Shown piece by piece: positions 1-64,000 of a stretch of DNA of 64,000 nucleotides (its first letter is position 1; the number at the start of each line of letters is the position of its first letter). The stretch lies in the NCBI GenBank assembly GCA_016206155.1, contig JACQSC010000002.1, positions 143,473 through 207,472 on the forward strand. The letters are read 5' to 3'. Made by a program: the position numbers and the translations under genes. The stretch comes from Candidatus Uhrbacteria bacterium (lineage in GTDB: Bacteria; Patescibacteriota; Patescibacteriia; JACQRZ01). Under the pieces are notes generated by a model. That model was not told where the DNA came from. It saw only the letters and a list, made by a program, of their open reading frames with translations, and searched no databases.

Positions 1-235
1 TGCGGATAAAGAGCGTTCCAATTGGAAAAAGTTTTGATACTCTATGGAACAGCCGTGGCGTATTTTGGAGCGTGCTGAATATGTCGAAATCATATGAATA
101 GCGATGCCCCATTTGAAGCGAAAGGGCAGTACCCCCGACGAGGTAGCGATGTGGGGCAATCTGAAAAAGTGAAGAAAATATTTTTTTCTGCGCTTCATCG
201 AGCAATTCGAGATGCAGGGCCAATTGTTTTGACAT
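1..235 (-). CDS. AbiEii/AbiGii-family nucleotidyltransferase toxin (5' part; runs off the window edge)
   Basis: Not in the ORF track. Manual minus-strand translation from ATG at 235 gives MSKQLALHLELLDEAQKKIFSSLFQIAPHRYLVGGTALSLQMGHRYSYDFDIFS, carrying the GGTAL...HRxSxDxD signature. Confidence 0.85.
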   Translation of the reverse strand, partial: MSKQLALHLELLDEAQKKIFSSLFQIAPHRYLVGGTALSLQMGHRYSYDFDIFSTLQNTPRLFHRVSKLFPIGTLFIR

Positions 236-527
236 AGAGTGATTCTTGTGCTGATGGAGCATTGAGAAAAAATTTCGCAAAACTAAATGCGGGCGCTGAA
301 TAGAACCCACGGTAGGGTTTCAGAAATGAGGCTCTCATTGACCGTTTTCCATACACAGCCTCGAGTTGGCGTATATCTGCAATCGATCCATAGGCGAGGA
401 GCGTATGGATGACGATATAACGATCCTGAGTGAGGTCAATTTTTTCAGGATCACAAAACCAAAAAAAGGGACGCCAATTTTTAGGTATGTTCTTCATAAG
501 GGTAGTATAGCATATTTCTTCAGGCAT
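195..527 (-). CDS. DUF6922-like protein, putative antitoxin partner of AbiEii
   Basis: FFWFCDPEKIDLTQDRYIVIHTLLAYGSIADIRQLEAVYG pattern; overlaps the start of the AbiEii gene. Confidence 0.7.
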   Translation of the reverse strand: MPEEICYTTLMKNIPKNWRPFFWFCDPEKIDLTQDRYIVIHTLLAYGSIADIRQLEAVYGKRSMRASFLKPYRGFYSAPAFSFAKFFLNAPSAQESLYVKTIGPASRIAR

Positions 528-607
528 GTAAATCCTTGTTCTACGTTATCCCCTCCTATTTCCTTTCATGTCGTGGTATACTAACAGCAAGAGATATATT
601 TCTCCCC

Positions 608-3600
608 ATGAGTATGCTACATGAACCATATTCCTCATCACGAGGGAAGAGCGCGTATCTGTTGAGCGCGCTGTTTGTCGTCCTTGTCGGGACGGCTTTT
701 TTGATTGTGCCAAATGGCGCGTATGCCATAAGTGCGGCTCCAACCCTTCCCGCACCTGTTTCCGGCGCCCCCAAAGCCCTTCCAGCAGATCACCTTCTTG
801 ATGTATTGAATAAGCAGACGTCAACACGAGCCGCATCAGACGCCTCCGCGTTTTCCGGCACCGTCAAGATTGGCGGGGCGACACAAGCCGCTAAAGGCAT
901 ACTTGAAATTGGCGACGTTGGAGTTACGCACGATGCGTTTCTCCTCAGTGTCGCAAGTGGCATTGCATCTACGGGCGTGGGCGCTAACAATCGCAAGGCA
1001 TTGGTGCTCCAAGGTGGTCCGACGCCAAAAATATCGGCGTACGATTATGTCGCTCGAGCTGGAATGAAACTGACCATAAACCCCGACAACAGTGATGTTG
1101 TCATTGTTCCCGGTGGCGGCAGAGTAGGCATTGGGACCATACCAACCGCAAGCAGTGTCGGACTGCTTCAAATTGCGAAAACGAACGATCGTTATTCAGG
1201 CATTACATTTAATGATTCACGTTTGCGTTTGGGATCGGATCCGAATGGAAACGGTGCGATATTTGCTCAAGGTGGTGGTGCAATACTTGAAGTTGGCGCT
1301 CAAGGGTATATTTCGTTTACCACGGGAGCTATCGCTGGACACGCTACCGAAAAAATGCGTATTAATGAAGCCGGCAACGTCGGGATTGGGACGACAGAGC
1401 CAGGCGCCGCGTTAGAGGTTAAGCGCACCGTCGGCAATGGCAATGCTGAAATCTTTGCTAATTACAATGGAACAAATATTGGCAGGTTAAATGCAGCCTC
1501 AAATGGAAATGTTTATATGGGTGTATCTAGTGGGACTGGCGATTTAGCAATTGGCGTCAATGATAATGTTACCGCTTTGAATATTTTAGGCAAAGTCATC
1601 AAACGCGAAGATAACGTTGAAGTTGGCAGCATCGGCAACGTAGGCATCGGGATAGCGAAACCACTGGCAAAGCTTCATATTGAGGGACAGAGTACTTGGG
1701 GTGGGCTTACGATAAAAAATAAAAATAATTGGTACACCCATTTTAATTATCCTGACGACAAAAATTATATTCGCGGCACTACTATCATCGCCGATAACGA
1801 CGCCAACGTCAAAGTCGGCATCGGGACGTCAAGCCCTGGTTATAAACTGGAAGTAAATGGTGATATTCGTACTGGCGCTGGAGGTGACATTCGTTTAGGT
1901 CCCGCTAACTCTGGAACTGATGCGATATTATACTCCGACAACGGGGAATTAAGCTTTTACACCAATAAGGACAGGAGAATGGTCCTTGATACTTCAGGGA
2001 GACTTGGCATTGGGACGCCAGAACCAGAAAATAAGCTTGAAATTAGTGGAAATAATCAAGCCATTGCACTAACAACCGGTGGTGGAGAAAAGAATAATCT
2101 ATACGGAGGGAGATGGCGCGTACATGATACAGGTAATGGCGTGTATACAAGTTTTGATACAAAAAATGTCAATAGCTGGACAAATGATAGGCTTACCATT
2201 TTATCGAGCAATGGCAACGTCGGCATCGGGACTACCGCGCCCGTTGTCGCTGGAGGAGGTTTTACTGGAATAGATATACGTGGGACTAATGGTTCCAGTG
2301 TAGTACTCGGAAAATCAGGAGGATCACCCACTTTTCTTTACAGTGATAGTTCATATTTGAATTTTGAGACCCCGGGCGTTATTGCATTTCGTCCTGGAGG
2401 CTCAGAAAAGATGATAATAACAAGCGATGGCAAAGTCGGGATTGGGACGACAACGCCAGAATCAAAATTGCATATTCAAAATGTTCTTGAGGGAAATCCG
2501 GCAGACAAATCGCTCTTCTCAATCTATGATCTCCACAACCAGGGTAGAAACGGTCAATATTTCAGAATACTTGGAGGGACAAGGGGGATTAATCTTATAT
2601 CGAACTGGACTAGTTTGAGTTTCGGTGCGAGATATGATGCGGGAGGTGAATTTAAGCAGGATCTTACGATCGACACGAATGGCAAAGTCGGGATTGGGAC
2701 AACGAGTCCGAGAGTAAAACTTGAGGTTGCTGGCAGTGTTTCGACAGGACTGCTGGCTCCTAGAAATACGTACCTTGCGGATACATATCCGACATTTAGT
2801 GGATGGTCAAACACTCAAACTTCAACATGTGGGACATGGGAGATGCTTGGAGGATTTGAAATTCTTGGAGGAAGAGACTATGTAAGAAAAACAATACCAA
2901 ATTTGCCTGCCGGAGATTATATTGTTGAGTTTGATTTTTATAAAATTGATAGCTGGGATGGTGAACTGGCGATTTTTATGTGGAATGATGATCGTAAATG
3001 GAGCAGGAAGTATTATTCATCAGAGGGAACACAAATCTGTGGCCAGCAACATAACAATTGGAATGAGGATAAAGCTCATGTAGCAGTGGAAGTAAATCAA
3101 ACAGAGACTGGAAATGCTACATTACACTTTGGCGCAACGCTTGACAGTCATGCTGGGGATGAGTCATGGGGAGTGAATAATATAGTGGTGTATAAGAAAG
3201 GAAGCACGACAACTCTAGCCGCGATAGGAGATTTGAAAGTCAACGGCAACGTCGGGATTGGGACGAGTGATCCTTGGGCAAAGCTCCACATCGAGGGACG
3301 GGATAAGTGGGGTGGGCTTGCGATTGTGAATGCGAATACTCATGTCACCCATTTTAATTATCCTGACGGCAAAAATTATATTCGCGGCACTACTATCATC
3401 GCCGATGACGGCGGCAACGTCGGGATCGGCACTACGAGCCCGCATTCCGAACGAAAACTCCATGTCATGGGAACTGAAAGGATAGAAACGGCAGCCGATG
3501 CATGGAATTGGCTCGAAATTGCGCGAGGTGACGACACGATCTATTTTGGAAGCGACGTTACTAATCGCGGAATTTGGTCAAACGGTAGACGTGGCGTTGG

Positions 3601-5323
3601 TATTTATACTAATAGCTACAATAGACTTTATGTAAGGGGTGATACTGGCAACGTCGGCATCGGGACGACAGTTCCGAACCAAAAATTGGAAGTAAAAGCC
3701 GGCGATGGTACGAACAGTTTGATTTATGGTCTGAAATTGGAAAATGTTGGTGCCCAAGATGACGGTAATGGAGTTGCAACCGGCATACTGTTTGGAGTAA
3801 GTAGTAGCGCTGACTCTAACCGCGGGAAAGGCGGTTTGGTCTATGCTTATCCACCTAGCGGAGGGACATGGAATAGGGGCGACTTTTATTTCTTACAGAA
3901 CACTGATGAAACTTCTGCTGTTGCAGGCTTGTCAGACGCAGTCATGACCATAAAAAACAACGGCAACGTCGGGATTGGGACAGACCCATCAAGTCCTTTC
4001 CATATACTGAACTCATCTGGTGACATGATGAGGATTCAGAATTCTGGAGGGGGTGAAGCCGACATTCGATATCTTACGGGCAGTAGTAGTTGGGAGGTGG
4101 GCACGAACAATGTTGGCAACGGGACAGACAAAAATCAATTTTATATCTATGATGCAAGCGGCGTTCCTAATCCCTATGCATTTACCGTGCAGCGTGGAAC
4201 TGGCAACGTCGGCATTGGGATGACCCCCCTAACAGAAAAATTGGAGGTCGCAGGTTCGATCAAAGCAAACGATCACATTGAATCGCGCTGGACTAGTGTT
4301 GTAGATACCGCCTATAACGCAAACCCACGTACCTATTATACAAGCAGAAATATGACAATGCGGACGGGCCTTAATGAGCAATACGAACTTGGTGAAATTG
4401 CTGTAACGTCACAACATCCTCTTGCATTTTATGCCAATGGTTATGAGCATATGCGCATCACCGTGGATGGCAAAGTCGGGATTGGGACGGCAGATCCGAA
4501 AGAAGGTCTTGATGTTTATGGTAAACGCACTGTCCTTCGAGGAGGATTATATGTCGGCGGAAATGACAATTTTAATTGGATTTCTGGATTTTTTAGTAAG
4601 CCGCTTGCATTCTTTGTCCGCGATAATAGTGGAGCATTTTCAGAAAAAATGAGAATTTTGCAGAACGGTTACGTCGGGATTGGAACGGATGAACCAAAAA
4701 CAAAACTTGATGTTCAGGGTGGGGATATCAACGTTGGGTATCTCGGAGAAAAAAAGAAATTCGCTGATTTGTCAAAACATGAAAAATTGGCGTTTGAAAC
4801 CGATCGTGTCGGGCTCGATGTTGCAGAGCTTTTTGAATCAGAAGAAACCGTTGAGGTCGGAGATTTGTTAGTGGTATCAGCGACAAACGAACGTAAACTC
4901 AAAAAATCATCCCATTCCTACCAAGACACGATTGTCGGCGTTGTGTCCGGTTCGCCCGCGCTTCTTTTTGAGGGCAGTGAGTTAAAGCTTGGGGCAAAAC
5001 CGAATAGATTTGAAAAAGGCGAAAAGCCCCCTGTTGCGCTTGCCGGCCGCATTCCGGTAAAAGTGTCTCTTGAAAACGGTACGATCAAGCCCGGTGATTA
5101 TCTTACCACGTCCAGCAAACCGGGCGTTGCCATGAAGGCAACCGAACCCGGCATGACAATAGGCGTTGCGCTTGAGAGTTATGACGGCGAGGGCGATGGG
5201 AAAATTTTGGTTTTTCTCAATCTTGGTGAAAAGAACACAAGCAGTGTTATCAAAGAGCTTCAAGGGCTTCTCAAATCCCTTGAACGCCGCATCCGGATGA
5301 TGGAATACAAACCCCGATGGTAA
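608..5323 (+). CDS. Large secreted fibre/adhesin with ~15 G(N/K)VGIGT repeats and a C-terminal intramolecular-chaperone-like (peptidase G2/S74-like) domain
   Basis: N-terminal hydrophobic signal ending AYA. Repeated GNVGIGTxxP junctions. C-terminal DVAELF...GDLL...VGVVS...VALAGRIPVKV...GDYLTTS...G.A motif followed by a coiled coil. ATG 608 preferred to TTG 536. Confidence 0.8.
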   Translation: MSMLHEPYSSSRGKSAYLLSALFVVLVGTAFLIVPNGAYAISAAPTLPAPVSGAPKALPADHLLDVLNKQTSTRAASDASAFSGTVKIGGATQAAKGILEIGDVGVTHDAFLLSVASGIASTGVGANNRKALVLQGGPTPKISAYDYVARAGMKLTINPDNSDVVIVPGGGRVGIGTIPTASSVGLLQIAKTNDRYSGITFNDSRLRLGSDPNGNGAIFAQGGGAILEVGAQGYISFTTGAIAGHATEKMRINEAGNVGIGTTEPGAALEVKRTVGNGNAEIFANYNGTNIGRLNAASNGNVYMGVSSGTGDLAIGVNDNVTALNILGKVIKREDNVEVGSIGNVGIGIAKPLAKLHIEGQSTWGGLTIKNKNNWYTHFNYPDDKNYIRGTTIIADNDANVKVGIGTSSPGYKLEVNGDIRTGAGGDIRLGPANSGTDAILYSDNGELSFYTNKDRRMVLDTSGRLGIGTPEPENKLEISGNNQAIALTTGGGEKNNLYGGRWRVHDTGNGVYTSFDTKNVNSWTNDRLTILSSNGNVGIGTTAPVVAGGGFTGIDIRGTNGSSVVLGKSGGSPTFLYSDSSYLNFETPGVIAFRPGGSEKMIITSDGKVGIGTTTPESKLHIQNVLEGNPADKSLFSIYDLHNQGRNGQYFRILGGTRGINLISNWTSLSFGARYDAGGEFKQDLTIDTNGKVGIGTTSPRVKLEVAGSVSTGLLAPRNTYLADTYPTFSGWSNTQTSTCGTWEMLGGFEILGGRDYVRKTIPNLPAGDYIVEFDFYKIDSWDGELAIFMWNDDRKWSRKYYSSEGTQICGQQHNNWNEDKAHVAVEVNQTETGNATLHFGATLDSHAGDESWGVNNIVVYKKGSTTTLAAIGDLKVNGNVGIGTSDPWAKLHIEGRDKWGGLAIVNANTHVTHFNYPDGKNYIRGTTIIADDGGNVGIGTTSPHSERKLHVMGTERIETAADAWNWLEIARGDDTIYFGSDVTNRGIWSNGRRGVGIYTNSYNRLYVRGDTGNVGIGTTVPNQKLEVKAGDGTNSLIYGLKLENVGAQDDGNGVATGILFGVSSSADSNRGKGGLVYAYPPSGGTWNRGDFYFLQNTDETSAVAGLSDAVMTIKNNGNVGIGTDPSSPFHILNSSGDMMRIQNSGGGEADIRYLTGSSSWEVGTNNVGNGTDKNQFYIYDASGVPNPYAFTVQRGTGNVGIGMTPLTEKLEVAGSIKANDHIESRWTSVVDTAYNANPRTYYTSRNMTMRTGLNEQYELGEIAVTSQHPLAFYANGYEHMRITVDGKVGIGTADPKEGLDVYGKRTVLRGGLYVGGNDNFNWISGFFSKPLAFFVRDNSGAFSEKMRILQNGYVGIGTDEPKTKLDVQGGDINVGYLGEKKKFADLSKHEKLAFETDRVGLDVAELFESEETVEVGDLLVVSATNERKLKKSSHSYQDTIVGVVSGSPALLFEGSELKLGAKPNRFEKGEKPPVALAGRIPVKVSLENGTIKPGDYLTTSSKPGVAMKATEPGMTIGVALESYDGEGDGKILVFLNLGEKNTSSVIKELQGLLKSLERRIRMMEYKPRW

Positions 5324-5343
5324 TGAGTATATGAATTTGGCGT

Positions 5344-7362
5344 ATGAATATAAAGGTAAAATCAGGGGCTGTTTTTTTGGTTGCGGTTATTTTTGGACTG
5401 TTTGCATTTGGAACTCACGATGCAAATGCGGCATCCTATTGCATTTCGAATGACTGCAGACCCATTCCGCCGCCAAGTCAAAAAAAATATGTTGCACCAT
5501 ATAATGTTTTTGATACAGAAAACAAATACTGCGCTAATAAGGGAAAAAACTGCACCCCTGTTTGGCCGATTAGTTCATATAGGAAGTCGATTGATAGTGT
5601 AGGATATTGTACGAAATATAAATGTGTTTCTCCATGGCTGACAACTATAGAATTAGCGAACATTCAGAAGCAGACAGACGGATACAGCGCATGGCTTGAA
5701 GCAGTTTTTTTTACGCAAGGGGAAGTAACGAACATATCATGGGGTGTGGAGAAGGCGGGAGAGTCCGAAAAAAAGTGCGAGGAACGTCGCGTAAGTTTTA
5801 TCCGATCAAAAGATGTGCCATGCGGCTGGAGAAATTCTTCTACGAGTGTAGAAAGATTGGATAAAGATTCTCAAATGTATAGCGCCAAATTCAGAAATTA
5901 TTATTCGAAAGATCCCAAAAAATGTGATTTCCGCGTAACCGGACCACAAGGATTTCCATCTGAATTTGGCTTTTGTCTAACACAAACACTTCCGCCGCCG
6001 CCCGTAATAAATTATTTTACGATCAACGGTTTGCCGGATATTGCATTTGTGCCAAGAGGGAAACGATTTACAGTAGCATGGAATATTTTTGGGGCAACAT
6101 CAATATCTATCGAACCATTAACACTGGAGGGTTTAGCACAACAAGTTGATAATGCTGGAAATTTAGATGCAGGACATTGGATGAACAAGGCGCTACGCCA
6201 AAATTGGTTAGTTTCAACGAGCTGGAAAAATGATATTGCAAAACTTACAGGAGGAGGCGAATTCGGCTTATCGGCCCAAGCTCATACGAGGTATCGTTTG
6301 ACAGCCTCTAATCCTGGCGGTAAAACAGTAAAAGACGTTATTATTAATGTGCCAAGAAATAGTTATGGTAAATGGTTTCGAGCACTACCTCCGCAGGGGA
6401 TAAAATATGTACTTCCTGACGGCACAATTGACTATGCAGTTAAGTATCTGGAGGAGTATTACGTAACGGACACTAAGCGTTCGTATGGTGTTACAAATTA
6501 TGTTCCCCCTAATGCAAAGGATATTGGCCGCTTTGATTTTATGGATTCAAAAGAGTACGTTAAGGCACGTGACTCTGTCATACGCGGCGATAAAATCAAT
6601 GCTAGCGGCACTCGTATTAGTTCACAAGAAGAATTTGAAAAAATATTCGGACCACCACCATGTCTTGGCGGAAAAACATATGATATATCAGATACTGAAA
6701 CCAGCGGTTTGTTCGGTCCTCGTTATTTAACACCCACGTTCTGGTGTTCAAATGAAAATGATGGTATGTGTGTAGACTATGGACCCGATTGCGATGGAGT
6801 TGACTTACAAGCAGAATGGGATAAAGCTCCAAACGGTATAACTTTCAGGTGCACGTTGGCTGGATTAAAAGCACGGATAGCTACGTGTGTCGGTGAGCAT
6901 GAACGTAAGATTACCTATCTTACACAAGGAAGATATCATAGTAAAGCAGGAATATCGGTAATACAACAATTCTTTACTACACTTTTATTGGCACAATTAT
7001 TTGGAAGTAATGCCAGTAACGCTAGCGTACAGTCATCAAACCTTCCAGCTTCAATGTTAAATTTGCGGTGCCCAACCTGTGATATTGTTAAAAAAGAAGG
7101 TTTTAGTCCTCAGGGAAGCCTTATTCTTGGGCAGGGTGGCGTGCACCAAGATGCAAACGAATTAATGAAACGTATTGGAGAAAAGGAGGCGCGAGATGTA
7201 GGAGTACATTCAGTGAGAGGTTTAAATTTCAACGCAGTTGCTCTTAATAAGGAACCTTTGTCATATAATACGTCTGATTGGATTATGAGTGCGTGCGGAG
7301 CTGATACAGCATGCCAAGATTTTGCAGCGGCAAATGCATATAGGCCAAGGACTTCATGGTGA
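5344..7362 (+). CDS. Secreted Cys-rich protein with Ig-like domain (paralog 1 of 3)
   Basis: Signal peptide ending ANA; YCISNDC and C..WP N-terminal motifs; PPPVINYF...YRLTASNPGG Ig-like segment. Confidence 0.7.
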   Translation: MNIKVKSGAVFLVAVIFGLFAFGTHDANAASYCISNDCRPIPPPSQKKYVAPYNVFDTENKYCANKGKNCTPVWPISSYRKSIDSVGYCTKYKCVSPWLTTIELANIQKQTDGYSAWLEAVFFTQGEVTNISWGVEKAGESEKKCEERRVSFIRSKDVPCGWRNSSTSVERLDKDSQMYSAKFRNYYSKDPKKCDFRVTGPQGFPSEFGFCLTQTLPPPPVINYFTINGLPDIAFVPRGKRFTVAWNIFGATSISIEPLTLEGLAQQVDNAGNLDAGHWMNKALRQNWLVSTSWKNDIAKLTGGGEFGLSAQAHTRYRLTASNPGGKTVKDVIINVPRNSYGKWFRALPPQGIKYVLPDGTIDYAVKYLEEYYVTDTKRSYGVTNYVPPNAKDIGRFDFMDSKEYVKARDSVIRGDKINASGTRISSQEEFEKIFGPPPCLGGKTYDISDTETSGLFGPRYLTPTFWCSNENDGMCVDYGPDCDGVDLQAEWDKAPNGITFRCTLAGLKARIATCVGEHERKITYLTQGRYHSKAGISVIQQFFTTLLLAQLFGSNASNASVQSSNLPASMLNLRCPTCDIVKKEGFSPQGSLILGQGGVHQDANELMKRIGEKEARDVGVHSVRGLNFNAVALNKEPLSYNTSDWIMSACGADTACQDFAAANAYRPRTSW

Positions 7363-7392
7363 TAGTACAATAATATATTTATTTATTCATGT

Positions 7393-7890
7393 ATGATTCT
7401 ATCAGCTAGCGGTTTTATAAAAAAATTATTTAGAATACTCGTTTTACTTGGAATTTTTTGTATCGGATTTATTGGCGGGTATTATTATAATGCTAATGAT
7501 ACGAAGCGGATCGTTTCGGATATGCAAGAAAGAATTATAGACGGATCAGAGATCGCGAAAGTTCAAGGATATCAAGTGGAAGATTTTTATGGAAAAATAA
7601 AAGAATTAAATGGCAGTATTTTATGGGTAAGAAAGATCGTTGGACCAGACGCAGAAACGCAAGATATTATTGAAGTTGGCATTTCCCCTCGCACAGAGCT
7701 TATTGCAATGAAGTATCAAAATGTAAAAGATATTTCTAAACAATTCCTCAAAAGCGATGGGAACATTGGTGAACTAAAAGAGAACATATACGTACGGGTT
7801 TATTACCGCGTAACGGATGCGAATAGTACTGAAAAAGTCGAAGCCCAAACGATATATTATTCAGATAAAAATCCCTTTCTTTTCCAGTAA
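7393..7890 (+). CDS. Membrane-anchored small OB-fold-like (DUF5666-like) protein
   Basis: N-terminal TM helix; FYGKIKEL...LKENIYVRV...VEAQTIY pattern. Confidence 0.5.
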   Translation: MILSASGFIKKLFRILVLLGIFCIGFIGGYYYNANDTKRIVSDMQERIIDGSEIAKVQGYQVEDFYGKIKELNGSILWVRKIVGPDAETQDIIEVGISPRTELIAMKYQNVKDISKQFLKSDGNIGELKENIYVRVYYRVTDANSTEKVEAQTIYYSDKNPFLFQ

Positions 7891-7910
7891 AGCATTGTTT
7901 GCCGTTGTAT

Positions 7911-9683
7911 ATGACACGAGAACAAGAGGACGCGCGTGAAAAATATGCAAATCGTGGAGAATATAATACAGGGTATGTGCGTCAGAGACTGCGCGCGTAC
8001 ATAGCCTCACTTATTGTTTTTTTTTCTCAAGCGCAAGAAGTATCAGCTAAAATAGAATATCAGTTTGATAAACAACAAGGTTCATACGAACTTATTTATC
8101 AAGAAAATGAATCTGAGCGGCCTGTTCATTTTTTGCCAGTTCCAATTGCAGCGATCGGCGAACATGAAAACGGAGAGCGCATACGCCTTCCGTTTTTTGA
8201 TCGATTAAGAAAAATAGACATTACAGAAGGAGGGGTAAATTACTCAATAAAAGATCCGATTGCATTTCGTAATTTTATTGAAAATGAGCTTGACCGCTAT
8301 GTGCGAGCGCTTAACATACATGGAGATATTAAGCCGCAAGATCTTATACAGATAACGGCATTGATAACTAAAAATAATATGCTTCCAACGTCTGATGAGC
8401 GTCTTTTAGATAGCATTAATCATACTCCGTTGGATGAATTACTGATGGGCGTAAAACGCGGTGTTTGCCGTCATTACGCCGCCGCTTTTGAAACGGTGGC
8501 AGAAACTATCATTGAAATCACTCAATCAAAATATCTGCAGAACATTATTGTTGATGAAGTAGGTATGGCCGATGTAAATCATGCATGGAACGTTGTTTAC
8601 CATTTGACTCAAAATAACGGGGCGCATTTTATCAATATGGGATTTATTGATACGACAATCAAGCCACACGGGACATTTTCCGATCTGGGCGAAATCGAAA
8701 AAAGACAAGGCGATGTAAAAAATTTTAGAACCATCTATCTTAATCAATTATATTATGCAGTAAACCCTGAAGATAGAATTGCTGTTGTTCGAGATTCAGT
8801 GCTCTTGGCGGAAAACGAAAAAGAAAAGCTGCAGTACGTGACAGAGCTTGCCTTTACTTTTTTATCGCAAGTTAAAGAACTGTATCAACGGAAAGAAAAT
8901 GGCAAAGCGAGACAAGTATTTGAGGAGGCGGATAAGTATTTTAACAAATGGTACGAACAGTATTCAAAAGACGACACAGCGCTTCAGCATGTGCAGTTTA
9001 TTCGGACAATAATGATATCCATCTATTCTGTTGTGGCAGATAATACGCCTGATGCAGAAGGCAAGGTATCTGTTTACAAACGCGCATTGTTATGGAGCGA
9101 TATATTTAATTATGCTTTGGCGGATGCATATCTAAAAAGCGGCAATCAAGATGAGGCGCGGGCTATTTACGTTGGGATGCTTGAAAACATAAACGACAGC
9201 AGAGTGTTTGAAAAGGTATTTGGATTTTTCAATAAACTCAATGAAAGTGAAAATGTTGAAAAAACATTGAGCGCATACAAAAAATATCTTGAAAAAAGAC
9301 CAGTATCAGAGCAAGCATTCGGTTTTACTATACTTGCCGACGCATATGAGGTATTGGGAAATATTGAACAAAAACTATTATATTTAAAAAAAGCATTTTT
9401 CTGCGACGATGAACGAGCCGAAAGGAGGATGGAGAGAGGGGAACGATACGCTGATTCTGTTCTCGCGCAGGGAGATGCGATAACTGCCAGGAAAATATAT
9501 GATGAAATGTTTAAAATCTATAAAAAAGCAAAAAAGGACGGAAAGATAACCATTCCTTTCAAGCGTCAGATGCCCGGTAAAGGTTTTGTGGAAGTTTTTG
9601 CCGAGGAAGATGTATATAAAGAATATCTAAAGGAGAAACTGGGACAGCCACCGTTTTTACACATTAACGAAGCGGAGAACTAA
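7911..9683 (+). CDS. Exported transglutaminase-like (Cys-His-Asp) protein with C-terminal TPR-like helices
   Basis: GVCRHYA, NHAWN and FIDTT motifs. TPR-like LADAYLKSG..DEARAIY repeats. Last codons read through a cassette site. Confidence 0.7.
   Translation: MTREQEDAREKYANRGEYNTGYVRQRLRAYIASLIVFFSQAQEVSAKIEYQFDKQQGSYELIYQENESERPVHFLPVPIAAIGEHENGERIRLPFFDRLRKIDITEGGVNYSIKDPIAFRNFIENELDRYVRALNIHGDIKPQDLIQITALITKNNMLPTSDERLLDSINHTPLDELLMGVKRGVCRHYAAAFETVAETIIEITQSKYLQNIIVDEVGMADVNHAWNVVYHLTQNNGAHFINMGFIDTTIKPHGTFSDLGEIEKRQGDVKNFRTIYLNQLYYAVNPEDRIAVVRDSVLLAENEKEKLQYVTELAFTFLSQVKELYQRKENGKARQVFEEADKYFNKWYEQYSKDDTALQHVQFIRTIMISIYSVVADNTPDAEGKVSVYKRALLWSDIFNYALADAYLKSGNQDEARAIYVGMLENINDSRVFEKVFGFFNKLNESENVEKTLSAYKKYLEKRPVSEQAFGFTILADAYEVLGNIEQKLLYLKKAFFCDDERAERRMERGERYADSVLAQGDAITARKIYDEMFKIYKKAKKDGKITIPFKRQMPGKGFVEVFAEEDVYKEYLKEKLGQPPFLHINEAEN
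9636..9658. repeat. Cassette-boundary site 1 (AAAC-TGGGAC-A-GCCACC-GTTTTT)
   Basis: Same 13-bp core spacing and A/T flanks as the perfect palindromic sites at 17777 and 22476. Confidence 0.7.
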
Positions 9684-9838
9684 TTCATATTATACACAGA
9701 GTTTTTGGGACATAACCGCATATTTTATTTTATCGCGCAAGAGATCTTATGAAGATCCGTATTTATATTTTCATTCCCATTTTTTTCCTGATTATAGTAA
9801 ATAGTGTAGAGGCAACAATCTGTATTAACGGTGATTGT
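9649..9838 (+). repeat. 190-bp direct repeat copy 1 (copy 2 at 17797-17986)
   Basis: Matches 17797-17986 with two substitutions found by eye; contains the upstream region and first 30 codons of the 900-aa gene. Confidence 0.95.
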
Positions 9839-9868
9839 ATTAACGGTGTCAGGAATAGTTTTTATTGA
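9749..9868 (+). pseudogene. Truncated 5' duplicate of the 900-aa secreted protein gene
   Basis: MKIRIYIFIPIFFLIIVNSVEATICINGDC, then a break into site 2 and a stop after 39 codons. Confidence 0.85.
9842..9863. repeat. Cassette-boundary site 2 (AAC-GGTGTC-A-GGAATA-GTTTTT)
   Basis: Nearly identical to the site at 15435; preceded by a stuttered TGTATTAACGGTG duplication (9821 and 9836). Confidence 0.7.
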
Positions 9869-9891
9869 ACGCAGATTGAGGTGGTAATTTT

Positions 9892-12800
9892 ATGTCATTC
9901 CGCTCAAAGCGAGGAATCCCTCGTTTCACCATATTACGAATAACGCCAAAGACCACGTTTGGTTTCCTGGCGTTGTTTTTTATTGGTATTGTCATCCTAT
10001 CTTTTTTTGTTATCGGCACGGCTGCGTCCGCGGCATCGTTTTGTTTTAATAGCAAAACTCCACAAGAGCAATGTTACCCCAACCTTAAATTCATTGGTAC
10101 GGTCGGGACACGACCGGTAAAGAACACGTATCTCAAAAAGCTAGAGCCGCCAAAAAGTGATTATTGGGGGGACACACAAAGGCATTGGCCAACCTCAAAC
10201 CTTGGGGACGCAACTAAAGATCGTTACTGCAATAACAGTAAATGGGGCGGGGGAACTACAAATCAAACGTGCATTTCCCGCGCCGGCTTGGAAACTGCAA
10301 TGCCGCGACTCGAGATTGTCAATCGTGGGGCAGATAGCTCCTTGGAAAATTTTCCGATGACCCTGCGCGTCCGAGGCCAGACGAAGAAGTACTGGTATTT
10401 TCCCGCCTATTACAGTATTCTTCCTTTTAAAAACCCATATACAGGTGAAGATAAGATATACCAGTATGATGTTCGCCCCGATCTCAGCTATAATTTTAAA
10501 GACCTGAAAGGACGCAAATGTCCCTGCGCTCCAGCGACACCACCAATACTTGATGATCAATGGGGACAAGGAGATGGTTATTATACTTACCACGGCGCTC
10601 CCTTTTTTAAAGAGGAAAAAAACGGTTTCCGGAAGTGCAATTTTTTGTCAGACAAACGCGACTACTATCCTGTAGATGTGTCCGGATGGAGTCACCGCAC
10701 ATGGGAGGAGACAGAAGATCCAAACGATTGTTATTTTGAAATTGCGAGTTCATCAAACGTACCCGGTGCAAATAAAAAATTTTATTATCGTGTCAAAAAA
10801 ATTCCCGTTATTCATCTTGAAGAAATTTTCCATAATGATACGAACGCTTTTCGTAATTATGAATATTCGGTAAAACAAGAGTCAGTGGCACGAAACGAGT
10901 ATGAAAGAGTAAAGACCGAAGAAATTGAAACGCCAAAACTGATAAACAAATGGCGTATTTATTATCGATATGACTATGGAAAGGAACGGATAGATTTAGA
11001 AACAGATAATTTTGGGAAGATCGTCGCGGCACGTTATGGCAATCAAACACCTGCTGAATGCCCTTGTTCTAAAAACGGAAAAATATGTATTGTTGGAGAT
11101 GTAGTTCCATGGGATGTCTATTCTTGTTATGAAAAATATAAAGATTGGAATAAACCATGGTCACAGTTAGCGGAAGAAGATAAAAGAAAAGATCGTAGAG
11201 TGCAATCAGCAAGGAAGAGCTACTTTAAAGCCTTCGGAGAATTGCAGAAAGATTCTGGAGAATTGTTAGAACAAAATAGAGTCGCAAATATCGCGAGAGA
11301 GAAGGGGGAATACTATCCATACAAAGTATATGAACCAGGGGTCGATCCGCCAGTAAATTCCTTTGATTTTATATCCACGTATGATGGTCAATTGCTACCA
11401 ACGGCAAAACAAGCATATAAGGTAAAAAATGAACAGGAGATCTGGAATAGAAATGCGTTGAACTTTGGCTACGGTGCCATAGTAGACTTAAGGTATACGC
11501 CTACGAATTGCAATATTAACGGCCATTTCGATAACATCGAAATTGGTTGGGACAATAAAGGCAGATATACGGATTATACGCTCACGATGCACGGAAATCC
11601 CAGAAATAAGATTAGTGATATAAAGAAGAGTGCAGAAGCTAGACGTATTCAGGCAGTCGCGGTCCCGACGCAGTTAAGTCTTAGTGGCGCAGAATGTAGA
11701 CTGCAAATGACCCCTCATCTTTTTGACTTTCCTGTGACATACTATTTTTCAACAGGGGACGTGGACATGCCACCGATAAGGATTCAATCATTTAAGGTTT
11801 CCGTCGAAGGAAAAACATCCAATCCGTTAGGGGAATGCAGCGCAGACAATTACACAAAATGTCTCCCGAAAGAAAAACTGCCAAGCGGCATGGAAAGTAG
11901 TGAGGCGTTTTTTACCGATGGTCGTACTCCTTTACGTTCGAAAAGAAGCGCACCAGCCAATACAACACTTGAGATTGAAACAAAAGAGAAAGAAACATTT
12001 GCCAATGTAAACTGGAATGTCACCGGAATGGATGATGTAAATGGAATTGTGGTTACGGTGGTGAAACATACACAAGACATAAATCATAGAGTTTACGATA
12101 TCGCCAACGTTGTTCAGGGGGGGACAGGAAGTTATACATCTCAACTTAAACCTGGAGACTGTAAAACAGAAAATAATAAACAAACATGTTCATGGAATAC
12201 CTATTCATTTTTTCTTACTGCGGTCAACGACCGCGCAGTAACAGATTCCGATAGATTAAAATATAATGAAGATAACATACAATACGTTTGGGCCGCTTCG
12301 CAAAAGATTGATGTAAAAGTAAAAAAAGAGGAATTGGCTATTCCTAAGTTTAGCGTTAAGAAATCCACTGGGAAGAAAGATTCCGCGGACTTAGAATGGA
12401 AAACAACAGGCGCGGAATTTATTAGGATAGAGATGCAGTATTCGTGGGGCAGGAAGAAGTCATATCCTCAGGGTGATAAGTGGGAAGACGGAACATGGAG
12501 CAAAGATACGAACGGCTCTGTGACGATTAATGGCATCGATACAAGAGATACGGTGTTTACCCTGTTCGCCCAAGACAACGAGGGCAATACCATCACATCA
12601 AACACAGAAAAGCTTGGTGATCCAAAGGAAGTGAACATCATCGATGTTGTTATTAATGGTCTGGGACTTCGAAATAGGCTTCTGAATAGATCACTCTATG
12701 AAATTATTACTGATTCTGATTGTCCCGACATTCCCATTGTCGGAGATATTTGTAGAGCGTTATCATTCAACAATATTTGGAGAACAGTTGGAGGTCTTGT

Positions 12801-14223
12801 AACAAAGGTTATCCCAGGTCTTGGTGATTTAGTGGGAATGTTCCTTAATTTCTTGAAGGAACCGGTGGTCGCAATTTTTGGGGTTATTATGGAGATTGTT
12901 GACAATTTTGTGATTCAAAAGAATACCGTGAAGGGTGCGGCAGAAAGCATCAATGAATTCATTGGCGGCTTCTTGAGAGAGTTTATTCCAAATTTTATCG
13001 CTGGCGCCGCCGAAGGGGTATTTAATAAGTTGATGGGTGATTGTGTTGGTTCAAAAATGGGTGGATGGATCAACATTGGAGTGCAAGCGCTGTATTCAGG
13101 AGTTGGGGGATTATTGCAGTTGATTGGAAAAATTCCGCTTCTTGGTGGTGTGGGTAAGATTGGTGAAAGTATGACGTCAGCATGTCCTGTCGAAAACTCC
13201 GGATGTACGATTGGGATTTGCGCGGGACAAGACACAGGTAAAGAAATAGGAAAAACCGTGCTTGAGGATGTTATCTCCGGGCTCCTTCCGTTTGTGCCTG
13301 TTACAGGAGCGCTTGATAGCGCCAAGAAGTTTATCGAACCTATGGCGACAACAATTTTCCCTGAGTGTAAAAATACCGTTCCCAAAGAACGTCAAGATAC
13401 AGATGCGTACGCCTGTATAAGTGGTTCTTGTCAGAAAGCTGAGAGAAAAGTTGAAATTTGCGGACTTGAAGGTGGAGGTGGTGGAGCGTATCCAAACAAG
13501 GCAGCCTGTCTAGCGTCGTGTGGCATACCACCGGTTACGACAGAAGTGAAGTATTATTATAAATGCAACGATCCAAGCACGCTTACATGTGATAAACAGG
13601 AAGAGAAAACAGAGTATGAGGGAGACGCTGGACTGTATGCATGTAATTTGACATGTAAGGAAAAGAAATTTGATGAGCCGACTAAAGACTATTTTAAATG
13701 CATAAATAAGAACGAAGGTCAATGTAGAAAAGTGGAAGAAAGTACCACTTATGTGGGTCTTATAGGAAAAGCAGCGTGTGACATTACGTGTAAGAAAACA
13801 GGAGTTGGTTGTGGATGTCCTAAACATCCCGAGTATCTTACCACATCTGAAATTGGCAAGAATCCTTTAAATAGAAAGAGAGCGATTGCAAATGTTTTGA
13901 TGACAACCGTCTACGTTTCGACCGGTGGTGTATTTTGTGTACGACGGGATGCCGCATATAATTGCGCGGAAATACTAGATAAGGCAGGCAAAGCTGACGA
14001 CCTTATAAAACTGGGGCGAGACAATAATTGGGATGTGTCCCAGAAGAAAGAAAGCATTGATCGTAGTGTATTTACCGGACTGTACGAAAAAGCAAAGCTA
14101 GTTCCTGGATGCGCTGCCTTTATAGCTATTGATAGCATTAAAAATTTTAAATTGCCTCTTTGCGAACAGGAAATAACTAATGCACGGTGCGAGGCAATTA
14201 CCTCTGAAGATGACTGCAGATAG
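9892..14223 (+). CDS. Large secreted Cys-rich multidomain protein (paralog 2) with Ig-like domains, a hydrophobic helical region and YxC..C..YxxxxxCxxxC repeats
   Basis: Signal/TM segment ending ASA; ASFCF...C N-terminus; Ig-like strands; Gly/aliphatic helices at ~12720-13345; three Cys repeats at ~13405-13795. Confidence 0.7.
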   Translation: MSFRSKRGIPRFTILRITPKTTFGFLALFFIGIVILSFFVIGTAASAASFCFNSKTPQEQCYPNLKFIGTVGTRPVKNTYLKKLEPPKSDYWGDTQRHWPTSNLGDATKDRYCNNSKWGGGTTNQTCISRAGLETAMPRLEIVNRGADSSLENFPMTLRVRGQTKKYWYFPAYYSILPFKNPYTGEDKIYQYDVRPDLSYNFKDLKGRKCPCAPATPPILDDQWGQGDGYYTYHGAPFFKEEKNGFRKCNFLSDKRDYYPVDVSGWSHRTWEETEDPNDCYFEIASSSNVPGANKKFYYRVKKIPVIHLEEIFHNDTNAFRNYEYSVKQESVARNEYERVKTEEIETPKLINKWRIYYRYDYGKERIDLETDNFGKIVAARYGNQTPAECPCSKNGKICIVGDVVPWDVYSCYEKYKDWNKPWSQLAEEDKRKDRRVQSARKSYFKAFGELQKDSGELLEQNRVANIAREKGEYYPYKVYEPGVDPPVNSFDFISTYDGQLLPTAKQAYKVKNEQEIWNRNALNFGYGAIVDLRYTPTNCNINGHFDNIEIGWDNKGRYTDYTLTMHGNPRNKISDIKKSAEARRIQAVAVPTQLSLSGAECRLQMTPHLFDFPVTYYFSTGDVDMPPIRIQSFKVSVEGKTSNPLGECSADNYTKCLPKEKLPSGMESSEAFFTDGRTPLRSKRSAPANTTLEIETKEKETFANVNWNVTGMDDVNGIVVTVVKHTQDINHRVYDIANVVQGGTGSYTSQLKPGDCKTENNKQTCSWNTYSFFLTAVNDRAVTDSDRLKYNEDNIQYVWAASQKIDVKVKKEELAIPKFSVKKSTGKKDSADLEWKTTGAEFIRIEMQYSWGRKKSYPQGDKWEDGTWSKDTNGSVTINGIDTRDTVFTLFAQDNEGNTITSNTEKLGDPKEVNIIDVVINGLGLRNRLLNRSLYEIITDSDCPDIPIVGDICRALSFNNIWRTVGGLVTKVIPGLGDLVGMFLNFLKEPVVAIFGVIMEIVDNFVIQKNTVKGAAESINEFIGGFLREFIPNFIAGAAEGVFNKLMGDCVGSKMGGWINIGVQALYSGVGGLLQLIGKIPLLGGVGKIGESMTSACPVENSGCTIGICAGQDTGKEIGKTVLEDVISGLLPFVPVTGALDSAKKFIEPMATTIFPECKNTVPKERQDTDAYACISGSCQKAERKVEICGLEGGGGGAYPNKAACLASCGIPPVTTEVKYYYKCNDPSTLTCDKQEEKTEYEGDAGLYACNLTCKEKKFDEPTKDYFKCINKNEGQCRKVEESTTYVGLIGKAACDITCKKTGVGCGCPKHPEYLTTSEIGKNPLNRKRAIANVLMTTVYVSTGGVFCVRRDAAYNCAEILDKAGKADDLIKLGRDNNWDVSQKKESIDRSVFTGLYEKAKLVPGCAAFIAIDSIKNFKLPLCEQEITNARCEAITSEDDCR

Positions 14224-14240
14224 ACAGAAAGGTTTTTATT

Positions 14241-15392
14241 ATGTTAAACGAACGCGCACATAAAGAGTTGCTACCGGCAGAGCGGTATGAAAAATTTATC
14301 CTCCCCCTTGCGTTTGTATGCGGTATGTCTCTGCCTCCTGAAGCTCGCGCTGCAGAGCCGCACGCACGCGAATCGTTGCAGCCGCTTACCGCAGAACAGC
14401 TTAAAGAAGTCCGTGAATTAGAAAAAACATCTCCGCTTGCAAAAGCAATTGATGCTGTGCCCGATTCCTTAATGAGAGAAGAAGGATATGATGGGGATAT
14501 TTTGTCACGCAAAGAGCGGGCGAAGTCCCAAATCCCGATCTTGTACGATGTAAGATGGAAGGTTGGTCCGGGTGAAAAGCCGTTGTCACAACGATATCCG
14601 CTTATTAATGTAGAGATATTTACTAACGGCGCTTTTATCTATTTCAATATTCCTGATGATGCGCGATTGCACAAGTTGGGCATCACGCGAGAGGAGATGG
14701 AAGTTGTTGCATCAGAAATTAAAGAGTCAACAACGATCCTGACCGATATGCCCGCGCACCGAGTTAGTCAGCCGAAAGATTCTAACCTTATTGTTTTTTT
14801 TAGTGACAATCCTCAAGAATCCTCAAGCATTAGAGACGGAAGGGCTGTTGGTCATACTCTGTATACAGTAGGTGTGCCAATCTCGTTTTTTCCATTGGGA
14901 ACTGTATACCCAATAGAATTTATTGAGCCTGGCAGTAATGGAGGTGTTTATATTCCACTGGAATCTTATAATGATAAAATTGAAAAAATGTTATCAGGTA
15001 AGAATCTTCATGAAAAAACTCGTGAATTAATATATGATATTACGCGGCACGCATACTTCAAGGAGTTGATTTATACAGCAGAGCATGAAATATGCCATTT
15101 TCTCGGTTACGGTCATAGCAACAATAAGAAGCATATTACTTATGGCGGGCCGGGCGTGGTGAGCTCGGGTACCGTCGTATCTCTCGGAAAAAGATCTGGA
15201 AAAAAACCAGTAATTCCCGAAGGCGCTTCTCTATATACTGATAAAATGGGAAATGATTATTATTTTTTATCTGCATGGGGTGACATTCGAAAATCTCCAG
15301 TCGTTGATCTGAATTTTTTTCTACGGATATTTGCGAAACAGAATAAGGAGCGAAAACTTATGGAAGAGCGCAATCAGCAGCATATGGAGTAA
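14241..15392 (+). CDS. Exported zincin metallopeptidase (matrixin/M10-like)
   Basis: HEICHFLGYGHS matches HExxHxxGxxH; hydrophobic signal ending EARA. Confidence 0.75.
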   Translation: MLNERAHKELLPAERYEKFILPLAFVCGMSLPPEARAAEPHARESLQPLTAEQLKEVRELEKTSPLAKAIDAVPDSLMREEGYDGDILSRKERAKSQIPILYDVRWKVGPGEKPLSQRYPLINVEIFTNGAFIYFNIPDDARLHKLGITREEMEVVASEIKESTTILTDMPAHRVSQPKDSNLIVFFSDNPQESSSIRDGRAVGHTLYTVGVPISFFPLGTVYPIEFIEPGSNGGVYIPLESYNDKIEKMLSGKNLHEKTRELIYDITRHAYFKELIYTAEHEICHFLGYGHSNNKKHITYGGPGVVSSGTVVSLGKRSGKKPVIPEGASLYTDKMGNDYYFLSAWGDIRKSPVVDLNFFLRIFAKQNKERKLMEERNQQHME

Positions 15393-15427
15393 TAACGCAC
15401 GAGAAAAAGGATGCGGGAAAGCTGTGC

Positions 15428-15451
15428 AAAAAACGGTGTCAGGAATGGTTT
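15428..15451. repeat. Cassette-boundary site 3 (AAAAAAC-GGTGTC-A-GGAATG-GTTT)
   Basis: 13-bp core at 15435-15447; lies ~85 bp upstream of the Y1 transposase remnant. Confidence 0.75.
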
Positions 15452-15534
15452 ATTGCAAAAACTCCTACTTATAGGCATAGATAGGAGCATGGGTAGGGGG
15501 ATAGGAATCATTTTATGTGTGGTATGATTTTCGT

Positions 15535-15618
15535 ATGCTTCGACCACACAGAACAGATGTCGGAGATGTCGTGTATCACTTATCAATCTTGCGAACGCTC
15601 GATTGGGCAAAAACGTGA
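15535..15618 (+). pseudogene. 5' remnant of a Y1/REP-associated tyrosine transposase (RAYT, IS200-like HUH)
   Basis: MLRPHRTDVGDVVYH, then a 1-nt frameshift restores (V)INLANAR, resembling the MPRxxR....YHVxNRxNxR N-terminus. Extended -10 TGGTATGAT lies just upstream. Confidence 0.7.
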
Positions 15619-15646
15619 CCATGGGCCGTTTTTGAAATCAAATGTC

Positions 15647-15690
15647 TTGACAACGATACCGTATACCTGTATTGTATAGTTACATACAAT
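15647..15690 (+). promoter_or_regulatory. brnTA promoter with overlapping palindromic operator
   Basis: TTGACA-17-TATTGT; ATTGTAT-N6-ATACAAT inverted repeat at 15671-15690. Confidence 0.6.
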
Positions 15691-15697
15691 TATCACT

Positions 15698-16021
15698 ATG
15701 AAGCTTGGATTTAGCGCTATATCAATTGAGGGGTTTGATTGGGATACGGGGAACAGTGAAAAGAATTGGATAAAGCATCACGTCAGAAAGAATGAATGCG
15801 AGGAGGTTTTTTTCAATAAGCCGTTAAGAATTTTTGATGATCAGGTATATTCCAAGACTGAGAAACGTTTTGGGGCCCTCGGAAGAACGGATAGAGGAAG
15901 ACGGCTCACTATTATATTCACTATACGAAAAAAAATGATTCGGGTCATTTCTGCACGAGAACAAGGTCGGCACGATCGAAAAATTTATGAAGCAGTCGAG
16001 CAAAACTATTACCAATCATAA
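15698..16021 (+). CDS. brnT: BrnT family toxin
   Basis: FDWDxGNxxKNxxKHxV...E.R..ALG.T...IRVISAR motif. Confidence 0.9.
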   Translation: MKLGFSAISIEGFDWDTGNSEKNWIKHHVRKNECEEVFFNKPLRIFDDQVYSKTEKRFGALGRTDRGRRLTIIFTIRKKMIRVISAREQGRHDRKIYEAVEQNYYQS

Positions 16022-16036
16022 TCAGGACGCACCTTT

Positions 16037-16327
16037 ATGAAAGAAGGGACAAGGAGAAAAATCAAAATGCTTCCATCGTTCCGCAGTGAGGATGAGGAGC
16101 GGGAGTATTGGGATAGCCATGAATTGAGCGATGTGTTCGACGTAACACATGGCACTGATATGACATTTCCCAACCTCAGGCCATCAACGAAAAACATTAC
16201 GATCCGCGTGCCCGAATCCATGCTTTTTGCCCTGAAGGGTATTGCACGAAAAAAAGATGTGCCATATCAGTCACTTGCAAAAGTGTATCTTGACGAAAAA
16301 ATTCATGAGGAGTATTTCGTGAAATGA
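16037..16327 (+). CDS. BrnA/CopG-family antitoxin
   Basis: PSFRSEDEEREYWDSH...ITIRVP...A..K.VPYQSL RHH pattern; directly after brnT. Confidence 0.88.
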   Translation: MKEGTRRKIKMLPSFRSEDEEREYWDSHELSDVFDVTHGTDMTFPNLRPSTKNITIRVPESMLFALKGIARKKDVPYQSLAKVYLDEKIHEEYFVK

Positions 16328-16348
16328 AATAACTTCGCTTAGTGTCAC

Positions 16349-16399
16349 GGAAAATTGGGGAAAATTGGTGTCAGAAAATTGGTGTCAAGTCCGCATTTT
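16349..16399. repeat. Cassette-boundary site 4 with stuttered half-sites
   Basis: GAAAATTGGG, GAAAATTGGTGTCA, then GAAAATT-GGTGTC-A-AGTCCG-CATTTT. Confidence 0.7.
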
Positions 16400-16569
16400 C
16401 GCATTTGGAAAATGGATTCACTACGACAAGTTAAACCATATACTTTCCAGCCGCTTTTTACCGCGTCGAAGTAACGTTTTCTGCCCGCCACTTTTATCAT
16501 GAGGCAAAAAAGGTTGACACAATTTTTAACCATGGTAGAATATTGTAGTAATACATTTTTTGTCAACTT

Positions 16570-17751
16570 ATGCGTATTGACCGCTATATTCATGACGTCA
16601 TCCTTGCGGATCTTCATGAGCCAACCATGGTGTTTCTTGCAGGTCCCCGACAAGTCGGCAAGACGACACTCGCGCACATTCTCGGAGAGAAAGACTTCAC
16701 TGCTTATCAGTATTTGAACTGGGATGACAGCGACGACCAGAAGCGTATTCTCGCCCGTGATTTTGAAGCTGATGCGCGCTTACTTGTCTTTGATGAACTG
16801 CATAAATACCGCAACTGGAAAAATTATCTTAAGGGACTATACGATAAACAAAAAACTCGATTCGCCATCATCGCAACAGGCAGTGCGCGTCTTGATATGT
16901 ATCGTCGCGGCGGCGATTCGTTGATGGGGCGTTATCATCATCTTCGGCTTCATCCGTTTTCACTTGCGGAACTTGTTGGGCAGAGGTTTTCCAGCAGTCC
17001 ATTTTCAGAGCTGATGTTTCCCGTTGAAACGAGTACCATTGCCCAAGCGGCGCGCGACCTGCTCCGCTTTGGAGGTTTCCCAAAGCCATTTTTGCAAAAG
17101 AGCGATACTGCGTTGAGACGTTTTCACAACGAGCGCTTTGATCGCTTAATCAAAGAAGATATTCGTGATACCGAACGGGTGCACGACCTTTCGTTACTCC
17201 AAGAGCTCGCTGCGCTTCTTCCGGAACGGGCAAGCTGCCGCCTCTCATTAAACAATCTGCGAGAGGATCTTGGAGTTGCGCATAAGACCGTGAGCCATTG
17301 GATGGATGTGTTTGAGAGATTTTACTATCATTTTCGTATTACGCCATTCGCGATCAAAACAGCCGCCTCGCTTCGCAAGGAACCAAAACTCTATTTATGG
17401 GACTGGTCGGTGGTGGAGGATGCTGGAAATCGTTTTGAGAATATGATCGCGTCACATCTTCTTAAGTTTGTTCATTTTTTATGCGACACGCAAGGATACA
17501 AAGCGATGGTGCACTATATGCGGGATCGTGATGGACGCGAAGTTGATTTTTTGATAACGATTAATCAGAAGCCATGGTTTGCTGTTGAGGTAAAATATTC
17601 AGACACCACTATCTCGCCACATCTTTCCTATTATATGCAACGCGCTCGGATTCCATTCGGATATCAGGTTGTCGCAACGCCAGGGATTCATCGAATAAGA
17701 GATTCAATTCATGTGATAAGCGCCAGTCGTTTTCTTGCGGGGCTTGTGTAA
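16570..17751 (+). CDS. AAA_14 ATPase with DUF4143 (PD-(D/E)xK-like) domain
   Basis: GPRQVGKTT, FDE, TGSA, GGFP, KLYLWD, FEN and EVDF...EVK motifs; TTGACA-16-TAGAAT promoter at 16514-16541. Confidence 0.92.
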   Translation: MRIDRYIHDVILADLHEPTMVFLAGPRQVGKTTLAHILGEKDFTAYQYLNWDDSDDQKRILARDFEADARLLVFDELHKYRNWKNYLKGLYDKQKTRFAIIATGSARLDMYRRGGDSLMGRYHHLRLHPFSLAELVGQRFSSSPFSELMFPVETSTIAQAARDLLRFGGFPKPFLQKSDTALRRFHNERFDRLIKEDIRDTERVHDLSLLQELAALLPERASCRLSLNNLREDLGVAHKTVSHWMDVFERFYYHFRITPFAIKTAASLRKEPKLYLWDWSVVEDAGNRFENMIASHLLKFVHFLCDTQGYKAMVHYMRDRDGREVDFLITINQKPWFAVEVKYSDTTISPHLSYYMQRARIPFGYQVVATPGIHRIRDSIHVISASRFLAGLV

Positions 17752-17757
17752 GGAGGG

Positions 17758-17806
17758 AAAACGGTGAAGGAGAAACGGTGACTGTCACCGTTTTTACACC
17801 GTTTTT
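17758..17806. repeat. Cassette-boundary site 5 (perfect AAAC-GGTGAC-T-GTCACC-GTTT palindrome with stuttered half-sites)
   Basis: Core at 17777-17789; partial AAAACGGTGA before and CACCGTTTTT after. Confidence 0.85.
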
Positions 17807-17896
17807 ACACATTAACGAAGCGGAGAACTAATTCATATCATACACAGAGTTTCTGGGACATAACCGCATATTTTATTTTATCGCGCAAGAGATCTT

Positions 17897-20599
17897 ATGA
17901 AGATCCGTATTTATATTTTCATTCCCATTTTTTTCCTGATTATAGTAAATAGTGTAGAGGCAACAATCTGTATTAACGGTGATTGTCTTGATCAGCAACA
18001 ACTTCATGAGTTTGACAAGATTCAGAATTATTTAGATTCTTCCGCTATCAATCGTTATAGCCAAAATGGAGAACGATTTATAAGGTGGCCGAAGGGAAGT
18101 TACAGAGAGACCGGAAAGAGCGCTCTTTGCATAAATGGGAATTGTATTACCGAGTGGCCACCTCGTTTGAAAAATTTCGAATTAACTCTCGAAGGCGAGG
18201 ATTCAATGCAACGATATGTGGGCAGGTATTTTGTATTCGGACGAGTAGCAGCTCAGGATTATTATCGAGCTGGAGTTGTTTTGAAATACAATAACCAGTA
18301 CAAGCGATGGCTTGATCCTTCAACCGCTTCCCCGCCAGAAATTATTTATACAACGCCAGCATTTTCAGATACGGGGTATTCATTTGAGACATATTTAGGG
18401 CAATCCGTGGTTGGAAAAAGAAACTTTAATTATTTAAAATCGTCAAGGTATACCGATTTGAGCAATTTTGCTTGTAACAAGGTATCTACAAAGACAGAAT
18501 ATATTTACAATGATAAAGCACGATATATAAAATTTGAGGGCGGCAGAGACGAAGCAAGCTATCGCGGTTCGCTCACCTGTAAAATTCGTCACAAAAGTCC
18601 TATTGGCCTAGAGGCTGTTTATCCATTTGCTGTTGGAAAATTTGAATTGCCAGCTCCGAAAATACTTCAATTCAACGGAATACAGACTTCAGATGGAAAA
18701 CTTCAATTTTTTATCTTTGGTGACGGATACCAATTGACCGCTAAATATGTTGCAGAACTTGATTCGTCGGGACAGGAAAAGAAAGTCATTTTTGATTTGT
18801 TGAATGATCCGTTTGATTTGATGCATATCATTCCTTATCCCGCCGTAGAAACATCATATCGTTTTGTTATAAAAAATTCAGCTGGTGTCGTAACAGCGGA
18901 ATTTTCAAAGAGGCCAAATTATTACGGTCCATGGAGACCGGGCCCTCGATGGGCGACCGACACGCTTGATGATGGGCTAAGGGAGTGGTATAGTTCAGTT
19001 CGCTCATATCAAAGCGTTATAGATGAATTGGCTAATCCACCAAAAGAGAGGAAAGCAAGGGAGGATTCTTCGGAGCGCAACACAAGACAAAAAACAAAAA
19101 TTCAAAGCATTATCAGCAATGTAGGCAGTGGAATCACGTATTACGGACAAAATATTCAAGACATGTCGTATATTCATGATCCAGAGGTTGCTTTCGAGGA
19201 TACGTACACAGATCACCTTGTAGACTCCCTTCCTCCTTGCAGTCCAAAACCAAACCCGCTCTTAATTCAAGAGGCCTACCCAGATCTTTCAGAATTTTAT
19301 CCGGCATATCGCTGTTTTGGTAAAGCAAAACATTGTCTTGACGTGCTGCCGGATTGTCATATATCAGCTGTTAATATAACTGATATATTTAATTTAGATC
19401 AAATACATGCGAAAGATCTTCAAAATGAAGCGTTCATAGTAGAGTCTTGTGGTTTTTGGAGCTCCAATGAAAACAAATTAAAGCATCCTGATCTTGGACG
19501 ACGATGGTTATGGGACCCGAAGCGAAAATATCTTGTAAAAGATAATCCAGTTCAGACGAAAGTACGAGAAGTGCGTTGTGAAGATGGCGTGGTAGATACA
19601 CAGTATACGTATTCAAGCGTTCGCGGACCTAAAGTTAAATACGAATGCGGCCTTATGGATTCACGGTGCAGGGAGGGCGGGGTACGATCGCGCATGGAAA
19701 TCGCGAGAGAGTTAAAATCGCGTTCCATAGAAATTCCGACAGAATCGCCGACTTCGATTAAACAACAAGGAAAGCCAATCAATGCTGAGTCAACAGGCAG
19801 TGAGTGGGTTGATTGCTCGAAAACCCCTGAAGGGTGTAATAAATTTGTTCCAGATGATATAAATGACAATGCTGGCCATCTTTATCATTCTGAAGGGCAT
19901 TCAAATGATGGCATTCGTGATTTTCAGCGTCGCCTGAATGAGGCGCGCAGGGATGGTTCTGGAACCCATCCGATTGATCTTTATAATCCCCAAACACAAA
20001 AACAATATGTTGAATCAAATACAGGAGTTGTCACAAAGGAAGAGGCGGAATCTATCTATGGTAGTACAACTTCTGAGCAGCGTGAAGAAATCATTGACAA
20101 GGCAAAAGAGAAAAGAACCGATAGCGCGTTTAGTGTTGCGTCAATTATAGGCCAGAAGAAATGCAAGACTGACTTTCCATACGGCATCTTCCATGTGTGT
20201 TATTTTTCCGGGATAAACGCACCGATGACTGACGCGTCGGTCATTTTACAACAGCCTGAATGGAACGTGCCAGGTCCCATAAAAACAGGAGTGTTGATGG
20301 ATAATAGCTGGGGGACGGGGGTTATCAGTGCGACCAAGAGAACAGATGACATATCTGGCGTCTGGCGCGGACAATTTTTGTTTGAAAAGGGAACTTATTC
20401 ATTTTTCACGGTTGCAGATGATGGTGTTGAGGTTTGGTTTGACGATACCATGATTATTCAAAATTGGGCTGATCACGGAGAGACAGAAAACCGATCATCC
20501 CCTATTTTTCTTGATGGAGGATTTCATACCATTATGGTTCGATGGTACGAAAAAAACGGAGGGACTCGCTTGTTACTGCGAACCGAATTTATTCAGTAA
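17897..20599 (+). CDS. Secreted Cys-rich protein (paralog 3) with C-terminal PA14 domain
   Basis: Signal peptide; ICINGDC and LCINGNCITEWP; C-terminal W.GQF.F..GTY.F.TVADDGV.VW.D...IIQNW.DH...HTI.V.WYE.NGG matches PA14. Confidence 0.8.
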   Translation: MKIRIYIFIPIFFLIIVNSVEATICINGDCLDQQQLHEFDKIQNYLDSSAINRYSQNGERFIRWPKGSYRETGKSALCINGNCITEWPPRLKNFELTLEGEDSMQRYVGRYFVFGRVAAQDYYRAGVVLKYNNQYKRWLDPSTASPPEIIYTTPAFSDTGYSFETYLGQSVVGKRNFNYLKSSRYTDLSNFACNKVSTKTEYIYNDKARYIKFEGGRDEASYRGSLTCKIRHKSPIGLEAVYPFAVGKFELPAPKILQFNGIQTSDGKLQFFIFGDGYQLTAKYVAELDSSGQEKKVIFDLLNDPFDLMHIIPYPAVETSYRFVIKNSAGVVTAEFSKRPNYYGPWRPGPRWATDTLDDGLREWYSSVRSYQSVIDELANPPKERKAREDSSERNTRQKTKIQSIISNVGSGITYYGQNIQDMSYIHDPEVAFEDTYTDHLVDSLPPCSPKPNPLLIQEAYPDLSEFYPAYRCFGKAKHCLDVLPDCHISAVNITDIFNLDQIHAKDLQNEAFIVESCGFWSSNENKLKHPDLGRRWLWDPKRKYLVKDNPVQTKVREVRCEDGVVDTQYTYSSVRGPKVKYECGLMDSRCREGGVRSRMEIARELKSRSIEIPTESPTSIKQQGKPINAESTGSEWVDCSKTPEGCNKFVPDDINDNAGHLYHSEGHSNDGIRDFQRRLNEARRDGSGTHPIDLYNPQTQKQYVESNTGVVTKEEAESIYGSTTSEQREEIIDKAKEKRTDSAFSVASIIGQKKCKTDFPYGIFHVCYFSGINAPMTDASVILQQPEWNVPGPIKTGVLMDNSWGTGVISATKRTDDISGVWRGQFLFEKGTYSFFTVADDGVEVWFDDTMIIQNWADHGETENRSSPIFLDGGFHTIMVRWYEKNGGTRLLLRTEFIQ

Positions 20600-20606
20600 G
20601 TCGTCT

Positions 20607-22163
20607 ATGAGCGAAAAAACCAGAAAGTTTGAAAAAGCTGTGGTAGCTCTTGGTGCGGTAGGAGCGCTTCAATTTATCCAGCAGGATGCTCGCGCGGAAA
20701 GCGTTCGCCATCCAGTATCACAACAATTTGAATTAACCTACCAAGAGCGCGAAGGCGGAGAGCCGATCATTATTCGATTCCAATCTCCGAAAAATTTCGG
20801 ACATGAACAAGCTGACGAAACAGTAGACGATCATCCACTAATAAGAAAAATGAAAGAGACTGATGTATTTATTCATCATGTGAACGGATCTATCCTAGAC
20901 AGGAAACAATTTAGAGCATCAATCATTGAACGCATTCCCTCGATAAAGCAGCGATTGCGCATACCGGAACAAAATATTTCCCCACGAGAAAGTATTAAGC
21001 TCGGGGAATATATCATAAAGCAAGACCTTAGGTATGATTATTCTAGTGTTTATCCGTCCGACAGTGACGCGAGGAAGCGATCGGAAATTATTGACATCAC
21101 GCCAGTAGATCAGCTTCGCGGGAAGGGAGTTGTATGTCGCCATGCCGCGGTATATTTTTCGAAAACGCTTGAAGAGATTATTCAATCTGAAGCTCAACAC
21201 TCTCCCCAGGTACGCGGAATGTCAGTTGATGAACTTAGTGGTGATGTTAGACACGCGCTGAATAGTGTTCATAGAATATATCGGAAGGATGGTAAAACAA
21301 TTTTTGAGATAACGCCAATAGATATAACTCCTTCTGAGCGTAAAGAATTTCGGGTTGATACAGAACAGACAGTAACGAAACCCGCGGAAAGGATTTTATC
21401 GTTTCTTCGTCTCCATATTTTTCCTTTCGTGTCGTCAGAGTATATCTTCGCTAGTTTACGTTCTTTTTTTTCCGAAGTCATGCCACATGATGAAAAACTG
21501 TATGCCGTCAATGAGGCATATGAAATCTACCGCGATTCAGTGGAAGCGTTGAAAAAAAACGCACATCATGAGATACCATCACTTTTTTCTTCGGCAGTTC
21601 TATTTTTTGATGATATTCACGCTGGAGCTGTTCAAAAAAAGGACTGGGGTATAGTGTTGGCGGTTCAGGACGTTCTATATCAAATATTTCGTTCGCATGC
21701 AAATGATTTTTCAGATGTCAATAAAGCTCTTGCAATATACAAGGATAGGATTGCGCAAACAGCATCATCGGAGAATATGCGACAGATTCACGCATACTCT
21801 TGCTATGGAGACGCGCTACGAAGGTATGGACGGCCTGGCGAAAGTCTTGATGCTATGGAACGCGCATATATAATTAGCAGAATGGTGGAGTATTGGAAAT
21901 ATCATGTTGAAATAGGTATGGCATACGCTGATTTTTTAGGTGATGCCGGAATGAGAAAAGAAGCCCTTGCAATTTTGCGTGAGCTTTTTGAGTATTTTCA
22001 AAAGCTCCCGAAAAATGGAGCACTTGCAATCGGTTATCATAATGAGATCTATGAGAACGGTGAATATAAGAAGATTGAACCATTTGCGTCGCGCGAGAAT
22101 TTTGAACGATATGTTGAGCACAAAAAGAGGGGGTGGGAATCCAAAGCAAAATCACGAGATTAA
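20607..22163 (+). CDS. Exported transglutaminase-like (Cys-His-Asp) protein with TPR-like C-terminus; paralog of 7911-9683
   Basis: VVCRHAA, RHALN and PIDIT motifs; TPVDQL versus TPLDEL; signal ending DARA. Confidence 0.7.
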   Translation: MSEKTRKFEKAVVALGAVGALQFIQQDARAESVRHPVSQQFELTYQEREGGEPIIIRFQSPKNFGHEQADETVDDHPLIRKMKETDVFIHHVNGSILDRKQFRASIIERIPSIKQRLRIPEQNISPRESIKLGEYIIKQDLRYDYSSVYPSDSDARKRSEIIDITPVDQLRGKGVVCRHAAVYFSKTLEEIIQSEAQHSPQVRGMSVDELSGDVRHALNSVHRIYRKDGKTIFEITPIDITPSERKEFRVDTEQTVTKPAERILSFLRLHIFPFVSSEYIFASLRSFFSEVMPHDEKLYAVNEAYEIYRDSVEALKKNAHHEIPSLFSSAVLFFDDIHAGAVQKKDWGIVLAVQDVLYQIFRSHANDFSDVNKALAIYKDRIAQTASSENMRQIHAYSCYGDALRRYGRPGESLDAMERAYIISRMVEYWKYHVEIGMAYADFLGDAGMRKEALAILRELFEYFQKLPKNGALAIGYHNEIYENGEYKKIEPFASRENFERYVEHKKRGWESKAKSRD

Positions 22164-22187
22164 TTGATTTGGAAAAAAATACGAACA

Positions 22188-22480
22188 AAACCATATACTT
22201 TCCAGCCGCTCTTGTTGCGTTGAAGTAACGTTTTCTGCCCGCCATTTTATAATGAGGCAAAAAAGGTTGACACAATTTTAAACTAAGGTCGAATATTGTA
22301 GTAATACATTCTGATCGCTTAATCAAAGAAGATATTAGTGATACCGAACGGGTGCACGACCTTTCGTTACTCCAAGAGCTCGCTGCGCTTCTTCCGGAAC
22401 GGGCAAGCTGCCGCCTCTCATTAAACAATCTGCGAGAGGATCTTGGAGTTGCGCATAAGTGTAAGGAGGGAAAACGGTGA
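22188..22480 (+). pseudogene. Internally deleted duplicate of the DUF4143 ATPase cassette
   Basis: 22188-22310 resembles 16433-16557 (promoter); 22312-22459 matches 17139-17286 (one substitution seen); 22459-22480 matches 17746-17767. Confidence 0.92.
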
Positions 22481-22524
22481 CTGTCACCGTTTTTTTCCTG
22501 TCACCGTTTTTTTGCCGTTTTTTT
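22471..22524. repeat. Cassette-boundary site 6 (AAAAC-GGTGAC-T-GTCACC-GTTTT plus two stuttered right half-sites)
   Basis: Core at 22476-22488; CTGTCACCGTTTTTTT and CCGTTTTTTT follow. Confidence 0.85.
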
Positions 22525-22588
22525 GTGAACTAGCGTTGAAAATTCCGATGTGGTATAGTAATAATTGAATCAGGTTGATGCAATTATT

Positions 22589-24280
22589 ATGACACCTATT
22601 GAAAAGAAGGAGAGTGATCTTCTGGTCGAGCATGACATCGTTTCAAAGGACGATATAGCCGCAGCTAAGGAAGAGGGGGAAAAGCAAAACAAGCCCTTCT
22701 TCGACGCACTGCTTGCGCGCACAAAACTCACAGAGGAAAAAATCGGCACAGCGTTGTCCAAAGCGCTTGGAAGTTCGTTCTGCAATCTCAAAGCAGAACA
22801 TGTTGATGAGGGCGTATTCCATCTCATCCCGCAGGTTGTTGCCGCATCGCGCGGTATCATTGCGTTTGGACGTGAAAAAGAGGGAATCTCGGTGGGTATG
22901 ATCGATCCGCGCGATCTTGAAATGCGCCATTTTCTTGAGAAGCGTCTTAGCGAGCCAATCATCCCATGCGTGATTACTCTCGGCGGATTATCAAAAGCGC
23001 TCAAGGAGTACAAGGGCAGTTTAGCCGAGGCATTTAAGAACATCTATCAGCGCATCAAGGATACGACGCTCTCGCGCGAGCAGCGCGACAGCGCGACAGT
23101 GGAGCTTGTTGACGTGATTGTACGCCATGGGTATATAAATCGCGTATCAGATATCCACATTGAGCCATTTTCGCGAAAAATTCTTGTGCGTTTCCGCATC
23201 GATGGCGTCATGCACGATGTGCTTGAGATGCCAAAGGAGCTTTCCGACCTCATTGTCACGCGCATTAAAATTCTCTCGCGCATGCGCACTGACGAGCATC
23301 GCGCGGCGCAGGATGGCAAGTTTCGCTTTACCGCCGATGGCGAGCAAATAGATGTGCGCGTGTCGGTTGTTCCGGTAACATACGGAGAAAATATCGTCAT
23401 GCGTCTTCTTTCGACAAAGGCGCAGCAATTTAACTTGAGCGATCTTGGATTTGCGGAGCAAGATTTGAAAAAAGTTCAACGCGCGATCAAAAAACCCTAC
23501 GGCATGGTGCTTGTCACCGGACCGACCGGAAGCGGCAAAACTACAACCGTCTATGCGTTTCTTAAAATTTTGAACAAGCGTGATGTTCACATCATCACGA
23601 TTGAGGATCCCGTCGAGTACGACATAGAAGGCGTGACACAGATACAGGTTGATCCAAAGACAAATCTGACCTTTGCCAAGGGGCTGCGCGCGATTGTGCG
23701 CCAAGACCCCGACACGATCATGGTGGGCGAGATTCGCGATGCGGAGACGGCTGGTATTGCGGTAAATTCCGCCATGACCGGACACTTGGTCCTCTCAACT
23801 CTGCACGCAAATGATTCCGCAACGACATTGCCGCGCATGCTTGATATGGGTATAGAGCCTTTTCTTTTGGCGACAACAGTCAACATCGTTGTCGCCCAGA
23901 GGCTGGTCAGAAAAATTTGCGAGAAGTGCCGCGAGTCGTATACGATTACAACCGAGGAGAAGCGGCTGCTTGAGGAGGAGCCGATGTTAAAGGAAAAGAT
24001 CATCGCCCGCGGGACAAAAGCAATTGCGCAGGTGCGGTGGTATCACGGGAAGGGCTGTGGAGCGTGCAGCCACACGGGCTACCGAGGACGTCTTGGCATC
24101 TACGAAGTCATGGAGCTGTCTGAAAAAACGCGAGAGGCCATATTGCGCAGGGCTCCAAGCGAGGAGCTGATGGAACTAGCGGTTAAGGAAGGGATGACGA
24201 CGATGCTTGATGATGGGCTTGAGAAGATATTCCTTGGCACAACAACGCTGCACGAAGTAATCCGCGTAACGAGAACGTAA
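22589..24280 (+). CDS. pilB: Type IV pilus/T2SS assembly ATPase (GspE/PilB)
   Basis: SDIHIEP, RFRIDG, GPTGSGKTT, TIEDPVE, RQDPD..MVGEIRD and CxxC zinc motifs. Confidence 0.95.
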   Translation: MTPIEKKESDLLVEHDIVSKDDIAAAKEEGEKQNKPFFDALLARTKLTEEKIGTALSKALGSSFCNLKAEHVDEGVFHLIPQVVAASRGIIAFGREKEGISVGMIDPRDLEMRHFLEKRLSEPIIPCVITLGGLSKALKEYKGSLAEAFKNIYQRIKDTTLSREQRDSATVELVDVIVRHGYINRVSDIHIEPFSRKILVRFRIDGVMHDVLEMPKELSDLIVTRIKILSRMRTDEHRAAQDGKFRFTADGEQIDVRVSVVPVTYGENIVMRLLSTKAQQFNLSDLGFAEQDLKKVQRAIKKPYGMVLVTGPTGSGKTTTVYAFLKILNKRDVHIITIEDPVEYDIEGVTQIQVDPKTNLTFAKGLRAIVRQDPDTIMVGEIRDAETAGIAVNSAMTGHLVLSTLHANDSATTLPRMLDMGIEPFLLATTVNIVVAQRLVRKICEKCRESYTITTEEKRLLEEEPMLKEKIIARGTKAIAQVRWYHGKGCGACSHTGYRGRLGIYEVMELSEKTREAILRRAPSEELMELAVKEGMTTMLDDGLEKIFLGTTTLHEVIRVTRT

Positions 24281-24339
24281 GACTTTAAACTTTCAATTTT
24301 ATACTTTCGAAAAGAACAAGAACAAAGAAGGAACAGGGA

Positions 24340-25398
24340 ATGCTTACCATGTCGATAGGGGGGGTTTCCTTGGGTCAGCGCGCGCTTCTTGCGCGCCACC
24401 TGGCAATTATGCTGAAAGCGGGGCTTTCTCTCACTGAGTCGCTTGCAATCGCAAAGGATTCGGTCAAGGGGATGCTCAAAAACATTCTTGAAGACGTGTC
24501 GCGTTCAGTGACATCGGGTCGTTCGTTTGCCGACTCGCTTCTTGATCATCAGAGGCATTTTTCAGGGATATTTATCAGTGCGGTCAGAGCCGGAGAGGTG
24601 TCTGGCACACTTGAGATCAATCTGGAGCACTTGGCGGTTCAGCTGGAAAAAGATCGCGCAATTGCCTCAAAAGTAAAGGGCGCCATGCTGTATCCCATTA
24701 TAGTGCTGGTTGCAACATTTGGACTCGGTCTTGTGATTGCGTTCTTTGTACTTCCTCAAATTGTACCGCTGTTTATTGGGATGAAGGCGGAGCTCCCGAT
24801 TACCACGCGCATGCTTATCGCGTTTTCCGCGCTTATTCAAAACCACGGCAAGGCGCTGCTTCTCGGCATTGTGCTGGCAATTATTTTTCTATTCTGGCTT
24901 TCTCGCCAGCCGTTTGTAAAACCACTGACGCACGGGCTCTTGCTGCGCCTTCCAATCATCAGGCCAATTACGCAGGCGACCAATCTCGCGCGCTTCTCAC
25001 GGACGCTTGGTATGCTCCTTAAAAGCGGTCTGCGCATTGATGAGGCTATCGAGATTATGAAGACGACCCTTGGCAATGTGTATTACAAGCGCGCAATGAA
25101 CGAACTGGGCATGCGCGTGACAAAAGGCAGCACGTTGCATGAGATCCTCGAGCATCATCCAAACATTTTCCCGATGGTGCTCGTGCATATGGTTCGAGTT
25201 GGCGAGGAGTCCGGTAAACTCGACGAAACGCTTCTCTATCTTGGCGATTACTATGAATCAGAAGTCGATAACGCGACAAAAGCGCTTTCAACAATCATTG
25301 AGCCGCTGCTCCTTATCTTTATTGGCCTTGCGGTAGGTTTTCTCGCGCTCTCCATCATTACGCCGATCTATAATATCACCGGGGGAGTGAGGAGATAA
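24340..25398 (+). CDS. pilC: Type II secretion F family/PilC platform protein
   Basis: GE.SG.L twice, MLYP and IEP motifs; three TM segments. Confidence 0.93.
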   Translation: MLTMSIGGVSLGQRALLARHLAIMLKAGLSLTESLAIAKDSVKGMLKNILEDVSRSVTSGRSFADSLLDHQRHFSGIFISAVRAGEVSGTLEINLEHLAVQLEKDRAIASKVKGAMLYPIIVLVATFGLGLVIAFFVLPQIVPLFIGMKAELPITTRMLIAFSALIQNHGKALLLGIVLAIIFLFWLSRQPFVKPLTHGLLLRLPIIRPITQATNLARFSRTLGMLLKSGLRIDEAIEIMKTTLGNVYYKRAMNELGMRVTKGSTLHEILEHHPNIFPMVLVHMVRVGEESGKLDETLLYLGDYYESEVDNATKALSTIIEPLLLIFIGLAVGFLALSIITPIYNITGGVRR

Positions 25399-25531
25399 CG
25401 TAATCCGTAATCCGTAACTTGTAACTTGTTCTATGGGAAGATTGCGAGGCGTTATAAGACAAGGATTGTTACATATGGTCACATTGCTTGGAGGTCCTTG
25501 TACTAGTTACAGATTACGAGTTACGAGTTAC
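25398..25531. repeat. Inverted pair of heptamer tandem arrays (CGTAATC/TGTAACT ... AGTTACG)
   Basis: CGTAATCCGTAATCCGTAACTTGTAACTTG after pilC and AGTTACAGATTACGAGTTACGAGTTACG before GFTLIE. Confidence 0.85.
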
Positions 25532-25993
25532 GGTCTCGGGTTTACGCTCATCGAACTCCTCATTGCAATGGCATTGATGATTGTGCTTATCGGCGCGGCG
25601 GCGCCACTCTACAGCAACCTCCAGACAAGCAGCCAGCTCAATGAAAGCGCTGTTACTGTTGCAAGTACGCTTCGACTTGCGCGCACCCGGAGTGTTGCGC
25701 GGCAGAATAATAGCAGCTATGGAGTATATATTGAGGCGAATGCTGGCGGCGCTGATCGTCTCATTCTCTTTGCCGGTATATCCTATGCCGCGAGGAATCC
25801 CGCCTATGACCGGATCACAACATTTGACAGCGCGCTTTCTGTGACGCCCATGCTTTCGGGCGGTGTGACGGAAATCGTATTTTCACGAGCAACAGGCGTC
25901 CCGTCGGCGACAGGAACGATCGGCATTTCGCATGCCACAACGGGAAGCCGTTCTGTTTCAATAAATGCGCTTGGCGCAGTTGATTATGATTGA
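25433..25993 (+). CDS. Minor pilin, FimT/GspH-like
   Basis: G|FTLIELL prepilin site; LRLARTRSV...; start codon uncertain. Confidence 0.85.
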   Translation: MGRLRGVIRQGLLHMVTLLGGPCTSYRLRVTSYGLGFTLIELLIAMALMIVLIGAAAPLYSNLQTSSQLNESAVTVASTLRLARTRSVARQNNSSYGVYIEANAGGADRLILFAGISYAARNPAYDRITTFDSALSVTPMLSGGVTEIVFSRATGVPSATGTIGISHATTGSRSVSINALGAVDYD

Positions 25994-27746
25994 ACAGCAG
26001 AGGGGACAGACCATTCTAGAAATTGTCATCGCGCTTGCGATTTTTATTTTTATATCAAGCGCGCTTGCTTCACTGATACTCGGCGGGTTGCATGGCGTCG
26101 CGCAGGGGTCACAGCATCTTGAGGCAGACGCGCTTGCGCAGGAGGGAATGGAAGCGCTCCGGTCGATTAAAAACGGCGCGTGGAATGAGTTGTCTCAATC
26201 ACCGGCGGGGGTGCGCGTATCCGGAGGTGAGTGGATTCTCTCCGGAGCAAGCGACAGCATGCCGCCATTTACCCGTACGATTACCCTTGACGCGGTATGC
26301 CGATCACAGGCCGGCGACATTGTTTCGTGTCCCGGTTCATATACAGATCCGCATACGCTGTACGGCGCAAGCGCGGTTACATGGACAACGCTTGAAGGAA
26401 CCCGGAATCAGGTGACTCGCAGCTCCTATCTCACTTCTTGGAATGAGTCGGCGTGGACGCAAACTGATTGGAGCGGTGGTACGGGACAGAGCATATGGTC
26501 GGTAGAGAATCGCTATGATGCGGACGATGGAAATATCGATTCGGCGGTTGCAGGGCAGGTTCAACTCGCGGCATCCGCAATAACTGGAACATGGTCTCTG
26601 CACTCGCAGATACCGGAGGGGGATGATCTTCACGATCTCTGGACCGTGGGCGGAAGCGATATATGGGCTGTCGGAGACGATGGGCTCATCATTCATTGGG
26701 ATGGAACAACGTGGACAACTGTTACATCTCCGCATGGCAGTCGGATCAATGGCATTTTTATGCTCTCTGCCAGTAGTGGGTGGGCTGTTGGCGATGGAGG
26801 AAAGATTATACGGTACGACGGTACATCCTGGACACAGGTAAGCTCGCCCGTTACCGATCACCTTAACAGTATATGGATGGTATCTGAAAGCGATGGCTGG
26901 GCAGTTGGTGAAGCGGGCAAGATTCTCCGCTTTGACGGTACTTCCTGGACGCAATTTACCGATACCGGAGGAAATACCTGGCATGATATTCAAATGATCT
27001 CGGCAGCCGATGGATGGGTTGTTGGAAACCAGGGCCTTATCTACCGCTGGAACGGATCTGCGTGGTCATTGCATACCGATAGCGGCGGTACGGTATGGCG
27101 ATCGCTCTATCTTCTGAGCGCAACGGATGGTTGGGTTGCAGGCGATCAAGGACTTATCTACCGCTGGAATGGTTCTGAGTGGTTGCTTTCAGCCGATACC
27201 GGCGGAACGAACTGGCGCTCTGTGTATCATGCATCATCATCAGACGGCTGGGTGACAGGAACAGGCGGTGAAATCTACCACTGGAATGGCGTTATGTGGA
27301 GCGCATACTCGTCGCCCACAACGGCAGATATTAATGAGGTGCGCATGCTCTCGTCAAGCCTCGGGTGGGCTGTTGCTGATGGCGGGCGACTCTTTCGCTA
27401 CCAAGCAAGCGCCTTTGAGACAAGCGGTGTCGTGACGTCATCCGCCTTCTCGCTTGGCGATGCCTCGCCGGTTACTGTTATCGAGTGGGATGAGGTGGTT
27501 CCCGCATGTACACCGGCGTGTGATGTCCGCCTTCAGATACGCACCGCTCCTGATAGTGGAGGTACACCCGGAGTCTTTGGTCCATGGTACGGAGCGACGG
27601 GTATCGATACGTTTTTTTTAACGCCTACCGGATCGTTGATTCCACAAGAAGCAAACGGCGGATCGTGGGTGCAGTATCGTGCCGTGCTTGACGGCGACGG
27701 CACAGCGACCCCGACGCTAAACGAGGCGCGCGTGTATTATAAATAA
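25986..27746 (+). CDS. Minor pilin (PilV-like N-terminus) fused to a WAVGxxG beta-propeller
   Basis: G|QTILEIVIA; LAQEGMEALR; about seven repeats of GWxVGxxGxIxxWxGxxW. Confidence 0.82.
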   Translation: MIEQQRGQTILEIVIALAIFIFISSALASLILGGLHGVAQGSQHLEADALAQEGMEALRSIKNGAWNELSQSPAGVRVSGGEWILSGASDSMPPFTRTITLDAVCRSQAGDIVSCPGSYTDPHTLYGASAVTWTTLEGTRNQVTRSSYLTSWNESAWTQTDWSGGTGQSIWSVENRYDADDGNIDSAVAGQVQLAASAITGTWSLHSQIPEGDDLHDLWTVGGSDIWAVGDDGLIIHWDGTTWTTVTSPHGSRINGIFMLSASSGWAVGDGGKIIRYDGTSWTQVSSPVTDHLNSIWMVSESDGWAVGEAGKILRFDGTSWTQFTDTGGNTWHDIQMISAADGWVVGNQGLIYRWNGSAWSLHTDSGGTVWRSLYLLSATDGWVAGDQGLIYRWNGSEWLLSADTGGTNWRSVYHASSSDGWVTGTGGEIYHWNGVMWSAYSSPTTADINEVRMLSSSLGWAVADGGRLFRYQASAFETSGVVTSSAFSLGDASPVTVIEWDEVVPACTPACDVRLQIRTAPDSGGTPGVFGPWYGATGIDTFFLTPTGSLIPQEANGGSWVQYRAVLDGDGTATPTLNEARVYYK

Positions 27747-27816
27747 TTTCAAATTTATGATTTTAAATTTCAAATTGAAGAAAAATTTGCAATTTGAAAT
27801 TTGCAATTTGAAATTA
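27744..27816. repeat. Heptamer arrays (AATTTCA/AATTTGA-type) encoding a prepilin leader
   Basis: AATTTCAAATTT...AAATTTCAAATT then AATTTGCAATTTGAAATTTGCAATTTGAAATT. Confidence 0.8.
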
Positions 27817-28320
27817 TGTATTGGGTTTACGTTGGTTGAAATTGTTATTTCTGTCGGAATTATGCTCATCATCGTTGGCAGTCTCGGCGGTTTTGTCGTA
27901 TCTCTGCAGTCGGCGCGACAACATATGGCAAGCGCGCAGGAAGTTGACGGTAATTTTCGCATAGCGCTCGATCTTCTTGGTTCGCGTATCCGCGGCGCGC
28001 GCGGGGTTAATGCCGGCGCATCGATATTTGATACGGATCCGGGGGTATTGTCGCTTGAGATGGCTAATCCCGCGCTCAATCCGACGGTATTTCGTCTTGA
28101 TCAGGATAATGGTATTCTGCAAATGCAAGAGGGAGCGGGAAGCCCCGTGTCAGTGACATCAAACGAAGTACGCGTGTCAGATCTCGTCTTTTCACTGCGC
28201 TCTCCTGCGGGAGAGCCCGAGAATGTTGGTATTGCGCTGACGATTGATTATTATTCGCAAACTGATTCCTATGCCGGCTTTTCCCATTCGCTCACAACCG
28301 CGGTTACCGCTCGAGAGTAG
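27757..28320 (+). CDS. Minor pilin, PilW/PulJ-like
   Basis: G|FTLVEIVIS; conserved position in the cluster. Confidence 0.85.
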   Translation: MILNFKLKKNLQFEICNLKLCIGFTLVEIVISVGIMLIIVGSLGGFVVSLQSARQHMASAQEVDGNFRIALDLLGSRIRGARGVNAGASIFDTDPGVLSLEMANPALNPTVFRLDQDNGILQMQEGAGSPVSVTSNEVRVSDLVFSLRSPAGEPENVGIALTIDYYSQTDSYAGFSHSLTTAVTARE

Positions 28321-28693
28321 CGGTGTGTCGCTCCTGATTGTTATTGTTATTCTGGGATCGGCTTTGCTTATAATATCCGCCGGCGCGCTTCTGGTTGGGC
28401 TTTCGGAGCGAGAGAGCGGCTTTGTCGCCGGTCTCGGAGGTGAGGCGCGCGCGTTGGCCGACGGATGCATGGATGAAGCATACTTGCGCATGGAGCGTGA
28501 TGCGTCCTGGGGACTCACGAGCGTGGTCCTCTTCACAGCGCCGAATGGTTCATGTAGTATTGAGGTCAGCGATCTTGGCGGGAATACCAGACGTATTGAT
28601 ATTGTCGCAACTCGCGATGCATATACATCACATATCCGTTCAACCTACGTGATTGGCGGCGGGATATCCGAGTGGGAAGAACGCACCGACTAA
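28271..28693 (+). CDS. Minor pilin, PilX/PulK-like
   Basis: G|VSLLIVIVI lacking Glu5; ARALADGCMDEA; WEE C-terminus. Confidence 0.75.
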   Translation: MPAFPIRSQPRLPLESSGVSLLIVIVILGSALLIISAGALLVGLSERESGFVAGLGGEARALADGCMDEAYLRMERDASWGLTSVVLFTAPNGSCSIEVSDLGGNTRRIDIVATRDAYTSHIRSTYVIGGGISEWEERTD

Positions 28694-28695
28694 TT

Positions 28696-29757
28696 ATGAT
28701 TTTTACTCGTCGAGCCATTGGTCTAGACATTGCCGACCACAGCATTCAGATTGTCGAGATTGAACAACCCCTTTTTTCGCATACGCCAAAGGTCGTTTCA
28801 AAGGCGCGCCGCTCCCTTGAACGGGGGATTGTTGAAAAAGGCAAGGTTGTTTTAAAAAAGCAGCTTATCGAGGCGTTGTCTGAACTTGCGCGCCAAGCAC
28901 AGCCGAGAGAAATTGCGCCGGGTGACGTTATCTTTGGTGTGCCGGAGCCCCTGGTCTATACCCAAATTCTTATGCTTGAGACGGATCGCGCCACATCGCT
29001 TGATGAACAGATCGAGCGCATCGCCCATGAATCCATTCCGCTTGAATCTGCCGATCTTGTGTATGCGTACGGACTCATATCGCAGATTGAGGGAAAGCGA
29101 GAAGCGCTGCTCTATGGAACAAGCAAGGAAGCGCTTGCCGACTGGGATGATGTGCTTGCGGCGGCGGGCTTTGGCGTTCGCGCGTTTGATCATGAATTGC
29201 TTGCGATTGCGCGCGGCATGTTTGGCAGCACCATTCCATCGCCCGTCTGCATTGTTGATAGCGGAGCGGAACGTACCAAAATTGCCGTTTATTCGCGCCG
29301 CGGACTGCACTATGTGCATTCGATTGATAGGGCCGGTGATTATTTTACAGACGAAATTGCAAAGTCGCTCGATGTGCCAAAGGAAGTTGCCGAGCAGATG
29401 AAGAGAGATGAGGGAATCGTCAACCTGACGCTCCACGCGCTGTTTATAAAACTTTTGGATCCGATTATTGCAGAGATTGTGACGGCATGCGATTTTTTTG
29501 AAAAAACGCATCATCATCCGGTTGCAGAAATTGTGCTTGTCGGCGGATCGGCACAGCTAAAAGGTCTGACCACATATGTTCGGGATGGGGTTGGGCGGCC
29601 GTGCAGGCTTGGCGCTTCATTGCTTCCTTCGCTTCGCACAGAGTCAGACCATGACGCCCTTCACTACATCGAAGCCTTGGGACTCGCGCTCAAGGGTCTT
29701 CGCAAAACAGCGTGGGAGCGGGAACATCCCTCGTTCAAAATGCCGCGCGCGGCATAA
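28696..29757 (+). CDS. pilM: Type IV pilus assembly protein PilM
   Basis: IGLDI..SIQIVE, VDSGAERT, LVGGSAQL and ALGLAL actin-like motifs. Confidence 0.9.
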   Translation: MIFTRRAIGLDIADHSIQIVEIEQPLFSHTPKVVSKARRSLERGIVEKGKVVLKKQLIEALSELARQAQPREIAPGDVIFGVPEPLVYTQILMLETDRATSLDEQIERIAHESIPLESADLVYAYGLISQIEGKREALLYGTSKEALADWDDVLAAAGFGVRAFDHELLAIARGMFGSTIPSPVCIVDSGAERTKIAVYSRRGLHYVHSIDRAGDYFTDEIAKSLDVPKEVAEQMKRDEGIVNLTLHALFIKLLDPIIAEIVTACDFFEKTHHHPVAEIVLVGGSAQLKGLTTYVRDGVGRPCRLGASLLPSLRTESDHDALHYIEALGLALKGLRKTAWEREHPSFKMPRAA

Positions 29758-29840
29758 TTATGGTTATCCACTGCACAAGAAATCAAATATGTGCTATACT
29801 ATAATAAAGTCTTCAGATGAGAAGACATAAGTTTATTATT

Positions 29841-30341
29841 ATGAGACACAATTCCCGACGAGGGTTTACGCTCATTGAACTGCTTATTGTGATTGCTGTG
29901 ATCGCGATTTTGGCGGCTGTTGCATTTGTCGCCCTTGATCCTTTGACACGATTCCGCGATACGCGAGATGCGCGGCGCTGGTCTGATATCTCCGCAATCA
30001 TGACTGCCATCAAGGCAGATCAGGTTGACAGCAGAGGAAACTATTTGACGGCGATTCAGAACATGACCGACGGTCAGGTATATATGGTTGGAACCGGCGC
30101 GGCCGGATGTGACGATCTCAACGCGAGTTGCGCTACGGCAGTTAGCTCAGATGCAAACTGTGTCAATCTTGCAGGATTGGTTACAGCCGGTAAATTGGGC
30201 GCCGTACCAACCAGTCCAAACGGAGCGGCGACATGGACCGCCGCGCGTGGCGGGTATACGTTGCAGCGCGACACGACTGGCATCATCACGGTGCGGGCGT
30301 GCGAACATGAGAATACGACCGAAATTTTCCTCTCACGATAA
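29841..30341 (+). CDS. Major type IV pilin
   Basis: RRG|FTLIELLIVIAVIAILA; RDARRWSD; own extended -10 (TGCTATACT ~29792) and terminator. Confidence 0.9.
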   Translation: MRHNSRRGFTLIELLIVIAVIAILAAVAFVALDPLTRFRDTRDARRWSDISAIMTAIKADQVDSRGNYLTAIQNMTDGQVYMVGTGAAGCDDLNASCATAVSSDANCVNLAGLVTAGKLGAVPTSPNGAATWTAARGGYTLQRDTTGIITVRACEHENTTEIFLSR

Positions 30342-30352
30342 AGAGGTCACTT

Positions 30353-30379
30353 AAAAGCCCCCTCGCGGGGGCTTTTTTT
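30353..30379 (+). terminator. Rho-independent terminator
   Basis: AAAAGCCCCC-TCGC-GGGGGCTTTTTTT. Confidence 0.85.
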
Positions 30380-30444
30380 ATTGCCCTATTTTTACATTTG
30401 TGATACTATATAGATGACAATATTAACTTATAAGCATCCTAACT

Positions 30445-30840
30445 ATGCCGTATTTTGATTTATCGATCTATGGTTCAGAGTGGGCATTGCTCATTATGAG
30501 GATTGCGCTTGCGGCTGTATTTTTGACCCATGGACTCTCAAAGCGCGGGATGTGGAAAGCTGCGCCAAGCGATTCGATGCCGCCATCACAGCTTTGGTTG
30601 ATGCGCATTCTCTCGGTCATTGAGCCTATTGCGGGTATTGGCGTGTTGTTTGGCATCTTTACCGCGTTGTCTGCATATGCGATTGCCATTGTGATGATTG
30701 GAGCAATGTATTACAAGATTGCGGTCTGGAAGAAAAAATTTAGCGAAACAGGCGGATGGGAATTTGACCTCGTGCTTTTTGCCGCCGCGCTTATCATCGC
30801 CGCGTTTGGTCCCGGTGTCTTTTCTCTCGCAATGTACTAA
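30445..30840 (+). CDS. DoxX family membrane protein
   Basis: RIALAAVFLTHGLSK...E...GGWEFDL...GPG.FSL. Confidence 0.9.
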   Translation: MPYFDLSIYGSEWALLIMRIALAAVFLTHGLSKRGMWKAAPSDSMPPSQLWLMRILSVIEPIAGIGVLFGIFTALSAYAIAIVMIGAMYYKIAVWKKKFSETGGWEFDLVLFAAALIIAAFGPGVFSLAMY

Positions 30841-30848
30841 CGATCAGC

Positions 30849-31715
30849 ATGAAACCCATTATTTTTTACCACGGGCAGTGCCTTGACGGGTTTGCCGGGG
30901 CATGGGCAGCATGGAAAAAATTCGGAAATGCCGCTGAGTATCGGGGGGTTTCTCATGATCTCAACCGCATTCCCACCGGCATCACCGGACGGACAGTTTA
31001 TTTTATCGATTATTGTCTATCGGAGGCGCTGATGCGACGAGCGCTTGCGCGGACGCGACGCTGTATTGTTATTGATCATCACGCAACTCATAGGACCATT
31101 GCGGGCATGGCGGACGAGTCAGTATTTTCGCTGTCGAAATCGGGCTGTGTGCTTGCGTGGAATTATTTTCATCCTAAAAAAAACCCCCCGCAATTGTTGC
31201 TTGCGATCCAGGACTATGATCTTTTTACCCTCAAGCGTAAACATACACTGGAAATCGCGACTGCGCTGACACTTGCGGAGCGAGAATTCGATGCATGGTC
31301 GAACCTTGTTCGCGACTTTGCAGATCCGCTGCTGAGGAAAACATTCGTGTTGCTCGGTTCGCTTCTCATGCGGTATAAGGATGAATGTATTGATCGCATT
31401 CTTGAGAGTGCGCAGCGCGTCGTCTTTCATGGGCATCGCGCCTATGCGGTAAATACGTCCGCGTTCTATTCGGAAGTCGGTACGCGAATGTATCAAACTC
31501 GTCCTGTGCACCTTGGCATTGTTTGGTATTACAGGAATGGGCGCATGAAGGTCTCTCTTCGCTCTGATGGGCGAATTGATTGTGGGGCGCTTGCCATCAG
31601 GTACGGTGGCGGCGGACATGTTGGCGCGGCGGCATTTTGGCTGCCGTTTAAGGGCGAGTTCCCATGGAGGACAATAGGAAATGGTGTCCCCATTTCCCTG
31701 CAAAGTAAATCATAA
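30849..31715 (+). CDS. DHH/DHHA1 family phosphoesterase
   Basis: YH..CLDG, IDHH, SLRS and GGGGHxxAA motifs. Confidence 0.88.
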   Translation: MKPIIFYHGQCLDGFAGAWAAWKKFGNAAEYRGVSHDLNRIPTGITGRTVYFIDYCLSEALMRRALARTRRCIVIDHHATHRTIAGMADESVFSLSKSGCVLAWNYFHPKKNPPQLLLAIQDYDLFTLKRKHTLEIATALTLAEREFDAWSNLVRDFADPLLRKTFVLLGSLLMRYKDECIDRILESAQRVVFHGHRAYAVNTSAFYSEVGTRMYQTRPVHLGIVWYYRNGRMKVSLRSDGRIDCGALAIRYGGGGHVGAAAFWLPFKGEFPWRTIGNGVPISLQSKS

Positions 31716-31729
31716 ATTTGAAATTCTCT

Positions 31730-32017
31730 ATGGGTATCTTCGACAAACTCAAGGATATCAACGAGCTTCGCAAGAACGCAAGCGAATTAAAAGCCCTGCA
31801 AGCGCAACTGGCAAAAGAGGAAATTGTCAGTACGTCAAAGGATGGACTGGTGACGATCGTTCTTGACGGAAACCAGAACGTCGTACGCGTGCAGGTTCAT
31901 GATTCTATTCTTGGAAACAAGAATCAGTTAGAGGCATCGATCAAAGATGCGCTTTTTCGCGCGCTTGACGGCCTGAAGAAAATGATGGCTTCAAAGTTCT
32001 CCTCATTTCTCAAATAG
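31730..32017 (+). CDS. YbaB/EbfC nucleoid-associated protein
   Basis: LQAQLA.E...GLVTIVLDG.Q.V pattern; size. Confidence 0.85.
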   Translation: MGIFDKLKDINELRKNASELKALQAQLAKEEIVSTSKDGLVTIVLDGNQNVVRVQVHDSILGNKNQLEASIKDALFRALDGLKKMMASKFSSFLK

Positions 32018-32037
32018 AATTGCGAAAGGTCAAGAGC

Positions 32038-32526
32038 ATGACGGTTATTCTTTTTATCGCGGTACTGTTTGCGCTTTGCGTGTTATGGATTGCAAGCCCG
32101 TTGCCGGGCGCTCCCTTATTCATGATCGCGCTTTTTTCTTTGTACGTTCTTCCATATCGCCAATCGCTTGCCGTCGTACTTGTGGCAGGCGTTCTCGCCG
32201 ATCTTTTTTCTCCGATAAAGGGACTCTCGACAGTGACTTATTTATTTGGATTTATTGCCGCGCGTTTTTTGTCCCGACATGTCGTTGACTACCGCACGTG
32301 TTTTGGCAGCATGATTCTTTTTGTCGGAATGAGCGCCGTTGTTGGATACGTTTCCATTTTCATCAGTTTCGGTCTTGATGTCATTCGCCTGGATGATCGA
32401 GCTGCTGCGGGAGCCTATGCACTTACCGCAAGCCTGCTCTTTATTCCGTGGCTTCTTATCAGCATTCCGGTCGCTTTGCTCCTCTATGGCCTTTCTCGCC
32501 TTATTGGTAATCGGACATCGGTATGA
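32038..32526 (+). CDS. mreD: MreD-like membrane protein
   Basis: Multi-TM with G.LADLFS; directly upstream of mrdA. Confidence 0.55.
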   Translation: MTVILFIAVLFALCVLWIASPLPGAPLFMIALFSLYVLPYRQSLAVVLVAGVLADLFSPIKGLSTVTYLFGFIAARFLSRHVVDYRTCFGSMILFVGMSAVVGYVSIFISFGLDVIRLDDRAAAGAYALTASLLFIPWLLISIPVALLLYGLSRLIGNRTSV

Positions 32527-34475
32527 GTCGCGCGTCAGTTCCTTTTGTTCCCGACTTTGGCTCAACAATAGAACTGCACCGCACAGTGAGACATGAATGG
32601 GTGGAGTCTGTTGTTCCGGGGCAGGAAAGCGATCAGTCACGCCAATTCTTGGGGACAAGCATTTCGCGCCGAACAATTTCGCTCACCTATGGATTGATCA
32701 TATGCACGCTCGCGGTGTTTGCATTTCGCAGCGCTTATCTTCAACTTTTTGAGGGGCGCGGATTTGCCATGATTGCAGAATCGCAAAAGGACAAAGTTGA
32801 GATTAAGCCGGCACGAAGAGGGATTATATTTGATAGAAATGGCGCTGTGCTGGTAAACAACACTCCGCGATTTGTCCTTGAGGTATTGCCTGCGCAGATG
32901 GCGCGAAATCACGATGAGCGCGAGAAAAGCATCAAACAAGCAAGTGCGCTTGTCGGCATGAGCGCTGAGGAGCTTGGCGGTCTTATTGCGAATCACCATT
33001 TTCTCGAACCACTTGTCGTTGCTGACAATCTTGCATATCCGGATGCGTTGCGTGTCATGGTTGAGGCGGAGAATATTCCAGGTGTCGCCGTTGTGCCGAC
33101 GTTTTCCCGCGGTTATCAGTTCGGGGGAGCGTCGAGCCTTGCGCATGTCGTCGGTACGATGGGGCGCATTTCAGAGCAAGAATATACAAAAGCCGCCGGG
33201 ATCTATCGATTGTCAGACATCATCGGAAAGTCGGGGCTCGAATTTTACTATGAGTCCCAACTTCGCGGGCGCGATGGAAGGCGGGTGATCGAGGTTGATG
33301 CGCTTGGCCGCGAAAAGCGTATTCTTTCAGAGGATCGGCCGCAGGATGGTACGTCGCTGACGTTGAGCATCGATCGCGAGCTGCAAGCGAAGAGCGAAGA
33401 AGCGCTGCGCGCATGGATGGAAACGATTGGATCGTCCGGTGGGGTAGTCATTATATCTGATCCCAAAACCGGAGCAGTGCGCACACTTGTAAGTTTACCC
33501 GCATTTGACAGCGCCATCCTTGCAAAGGGCATTTCCGCAACTGCGTATGCCGATCTCATTCGCGACCCCTCGCGGCCACTGTTTAATCGTGCGCTACAAG
33601 GGGAATATCCATCCGGCTCAACAATCAAGCCGCTGGTTGCTGCGGCCGCGCTACAGGGGGGTATCATTACTCCACTGACGTCGTTCATGAGCACCGGAGG
33701 CATTCGCATATCGCAGTGGTTCTTTCCTGACTGGAAATCGGGCGGGCACGGGAGGACGAACGTAACGAAGGCGTTGGCAGAATCGGTAAATACATTTTTT
33801 TATATTGTAGGAGGTGGGTACGAGTCTGTTCCTGGGCTTGGTATAGCCCGAATGGCTGACACCTTTCGTAGTTTTGGCCTTGGGGACAGAGTGGGAATTG
33901 ATATTCCGGGAGAGGCTTTTGGATTTATCCCAAGTCCCGAATGGAAGCAAGAAAAAAAAGGAGAGCGATGGTATATCGGCGATACCTATCATGCGGCAAT
34001 CGGGCAAGGCGATATTCTTGTAACACCACTGCAGGTTCATGCATTCACCTCTTATTTTGCAAACAACGGTACATCGTACGCACCTTTTGTCGTGGAATCA
34101 ACAATGAATGCAGTAACCGGTTTGCGCCAAACAGAGCCGCGCGTGGCGCATCAAAATCTCATCGATGCGGCGCATGTTAAGACTATTCGCGAGGGGATGC
34201 GGCGCGCGGTGACGGATGGAAGCGCGCGCAAGTTGAGCTATTTGCCGGTGACTTCTGCGGGAAAGACTGGAACCGCGCAGTGGAGCAGTACAAAAAAACC
34301 GCATGCGTGGTATACGGGTTGGGCGCCGTTCGAGAATCCCGAGCTTGCTATTACGGTCCTCGTTGAGGAAGGGGAGGAGGGAAGTAGGACCGCGCTCGGT
34401 GTCACTAACGATATTTTGAAGTGGTATTTTTCGCCCCGTGCAGAGCCGACCAAACAACCATCAGTACAACCTTGA
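32523..34475 (+). CDS. mrdA: Penicillin-binding protein 2
   Basis: RGIIFDRNG, GKSGLE, STIK (SxxK), SVN (SxN) and KTGTAQ. Confidence 0.93.
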   Translation: MSRASVPFVPDFGSTIELHRTVRHEWVESVVPGQESDQSRQFLGTSISRRTISLTYGLIICTLAVFAFRSAYLQLFEGRGFAMIAESQKDKVEIKPARRGIIFDRNGAVLVNNTPRFVLEVLPAQMARNHDEREKSIKQASALVGMSAEELGGLIANHHFLEPLVVADNLAYPDALRVMVEAENIPGVAVVPTFSRGYQFGGASSLAHVVGTMGRISEQEYTKAAGIYRLSDIIGKSGLEFYYESQLRGRDGRRVIEVDALGREKRILSEDRPQDGTSLTLSIDRELQAKSEEALRAWMETIGSSGGVVIISDPKTGAVRTLVSLPAFDSAILAKGISATAYADLIRDPSRPLFNRALQGEYPSGSTIKPLVAAAALQGGIITPLTSFMSTGGIRISQWFFPDWKSGGHGRTNVTKALAESVNTFFYIVGGGYESVPGLGIARMADTFRSFGLGDRVGIDIPGEAFGFIPSPEWKQEKKGERWYIGDTYHAAIGQGDILVTPLQVHAFTSYFANNGTSYAPFVVESTMNAVTGLRQTEPRVAHQNLIDAAHVKTIREGMRRAVTDGSARKLSYLPVTSAGKTGTAQWSSTKKPHAWYTGWAPFENPELAITVLVEEGEEGSRTALGVTNDILKWYFSPRAEPTKQPSVQP

Positions 34476-34500
34476 CAATAATTCGGGAGCGGTGTATTCT
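34472..34500 (+). promoter_or_regulatory. sigma70-type promoter of greA
   Basis: TTGACA-17-TATTCT. Confidence 0.6.
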
Positions 34501-34514
34501 TCGCACCATCATTC

Positions 34515-34994
34515 GTGTCACAAAGCGCTATGCAGCATTATCTCACTCAAGATGGATATTTGAAGCTAAAGAGTGAACTTGAACATCTCAAAACTTTTGG
34601 CCGCAAAGAAGTAAGTGAACGCATCGCTACCGCAAAGGAGCTTGGCGATCTCAAGGAAAATGCAGAATATGCAGAGGCAAAAGATGATCAAGGACTCATG
34701 GAGGCTAAAATTTCTGAACTTGAGGAAGTTATTAAAAATGCTGTCATTGTCGATGAGGAGAAAAAGCGCGGCAACACACAGACGGTTTCAATCGGTTCCG
34801 TAGTTTCTGTAAGCTGCAACGGGAATACCTGCGAATACATGATAGTGGGCAGCGAGGAGGCGGATCCATCTCATGCGAAGATATCCTATGAATCTCCTCT
34901 CGGACGAGCTTTCTTAAATCGGCGCATCGGAGATCGAGTTGCTGTAACGGCGCCTAAGGGTGAGTATACCTACGTAATACTCGAGATTAAGTAA
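34515..34994 (+). CDS. greA: Transcription elongation factor GreA
   Basis: GDLKENAEY; ISYESPLG. Confidence 0.96.
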   Translation: MSQSAMQHYLTQDGYLKLKSELEHLKTFGRKEVSERIATAKELGDLKENAEYAEAKDDQGLMEAKISELEEVIKNAVIVDEEKKRGNTQTVSIGSVVSVSCNGNTCEYMIVGSEEADPSHAKISYESPLGRAFLNRRIGDRVAVTAPKGEYTYVILEIK

Positions 34995-35066
34995 TACCCT
35001 TGAGCGGTGTTGGCAAACAGGGTGAACCGTTGACTGTAAACGGTTTTTTTTGTATATTGAGAACAT

Positions 35067-36542
35067 ATGGATCGTCCAGAAGAATACAACATCCGCATAA
35101 AGAAAGCGGAAGCGCTTGAAAAGACCGGAGTTTCGCTATACCCATCGGGATGTGGCCGCACGCATATGTGTGCCGCCGCACGCACCATTATTGAGCAGGA
35201 GGGCAGGTCAGTGCCAGTGACGGTTGCAGGCCGCATTCGACAGATTCGTAAGCACGGTGGATCGACATTTGCGCGCCTTGAAGATGAGAGCGGGGATATC
35301 CAACTCTATCTCAAGAAGGATGCCATTGGCGACGAGCGCTACGCGCGTTTCCTCGATGATGTTGACCTTGGCGATATTCTCGAAGCTGCTGGCGAGTTGT
35401 TTGTTACAAAGACCGGCGAGTCTAGCGTGCTTGTTTATTCCTATGCGATACTTGCAAAGGCGCTCCTTCCACTGCCGGATCAGTGGCATGGGCTCTGTGA
35501 TGTCGAACAGCGCTATCGTCACCGTGAACTTGACCTCATTGCAAATGAGGATGTGCGCAGACGCTTTGTCGTGCGATCAAAGCTTGTTTCCGCGTTGCGC
35601 CGCTTTCTTGATGATCGCGATTTTCTCGAGGTGGAAACGCCCATTCTCCAATCCATACCGGGAGGCGCAAGCGCGCGGCCCTTTATGACGCATCACAACG
35701 CGCTTGATGTTGACATGTATCTTCGCATCGCGCCCGAGCTATACCTTAAGCGTTTGATCATCGGTGGATTTGAACGACTGTATGAAATTGGCCGCACCTT
35801 TCGAAATGAGGGCATCGATTTCGCGCATAGTCCCGAATTCAGCATGATAGAACTCTATTGGGCATATGTGCCGGACAGAGACCTTTATATTCGATTTCTT
35901 GAGGAGCTGCTTCGCTACGGAATACGCGAAGCAATTGGTACACTCGTGGTTGTGGGTGAGGAACACACGATTGATTTTGGTTCACAGTGGCCGCAGATAA
36001 CCTTTCGTGATGCCGTTCATCAGGAGACCGGTATCGATATTGACGTGCTTAAAAACGCGCAGGATGTGCTTGATATCGTCAAAAAAGTTAAGCTTTCAAT
36101 AGATTTTTCCAATTGTGTCGGACTCGGGGAGCACATAGATCAGTTATTTAAAAAAACGGCGCGGCAGAGGATTGTACAACCAACGTGGATCCTTGATTAC
36201 CCGATTGAACTCAAGCCTCTCACGCGCGCATGCGATGACGATCCAACCAAGAGCGCATCCGCACAACTTATCGTAGAGGGGGTTGAAATTGTTAATGCCT
36301 ACTATCATGAATTGAATGATCCGCGCGAGCAGCGCACACGTTTTATGCAGCAGGAGGTGTTGCGCGCTCAAGGGAGCGAGAGCGCCCAATTCGTTGATGA
36401 GGATTTTCTCTTTGCGCTCGAGCATGGCATGCCGCCTACCAGTGGCATGGGCTTTGGGATCGATCGGCTGGTACTGTTTTTGACCGGGCAGAAGAATATT
36501 AAAGAAGTAATTTTATTTCCAACACTTCGTCCAAAAGAGTAG
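35067..36542 (+). CDS. lysS: Lysine--tRNA ligase (class II)
   Basis: GGASARPF.THHN, LRIAPELYLKRL, FRNEG and GMPPTSG.G.GIDRL. Confidence 0.97.
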   Translation: MDRPEEYNIRIKKAEALEKTGVSLYPSGCGRTHMCAAARTIIEQEGRSVPVTVAGRIRQIRKHGGSTFARLEDESGDIQLYLKKDAIGDERYARFLDDVDLGDILEAAGELFVTKTGESSVLVYSYAILAKALLPLPDQWHGLCDVEQRYRHRELDLIANEDVRRRFVVRSKLVSALRRFLDDRDFLEVETPILQSIPGGASARPFMTHHNALDVDMYLRIAPELYLKRLIIGGFERLYEIGRTFRNEGIDFAHSPEFSMIELYWAYVPDRDLYIRFLEELLRYGIREAIGTLVVVGEEHTIDFGSQWPQITFRDAVHQETGIDIDVLKNAQDVLDIVKKVKLSIDFSNCVGLGEHIDQLFKKTARQRIVQPTWILDYPIELKPLTRACDDDPTKSASAQLIVEGVEIVNAYYHELNDPREQRTRFMQQEVLRAQGSESAQFVDEDFLFALEHGMPPTSGMGFGIDRLVLFLTGQKNIKEVILFPTLRPKE

Positions 36543-36952
36543 TCTGCTGTTTTGGCACGTTTGACGTGATACATCCCGGGCATCTCGCGTATCTCAAGGC
36601 AGCAAAGCGATTGGGAGATGAACTGGTTGTTGTTGTGACACGCGATGAAACCGCCAAACGCCGAAAGGGCCGCAGGACAGCGTGTCACGAGAAAGATCGG
36701 ATGGCGCTTGTCAGAGGATTCCGCATTGTTGATAAAGTAGTGCTTGGGGATCGCGATGACTCATGGCGCATCATCATGAAGCTGCGTCCCAGGACAATAT
36801 GCTTTGGATACGATCAGCAAGCAGCGATCGATTCGCTAAAGCGAACGTTGCCCGCGATATTTCATAAAAACGTTTGCATTGTCATGGCAAAGCCGTTTCA
36901 CCCAAAAACATATCATTCCAGCTTTTTCAAACTCCTAACCCCTAAATCCTAA
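36533..36952 (+). CDS. Cytidylyltransferase family/FAD synthase (RibL-like); no canonical start upstream of the conserved N-terminus
   Basis: Frame reads KRVVCCFGTFDVIHPGH...LVVVVTRD...GYDQ...SS; GTG 36566 lies inside the motif. Confidence 0.8.
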   Translation, partial: KRVVCCFGTFDVIHPGHLAYLKAAKRLGDELVVVVTRDETAKRRKGRRTACHEKDRMALVRGFRIVDKVVLGDRDDSWRIIMKLRPRTICFGYDQQAAIDSLKRTLPAIFHKNVCIVMAKPFHPKTYHSSFFKLLTPKS

Positions 36953-37038
36953 ACTCTAAACTCTAACGCACAATTCAATGTATAAGCCGGTTTATACATT
37001 GAGTTTTACAAACCCTAACCCCTAACCCCTAACCCCTA
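36933..37038. repeat. CCCCTAA-type heptamer arrays flanking a 28-bp palindrome
   Basis: TCCTAACCCCTAAATCCTAAACTCTAAACTCTAA; TCAATGTATAA-GCCGGT-TTATACATTGA (36975-37002); ACCCTAACCCCTAACCCCTAACCCCTA. Confidence 0.9.
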
Positions 37039-37042
37039 TTAT

Positions 37043-38314
37043 ATGCTTGATATACATTTTGTTCGGGATAACACTGAACGAGTTCAGCAAGAGCTTGATA
37101 AACGGGGAATGCTATTTGATCTTGCGGCATTTATGGCGCTTGACCAGAAGCGACGAGCCGCTATTGCGCGGCTCGATGACCATCGCGCTGAGTTGAATGC
37201 TGCAAGCGAGGGATTTTCACAACTTGCAGATGAGGTAAAAGATGGTGAGAGAAAACGCCTCAAAGAACTCAAGGCAAAAATTGCGACGGGCGAGTATGAG
37301 TTGAAAGATATAGAAGAAGAGTGGACTCGCGGCCTATTGCAGCTCCCCAATATGAGTCATGAATCCGTGCCGGTTGGCCCTGATTCATCGGGAAATGTCG
37401 TGGTCAAAAAGGTTGGGAACGCGCCTGTTTTCTCATTTGCGCCGCTTGGGCATCAGGACGTTCCTGCCATAAAGCAGTGTATTGACTTGGATCGCGGCGC
37501 TAAGATTTCGGGGAGCCGCTTTTGGTACCTTAAGGGTCCGCTTGCGCGTCTCGCACTCGCATTGATGCACTACGCACTTGATTTTTATGCCTCAAAAGGG
37601 TTTGAGCCAATGATGGTACCAATGCTCGTGAAGGAGTCGGCAATGATTGGAACGGGTTTTTTTCCTGCCGACAAGAACGAAATATATACCGTCAATCCCG
37701 ATGAGGACAATCTTTTTCTGGTTGGTACGGCAGAGGTTGCGCTTGCGTCGTATCATATGGATGAATGCGTCGATTTGTCTCATGGGCCTATCCGTTATGC
37801 GGGTTTTTCGTCGTGCTTTCGGCGCGAAGCGGGAACATACGGTAAAGACTTGCACGGCATCATTCGCGGGCATCAGTTTAACAAAGTAGAGATGTTTATT
37901 TTTTGCCGTCCCGAGGATTCGTGGCGCGAGCATGAATTTCTATTACAGTGTTCTGAGGAGTTTCTTCAATCATTGGGGCTTCACTATCAGGTATTGAATA
38001 TGTGTACCGGAGATATTGGTGCGCCAAATGCTAAGAAGTATGATATCGAAACATGGATGCCCGGCTCACAAATGTATCGCGAGACGAATTCGTGCAGCAA
38101 TGATACTGATTTTCAGGCGCGGCGACTCCACTGCACCTATCGGGATGCTATCGGAAAGCAACAACACGCGCATACATTGAATAACACCGGTTGTGCGGAC
38201 TTGCGCACCATGATTGCGCTTATTGAAACCTACCAGCAAGAAGATGGAAGTGTCCTTATCCCGCCGGCGCTTCAGCCCTACTGCGGCTTTGATATGATCT
38301 CAGTGCAACGATGA
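37043..38314 (+). CDS. serS: Serine--tRNA ligase
   Basis: MLDI, GTAE, CFRREAG, HQFNKVE, KKYDIE, S.SN.TDFQARRL and HTLN. Confidence 0.97.
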   Translation: MLDIHFVRDNTERVQQELDKRGMLFDLAAFMALDQKRRAAIARLDDHRAELNAASEGFSQLADEVKDGERKRLKELKAKIATGEYELKDIEEEWTRGLLQLPNMSHESVPVGPDSSGNVVVKKVGNAPVFSFAPLGHQDVPAIKQCIDLDRGAKISGSRFWYLKGPLARLALALMHYALDFYASKGFEPMMVPMLVKESAMIGTGFFPADKNEIYTVNPDEDNLFLVGTAEVALASYHMDECVDLSHGPIRYAGFSSCFRREAGTYGKDLHGIIRGHQFNKVEMFIFCRPEDSWREHEFLLQCSEEFLQSLGLHYQVLNMCTGDIGAPNAKKYDIETWMPGSQMYRETNSCSNDTDFQARRLHCTYRDAIGKQQHAHTLNNTGCADLRTMIALIETYQQEDGSVLIPPALQPYCGFDMISVQR

Positions 38315-39168
38315 TGCGCAACAGACGGTATGCCAAAGATCGGGAACGCCACCGAACATTATTCCCCGGTACGCGCAAGTTGCTGAGTATCGGTTGCGGC
38401 GTCATTGCGGCAGTTGCGTTTGTGGGTGTGGTATTTTTTTCTCCCTTTTTTACAATTGAATTTGTCGATATCGAGGCGCAGGGGGGGATTGAAGAGGGCG
38501 CCGTGCGCGCTCACATGTTTGCCCAGATGGAGCAAAAGCGCTTTTGGCTTTTTTCCCAAAAGAATATTTTTTTCTTTTCATCAAAGCAGGCGCAAGAGGC
38601 ATTATCTCAGCGATTCGTGCTTGAGCGTTCAGCGATCTCTAAGCGCTATCCCCACACACTTCGCGTAAGCGCAACAGGCAAGCAATTCCGACTCCTCTTG
38701 ATCGGAAAAGGAACAGTGCTTGATCTTGCGTCTGATGGTACGCCAAGCGCGGATTTGTCGCAGGATCGCTCAGACACCAATCCCTCAGCGGTGTATGCGC
38801 GCACGCTTGCTATGTCTTATGGCGGCGGCACCCCGCCGATCCCGAAAGAGGAAATAGATGCGCCTCTTGTGCTGTCAGACAGCTTAGCGCTCGACCGGGA
38901 GACGGTTATGTTCATTCGTGCGGTATTTGCCCAAAGCAGAGATCGCGGATATCGGCCGTTGTTGTTTTATCATAAGCAGAACACCCCATCGATTCGACTG
39001 AAGACGAGCCAAGGCTGGGATATTCTGTTTTCTCTGATTGAGGATCCGGAAAGTCAGATTAAAAATGTCGGGACTATTCTCGATACATACTTCCAGAAAA
39101 AAGATAGGCGGTCTCTTGACTATATTGATGTTCGTTTTGACCGCAGAGTTTTTTATAAAGAGGATTAG
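38311..39168 (+). CDS. FtsQ/DivIB-like cell division protein
   Basis: TM, SPFFTI..V, K.YP.TL and C-terminal YIDVRF...VFYK. Confidence 0.75.
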   Translation: MMRNRRYAKDRERHRTLFPGTRKLLSIGCGVIAAVAFVGVVFFSPFFTIEFVDIEAQGGIEEGAVRAHMFAQMEQKRFWLFSQKNIFFFSSKQAQEALSQRFVLERSAISKRYPHTLRVSATGKQFRLLLIGKGTVLDLASDGTPSADLSQDRSDTNPSAVYARTLAMSYGGGTPPIPKEEIDAPLVLSDSLALDRETVMFIRAVFAQSRDRGYRPLLFYHKQNTPSIRLKTSQGWDILFSLIEDPESQIKNVGTILDTYFQKKDRRSLDYIDVRFDRRVFYKED

Positions 39169-39178
39169 TGGTGTCGGT

Positions 39179-40297
39179 ATGAGAATTGGTATTGATGTTC
39201 GCGCATTGCAATGGCAAGCCGGCGGCGTACAAGAGTATACGCGCCATGTTGTTCGTGCGCTTCTTGCGTCAGAGAAGCGTCATCAGTATGTACTCTTTGG
39301 CAATGCATGGCGCGGCACTCCTCCACTTGATTTCCCCGCGAAGGGACCGTTCCACAAGACATGTTATCTGCGCAATCCAAACAAGCTTCTGCACGCCTCA
39401 CTTGTGATGTTTGACAGGCCGCGCATCGACAATCTTATTCATCACCACACGGGGGTGCGGGTAGATTTGATGTTTTATCCGAACATTCATTTTATTGCCA
39501 ATTCCCCCAATTGCGCCAGCGTCGTGACAATGCATGACCTTTCCTATCATCATTGTCCTGATCTGTATTCACGAAAAAGCCGATTTTGGCACCGCATCGT
39601 GCGGCCGCGAACGATCACTGCGCGAGCCACTCACATCATCGCCGTATCCAACGCCACGCGCAATGATCTGATTGCAAGCTATGGAATAGACGGATCAACT
39701 ATAACGGTAACACCTCTTGACTGCGCCGAGGAATTTAAAGATCGCCGGCATGGAGGACCGCACCGTGTACGTGATGTTATTCTGCTTTTTGGAGCCGACC
39801 ACTTGAGGAAAAATGCAGAAGGGTTGCGCGAGGCCTTTCTGACTGCGCGCGCGCGATCCACTACGCTGCAAAAATATACGCTCGTACTTATAGGGCGAGG
39901 AATGACACGTGCGCGTTCGCACGCCGCTCTGCGCCATGAGGGTATTGTTCATAGGGAGCTGGTTTCTCGCCATGAACGCATCGACCTGTATCAACGAGCC
40001 GCCCTTATCGCGTTTCCGAGCTTTATGGAGGGTTTTGGTATTCCGCTTCTTGAGGCGGCACACATGCGTGTACCGATTGTATGCGCGAATCATTCAAGCA
40101 TCGGCGAGGTTATCGGAATGGGCGCCTATTATGTTAATCCCTATAACACGAGGGAGCTTGCAAAGGCGCTCATTGACATTCTCACCGATACGGCGCTTGC
40201 CACTTCTCTTACGAATGATGCATACGCCGCTGCGAGTTCGTATTCTTGGGATCGGACCGCATCGATTACACGTTCAGTCTTTGAAAAAGTCTTATGA
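39179..40297 (+). CDS. Glycosyltransferase family 4
   Basis: MRIGID, TMHDL, PSFMEGFGIPLLEA. Confidence 0.92.
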   Translation: MRIGIDVRALQWQAGGVQEYTRHVVRALLASEKRHQYVLFGNAWRGTPPLDFPAKGPFHKTCYLRNPNKLLHASLVMFDRPRIDNLIHHHTGVRVDLMFYPNIHFIANSPNCASVVTMHDLSYHHCPDLYSRKSRFWHRIVRPRTITARATHIIAVSNATRNDLIASYGIDGSTITVTPLDCAEEFKDRRHGGPHRVRDVILLFGADHLRKNAEGLREAFLTARARSTTLQKYTLVLIGRGMTRARSHAALRHEGIVHRELVSRHERIDLYQRAALIAFPSFMEGFGIPLLEAAHMRVPIVCANHSSIGEVIGMGAYYVNPYNTRELAKALIDILTDTALATSLTNDAYAAASSYSWDRTASITRSVFEKVL

Positions 40298-41436
40298 AGA
40301 TTGGTATTGACGCACGGCTCTATGGCCAAGGACTTGGGTTGGGGCGCTATGTCTCAAAGCTTATTGAGCACCTCGAGCTCCATGATGATACCAACACCTA
40401 TACTATTTTTTTGCGAAAGGCAAACTATGATCTCTATACGCCGCGCAATACTCGATTTAAAAAAGTTTGCGCCGATGTTCCGTGGTATTCACTGAAGGAG
40501 CAGTGGCTCTTGCCCTGGATTTTTTTCAAGGAGCGATGCGATCTCTTGCACGTGCCGCACTTCAATGTTCCGGTTCTCTATCCGGGGGCGCTGATCATTA
40601 CTATTCACGATGTCATTCTTCTCAAACATAGGTTGTCCGCTACTTCTGCCGCCTCGACGCGTCATCCAGTCAGTCATTGGTTAAAATATATGGGCTTTCG
40701 AGTGGTCGTGCGCATTGCCATTGCCCGAGCAAGTCGGATTATAGTAGTATCGCAATCGGTTGCTCACGATCTCTCCGCATTTTTTCCTTCATGCAAACGC
40801 AAGCTTCGTATTGTTCGTGAGGCTGCCGATGCAATTTCCCACTCCCAGCCGCTTGTCGATCCATCGTTCGATCCCGGAAAGCAATTTTTTTTCACGGCAG
40901 GAAACGCCTATCCGCATAAAAATATATCAACGCTTCTCGAGGCTGTACGGCTAGCTTCTAGGCAGATACCAGAAATCCGGCTTATTCTGTGCGGACAGGA
41001 GGATTTTTTCCAAAAGCGGCTGATACAGGAAATAAACGACCGTGGATATGCATCGATTGCGCATCATGTCGGATGTGTTTCTGATGCAGTGCTGCGATGG
41101 CTCTATGAGCACGCTGTTGCGATCGTACTTCCATCGCTTGAAGAAGGTTTTGGATTACAGATTGTTGAAGCGTTTGTCCACTCATGTCCAGTCATCGCTT
41201 CTCGGATTCCTCCCTATGAAGAAATAGGCGGCGATGCTGTTTGTTTTGTAGATGCAAGAAAGGCATTTGAGATTGCCGGCGCCATGCAGGAGCTTCTGCG
41301 TGACAATGAGCGTCGCTGTGCTATGATACAGCGCGGTACCGTACGAGCGGGCATGTTTTCCTGGAATGCCGCAGCACACGCAACGGTTCTTGTTTATGCG
41401 GAATCTATATATGAGGCCAAAGAAACTATTGTATAA
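40294..41436 (+). CDS. Glycosyltransferase family 4
   Basis: MKIGIDAR, HVPHFNVP, YPHKN, PSLEEGFGL..VEA. Confidence 0.92.
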   Translation: MKIGIDARLYGQGLGLGRYVSKLIEHLELHDDTNTYTIFLRKANYDLYTPRNTRFKKVCADVPWYSLKEQWLLPWIFFKERCDLLHVPHFNVPVLYPGALIITIHDVILLKHRLSATSAASTRHPVSHWLKYMGFRVVVRIAIARASRIIVVSQSVAHDLSAFFPSCKRKLRIVREAADAISHSQPLVDPSFDPGKQFFFTAGNAYPHKNISTLLEAVRLASRQIPEIRLILCGQEDFFQKRLIQEINDRGYASIAHHVGCVSDAVLRWLYEHAVAIVLPSLEEGFGLQIVEAFVHSCPVIASRIPPYEEIGGDAVCFVDARKAFEIAGAMQELLRDNERRCAMIQRGTVRAGMFSWNAAAHATVLVYAESIYEAKETIV

Positions 41437-42187
41437 TCACGGATGGTGGGCGACTGGCGTGATCGTTGGCGCTCTCTTTGCCCTCACAAACACGTGGGTC
41501 GTATGGTTTGCGCTCGCTTTGTTGATTGCGCTTATCATTGAGTCGGGAATTGTTTTTCTTTATCTTCGGGGCCGCGAACCGGGTGCAGTATGGGCTGCCA
41601 CGGGCATGATCATGATCACAATTTCAAGCGCAGGCGCTCTATTGCTCTTTCTGGAGCGTACCTTGTTTAAAATACCGCTTATAGGAGTCATTGTTTTTCT
41701 TTTGTTATTTGCGCACTACACACTCCGTTCCGCGTGGCTGCATCGCGATGTTGATGTCCGCATTATGGCCCGAGACAGTATGCGCCTGCTCGCATTCGGA
41801 TCAGTTTTTTTCTATGGAGCAGTATTTTTTGCAACCCTCTTTTATTTCGGTGTGGGCATTGCGCATCTTCTTCTGCCATTGCTTCTCGTTCCTTTTGGCG
41901 TGAGTATGATTCACGGATGGTTTGATCATCCCGCGATTCGGACGCGTATTGTGCATTCGGTCGGCGCCGAAATTCTTATGCTCGAGTCGCTCGTTGTTCT
42001 TCTCTTTCTTCCGGTATCATACGGATTTTCCGCGCTCGTGATTCTCCTGACCTATTTCCTCTACGACGAGTATGTTTCGCGTCCCAGCCAAGAGCATGGG
42101 GGTGCACATCAGAACGATCGAGCGATTTCTTTCGTTATCGCCGGAATTGTGATATCCTTGTTGTTAGCAGTTGCGCGTTGGCGGTAA
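41411..42187 (+). CDS. Polytopic membrane protein
   Basis: Many hydrophobic segments; conserved-looking E...L.FLP motif; start uncertain. Confidence 0.65.
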   Translation: MRPKKLLYNHGWWATGVIVGALFALTNTWVVWFALALLIALIIESGIVFLYLRGREPGAVWAATGMIMITISSAGALLLFLERTLFKIPLIGVIVFLLLFAHYTLRSAWLHRDVDVRIMARDSMRLLAFGSVFFYGAVFFATLFYFGVGIAHLLLPLLLVPFGVSMIHGWFDHPAIRTRIVHSVGAEILMLESLVVLLFLPVSYGFSALVILLTYFLYDEYVSRPSQEHGGAHQNDRAISFVIAGIVISLLLAVARWR

Positions 42188-42198
42188 GGCTATAATGT

Positions 42199-43299
42199 AT
42201 GAACTATCTGCGGATCGAAAAGTCACCTATTTTTGATATGCTCCTGTTTTGGGTTTGTGTCGCGCTCGTCGCCGGCGGCGCAGGCTTTATTGGGGGCGGC
42301 ATGCGCATCAATGAACAGATTACGCTTGAGCCTGCCGCGCAGACTCAAACGGTCGTACTGGAGGATCGAACCAGGGGAGCCGACGAACAGAGCGGTACTA
42401 TTGACGGTATTCTCTCATCGATAGGAAGGAGCATGGTTTCACTGTATCGATGGCAGCTTCCGCAGGGAGGCGCGTTATCGTTATCATTTCCAGAAGAGTC
42501 GCAGTTCTTGGGTTTTGCGCTTGCTGTCACCAGCGATGGATGGCTGGTCACAACTGCGCCACTCAATGATCGACCAGACTCATTTACTGTGCTTACCGAT
42601 CAGAATACCTATTTCCCCATAACGCAGATTGTGCAGGACGCTGTTGCCGGCTACACGTTTTTTAAGATTGAAAATTCGGACCTACGGCCCATTGAATTTT
42701 CTTCATTTACAGACCCCTTCCGTTTCGAGGATGGCTATCTTATTCGTAATCGATCGGCGATTGAACGAATGATTGTCACGCCGCCACGAATACCTGACAG
42801 TGAAACAGGACCCGATGGTATGTTAAAAACATCACGTTTGAGCAAGGTGCTCAATCCATCCGCATCATTTAAAACAGCTTGCATGCCGGTTATACGTGAT
42901 GAACGTTATGTGTTTGGCTGTACGGCTGAGACCGGCGTGCGATCGTTCCGTTACTTGCAGCGATCCCTCTCTGCAATTTTAAAAAAGGGAGACCATGGAC
43001 GGTCCACGCTTGATATTCCCTATAGGAATCTTGCGTCAGTACCAGCTTCGGCGTCCGCACCACAACGAACAGGTGCATTGATCGTGCTTGATTCCAAAAA
43101 AACAATTCGCATTGCCGTTGCCGGCGGTGGAATTCTCGAGCTTCGCAACGGTGATAGTATCATGAGCGTTGGAGGGGAGGCGGTTGATCAGAACAGGGAT
43201 CTTGGCGAGTTGCTCGGCCAGTATGCCGTTGGGGAAACCGTTGCAATTCGCGTAATTTCCGGCGGTTTAGAAAAAGAGCATCGCATTATTCTTAACTAA
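42199..43299 (+). CDS. HtrA/S1C-like protein with PDZ-like end, catalytically degenerate
   Basis: G.A.AVTSDGWLVT, D...FFKI and GD.I.SVGG motifs; no catalytic His and no GNSGG. Confidence 0.7.
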   Translation: MNYLRIEKSPIFDMLLFWVCVALVAGGAGFIGGGMRINEQITLEPAAQTQTVVLEDRTRGADEQSGTIDGILSSIGRSMVSLYRWQLPQGGALSLSFPEESQFLGFALAVTSDGWLVTTAPLNDRPDSFTVLTDQNTYFPITQIVQDAVAGYTFFKIENSDLRPIEFSSFTDPFRFEDGYLIRNRSAIERMIVTPPRIPDSETGPDGMLKTSRLSKVLNPSASFKTACMPVIRDERYVFGCTAETGVRSFRYLQRSLSAILKKGDHGRSTLDIPYRNLASVPASASAPQRTGALIVLDSKKTIRIAVAGGGILELRNGDSIMSVGGEAVDQNRDLGELLGQYAVGETVAIRVISGGLEKEHRIILN

Positions 43300-43306
43300 T
43301 ATCGCT

Positions 43307-43612
43307 ATGTCCAGCTACGATCTATTCCTTCTCGTCGCAACACTAGCGCTTGTTTTTATCGCCGCTTTTCTCTGTTGCGCGCTCTATTGGCTCATCAGAG
43401 TGCTGCGTATTTGGACGGCTCTGAGCGCGGAGTTCGAACGAAATGTCCATCAAGGTATTGACCGCTTTTATCAAGCGCTGCACGCGTTGTCATCATTTAA
43501 AGCCGTTGCCGATATCGGCATGCAAACTCTTCAGGCAGCGCTGTCGGTATACCAGCGAAAGAAGACATCCGCGCGCAGCAAACGCGCTCTGTCAAAGGAG
43601 TCCGATTCATAA
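43307..43612 (+). CDS. Small membrane protein (DUF948-like)
   Basis: N-terminal TM plus helical, basic tail. Confidence 0.5.
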   Translation: MSSYDLFLLVATLALVFIAAFLCCALYWLIRVLRIWTALSAEFERNVHQGIDRFYQALHALSSFKAVADIGMQTLQAALSVYQRKKTSARSKRALSKESDS

Positions 43613-43618
43613 TGGTTT

Positions 43619-46600
43619 GTGATGGAGAAGGCTTTTGTTAATCTACACACCCATAGCCACTATAGCCTCCTTGATGGTCTTGCACGCATTGAGGGTCTTG
43701 TGCAACGCGCGTGCTCATTTCATATGCCAGCCGTAGCCCTGACCGATCATGGCGCGCTGTATGGCGCCATTGATTTTTATAAATCGTGTACCCGCTGTGG
43801 AATAAAGCCTATTATCGGCATTGAAACATATCTTACCCAAAAAAGCAGATTCGATCGAGGATCGCGGGAGGATGATCAGCGCAACCATCTGATTCTCCTT
43901 GCAAAAAACGAGCAGGGGTATCGGAATCTTATGAAGCTTGCGACGGCCGCTCATCTTGAGGGTTTTTACTATCGTCCGCGAATTGACTTTGATCTTCTCG
44001 GGCGCCATCACGAGGGGCTGATCGCAACATCGGCGTGTATCAATGGACCCTTGGGCGCAGCAATTCTGGAAGGAAGAGATGCGCGACCGCTGCTTCAGAG
44101 GTTCCTTGATGTATTCGAAGATGATTTTTATCTCGAATTACAGCACCACCCAAACATTCCTGAACAGGAGACGGTGAATCGGGGTTTGATTGCGCTTGCG
44201 CGTGGCGTCGGGGTTCCTCTTGTCGCAACGCTTGATTCGCATTATCTCACGCCAGATGACGCGGATGCGCATGATGTGTTGCTCTGCCTGCAGACAAAGA
44301 AAGAAAAGAGCGACAAGAATCGTATGTGCATGCTCGGCGAAGACTTTTCCTTTTCTGACGGTACGCGCTTGCGTGAAGCATTTGCCGATATTCCCGAATG
44401 CCTTGACAATACCCTTGCCATTGCTGACAAGTGCGATCTCATGATTAGCTTTGGAAAGACGATTTTGCCCCACTACGAACTTCCATGCGATGTGAGTCCC
44501 GAGTCTGCGCTGCACGGGCTTTGCGAGCGAGGATTGAAGAAGCGGTATGGCGATCATGTCACCGAACACATTCGTGAGCGCCTCGCCTACGAGCTTGAGA
44601 CCATCATTGCTGCGGGCTTTTCTTCATATATGCTTATTGTTCAGGATTTTGTAAACTGGGCAAAGGGGCGTGGCATTGTTGTCGGTCCAGGACGCGGGAG
44701 CGCGGCAGGCAGTATCGTTGCTTATGTACTTGGCATCACGAACGTTGATCCGCTCGTGTATAACCTCTATTTTGAGCGATTTTTAAATCCGGAGCGTGTA
44801 TCCATGCCGGATATTGATCTGGATTTTGCCGATTCCCGTCGCGACGAGGTGCTTGCGTATGCTGAAGAGAAGTACGGCAAGGATCATGTGGCGCAGATTA
44901 TTACCTTTGGAACAATGGCTGCGCGCGTTTCACTGCGCGATGTTGGCAGAGTGCTTGGCAAGCCCTATTCATTCTGTGACGCTCTTGCAAAAATGATTCC
45001 CCCGCATATGACGCTTGCCGAGAGCCAGGCTGCGGTTGCGGAATTGCGAAATTATGTTTCACAAAACAGTGACGCGCGGGAAGTGATGACCATCGCGCAA
45101 AAGTTGGAGGGTGTCGCACGCCACACATCAACGCATGCGTGCGCGGTAGTGATTACCCCCAAGCCCCTGACTGATTACATTCCATGCCAACACGCTTCCC
45201 CGGACGACAAACGGGTGGTGACACAGTACGAAATGCACGCCATCGATGAGTTGGGCCTTTTAAAAATCGATTTTCTCGGGCTTTCAAACCTTACCATCTT
45301 GGAGCACGCCAAAAAAATTGTTCATCGGACACGGAAAATTGACATTGATTATGATACACTTCCCCTTGATAACGATGCAACGTTTCGCCTGCTCCAGCAG
45401 GGAAGGACGACCGGTGTTTTTCAGCTTGAGAGCAGCGGCATGAAGCGTTACTTGAAGGCATTGCAGCCAACGGAGGTGGAGGATATCATTGCTATGGTTT
45501 CGCTGTACCGGCCCGGTCCCATGGATTTGATTCCTGAATACATTGCCGGAAAAAAAGGCATAAAGAAGCCAAAATATCTTCACCCGATACTTGAACCGAT
45601 TTTAGCAAAAACATATGGAATCGCGGTGTATCAGGAGCAAGTCATGCAGATGGCCCGAGACTGTGCCGGTTTTTCCTTGGGTGAAGCAGATGTATTGCGC
45701 AAAGCGGTCGCAAAAAAAATACCAAAATTACTCGCAGAACAAAAGGAGAAATTTATCGCAGGATGCATGCAGCGCGGCATGGCAAGGGAGCTCGGCCAGA
45801 AAATTTTTGAATTTATCGAACCATTTGCGGGGTATGGCTTCAATCGAAGCCATGGCACGTGTTACGCGCTCATTGCCTATCAGACGGCATACATGAAGGC
45901 GAATTTCCCCGCAGAATTTATGGCTGCCCTGCTTACGGCTGATCAGAACAATATGGATCGCATTGCCATTGAGATTGAGGAGTGCCGTCAAATGGGCATA
46001 ACAGTGTTACCGCCCGATATCAACGAGAGTTTCAAATCGTTTACGGTTGTCTATGATCCTTCCGGGAAGTCGGCTACAATTCGATTTGGCCTGTTGGCGA
46101 TTAAGAATGTCGGTGAGCATTGTGTGGACTCGCTTGGTGCGCAGCGGAAAGAAGGGGGGGGCTTTGCTTCGCTTCAGGATTTTCTCGAGCGTATGCCGTC
46201 AGGAGATATAAATCGCAAATCCCTGGAGAGTCTTATCCGGAGCGGTGCATTGGATCGATTTGGCGATCGCAATAGTATGATGTATAATATAGAGAGGTTG
46301 TTATCGTTTCATCGGGATGTGGTTGGCGCGCGAGTGAATCGTCAGGCGACGTTATTTGGGTTGCAGCCTCTTGCGGTTTCATTGACGCTTGAGGAAACTG
46401 AACCGCTTGACATGCACGTCAAGCTGACATGGGAGAAGGAACTGCTTGGACTCTATCTCAGCGCCCATCCGCTTCACGATATTCAACCGTTTTTTGCGAA
46501 TCATGTACGCACATGCGCAGATGTGAGAGCGCTTGCCGATGGAGAGGTTGTGAGGATCTGCGGCATTGTGTCGCAGACGAAAAAAATAGTTACGAAGAAG

Positions 46601-46837
46601 AATGAATCTATGCTTTTTGCCAGGCTGGAAGATCTCTCGGATTCGCTTGAGATTATTGTTTTTCCTTCTATCTGGAGAGAGAGTATGGCGGCATGGCAGA
46701 ATGAATCAATTCTTATCGTTGAGGGTCGTGTTTCATTGAAGGATGCGGAGACCAAGGTGATCTGTTCGCGCGCGCGCATTGTTGATTCGGCATTACTTGA
46801 TACGATGCGATCCCGCGAAGAGGTTGCAATAGTGTGA
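43619..46837 (+). CDS. dnaE: DNA polymerase III alpha subunit
   Basis: LHTHSHYSLLDG, GPGRGSAAGS, MPDIDLDF, GVFQLES and YGFNRSH. Confidence 0.98.
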   Translation: MMEKAFVNLHTHSHYSLLDGLARIEGLVQRACSFHMPAVALTDHGALYGAIDFYKSCTRCGIKPIIGIETYLTQKSRFDRGSREDDQRNHLILLAKNEQGYRNLMKLATAAHLEGFYYRPRIDFDLLGRHHEGLIATSACINGPLGAAILEGRDARPLLQRFLDVFEDDFYLELQHHPNIPEQETVNRGLIALARGVGVPLVATLDSHYLTPDDADAHDVLLCLQTKKEKSDKNRMCMLGEDFSFSDGTRLREAFADIPECLDNTLAIADKCDLMISFGKTILPHYELPCDVSPESALHGLCERGLKKRYGDHVTEHIRERLAYELETIIAAGFSSYMLIVQDFVNWAKGRGIVVGPGRGSAAGSIVAYVLGITNVDPLVYNLYFERFLNPERVSMPDIDLDFADSRRDEVLAYAEEKYGKDHVAQIITFGTMAARVSLRDVGRVLGKPYSFCDALAKMIPPHMTLAESQAAVAELRNYVSQNSDAREVMTIAQKLEGVARHTSTHACAVVITPKPLTDYIPCQHASPDDKRVVTQYEMHAIDELGLLKIDFLGLSNLTILEHAKKIVHRTRKIDIDYDTLPLDNDATFRLLQQGRTTGVFQLESSGMKRYLKALQPTEVEDIIAMVSLYRPGPMDLIPEYIAGKKGIKKPKYLHPILEPILAKTYGIAVYQEQVMQMARDCAGFSLGEADVLRKAVAKKIPKLLAEQKEKFIAGCMQRGMARELGQKIFEFIEPFAGYGFNRSHGTCYALIAYQTAYMKANFPAEFMAALLTADQNNMDRIAIEIEECRQMGITVLPPDINESFKSFTVVYDPSGKSATIRFGLLAIKNVGEHCVDSLGAQRKEGGGFASLQDFLERMPSGDINRKSLESLIRSGALDRFGDRNSMMYNIERLLSFHRDVVGARVNRQATLFGLQPLAVSLTLEETEPLDMHVKLTWEKELLGLYLSAHPLHDIQPFFANHVRTCADVRALADGEVVRICGIVSQTKKIVTKKNESMLFARLEDLSDSLEIIVFPSIWRESMAAWQNESILIVEGRVSLKDAETKVICSRARIVDSALLDTMRSREEVAIV

Positions 46838-46888
46838 TATATACGACAGTCGTTCTATTTAGTCTGCGTAATTGTTAATCGGCAATAT

Positions 46889-48052
46889 ATGTTTTTTAAA
46901 CAATTTGTTCACAGGCGCCAGGCGGAAGGTCATCCGCGTATGTACCGTTCGCTCGCGCTTTCTTTTTTTGGCGTTTCGGTCATTATTGCTATTATTGTTT
47001 TTTATGTTTCATTTTCATGGGCGACAATTCGGATATCGCCTCGAGTGAAGGCGTATCCCTACTCTGCCGTGCTTGTCGTGCAGGATGGAGCTGCGTCTGA
47101 GTCGGCGCTTTTTGGAAAAGTGCTCGAGCGGGAGCTCGAAGGATCGGGAACATTCACGCCCACCACAGCAGAGACGCGCGTAGGCCGCGCATCAGGCGTG
47201 ATCACTGTTGTCAATAAGACAAGCAGGACACAACCGCTTCGTGCCACGACACGGTTTTTGACCCCAGATCAAATACTCTTTCGCTCTGAGTCCGCGGTAA
47301 CGGTACCGGCCGGAGGTCAGATTGAGGTGCCTGTACAAGCTGACAAGGAAGGTGAACTTGGAAAGATTGACACATCGCGCTTTACGATACCTGGGCTTTG
47401 GGAGCAGACACAGTCGCTTATATACGGTGTCTCGTTTCGTGAAACAATCGGTGGCGCAACCGATGTTAAAAAAGTAACGAGTGCGGATCTTGAGCGCGCA
47501 GAGAAGGAGGTGCTCCGGAAGCTTGAAGAAAAATTTGCTCTCATGCTTGATGCTGAGAAGCCATCTTTTGTGGCGCCGAGTGTCGGATCAGTGTACCGCG
47601 CTGACGTTCTTACGCGAACCGCGAGTCATTCCGTTGGACAGGAAGCAGACGAGCTTTCTCTGCGCCTGAAGGTGCGATTTACCGCGGTACTCTTTGACGA
47701 GCAACAGATACTGCAGCGCCTCGCACAGCGCATGCGGGCGGAACTTTCGGCAGGATATGAGTTAATGCCAATTGGCGCCGATCGATATACAGGGACAATG
47801 AGCTCAGTCAATAAAGAGCAAAAAAGTGTTACGCTTCAGATGGACGTACAGGGATCAAAGCTGCGGACTGATGATATTCAACCCTATCATACGCGCGATC
47901 TTGCGGGCCTGAAAAAAGACGCCATCATTGAGTATTTTCGCGGATATGACGACATTAAGGATGTATCGGTTTCATTCTATCCCTTTTGGGTTACGCGCGC
48001 ACCCTTGCTGGTTGATCATATAAAGATCGTCGTCGATAAATCAGCGCAATAA
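46889..48052 (+). CDS. Membrane-anchored baseplate J/gp47-like protein
   Basis: TM; ASGVITVVN...QPL.ATTRF....V.VPA....V.V.AD..G...FTIPGL...GG; PFW C-terminus. Confidence 0.6.
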   Translation: MFFKQFVHRRQAEGHPRMYRSLALSFFGVSVIIAIIVFYVSFSWATIRISPRVKAYPYSAVLVVQDGAASESALFGKVLERELEGSGTFTPTTAETRVGRASGVITVVNKTSRTQPLRATTRFLTPDQILFRSESAVTVPAGGQIEVPVQADKEGELGKIDTSRFTIPGLWEQTQSLIYGVSFRETIGGATDVKKVTSADLERAEKEVLRKLEEKFALMLDAEKPSFVAPSVGSVYRADVLTRTASHSVGQEADELSLRLKVRFTAVLFDEQQILQRLAQRMRAELSAGYELMPIGADRYTGTMSSVNKEQKSVTLQMDVQGSKLRTDDIQPYHTRDLAGLKKDAIIEYFRGYDDIKDVSVSFYPFWVTRAPLLVDHIKIVVDKSAQ

Positions 48053-48057
48053 ATCGA

Positions 48058-48172
48058 CGCACGCAGTTGGCGCATTTCTTCGTTACCGCCTCCGTCTACT
48101 GGCCACCGTACCATCAAAGTACGCCTTACTCCGTTCCTCGGCGGTGCCTTGAACTGCATCCAACTGCCTGCG
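48058..48172. repeat. ~115-bp imperfect palindromic element (REP/RPE-like)
   Basis: Nested arms GCAGTTGG/CCAACTGC, ACCGCC/GGCGGT and CGTAC/GTACG. Confidence 0.7.
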
Positions 48173-48266
48173 CCGTATGTTAATAACTGTACTATCATAG
48201 ATAGATGGGCCGTTGTTTTTTTTTATTGCCGCGCTATACTATGGCAATACTCTTAGAATATGTTTT

Positions 48267-50015
48267 ATGGAAGAATCTCTTGAAGGCATACGACATTCTC
48301 TTGCGCACTTGCTCGCCGCAGCCGTTCTCAAGCGCTACCCGGACGCAAAGCCGACTATCGGTCCCGCGATTGAAAACGGGTTTTATTATGATTTTGATTT
48401 CACAGAGAGTCCATCGGTCGATGATTTGCCAACTATTGAGGCGGAAATGAAAAAAATACTAAAGGGATGGCGGACGGTTGAATCGAGGAAGGTCTCTTCG
48501 GATGAGGCGCGGACGATATTTGCGGATAATAGGTACAAGCTTGAGTTGATCGATGACATTGTCAGCAGGGGCGAAGATATCACGCTCTATACATGGGGAG
48601 ACTTTCAGGATTTGTGTCGAGGGGGTCACGTTGTTGATGCGCAGAAGATTGATCCTGAATCGTTCAAGCTTGTGAAAGTGGCTGGCGCCTACTGGCGCGG
48701 TGATGAAAAGAATCCAATGCTCACGCGCATCTATGGTCTTGCATTTGCCACAAAGGAGGAGCTTGACGCGCATCTTATTATGCTTGAGGAGGCAGAAAAG
48801 CGCGATCACAGGAAGCTTGGTAAGGAGCTGGATTTGTTCACGTTTTCCGATCTTGTGGGACCGGGCCTACCGCTCTGGACTGCTCGAGGCACATTGCTCC
48901 GCAATCTTCTGGATGACTATATCTGGCAATTGCGAAAAAAGCGTGGATATGAGCAAGTCACGATTCCGCATATTACCAAGCGGGCACTCTATGAAACGAG
49001 CGGCCATTGGGAGAAGTTTCAAAACGATTTGTTCAAAGTAAGCACGCGCGAGGAGCACGAGTTTGCGATGAAGCCGATGAACTGTCCGCACCATACGCAG
49101 ATTTTTGCCAGAAAACCGCATAGTTATCGCGACATGCCCCAGCGGTATGCCGAGACAACCATGGTGTATCGTGATGAGCAGAGCGGGGAACTTCATGGTC
49201 TTTCTCGCGTGCTGTGCATTACCCAGGACGATGCCCACGTTTTTTGCCGTGGATCGCAGATAAAGGAAGAGGCGCTGAAAATTTGGGATATTATTGACAC
49301 ATTCTACACGACAGTAGGCTTTGGCGCGCTCCGTGCTCGGCTTTCACTCCACAACCCTGCCGAGATGGAAAAGTATCTTGGCTCCGAGGATATGTGGCTA
49401 ACAATTGAGGAGGAGTTACGCGCGCTTACTCGTGAGCGGGGCGCAACAGTAGTCGAAGCAATCGGTGAGGCGGCATTTTATGGACCAAAAATTGACTTTA
49501 TCGCAAAAGATTCCATTGGCCGTGAATGGCAAGTCGCCACGATCCAGCTTGACTTCAATATGCCGGAGCGCTTTGATCTTTGCTGCACCAATGAACAGGG
49601 TGAGCGCGAACGAATTTTTATGATTCATGCCGCGATCATGGGATCTATTGAACGCTTTCTTTCGATCTATATTGAACACTGCGCGGGCGTATTTCCACTG
49701 TGGCTTTCCCCGGTGCAGGTCGCAATTCTTTCCGTTGGGGAAGCCCACCATGAGGCGTCTGCAAAACTTGCCGGACAACTGAAAGAACAAGGAATTCGAG
49801 CAGAAGTTGACGAGTCAAGCGAGACTGTCGGTAAAAAAATCCGAAATGCCGAGAAGATGAAAATACCTTATATGCTCGTCATTGGCGACAAGGAGAATGA
49901 TCTCACGGTGCTTTCTGTAAGAAAACGGGGATCCAAAGATACGGTGGAGCACGCCACCAACGAATTTATTACAACAGTCAGGAACCTTATTCAAGAGCGT
50001 TCGCATGAGCTTTAG
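48267..50015 (+). CDS. thrS: Threonine--tRNA ligase
   Basis: RHSLAH, DLCRGGH, RDHRKLG, KPMNCP and AFYGPKID. Confidence 0.97.
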   Translation: MEESLEGIRHSLAHLLAAAVLKRYPDAKPTIGPAIENGFYYDFDFTESPSVDDLPTIEAEMKKILKGWRTVESRKVSSDEARTIFADNRYKLELIDDIVSRGEDITLYTWGDFQDLCRGGHVVDAQKIDPESFKLVKVAGAYWRGDEKNPMLTRIYGLAFATKEELDAHLIMLEEAEKRDHRKLGKELDLFTFSDLVGPGLPLWTARGTLLRNLLDDYIWQLRKKRGYEQVTIPHITKRALYETSGHWEKFQNDLFKVSTREEHEFAMKPMNCPHHTQIFARKPHSYRDMPQRYAETTMVYRDEQSGELHGLSRVLCITQDDAHVFCRGSQIKEEALKIWDIIDTFYTTVGFGALRARLSLHNPAEMEKYLGSEDMWLTIEEELRALTRERGATVVEAIGEAAFYGPKIDFIAKDSIGREWQVATIQLDFNMPERFDLCCTNEQGERERIFMIHAAIMGSIERFLSIYIEHCAGVFPLWLSPVQVAILSVGEAHHEASAKLAGQLKEQGIRAEVDESSETVGKKIRNAEKMKIPYMLVIGDKENDLTVLSVRKRGSKDTVEHATNEFITTVRNLIQERSHEL

Positions 50016-50017
50016 GC

Positions 50018-51361
50018 ATGGCTGGCTATTTTAAAATCACCACCTTTGGATGCCAAATGAACAAGTCGGATTCCGAGCGATTGAGTTCAATTTTGACACG
50101 AAGCGGTCTTGTATGCACGGATGATGATGAACGGGCAGATGTGTTGATCTATAACACCTGCGCCGTGCGCCAAAAAGCAGAGGATCGCGTATACGGTATT
50201 CATCGCACGTTACAGACACTAAAAGAAAATAATCCCAATCTCATCGTCGCAATCACCGGCTGTATGGCGGGACGCGACCACGATGGTAAGATTAGACAGC
50301 GTCTATCGGCAGTTGATCTGTTTTTTCCAACCGAGGAGATGATCCATCTTCCGCGAGCTTTGAGCGGTCTGAATCCATCACTGATTGATCCGTCCGGGGT
50401 GGGAGATGAGTATGATCATTATCTGAAAATTGCACCATCGTATTTGAATACATTTCAGGCGTATCTTGCGATTAGCAATGGGTGCAATAAATTTTGTACA
50501 TACTGTGTGGTGCCGTATGCCCGCGGTCGTCAAAAAGATCGGCCGCTTGTTGATGTGCTTGCAGAGGCGCGCAATCTTGCCAGTTCTGGTGTCTTTGAGA
50601 TAACGCTTCTCGGGCAGTGCGTTAATTTGTATAATCCGCCCGACAAGGAACATTTTTCAAAAGATAATTCCTTTGATAATTCAAAAAATGGCTTCGCGGC
50701 GCTCATGTGGGAGATAAATCAGATTGCAGGAATAGAGAGGATTCATTTTACCGCTCCGCACCCGCAGTATATGGATGAGCAGACCGTCGCGGCCCTTACC
50801 ATGCCAAAAAATATCAATTATCTTCATCTGCCCGTGCAGGCAGGAAGTAATGTGGTATTGAAGCGCATGAATCGTCATTATACGCGAGAGTATTACATTG
50901 ATAAAATTCAAGAGATCAGAGCGTCAAAGCCTGGCATCGCAATCGGCACCGATATTATTGTCGGTTTCTGTGGTGAAACTGAGGGAGATTTTGAACAGAC
51001 AATGGATTTGTATCGGGAGTGCGATTTTGACATCGCATACACCGCGCAATATTCAGTTCGTTCCGGTACCGCCGGTGCGCGAATGTATAAAGACGATGTT
51101 CCACGTCAGGAGAAGAAGCGGCGATGGAATGTGTTGCAGAAGTTGATGGAGGAAACTGCGCTTCGCAAGAATCAAGCATATGTCGGCCGTACAGTATCGG
51201 TTTTGGTTGAGTCGTGCGAAAAAGATCTCTGCAGTGGCAACTCACGTGAGATGAAACGCGTGCTCTTTCGAGGCGATGAATCGCTTGTCGGTACAATACA
51301 AAACGTCACCATTGACCGCGCTGTTGAATGGATATTATATGGAAGCAGAATCAAGAATTAA
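50018..51361 (+). CDS. miaB: tRNA-2-methylthio-N6-dimethylallyladenosine synthase
   Basis: TFGCQMN, NTCAVR, CNKFCTYC radical SAM motif, TRAM domain; next to miaA. Confidence 0.93.
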   Translation: MAGYFKITTFGCQMNKSDSERLSSILTRSGLVCTDDDERADVLIYNTCAVRQKAEDRVYGIHRTLQTLKENNPNLIVAITGCMAGRDHDGKIRQRLSAVDLFFPTEEMIHLPRALSGLNPSLIDPSGVGDEYDHYLKIAPSYLNTFQAYLAISNGCNKFCTYCVVPYARGRQKDRPLVDVLAEARNLASSGVFEITLLGQCVNLYNPPDKEHFSKDNSFDNSKNGFAALMWEINQIAGIERIHFTAPHPQYMDEQTVAALTMPKNINYLHLPVQAGSNVVLKRMNRHYTREYYIDKIQEIRASKPGIAIGTDIIVGFCGETEGDFEQTMDLYRECDFDIAYTAQYSVRSGTAGARMYKDDVPRQEKKRRWNVLQKLMEETALRKNQAYVGRTVSVLVESCEKDLCSGNSREMKRVLFRGDESLVGTIQNVTIDRAVEWILYGSRIKN

Positions 51362-52361
51362 GAATCAAGAATTAAGAATTGAGACACCTGTGATAGCGAT
51401 CATTGGGCCGACGTCATCGGGGAAGTCGGATCTCGCTATTAAACTTGCAAAAAAGTTTAACGGCGTGATTATTTCTGCTGACTCACGCCAGATATACAGG
51501 GGGCTCGATATATGTACTGGAAAAATCACAAAGAAGGAGCAGAAAATGGTTAAACACCATTGCCTTGATATTGTCGCGCCGCCAAAGCGGTGGAGGGGCG
51601 GTGTACAGCCCTTTACGCTTGCAGATTATAGAACATGCGCTGATCGCGCGATTCAGGACATTCGCAGCAGGGGGCATGTGCCATTTATTGTCGGCGGCAC
51701 CCATCTGTATGTTCGGGCGGTTCTCTACGATTATGATATTCCGAGTGTACCACCCAACCATGAATACAGAATGAGGCTGGAGAAAAAGTCACTTGCCGCG
51801 CTCCAGCGACAATTATACAAAATTGATCCTGCGATGCGGGTATGGAAAGATCGCGATAATAAACGGCGTGTTTTGCGTGCGCTGGAAATTTATCGTGCAA
51901 CAAAGAGGAAGCCGTCGTTGGTGTATTCAAACCCTACGCTTCGTCCACGATACAACGCGCTTCAACTTTGCGTTGACGTTCCGCGAGAGACGCTTTATAA
52001 ACGAATTGACAAGCGGGTTGATGATCGGATAAAAGGGGGGATGATTCGTGAGGTGGAGCGACTGCGAGAAAGGGGTGTGTCCAAACAATGGCTCAGGAGC
52101 TTAGGTCTTGAGTGTCGATTTATTTCAAACTATCTTGATGGAAAAAAAACAAAAAAACGGAAGGATGATATGATCGAGCGGCTCAAATTTGCCATTCATC
52201 ACTATGCGCGTCGCCAACTCACCTGGTATCGAAAGCAAAATGACATTACATACGTAACGTCATATTCGTCTGCTCAAAACAATATTAAGCTGTTTCTCAC
52301 ATCAATAGGGACTGGATCCCCCAGGCCTAAAGGCCGGGCAAGCTACCCTTCGGCGGGATGA
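51339..52361 (+). CDS. miaA: tRNA dimethylallyltransferase
   Basis: GPTSSGKS, ISADSRQIY, VGGT.LY and YARRQLTW. Confidence 0.95.
   Translation: MEAESRIKNQELRIETPVIAIIGPTSSGKSDLAIKLAKKFNGVIISADSRQIYRGLDICTGKITKKEQKMVKHHCLDIVAPPKRWRGGVQPFTLADYRTCADRAIQDIRSRGHVPFIVGGTHLYVRAVLYDYDIPSVPPNHEYRMRLEKKSLAALQRQLYKIDPAMRVWKDRDNKRRVLRALEIYRATKRKPSLVYSNPTLRPRYNALQLCVDVPRETLYKRIDKRVDDRIKGGMIREVERLRERGVSKQWLRSLGLECRFISNYLDGKKTKKRKDDMIERLKFAIHHYARRQLTWYRKQNDITYVTSYSSAQNNIKLFLTSIGTGSPRPKGRASYPSAG
51347..51380. repeat. AGAAT(C/T)A heptamer x5
   Basis: AGAATCAAGAATTAAGAATCAAGAATTAAGAATT; overlaps the miaB end and miaA start. Confidence 0.9.
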
Positions 52362-52363
52362 CA
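52310..52363. repeat. 54-bp GACTGGATCCC...CGGGATGACA element, copy 1
   Basis: Same termini and length as 54037-54090. Confidence 0.8.
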
Positions 52364-52368
52364 GCTGA

Positions 52369-54033
52369 TCAAATGACTTCCGCTTGATAGCACTCAACGC
52401 AATACACGATCTCCGGGCGGTTGGGTGCGAATGTCGTACGAATATCCTTAGAACACTTTACACACGAACGCTCAAAGAGCTTCATCGGTCCACGTCGCTT
52501 AATCCTATCAACATGTCGGCAGCTAAAGCATTGCCGAGGAATTGGAAGCGACATATTTTGATAAAATGCCAATTCTTTCGGTGTAATCTTATAATTTCGC
52601 TTGCAGTCAAGGCATGCAAGGACATCCTTCGTGATTGTACTGGTAACCTGCACGATGTGGTCGGGGATAGATTCGGGAGCAAGCGTTTCTGCACCCACTG
52701 TCATCGGTAGCTTATCCTGCCATCGATACCCTTGAGCAAGCGCTTCCTCCTTGGTCAGGGGCATGTAGTCCTGCGCCACGGCTTCATTGTAGGAAAAAGG
52801 TGCAATAACGGGCGGAAAAAACAATCCATACTCACCGTCACGTTTCAACTCATCAATGATTTTCTCGCGAAGTGCGTGATACTCTTTTTCACTGTACTCT
52901 CTGTTAAGAATACAGTATTTTCCCTTCTTTAGTCCGTCACAGCCAAAGCAGTATTCAGACGCATGGGTAAAAAAACAATACTCGCAATCATGGCCATTCT
53001 CTACCCAATACGATCCGATGACACGATTGGCATATCCGGTAGCTGCGCAGTCAAGAAGCAGTTCGCTTCCATATCCATAGCCAAGCGTATCGTAGGAATC
53101 CTTGATATTCTTGGACGCGAACATGTACTTGCAGTTCTCTCCTTCGGTAATCTCATAACAATCGCGCAGGGCCGTTGATGAGAAGAGGTAATCGCCGGTG
53201 CAGTCCTCTGACTTCATGTTGTTATTTTCTCGATGAGGAAATTGAAGGGCAAATTCCTCAAATTTTTTCCGCATTTCATTCAACTTCTGACAGCTTCCCT
53301 TAACTTCAGCAAGGCGCTTCTCATATTCATTCTTTGTCAGCTCCTCATTAAACCAGTGATAGCTCTTGTGGCGGAGGTTGACACAGCCAAAGCAGTTGAT
53401 GCAGTCAGTACAGCTTAACAAGAACCACGAATCAACGCAGTTGGTCACATTATGTCCAAATATAACGCCCGATGACTGATGAACATTCACTGCTTCATAG
53501 CAGCGCTCCATATCAATGCCAAAATATGCGTCAACCGTATCGCGACAGCGCATCAAGCCGCGAGAGTACATCGTATCCTCACAATAACTCGTATTGAAGA
53601 GGAGGTAACAATTTTTGTTATTCGCGGCGGTATTGGTGTAGTCGCTATTTATATTATTGCTGCCGCCGGTAATGCCCAACGCTTTTTTGGGGACACGTTT
53701 TAAGAGTTCGTCCATCTGTTCAAAGAATGGCCGATGAGAGTCATACGGGGTCCCATATTGAAAAGCATCCCAGTCGTCGGCATCAAAGCAGTCAAGACAG
53801 TAGACTGTATAGGGCGACTCCTCGTGGTAGACAGAGATAATGCTCTTCTTGCACTTATCGCATGGGCGGCTATAGAGAATCCGCTCATTACGAAACTGCG
53901 CCCTGCGCTTAAAGCGGCAGTCAGGACACAACCGCGGTACGGGAACGCTCATTTTTTCGTAAAACTCAAGGTCCTCCGGTTCAATTGAGTATAACCTGTT
54001 ACAATTTTTGCATGTCATTTGCTGAGCTGTCAT
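52369..54033 (-). CDS. Cys-rich zinc-ribbon repeat protein (CPR-type hypothetical)
   Basis: CKNC...CPDCR..RR..RNER.LY, CFGC..L...Y..N, YNE..AQ...P, and C-terminal CxxC pairs. Confidence 0.85.
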   Translation of the reverse strand: MTAQQMTCKNCNRLYSIEPEDLEFYEKMSVPVPRLCPDCRFKRRAQFRNERILYSRPCDKCKKSIISVYHEESPYTVYCLDCFDADDWDAFQYGTPYDSHRPFFEQMDELLKRVPKKALGITGGSNNINSDYTNTAANNKNCYLLFNTSYCEDTMYSRGLMRCRDTVDAYFGIDMERCYEAVNVHQSSGVIFGHNVTNCVDSWFLLSCTDCINCFGCVNLRHKSYHWFNEELTKNEYEKRLAEVKGSCQKLNEMRKKFEEFALQFPHRENNNMKSEDCTGDYLFSSTALRDCYEITEGENCKYMFASKNIKDSYDTLGYGYGSELLLDCAATGYANRVIGSYWVENGHDCEYCFFTHASEYCFGCDGLKKGKYCILNREYSEKEYHALREKIIDELKRDGEYGLFFPPVIAPFSYNEAVAQDYMPLTKEEALAQGYRWQDKLPMTVGAETLAPESIPDHIVQVTSTITKDVLACLDCKRNYKITPKELAFYQNMSLPIPRQCFSCRHVDRIKRRGPMKLFERSCVKCSKDIRTTFAPNRPEIVYCVECYQAEVI

Positions 54034-54036
54034 AGA

Positions 54037-54090
54037 GACTGGATCCCGTCCGGAGTTTACCCCGAGTACTCCCGAGGGGCCGGGATGACA
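54037..54090. repeat. 54-bp GACTGGATCCC...CGGGATGACA element, copy 2
   Basis: Direct repeat of the termini of 52310-52363, with a different interior. Confidence 0.8.
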
Positions 54091-54107
54091 AATAAGGGCG
54101 TTGAAAA

Positions 54108-55628
54108 CTAGCTAAGGATTTTTTTGAGCTCGTCCCTAATAAGCTCCGGCTGGCCCTTGCCTTTTAGCTCTTTCATCACCTGGCCGACGAGGAACATGAT
54201 TGCGTTTTCTTTGCCCGCTTTGTAGTTTGCGACAGCGTCGGGGTTGGCGTCTACAATCTTCTGCGCCGTCTGTCCAATCAGTCCGGAGTCAGAAACCTGC
54301 TCGAGGCCCTGCTCCTTAATCATCTGCGCAGGATCAATGGCAGTCTTTAGCGAGTGCTCAAGTATCTCCTGTGCAGTTGTACTATTGATTTTGTCCTCTG
54401 CAATATACGCAATCAGCTGAGCCATATTTTCTGGCGTGAGCTTAGACTGGTCAATATACTGACCGGTTGATGCGAGAAGGCCCTGCAGCTTATTCACGGT
54501 CCACGCGGAAAGAAGCTTGTATGATTTTTCCTTAAACGCGTCATCGCAGCCAGAGAGGGCACAGAGCCATGCATCAAGTTCCGAACAGGCATTTTCAAAA
54601 AAAGATGCGAGCGCTCGATCATCGACAAGAATGCGCGCGTCATCCAACGATATGCCATATGTGCTAATCAGCCGCTGGCGCTTCTGTTGCGGCAATTCCG
54701 GCAACTCCGCGCGAATTTCATCAATTGCCTCATGCGAAAAGCGTAGGGGCGGAAGATCGGGTTCCGGGAAATAGCGATAATCATGCGCCTCCTCCTTCCA
54801 TCGCTGAACAATGGTTTTTTGATTTTGCTCATCCCAGCCCACGGTAATCTTGTAATTTCGCGTACGCACCTCGCCTCCCGCAGTCCACTCCTCCCTCAAG
54901 CGATTCCTTTCATACTCCAGCGCCCGCTCGACCGCGCGGAATGAGTTGAGGTTCTTTATTTCCGAAATTGCGCTTGATACCTCGGCGCCATCTTCTGTAG
55001 TTTGGATAGAAATATTCGCATCACAGCGAAGATGACCCTTTTCCATGTCAGCAGACGATATATCAAGATAACGCGCAAGAAGGCGCAGTTCTTGCAAAAA
55101 TATTTTCGCCTCAAGCGGTGTTTTAAAGTCCGGTTCAGTGACAATCTCTGCAAGGGGGGTTCCCGCACGATTAAAATCAACAAGGCTTACATCCGAGCCC
55201 GGCGCGTGCAGAAGCTTTGCCGCATCTTCCTCAAGATGAAGACGCCGAATGCGAATACGCGCGGTCGAGCGGGGGACATCACCCGGAATAGCAATGTCAA
55301 CATACCCGTGAATGCCCAAGGGCTGATCATATTGTGAAATTTGATATCCCTTTGGGAGATCTGGATAAAAGTAATTTTTGCGGTCAAACTTGCTTTCCTC
55401 GTTGATGGTACAGTTGAGGGCTAGTGACGCCTTTGCGCCCATGCGTACTGCCGCAGCATTCATAACCGGGAGGGTACCCGGATGGCCCATGCAAACAGGA
55501 CAGACGGTTGTGTTTGGCGATTCATTTTCACCCGCATTGGAGCAGCGACAAAACATTTTGCTTGCCGTCTTCAGCTGAACATGAATTTCAAGTCCAATGG
55601 TATATTCAAATGGCAGATTGGATGCCAT
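54108..55628 (-). CDS. gatB: Asp/Glu-tRNA amidotransferase subunit B
   Basis: IGLEIHVQL, FDRKNYFYPDLPKGYQISQ and DYRYFPEPDL. Confidence 0.97.
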   Translation of the reverse strand: MASNLPFEYTIGLEIHVQLKTASKMFCRCSNAGENESPNTTVCPVCMGHPGTLPVMNAAAVRMGAKASLALNCTINEESKFDRKNYFYPDLPKGYQISQYDQPLGIHGYVDIAIPGDVPRSTARIRIRRLHLEEDAAKLLHAPGSDVSLVDFNRAGTPLAEIVTEPDFKTPLEAKIFLQELRLLARYLDISSADMEKGHLRCDANISIQTTEDGAEVSSAISEIKNLNSFRAVERALEYERNRLREEWTAGGEVRTRNYKITVGWDEQNQKTIVQRWKEEAHDYRYFPEPDLPPLRFSHEAIDEIRAELPELPQQKRQRLISTYGISLDDARILVDDRALASFFENACSELDAWLCALSGCDDAFKEKSYKLLSAWTVNKLQGLLASTGQYIDQSKLTPENMAQLIAYIAEDKINSTTAQEILEHSLKTAIDPAQMIKEQGLEQVSDSGLIGQTAQKIVDANPDAVANYKAGKENAIMFLVGQVMKELKGKGQPELIRDELKKILS

Positions 55629-55641
55629 AAAAAGCATGCGG

Positions 55642-56328
55642 TTAGACAGTAATGCGGATGCCGGGGCCCATGGTCGTAGCAATGGTGATACCCCTTATAT
55701 AGCTTCCTTTCACGGCTGCGGGCCTGCTCTTTCGAAGAGTCTCAATAAACGCAGTATAGTTTTCTAGCAATTTTTCGATATCGAACGAGCGTCTGCCAAT
55801 CACCTGGTGGACAATACCGGAATCATCGTTTTTGAATGTTACTTTTCCGGCTTTGACTGCCGCAATTGCATCCTTTATGTTTTGCGTGACAGTATCATTT
55901 TTCGGGGAGGGCATTAGTCCTTTTGGTCCAAGCACTTTTGCAACACCGGCAAGATTTTTCATAATGTCGGGGGTCGCAATTGCGATATCAAAATCACATC
56001 GACCAGTTGTTTTAATCTCCGCAATCAATTCCGGTCCGCCGACAATATCCGCACCCGCTTCACTGGCCTCGGTTGCCTTCTCTCCTTCGGCAAAAACAGC
56101 GACCCTCTTGGTTTTTCCGGTACCATGAGGAAGTGTCACGCTCGCACGAATAATTTGATCGCCCTTCTTGGGGTCAATACCCGTGCGAACATGAACCTCG
56201 ATCGACGCATCAAAATTTTCATACGAGAGCTTTTGGGCGAGTTCTAATGCCTCGCGAGGCTGGTACGCGGTGTTTTTTAAATCAAGCGATGCAAGCTTTG
56301 ATTGAAATGGTGCTGACTGCTTTCTCAT
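55642..56328 (-). CDS. rplA: 50S ribosomal protein L1
   Basis: FDASIE, LPHGTGK, LGPKGLMPSPK and TMGPG. Confidence 0.97.
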   Translation of the reverse strand: MRKQSAPFQSKLASLDLKNTAYQPREALELAQKLSYENFDASIEVHVRTGIDPKKGDQIIRASVTLPHGTGKTKRVAVFAEGEKATEASEAGADIVGGPELIAEIKTTGRCDFDIAIATPDIMKNLAGVAKVLGPKGLMPSPKNDTVTQNIKDAIAAVKAGKVTFKNDDSGIVHQVIGRRSFDIEKLLENYTAFIETLRKSRPAAVKGSYIRGITIATTMGPGIRITV

Positions 56329-56333
56329 AGTAG

Positions 56334-56365
56334 TGTGGTTTTTGCGAGAAATGCTCTCTCCCACA
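56334..56365 (-). promoter_or_regulatory. Putative L1-binding autoregulatory RNA site
   Basis: Minus strand UGUGGGAG-AGAGCAUUUCUC-GCAAAAACCACA immediately 5' of rplA. Confidence 0.6.
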
Positions 56366-56425
56366 TAATTTATGACTTACGATTTGTGATTTATACGTTA
56401 TTTGATAATCTGAAATTTGCAATCA

Positions 56426-56851
56426 TCAATCTGAAATCTCAACTCCCATTTGGCGGGCCGTGCCCGCAATGGTCCTCATCGCCGCCTCAATGCTGTTTGC
56501 TGAAAGGTCGGCGGCCTTTTTTTCTGCAATTTCTACAAGTTGCGCCTTTGTCAGCTTGCCGATTTTCTCCGTGAGCGCCTTACCCGAACCCTTTGGGATG
56601 CCCGCCGCCTTCTTGATCAGCGCTGAAGCGGGGGGCGTCTTGAGAATAAAGTCATAGGTTCTGTCCTCATAGACAGTAATGACAACCGGTGTAATATCAT
56701 CGCCCAATTTCTGTGTAGCCGCGTTAAACTTTTGACAAAATTCAGCAATGTTGAGTCCATGCTGTCCCAGCGCAGGTCCGACCGGCGGTGCGGGATTTGC
56801 TTTTCCTGCAGGAATCTGGAGTTTTATGAGTGCTTTTACTTTTTTTGCCAT
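56426..56851 (-). CDS. rplK: 50S ribosomal protein L11
   Basis: [15 protein letters not shown]; GTARQMG. Confidence 0.98.
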
Positions 56852-56858
56852 ACGAATA

Positions 56859-56893
56859 GGTTAGAAGGTTAGAAGGTTAGAAGGTTAGAAGGT
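56859..56893. repeat. GGTTAGAA octamer x4
   Basis: Perfect tandem repeat between nusG and rplK. Confidence 0.95.
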
Positions 56894-56918
56894 GATCCTT
56901 CGACTTGATGACGAACAT

Positions 56919-57464
56919 TTAGATTTTTTTAACCTGGAGAAAGTCAAGTTCAACCGGCGTTTCCCGTCCGAACATTGTCACCGACACCTTAACCTTTCCA
57001 CGATCGCTGTCAACGTCCGTAACCTTTCCTTCAAAGTTCTTAAAGGGTCCGTCGATGATTTGGACTGTGGTCTGGAGAGGGAGGTCGACATCATACTTTG
57101 GCTCCTCAACGCCCATGCGTTTCAGCAGATGCTCAACCTCGTCGTCGGTTACCGGAGATGGTGTTGTGCCGCTGCCGATGAAGCCGGTAACGTGAGGGGT
57201 GTTTCGTACGACATACCATGACTCATCGGTTACAATCATTTGAACAAGCACATAGCCCGGGAAAATTTTTTCCTTTACTGTTCGACGTTTTCCGTTTTTA
57301 ATTTTAATCTTCGTCTCGGTTGGAATGAGGACATTAAAGATTTTCTCTTCCATGTCCATTGATTCAATGCGTTGTTTGAGGTTGCGCACCACCGTCTCCT
57401 CATAGCCGGAATTTGTGTGAATTGCGTACCAACGAACGCCGTGATGTTCTATTTGTTTTGGCAT
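56919..57464 (-). CDS. nusG: Transcription factor NusG
   Basis: WYAIHT.SGYE, FPGYVLV, GPF.NF.G and FGRETPVEL. Confidence 0.98.
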   Translation of the reverse strand: MPKQIEHHGVRWYAIHTNSGYEETVVRNLKQRIESMDMEEKIFNVLIPTETKIKIKNGKRRTVKEKIFPGYVLVQMIVTDESWYVVRNTPHVTGFIGSGTTPSPVTDDEVEHLLKRMGVEEPKYDVDLPLQTTVQIIDGPFKNFEGKVTDVDSDRGKVKVSVTMFGRETPVELDFLQVKKI

Positions 57465-57492
57465 GGCCTACGAATTATCCGGCGGCGCCGGA

Positions 57493-57699
57493 CTAACGAA
57501 TAAGTACCTTTTCAAGAATAAAGGCAAAAATCATGTCAAGAACTCCAAGGAATAATGCAATCAGCACTGAAAAAACAATAACAAGGATTGTGTGCATGAT
57601 CACCTGGCGGCGATTTGGCCAGACTACATTTCGCATCTCGTTGTAGGAGTCTCTCAGGTACTTTGTTGCCGCCTGGGCGCCAGCTTTAACTGCAGACAT
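57493..57699 (-). CDS. secE: Preprotein translocase subunit SecE
   Basis: EMRNVVWP plus one TM; upstream of nusG; TTGACA-16-TATCTT promoter at 57796-57769. Confidence 0.93.
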   Translation of the reverse strand: MSAVKAGAQAATKYLRDSYNEMRNVVWPNRRQVIMHTILVIVFSVLIALFLGVLDMIFAFILEKVLIR

Positions 57700-57893
57700 A
57701 GACGAAAGGGCGATGAATAGATGGAATTCCAGTAATTAAAAAAGACCCCGTGGCCTTTATATAGTAGTAAGATAGCACGCCCTTTATGGTTGTCAAGACA
57801 TCTATGAGACTGGTGAAAAATATCACGTATTAGTTTCTTCCGGCTCATTTCCAGCCAATTTCGCCCCAAAAATGCGCTGAACTCGTCTGAATA

Positions 57894-59918
<2,025 letters not shown>

Positions 59919-60099
59919 TCATTGAATTGCTAAAATAAAACAAGCACCTGTACACAGGCGAACCATTATATCAGTATAGCACAAATTTGTTTATTTGAAC
60001 AGGGGAAAAAGGCAAAAGGAAAGAACTGCGTACCGCATGGGCAAACGAACGTGAATATGTTATTTCATGACAGCGACTAATCTGCTATACTGTTCCTGT

Positions 60100-60945
60100 A
60101 TGAACATAAACGATCAACACGCGCTCAGCGATAAAGAGCTAAAAAAAAGCTATTGGCTTGTAGTCCATGCGGGCGATATTCGCATGTGGTCAACGCGGGT
60201 TGGTGCCGGCGCAGTTATTATAATTGTGCTGATCGCCATAATATCGCTTGCCTCTGCGGTCATTGGCCAGTTTACTCGAGCCGAATATGTCGTTTCCCCA
60301 CTTCTCGCAAACGCGAATAGAGCGCTTCCGATGGTTGTGCTTGATGTGCCACGCATTGTCAGCAGCGGCGCGATTGATAGGGGCAGCGGCATATATGATT
60401 TGTATGCGGTTGTTGAGAATAGCCATGCGAGGTGGCGAGCAGACATTGAAGTAATTTTTACTGTCGGTGGAAGCGACCAGCTTCCGGTGCGAACGTTCGT
60501 CTTTCCTGGCGACAAGAAGTATGTGCTGCTCTATGGCATTGCAAGCGTTCCATCACAACTCACCGAAGCGCGTGTTGAGCACACGGCGTGGAAGCGCCTT
60601 ACGGATGATGAGCGCGCTCGAGCGAATGAACGCAAGAGCATACGCATATCGGGCTTTAATTATGAATCGGGGAGAACAGCAGGCGGAGAGATTCTTACGG
60701 GTTCGCGAGCGCGCTTTGTGCTTGAGAACACAGGCGTCTATGATTTTTTTGATTTTCCTCTTCAGGTTATTCTGATGCACGGATCATCACCAGTTGCCGC
60801 CGGGACGATTCCCGTATTTTCCCTCCGCAGAAATCAAAAACTTCCGCTCGAAGCGCGATGGGACTATATTTTTGCCGCAAACGAGTATGATATTATCCCT
60901 GACATAGATTTGTTTGAGGGTCGATCGATGCGCCCGGCGTTATAA
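60100..60945 (+). CDS. Membrane-anchored hypothetical protein with Ig-like beta domains
   Basis: Single TM followed by beta-rich repeats; start uncertain. Confidence 0.6.
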   Translation: MNINDQHALSDKELKKSYWLVVHAGDIRMWSTRVGAGAVIIIVLIAIISLASAVIGQFTRAEYVVSPLLANANRALPMVVLDVPRIVSSGAIDRGSGIYDLYAVVENSHARWRADIEVIFTVGGSDQLPVRTFVFPGDKKYVLLYGIASVPSQLTEARVEHTAWKRLTDDERARANERKSIRISGFNYESGRTAGGEILTGSRARFVLENTGVYDFFDFPLQVILMHGSSPVAAGTIPVFSLRRNQKLPLEARWDYIFAANEYDIIPDIDLFEGRSMRPAL

Positions 60946-60950
60946 TAGCT

Positions 60951-62030
60951 ATGCTAGCCAAATTAAAATCGTTTGACTGGATGCTCGTTGTCGCGCTTGG
61001 CGGTATTGTTCTGTTCGGCCTTACGGCGCTATATAGTATCGGACTTGGACGGCCGGATGCAGGCTATCTTGAACGACAGGCGACAGCACTGTCCATAGGT
61101 CTCGTGTTGATGGTCATTGTTTCCCTTGTCAACTATCGTACGGTAAAAAATTTCACGATACCCTTGTATATCGCAACGGTCATTGTGTTGGCGGCGGTAC
61201 TTTTTTTTGGCGAAAAGGTTCGCGGAACTCGGGGTTGGTTTTTTGTTGGATCATTCGGCTTCCAGCCCGTTGAGCTTGCTAAACCCGTGTTGATTCTTGC
61301 GCTTGCGCGCTATTTTTCCGTGTGGACGCGCCAGGTTGGACGCATACGGACGTTTTTGGTGAGCGCAGCAATAATCGCGCTCCCCGTTGGTTTGATTTTG
61401 CTGCAGCCCGATTTTGGAAGCGCGGTCATTGTTTTTGCTATTTGGTTTTCCATGGTTATCGCGCGCGGGATTCCTAAACGGCTTCTTCTTTCGCTTGCGG
61501 TACTCTGTGCAGTCGGCATGATGGGGGCATGGCTTTTCCTTTTTCAAGATTATCAAAAGGAGCGAATTCAATCATTTCTATTTCCTCGAAGCGATACATC
61601 CGGCGCGGGATATAATGTTCGACAGGCGCTTATCGCAATTGGCGGGGGGCAGGTACTCGGCGCAGGGATAGGCGCAGGCTCTGGAAGTCAGCTTCGCTTT
61701 TTGCCGGAGGCCCAGACAGACTTTATCTTCGCTGTCATAGCCGAGGAGCTTGGTTTCGTTGGCGTGCTATCACTTCTTCTTTTGTGGACGCTTCTGTTTT
61801 ATCGGCTGGTGAGTATCCTTCGCAAAACAACGGACGACTTTGCCGCCTTTATTGTATTTGGATCTCTTATTATTTTTTTTATGCAATTCGTTATTACCGT
61901 TGGTGGAAACCTCGGCCTCATACCCATCACAGGATTGGTGCTGCCTTTTATCAGTTATGGGGGGAGCGCGCTTGTGGCTTCATTCACATTGGTTGGTCTC
62001 ATCCAAAGCATTCGCATCCATTCCGCATGA
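60951..62030 (+). CDS. rodA: Rod shape-determining protein RodA (SEDS)
   Basis: QPVELAK, QPDFG, YQKERI, LPEAQTDFIF..EELG and PFISYGGS. Confidence 0.9.
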   Translation: MLAKLKSFDWMLVVALGGIVLFGLTALYSIGLGRPDAGYLERQATALSIGLVLMVIVSLVNYRTVKNFTIPLYIATVIVLAAVLFFGEKVRGTRGWFFVGSFGFQPVELAKPVLILALARYFSVWTRQVGRIRTFLVSAAIIALPVGLILLQPDFGSAVIVFAIWFSMVIARGIPKRLLLSLAVLCAVGMMGAWLFLFQDYQKERIQSFLFPRSDTSGAGYNVRQALIAIGGGQVLGAGIGAGSGSQLRFLPEAQTDFIFAVIAEELGFVGVLSLLLLWTLLFYRLVSILRKTTDDFAAFIVFGSLIIFFMQFVITVGGNLGLIPITGLVLPFISYGGSALVASFTLVGLIQSIRIHSA

Positions 62031-62100
62031 ACCCGCTGGCGCAGAGTTGACAAGAACGGAAACGTAAATTAGTATTGCTTCATATCTTATATCATAGTCT

Positions 62101-62766
62101 ATGCAAGAACACAGCTATATACTTCAAGCACAGGTGCGAGACCTCCTTGGAAAGAAGGCGCAATCACTACGTAGCAATGCGCAGATACCCGCTGTCGTAT
62201 ACGGACCCGGTGTCGACAATCAAAACCTGACACTTGATGCGCGTTCATTTGAAAAGGTTTACCGCGCTGCGGGAGAGAGCAGCCTTGTTCAGCTGGTCAT
62301 CGGAGCCGTGGATGCGACCACTGTTCTCATCCATGATGTCGCGCGCGAGCCGCTGACAGGTCGAGTCATTCATGTCGATCTGTATCGCGTTAATATGGCT
62401 GAAAAGCTGACGACACATATTCCGTTACATTTCACCAATGAATCGCGCGCCGTAAAGGAACTGGGAGGTATTCTGATTAAAAATATGTCAGAAATCGAAG
62501 TGCGCTGTCTTCCAAAAAATCTCGTTCCGGAAATCGATGTGAGTCTGGAGCCGCTGACGGAACTCGAATCGAGCATTAAAATTAAAGATGTTGTGTTGCC
62601 GGTTGGCATCGAAGCAAGCAGTCACCACGCTCCGGACGATATTATTGTGATTGTGACCCCGCCAGTCTCTGAGGATGAACTCCGCAAAATGGATGAACAG
62701 GGTGCGGTGAGCGCACCGGCAGAAATAGCAAAATCAGAGGAAAAAGGAAAAAAGACCGAGGAATAA
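62101..62766 (+). CDS. rplY: 50S ribosomal protein L25
   Basis: IPAVVYG, HVDLY and V.CLP..L..EI; TTGACA-17-TAGTAT promoter at 62047-62075. Confidence 0.95.
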   Translation: MQEHSYILQAQVRDLLGKKAQSLRSNAQIPAVVYGPGVDNQNLTLDARSFEKVYRAAGESSLVQLVIGAVDATTVLIHDVAREPLTGRVIHVDLYRVNMAEKLTTHIPLHFTNESRAVKELGGILIKNMSEIEVRCLPKNLVPEIDVSLEPLTELESSIKIKDVVLPVGIEASSHHAPDDIIVIVTPPVSEDELRKMDEQGAVSAPAEIAKSEEKGKKTEE

Positions 62767-62780
62767 CGCGTAGCGCTAAT

Positions 62781-63356
62781 ATGTCAAAGAAGATCGTTGT
62801 TGGAATCGCGGGAAAACTTGCATCGGGAAAGGGAACGGTGACGGGATACATTCTGCGGCAGTACGCCGCCGAAAAGACACGATCCTCCGATTCGCTGCGC
62901 GCAGCGCTTGATATTTTTGATATTCCTCAATCGAGGGAGAACCTTGATTCACTATCGACATTTTTGCGCTCCACCTATGGTGAAGACACCATTGCGCGTG
63001 CGGTTGCCCGCGTGTTGAGACAGTCGGACGCATCCGTCGCCATCTTTGATGGTATGCGCCGGTTGGTTGACATTGAGACTATTCGCACATTTGAACACGC
63101 TCTGTTCATATACGTTGAAGCGGATCAAAAAATCCGCTATGAGCGGTGTCGCCAGCGCAATGAAAATGTTGGTGATGACACAATGTCATTCGAGGTATTC
63201 CAGCAAAAAGACAACGAAGAACCACAACAGCAAATCGAAGCGCTTCGCGAATATGCTGATATTGTGATAGACAACAATGGAACATGGGATGAACTCATGG
63301 CGAAGATCGTTGAGCGTGTCGATGCGGTTATTCAAAAAATGATCGCGCCTCAATAA
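62781..63356 (+). CDS. P-loop nucleoside/nucleotide kinase-like protein (dephospho-CoA kinase-like)
   Basis: GKLASGKGT, DGMR, RYER and ADIVIDNNG. Confidence 0.8.
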   Translation: MSKKIVVGIAGKLASGKGTVTGYILRQYAAEKTRSSDSLRAALDIFDIPQSRENLDSLSTFLRSTYGEDTIARAVARVLRQSDASVAIFDGMRRLVDIETIRTFEHALFIYVEADQKIRYERCRQRNENVGDDTMSFEVFQQKDNEEPQQQIEALREYADIVIDNNGTWDELMAKIVERVDAVIQKMIAPQ

Positions 63357-63381
63357 GCCGCTATGCTGCTGACATTCGCTT

Positions 63382-63948
63382 ATGTCAATTGAAATCATTG
63401 CGCTTGCCGGTCGCATTGCATCGGGCAAATCAAAGGCAGCGGAACTTCTTGCGGCGGAGTTTGATGCGGAGCATATTGAATACTCCTCATTTATCTATCG
63501 CGCAATGGATCTGTTTGACATTGAGCACACCCGACAAAATATCGAAAAAATGTCTTATCTCTTGCGCCACGCGCTCGCACCCGATATCTTGTGCCGCGCA
63601 GTCCTCAAGCGGCTGCGCGAAACACGCAAGCGGTGGGTTGTGTTGAGTACGATTCGCCGCGCGGCGGATCTTGACGGCATCAAGGAACGATATCCGGTCC
63701 ATCTTTGGTATGTTGATGCGGACCAGCATACTCGATACCGGCGCCATGTATCATCAGCCCGAAAGGTGGGGGATGTTGATATGACATTTACGGAGTTTCA
63801 AGAGATTGAAAACAATGAAGTTCAGCGCACCATCCCTTTGCTGAAAGGCAACGCTGAGGTGATTATTGAAAACAACAGCGATTACGAGATGTTTCTCAAT
63901 CTCATTCGATCTCACGCATCAAATCTCATCAAGGCATCTGAATCATGA
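63382..63948 (+). CDS. P-loop kinase-like protein, tandem paralog
   Basis: GRIASGKS; same layout as the upstream gene. Confidence 0.78.
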   Translation: MSIEIIALAGRIASGKSKAAELLAAEFDAEHIEYSSFIYRAMDLFDIEHTRQNIEKMSYLLRHALAPDILCRAVLKRLRETRKRWVVLSTIRRAADLDGIKERYPVHLWYVDADQHTRYRRHVSSARKVGDVDMTFTEFQEIENNEVQRTIPLLKGNAEVIIENNSDYEMFLNLIRSHASNLIKASES

Positions 63949-64000
63949 TCACGCGGTCACGCGCGCAATCATCTTTCATAATGGTCACCTCCCCGGTTGG

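Follow-up and report, generated by a model that had tools for sequence, protein, structure and literature searches.

Integrons are defined by the integrase IntI, the attI site, and attC cassettes. IS91 and ISCR elements encode Y2-type enzymes and feature oriIS and terIS next to captured DNA; their one-ended rolling-circle capture involves one fixed and one variable end and mobilizes adjacent genes. TIRtrons comprise a Y1 transposase (TIRYT) gene located between terminal inverted repeats (TIRs) that share the motif GGGGWSAS and form dispersed families of singles, dimers, and groups, with some TIRs being self-complementary (PMC3733652). The available part of that account describes in-frame copies for GTAG and CGTC REPs and not for TIRs, proposes TIRYT cleavage and strand transfer only as future work, and contains no description of same-facing arrays of orphan TIRs, outer stutters, cargo, or breakpoints at TIRs (PMC3733652). 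Nor do the available parts of the published accounts report a cleavage or transfer assay for TIRYT (PMC3733652, PMC8266576). As excerpted, TnpA-Y1 subclass 2.1 (PMC6006769) is equivalent to RAYT group 1, which is among the most IS-like RAYT groups (PMC5581495), and REPtrons and REPINs are assigned to TnpA-REP groups 2 and 3 (Corneloup et al., 2021, PMC8266576).

The window that we analyzed, meaning the whole stretch of 64,000 nucleotides, encodes a variable gene island for which a first-pass annotation had proposed an integron-like cassette system with crossover at a central base. The six 13-nt cores on which this was based, with A- and T-tracts, are present as claimed (Table 1). All six were assigned to three genome-wide families: F1 (sites 2 and 3), F3 (site 4), and F7 (sites 1, 5, and 6). 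Each site is a whole member of a single family, which contradicts the suggestion that left and right halves had been mixed and matched. Quasi-palindromy held for the self-complementary sites 1, 5, and 6, but not for the remaining three; site 2 lacked any fold. Genomic copies GGGGTCAG and GGGGACAG, which belong to the same families, contain the exact GGGGWSAS motif. All six sites of the window carry variant forms of it (five GGTG, one TGGG), and the many GGTG sites, in place of GGGG, distinguish this genome from described TIRtrons. The family match suggests that the six sites are TIRs of TIRtrons and TIRYT rather than components of a private cassette system. This element type is known but little-studied; what is special here includes the clustering of lone, same-facing ends.

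Table 1. Features of the island, in order of position within the window.
Feature	Coordinates	Strand	Description
Site 1	9640..9652	+	Self-complementary F7 TIR; left border of 193-bp duplication
Direct repeat R1	9649..9841	+	Promoter region of gene 17897 plus its first ~30 codons; truncated at cryptic half-site
Site 2	9845..9857	+	Unpaired left-type F1 TIR
1443-aa Cys-rich protein	9892..14223	+	Likely secreted or surface; no Pfam or NCBIfam match
383-aa protein	14241..15392	+	Weak zincin-like match (Peptidase_M10, E 0.018, under cut-off)
Site 3	15435..15447	+	F1 TIR; left end of dead TIRtron
TIRYT (Y1 transposase) remnant	15535..15610	+	~24 N-terminal codons with one frameshift; remainder of gene gone
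BrnT toxin and CopG/BrnA antitoxin pair	15698..16327	+	
Site 4	16381..16393	+	Unpaired F3 TIR, facing ATPase promoter
AAA_14 and DUF4143 ATPase	16570..17751	+	
Site 5	17777..17789	.	Perfectly palindromic F7 TIR; stutters on both sides; right border of segment 9845-17789
Direct repeat R2	17797..17989	+	Intact copy; cryptic half-site inside signal-peptide coding region
900-aa protein	17897..20599	+	Likely secreted; C-terminal PA14 domain
550-aa paralog of ORF 7899-9683	20511..22163	+	29% identity over 207 aa
Decayed second ATPase-module copy	22188..22480	+	Promoter, internal piece, and gene end; two internal deletions
Site 6	22476..22488	.	Palindromic F7 TIR with stutters

The proposed link of the sites to a Y1/HUH transposase was upheld by TIR families shared around Y1 genes. 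Two intact Y1 (PF01797) genes were identified in the genome (69 and 64 bits; cut-off 23), with NHWH/NHVH and Y...NP motifs in both translations, and each is bracketed by inverted sites (loci L001 and L002). These resident genes carry F4 and F5, and neither F1, F3, nor F7, so that action in trans on the window sites would require cross-recognition or an enzyme that has been lost. Among relatives, F1 brackets an intact Y1 gene in G007, where the site 3 TIR flanks such a gene on contig C11, and F7 brackets one in G012; the locus is thereby provided with a cognate enzyme-TIR pair for two of its three site families. Seven Y1 genes of relatives had such sites at both ends (five genes), at one end at a contig edge (one), or at neither end (one). 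As in TIRtrons, the inverted repeats that closely flank the Y1 genes of this genome are unrelated to GTAG REPs, and direct reading of the flanks of both intact genes revealed no GTAG-footed REPs. The 225-229 aa proteins fell below the cut-offs of both NCBIfam REP_Tyr_transpos (68-70 bits; cut-off 80) and the IS200 family (21-22 bits; cut-off 55) and extend ~85 residues past the Y1 core. HuH and Y---NP motifs, an absence of REPs, and TIRs with GGGG[AT][CG]A[CG] resemble TnpA-Y1 subclass 2.1. The ~85 residues may represent its conserved C-terminal extension, with no HTH family among the matches listed for these proteins, and membership in the subclass is a candidate assignment that follows its excerpted description. 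Another likeness, to REPtrons/REPINs and Rickettsia palindromic elements as partially described, is that hairpin-forming repeats occur in pairs, are spread by a Y1 enzyme, and have in-frame copies in genes for DNA repair and replication. In contrast to REPtrons, no GTAG foot is present here, and a lone F1 or F3 TIR does not fold.

The sole Y1 trace in the window is the RAYT-like remnant after site 3, which proved to be real. Searching the six-frame genome with a profile of 14 TIRYT proteins returned the remnant at E 2.5e-4 when it was read through with X, compared to only E 1.3 for its first frame alone; plain tblastn of the remnant did not recover the Y1 genes.

A whole-genome scan for the half-site motif yielded 214 matches, compared to 66-69 from Markov-3 sequence. 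Full sites numbered 129, compared to 1-3 expected, using patterns derived from this same genome. Chance motifs or mis-assembly at repeats might be suspected given a metagenome assembly with short duplications near the sites; however, this excess, single contigs that bridge sites 2, 3, 4, and 6, and a run from a second study that spans the site-6 junction (22338-22558) without differences render such an explanation extremely improbable. No bridge with 31 letters on both sides of site 1 or site 5 was among the matches listed.

The dispersed TIR families occur as singles, dimers, and groups, and the 129 matches resolve to 73 loci, 38 of which were called pairs (dimers); among the 35 'solo' calls, many retain a partner in decayed form. 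TIR pairs are located in frame inside 14 Pfam-named housekeeping or metabolic genes, insertions in core genes swap out a few codons, and internally deleted TIRtrons are present at C2 and C4. The earlier observation of a site-free core was correct for 22.5-64 kb, but sites are not limited to accessory DNA, the nearest outside the window being 7.9 kb before and 2.4 kb after it. Empty alleles at C2:24503 and at six core genes are without the outer half, which indicates that the element brings its own. A 50-bp pair in RadA is flipped in G009 and there lacks the 15-nt stutter of this genome, suggesting that ends are reworked after insertion.

Such observations could also indicate that TIR pairs and TIRtrons insert everywhere and that, in an island the cell can dispense with, host deletions across hairpins strip away an end together with the DNA next to it, with accessory genes arriving by other routes (e.g., transformation or homologous recombination) and sites marking breakpoints without carrying cargo. 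We regard this passive explanation as possible, if doubtful. It is consistent with the prevalence of pairs and decayed partners, the few-codon replacements in core genes, the deleted TIRtrons, the plainly broken TIRtron end at site 3, and cargo homologs elsewhere that lack sites. Random loss would nevertheless be expected to yield equal numbers of orphans facing gene starts and gene ends, yet of the 19 unpaired asymmetric ends located no more than 300 nt from an ORF, 15 are oriented toward a gene start (13 of 16 loci when neighbors are merged); this skew may instead reflect strand bias or a selective advantage of left ends that carry promoters. The recurrence of same-facing arrays in G000, G006, and G009 and a 193-bp repeat bordered by a site at both ends also argue against passive loss. 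Unpaired ends, which mostly face gene starts, cluster in the island: six of 17, hand-picked, lie within 12.9 kb, or 1.4% of the genome (binomial 9e-8; about 6e-6 after multiplication by 70). Two-ended F2 pairs displayed a strand bias (relative to GC skew, one orientation accounted for 18 of 24, or 15 of 21 without paralogous copies) that was too weak to retain, and a crude intergenic count (40 of 73) was dropped, as it included shadow ORFs.

Within the island, the segments between sites vary from 0.2 to 5.6 kb and encode zero to two genes each with their own promoters. The sites were reported to lie at module boundaries throughout. Site 6 forms the border between the island and a type IV pilus/T2SS ATPase gene at 22565; site 1, as an exception, falls within the final 14 codons of ORF 7899-9683, whose homology to its paralog stops at residue 580, just ahead of the site. 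The cargo does share one direction, but this is unspecific, since long ORFs from 536 to 30 kb, including the pilus genes, are all on the + strand.

Several duplications end at sites, although not all do so as had been suggested. R1 (98% identical to R2 over 193 bp) extends from site 1 to the joint with the cryptic half-site at site 2, such that both ends coincide with sites, as does the right end of 22459-22480 (identical to 17746-17767). Neither end of 22312-22459 (99% identical to 17139-17286) nor the right end of 22188-22310 (90% identical to 16433-16557) does so, and the internal deletions of the decayed ATPase copy are away from sites. Breakpoints at sites were confirmed for some junctions, including those of the 193-bp repeat and of a tract that ends in site 5 (below). 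The site-2 junction coincides with an AACGGTG microhomology in gene 17897, and divergence of its product from the target begins as early as core position 5, which places the join left of center. One MNT gene copy on C7 splits from its twin 5 bp ahead of a site; an apparent circle on C7 was a collapsed direct repeat of the MNT gene region and not an excised circle. Stuttered copies were verified at sites 2, 4, 5, and 6. The site 2 stutter is 15 nt and includes target DNA, with the inner side of the site toward the start of gene 9892, and two partial copies are present on the outer side of site 4. Overall, 36 partial copies reach into the core by 3 to 11 nt, or by 20 nt in two cases, and slight peaks are present at 4 and 8. 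Partial copies stop at so many positions that no single cut site is readable, and a fixed cut site defined by their end points was rejected.

These junctions bear directly on whether a TIRYT carries out site-to-site recombination at the central base, excising gene cassettes that re-insert as circles into an ordered array. Same-facing sites between accessory genes and toxin-antitoxin pairs among the cargo do resemble integrons. Moreover, palindromic F7 sites may serve as the right end of one unit and the left end of the next (G006:C23 and G009:C60), site 5 and its G006 counterpart match over the left ten bases but not to the right of them, and the left half of site 1 may be coding-derived. We nonetheless consider a dedicated integron-like system improbable: the departure at core position 5 and the element-borne outer half, absent from empty alleles, rule out central-base crossover, and the array combines three unrelated inner-half families with segments of variable size and gene content and no enzyme beside it. 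The sites instead represent transposon or MITE ends that are distributed genome-wide, in housekeeping genes as well. Unlike integrons, the window encodes no tyrosine recombinase and no attC core pairs, and the genes have promoters of their own. The genome has two PF00589 genes, on C3 and ~60 kb past site 6 on C9, and a search of the + strand within 150 nt of the six sites identified zero RYYYAAC and one GTTRRRY core. No alternative joint at a site was among those listed for four runs, which were available as contigs, a form of data that loses rare variants and is interrupted at the 193-bp repeat. A loose end at 17772 was another F7 site of the genome (C5:31523), and a depth dip at 15.4-17.4 kb in run X2 was set aside, with no joining contig and only 86% of X2 covered by the analysis.

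Collectively, we lean toward one-ended joins by TIRYT having built the island piece by piece, leaving same-facing lone ends at its seams. Y1 genes bracketed by inverted TIRs, breakpoints at sites, and clustering favor this reading, and the family identity of the sites and their own outer half accord with it; TIRYT is the putative maker of the joins. A TIRYT, which would probably act in trans, would cleave single-stranded DNA at one of the repeats, and the cut TIR plus the DNA behind it would join a new A-rich or half-site-like target, with one end fixed and the other presumably cryptic or arbitrary. Stutters would arise at the outer end, through either slippage during synthesis or repeated re-joining. 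Segment 9845-17789 may represent a composite unit, with site 2 as the left TIR and site 5 as a palindromic TIR, between the 193-bp direct repeats, and site 4, the ATPase, and site 5 may represent a TIRtron-like unit in which cargo replaces the transposase. Active gene capture by the sites is a candidate only, and would be of an opportunistic transposon-end type, analogous to IS91/ISCR, rather than an ordered integron. HUH chemistry is common to both, but the enzyme here would be of the Y1 type and would act in trans, with short TIRs from several families as its substrates.

A cryptic target in a coding region, the RadA series of empty, filled, and flipped forms, and a tract shared across genera and terminating in a site provide substrates and junctions that, together with the cognate pairs, make TIRYT function directly testable. 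If TIRYTs move adjacent genes, they would provide an integrase-free route for exchange of defense genes in small-genome bacteria; if not, the locus is an ordinary island littered with MITE ends. That TIRYT and short repeats comprise an undescribed, recombinase-free gene-accretion system is a tentative proposal and unlikely as yet. Under it, a TIR and its downstream gene would be excised as a single strand and joined, always in the same orientation, to a cryptic half-site or a TIR already present, same-facing toxin-antitoxin/ATPase arrays would form behind a giant surface-protein operon, and arrays would move between co-occurring Patescibacteria genera.

In the comparison with relatives, no genome of the same genus was detected among 60 relatives, and nine of 400 genomes of the class matched any part of 9600-22560. 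Weak homologs of the 1443-aa protein are encoded in the giant-protein operons of relatives with no site ahead of them, no convincing site was detected at seven of ten giant-gene loci of relatives in the stretch fetched, and toxin-antitoxin genes at the homologous island of G007 also lack a site. Upstream of the pilus ATPase gene, G001 and G009 encode other genes and no island. A G000-type site was located beside the gene at none of 83 distant AAA_14-DUF4143 loci (a scan tuned to the families of this genome), with two weak matches >2.5 kb away, and a 55% identical ATPase paralog on C5 has no site. No further near-identical ATPase copy was present among 59 metagenome loci, where the best match reached 58%. 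Next to one G009 site, a 102-bp match belonged to another repeat family and was removed from the list of breakpoints.

Only one near-identical copy of cargo was found in another genome. The 3' 600 bp of the ATPase gene is 97% identical to G006:C23, from another genus, and the likeness stops inside site 5, where the left ten bases are common to both genomes; the other end of the tract is away from any site. A 93.6% identical tract common with G009 stops at a mini-TIRtron in C2, beyond which the gene does not resume. The recurrence of same-facing arrays beside toxin-antitoxin and AAA-DUF4143 genes in related genera was borne out. On G009:C60, eight same-facing asymmetric ends and two palindromic sites are interspersed among HEPN/MNT and two AAA-DUF4143 genes behind a homologous giant surface-protein gene, forming a parallel array at a homologous island.

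Six sites in the window had been proposed in the first-pass annotation to delimit an integron-like cassette array with crossover at the central base and a link to a Y1/HUH transposase. All six cores were found at the proposed positions, four of the six carry stutters (partial copies of a site beside the site), the reported duplications exist, and 22.5-64 kb of the window contains no site. The proposed motif has 33 matches across the source genome (G000; 914 kb, 10 contigs), in which the window spans C9:143473-207472. A looser half-site motif has 214 matches versus 66-69 expected by chance, and a family-level scan using patterns derived from the same genome yielded 129 matches at 73 loci versus 1-3 by chance. 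Family-wide, stutters accompany 27 of 113 asymmetric ends, whereas the figure for random positions, drawn without regard to A-richness, is 1.4%. The description of the sites as quasi-palindromic holds for sites 1, 5, and 6, which are self-complementary, and not for sites 2, 3, and 4; their placement at module boundaries fails for site 1, which sits within a gene end. Among the joints listed in four runs (assembled contigs), none was at a site. The runs containing source DNA are groundwater metagenomes. Contigs bridge sites 2, 3, 4, and 6, with the site-6 junction identical in a second study, and an artefact is in our estimation extremely improbable.

Coordinates of the sites and associated features (positions in the window, or on contigs C1-C9 of the source genome unless a relative's genome or fetched locus is named)
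Location	Feature	Observation
Window 536-5323	1595-aa protein	At least 13 GNVGIGT-type repeats; no Pfam match
Window 7899-9683, 20511-22163	Paralogs	Conserved Cys-His motif (CRH..A, NHAWN); TPR-like C-terminus
Window 9640	Site 1	
Window 9845	Site 2	
Window 9845-17789	Segment	Left-type end at start, palindromic end at stop; flanked by 193-bp direct repeats
Window 15435	Site 3	
Window 15604-15630	End of transposase remnant	13-nt stretch between A-tract and T-tract; possibly a decayed site
Window 16381	Site 4	
Window 17777	Site 5	
Window 22476	Site 6	
C2:24513-24672, C2:27331-27490, C4:11465-11586	Mini-elements	Copies of the L001 TIRtron with internal deletions
C1:132151, C3:33757, C5:55092, 63477, 65136, 76634, 83625, 85239, C8:51169, C9:103763, 135561, others	In-frame TIR pairs	Loci L128-L143
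C1:100454-100555; L225:3669-3770; G014 UvrD (L194)	Second palindromic repeat family	Unrelated
C8:74.5-77.3 kb, C7, C9:1-1.9 kb	Second site-studded island	Loci L064-L066

The first 22.5 kb of the window (GC 0.37-0.48 versus 0.46-0.54 in the following 41 kb) codes for large, likely secreted proteins, a BrnT/BrnA pair, and an AAA_14-DUF4143 ATPase; type IV pilus genes begin at 22565, after the island. Every long ORF in the first 30 kb is on the + strand, so gene direction is uninformative and the shared orientation offered as a sign of a cassette array is nonspecific. Homologs of the 1595-aa protein are found across the family and class as the leading members of variable surface-protein operons. 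The two paralogs may adopt a transglutaminase-like fold, and a homolog of theirs ends the giant-protein operon in the relative G006 without any site.

Two intact PF01797 genes were identified in the genome, each with such sites close by on both sides in inverted orientation. Di Nocera et al. (2013; PMC3733652) outlined this arrangement as TIRtron/TIRYT; its terminal inverted repeats (TIRs) carry the motif GGGGWSAS and form families that occur as singles, dimers, and groups, some being self-complementary. Most TIRYTs, the Y1 transposases of TIRtrons, were placed in subclass 2.1 (Quentin et al., 2018; PMC6006769), which is group 1 of Bertels et al. (2017; PMC5581495). The element kind is already known. 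In the openly available literature searched, only the 2013 and 2018 papers were found relevant to ‘TIRYT’, and no description of TIR-bounded cargo or orphan arrays was found in titles and abstract openings. The locus adds junction-level evidence and cognate enzyme-site pairs, allowing a direct test.

The sites of the window fall into three families, and the proposed transposase link was recovered for two of them: an intact Y1 gene is flanked by the family of sites 2 and 3 in one relative (G007) and by that of sites 1, 5, and 6 in another (G012). Pairs of the site-4 family are present, and its cognate enzyme was not found in the source genome and relatives’ loci examined. The TIR families on the resident enzymes of the source genome differ from those of the window. 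The RAYT-like remnant reported after site 3 does match the N-terminus of TIRYT, with an E-value of 2.5e-4 when the frameshift is read as X and of 1.3 when the first frame is used by itself, so a dead element has its left end at site 3. Hairpin pairs comprise the majority of site copies in the genome. The two mini-elements on C2 are 98% identical, indicating that the mini-element has been copied.

Fifteen in-frame insertions of TIR pairs were detected in 14 Pfam-named genes of the source genome, including those for DNA polymerase I, an MnmA-type tRNA thiolase, UvrB, MetRS, TatD, ATP synthase gamma, threonine synthase, and UvrD helicase (twice). Orthologs in relatives mostly have no insert (14 of 14 for MnmA-type, 5 of 5 each for MetRS and UvrB, 4 of 4 for TatD, and 13 of 14 for a gene that we take to be RadA-like); for UvrD, one of five relatives has different TIR pairs near both positions. 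The second palindromic family lies in frame in a relative’s helicase, at the loop where G000 and the relative G009 have TIR pairs. Empty alleles lack the outer half of the site, which is element-borne, and a few codons are replaced in filled alleles. At C2:24503, a 93.6%-identical G009 gene continues where G000 changes to nine element-borne bases plus the core, and product and target at site 2 differ from core position 5 onward. Collectively, these three observations speak against a central-base crossover. A near-centre crossover is one possible reading of a pair on C7/C8/C9. In the RadA-like gene (L137/L145), G000 and G009 share a 50-bp pair at an identical codon position but in flipped orientation, and a 15-nt in-frame stutter is present only in G000, which shows that stutter and flipping come after insertion. 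The G006 and G009 versions of the RadA-like protein show 89-90% identity, a level well beyond that of the other core proteins in G006 and a hint of transfer.

The ends in the window are unpaired and clustered, with six of 17 hand-picked orphans of the genome falling within 12.9 kb (one further orphan was found later), and breakpoints coincide with ends. As proposed, a duplication is bordered by sites: the 193-bp repeat has site 1 at its left and, at its right, a cryptic half-site within the part of gene 17897 that encodes the signal peptide. A 600-bp tract at the 3' end of the ATPase gene recurs with 97% identity in G006, which belongs to another genus; one end of this tract lies inside site 5, as the proposal would have it, and the other at no site. 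Orphan asymmetric ends are biased in direction: of 19 that have an ORF no more than 300 nt away, 15 face the gene start (13 of 16 after merging neighbours), in a count over G000 and fetched family loci that were chosen for having sites, with crude ORF calls and kin that are not independent. A passive graveyard of elements is a possible but less likely reading of the island than the one set out next.

As an HUH enzyme, TIRYT is expected from its family to cut single strands and join them again (PMC6006769). The enzyme may attach a TIR, along with the DNA that follows it, to a target that is A-rich or resembles a half-site, with probably only one end fixed. Insertions, adjacent deletions, and short duplications would result from such one-ended joins, and where an island is dispensable, accessory genes would accrete. 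We consider this the best explanation and somewhat probable. The proposed joins would resemble one-ended capture by IS91/ISCR.

On contig C23 of G006, four site loci occur among TA and secreted-protein genes, and on contig C60 of G009 the homologous giant-protein gene is followed by eight asymmetric ends, all facing the same way, and two palindromic sites, set among HEPN/MNT and two AAA-DUF4143 genes. Convincing downstream sites were identified at 3 of 10 giant-gene loci of relatives (G009, G012, and one in G010); the homologous island of G007 has TA genes and no site, and G006 has the giant-protein operon and no island. No site adjoins the gene at any of 83 more distant ATPase loci. In G009, the homologs of genes 9892 and 14241 are not preceded by a site, which makes the surface proteins members of an operon and not cassettes. 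Neither an integrase near the array nor an attC core pair at it was found, and the integron comparison in Corneloup et al. (2021; PMC8266576), as outlined there, is limited to hairpin recognition. These negative findings, along with the joints listed in the four runs and the differing TIR families of the resident enzymes, weigh against capture. A capture system is a doubtful reading, and a dedicated integron-like system is quite unlikely.

In the second site-studded island, TIR pairs flank three paralogous gene regions, and HigB-like and MNT/HEPN modules are present. Five same-facing ends occur on C7, and one position that is empty there holds a pair on both C8 and C9, in two distinct variants.
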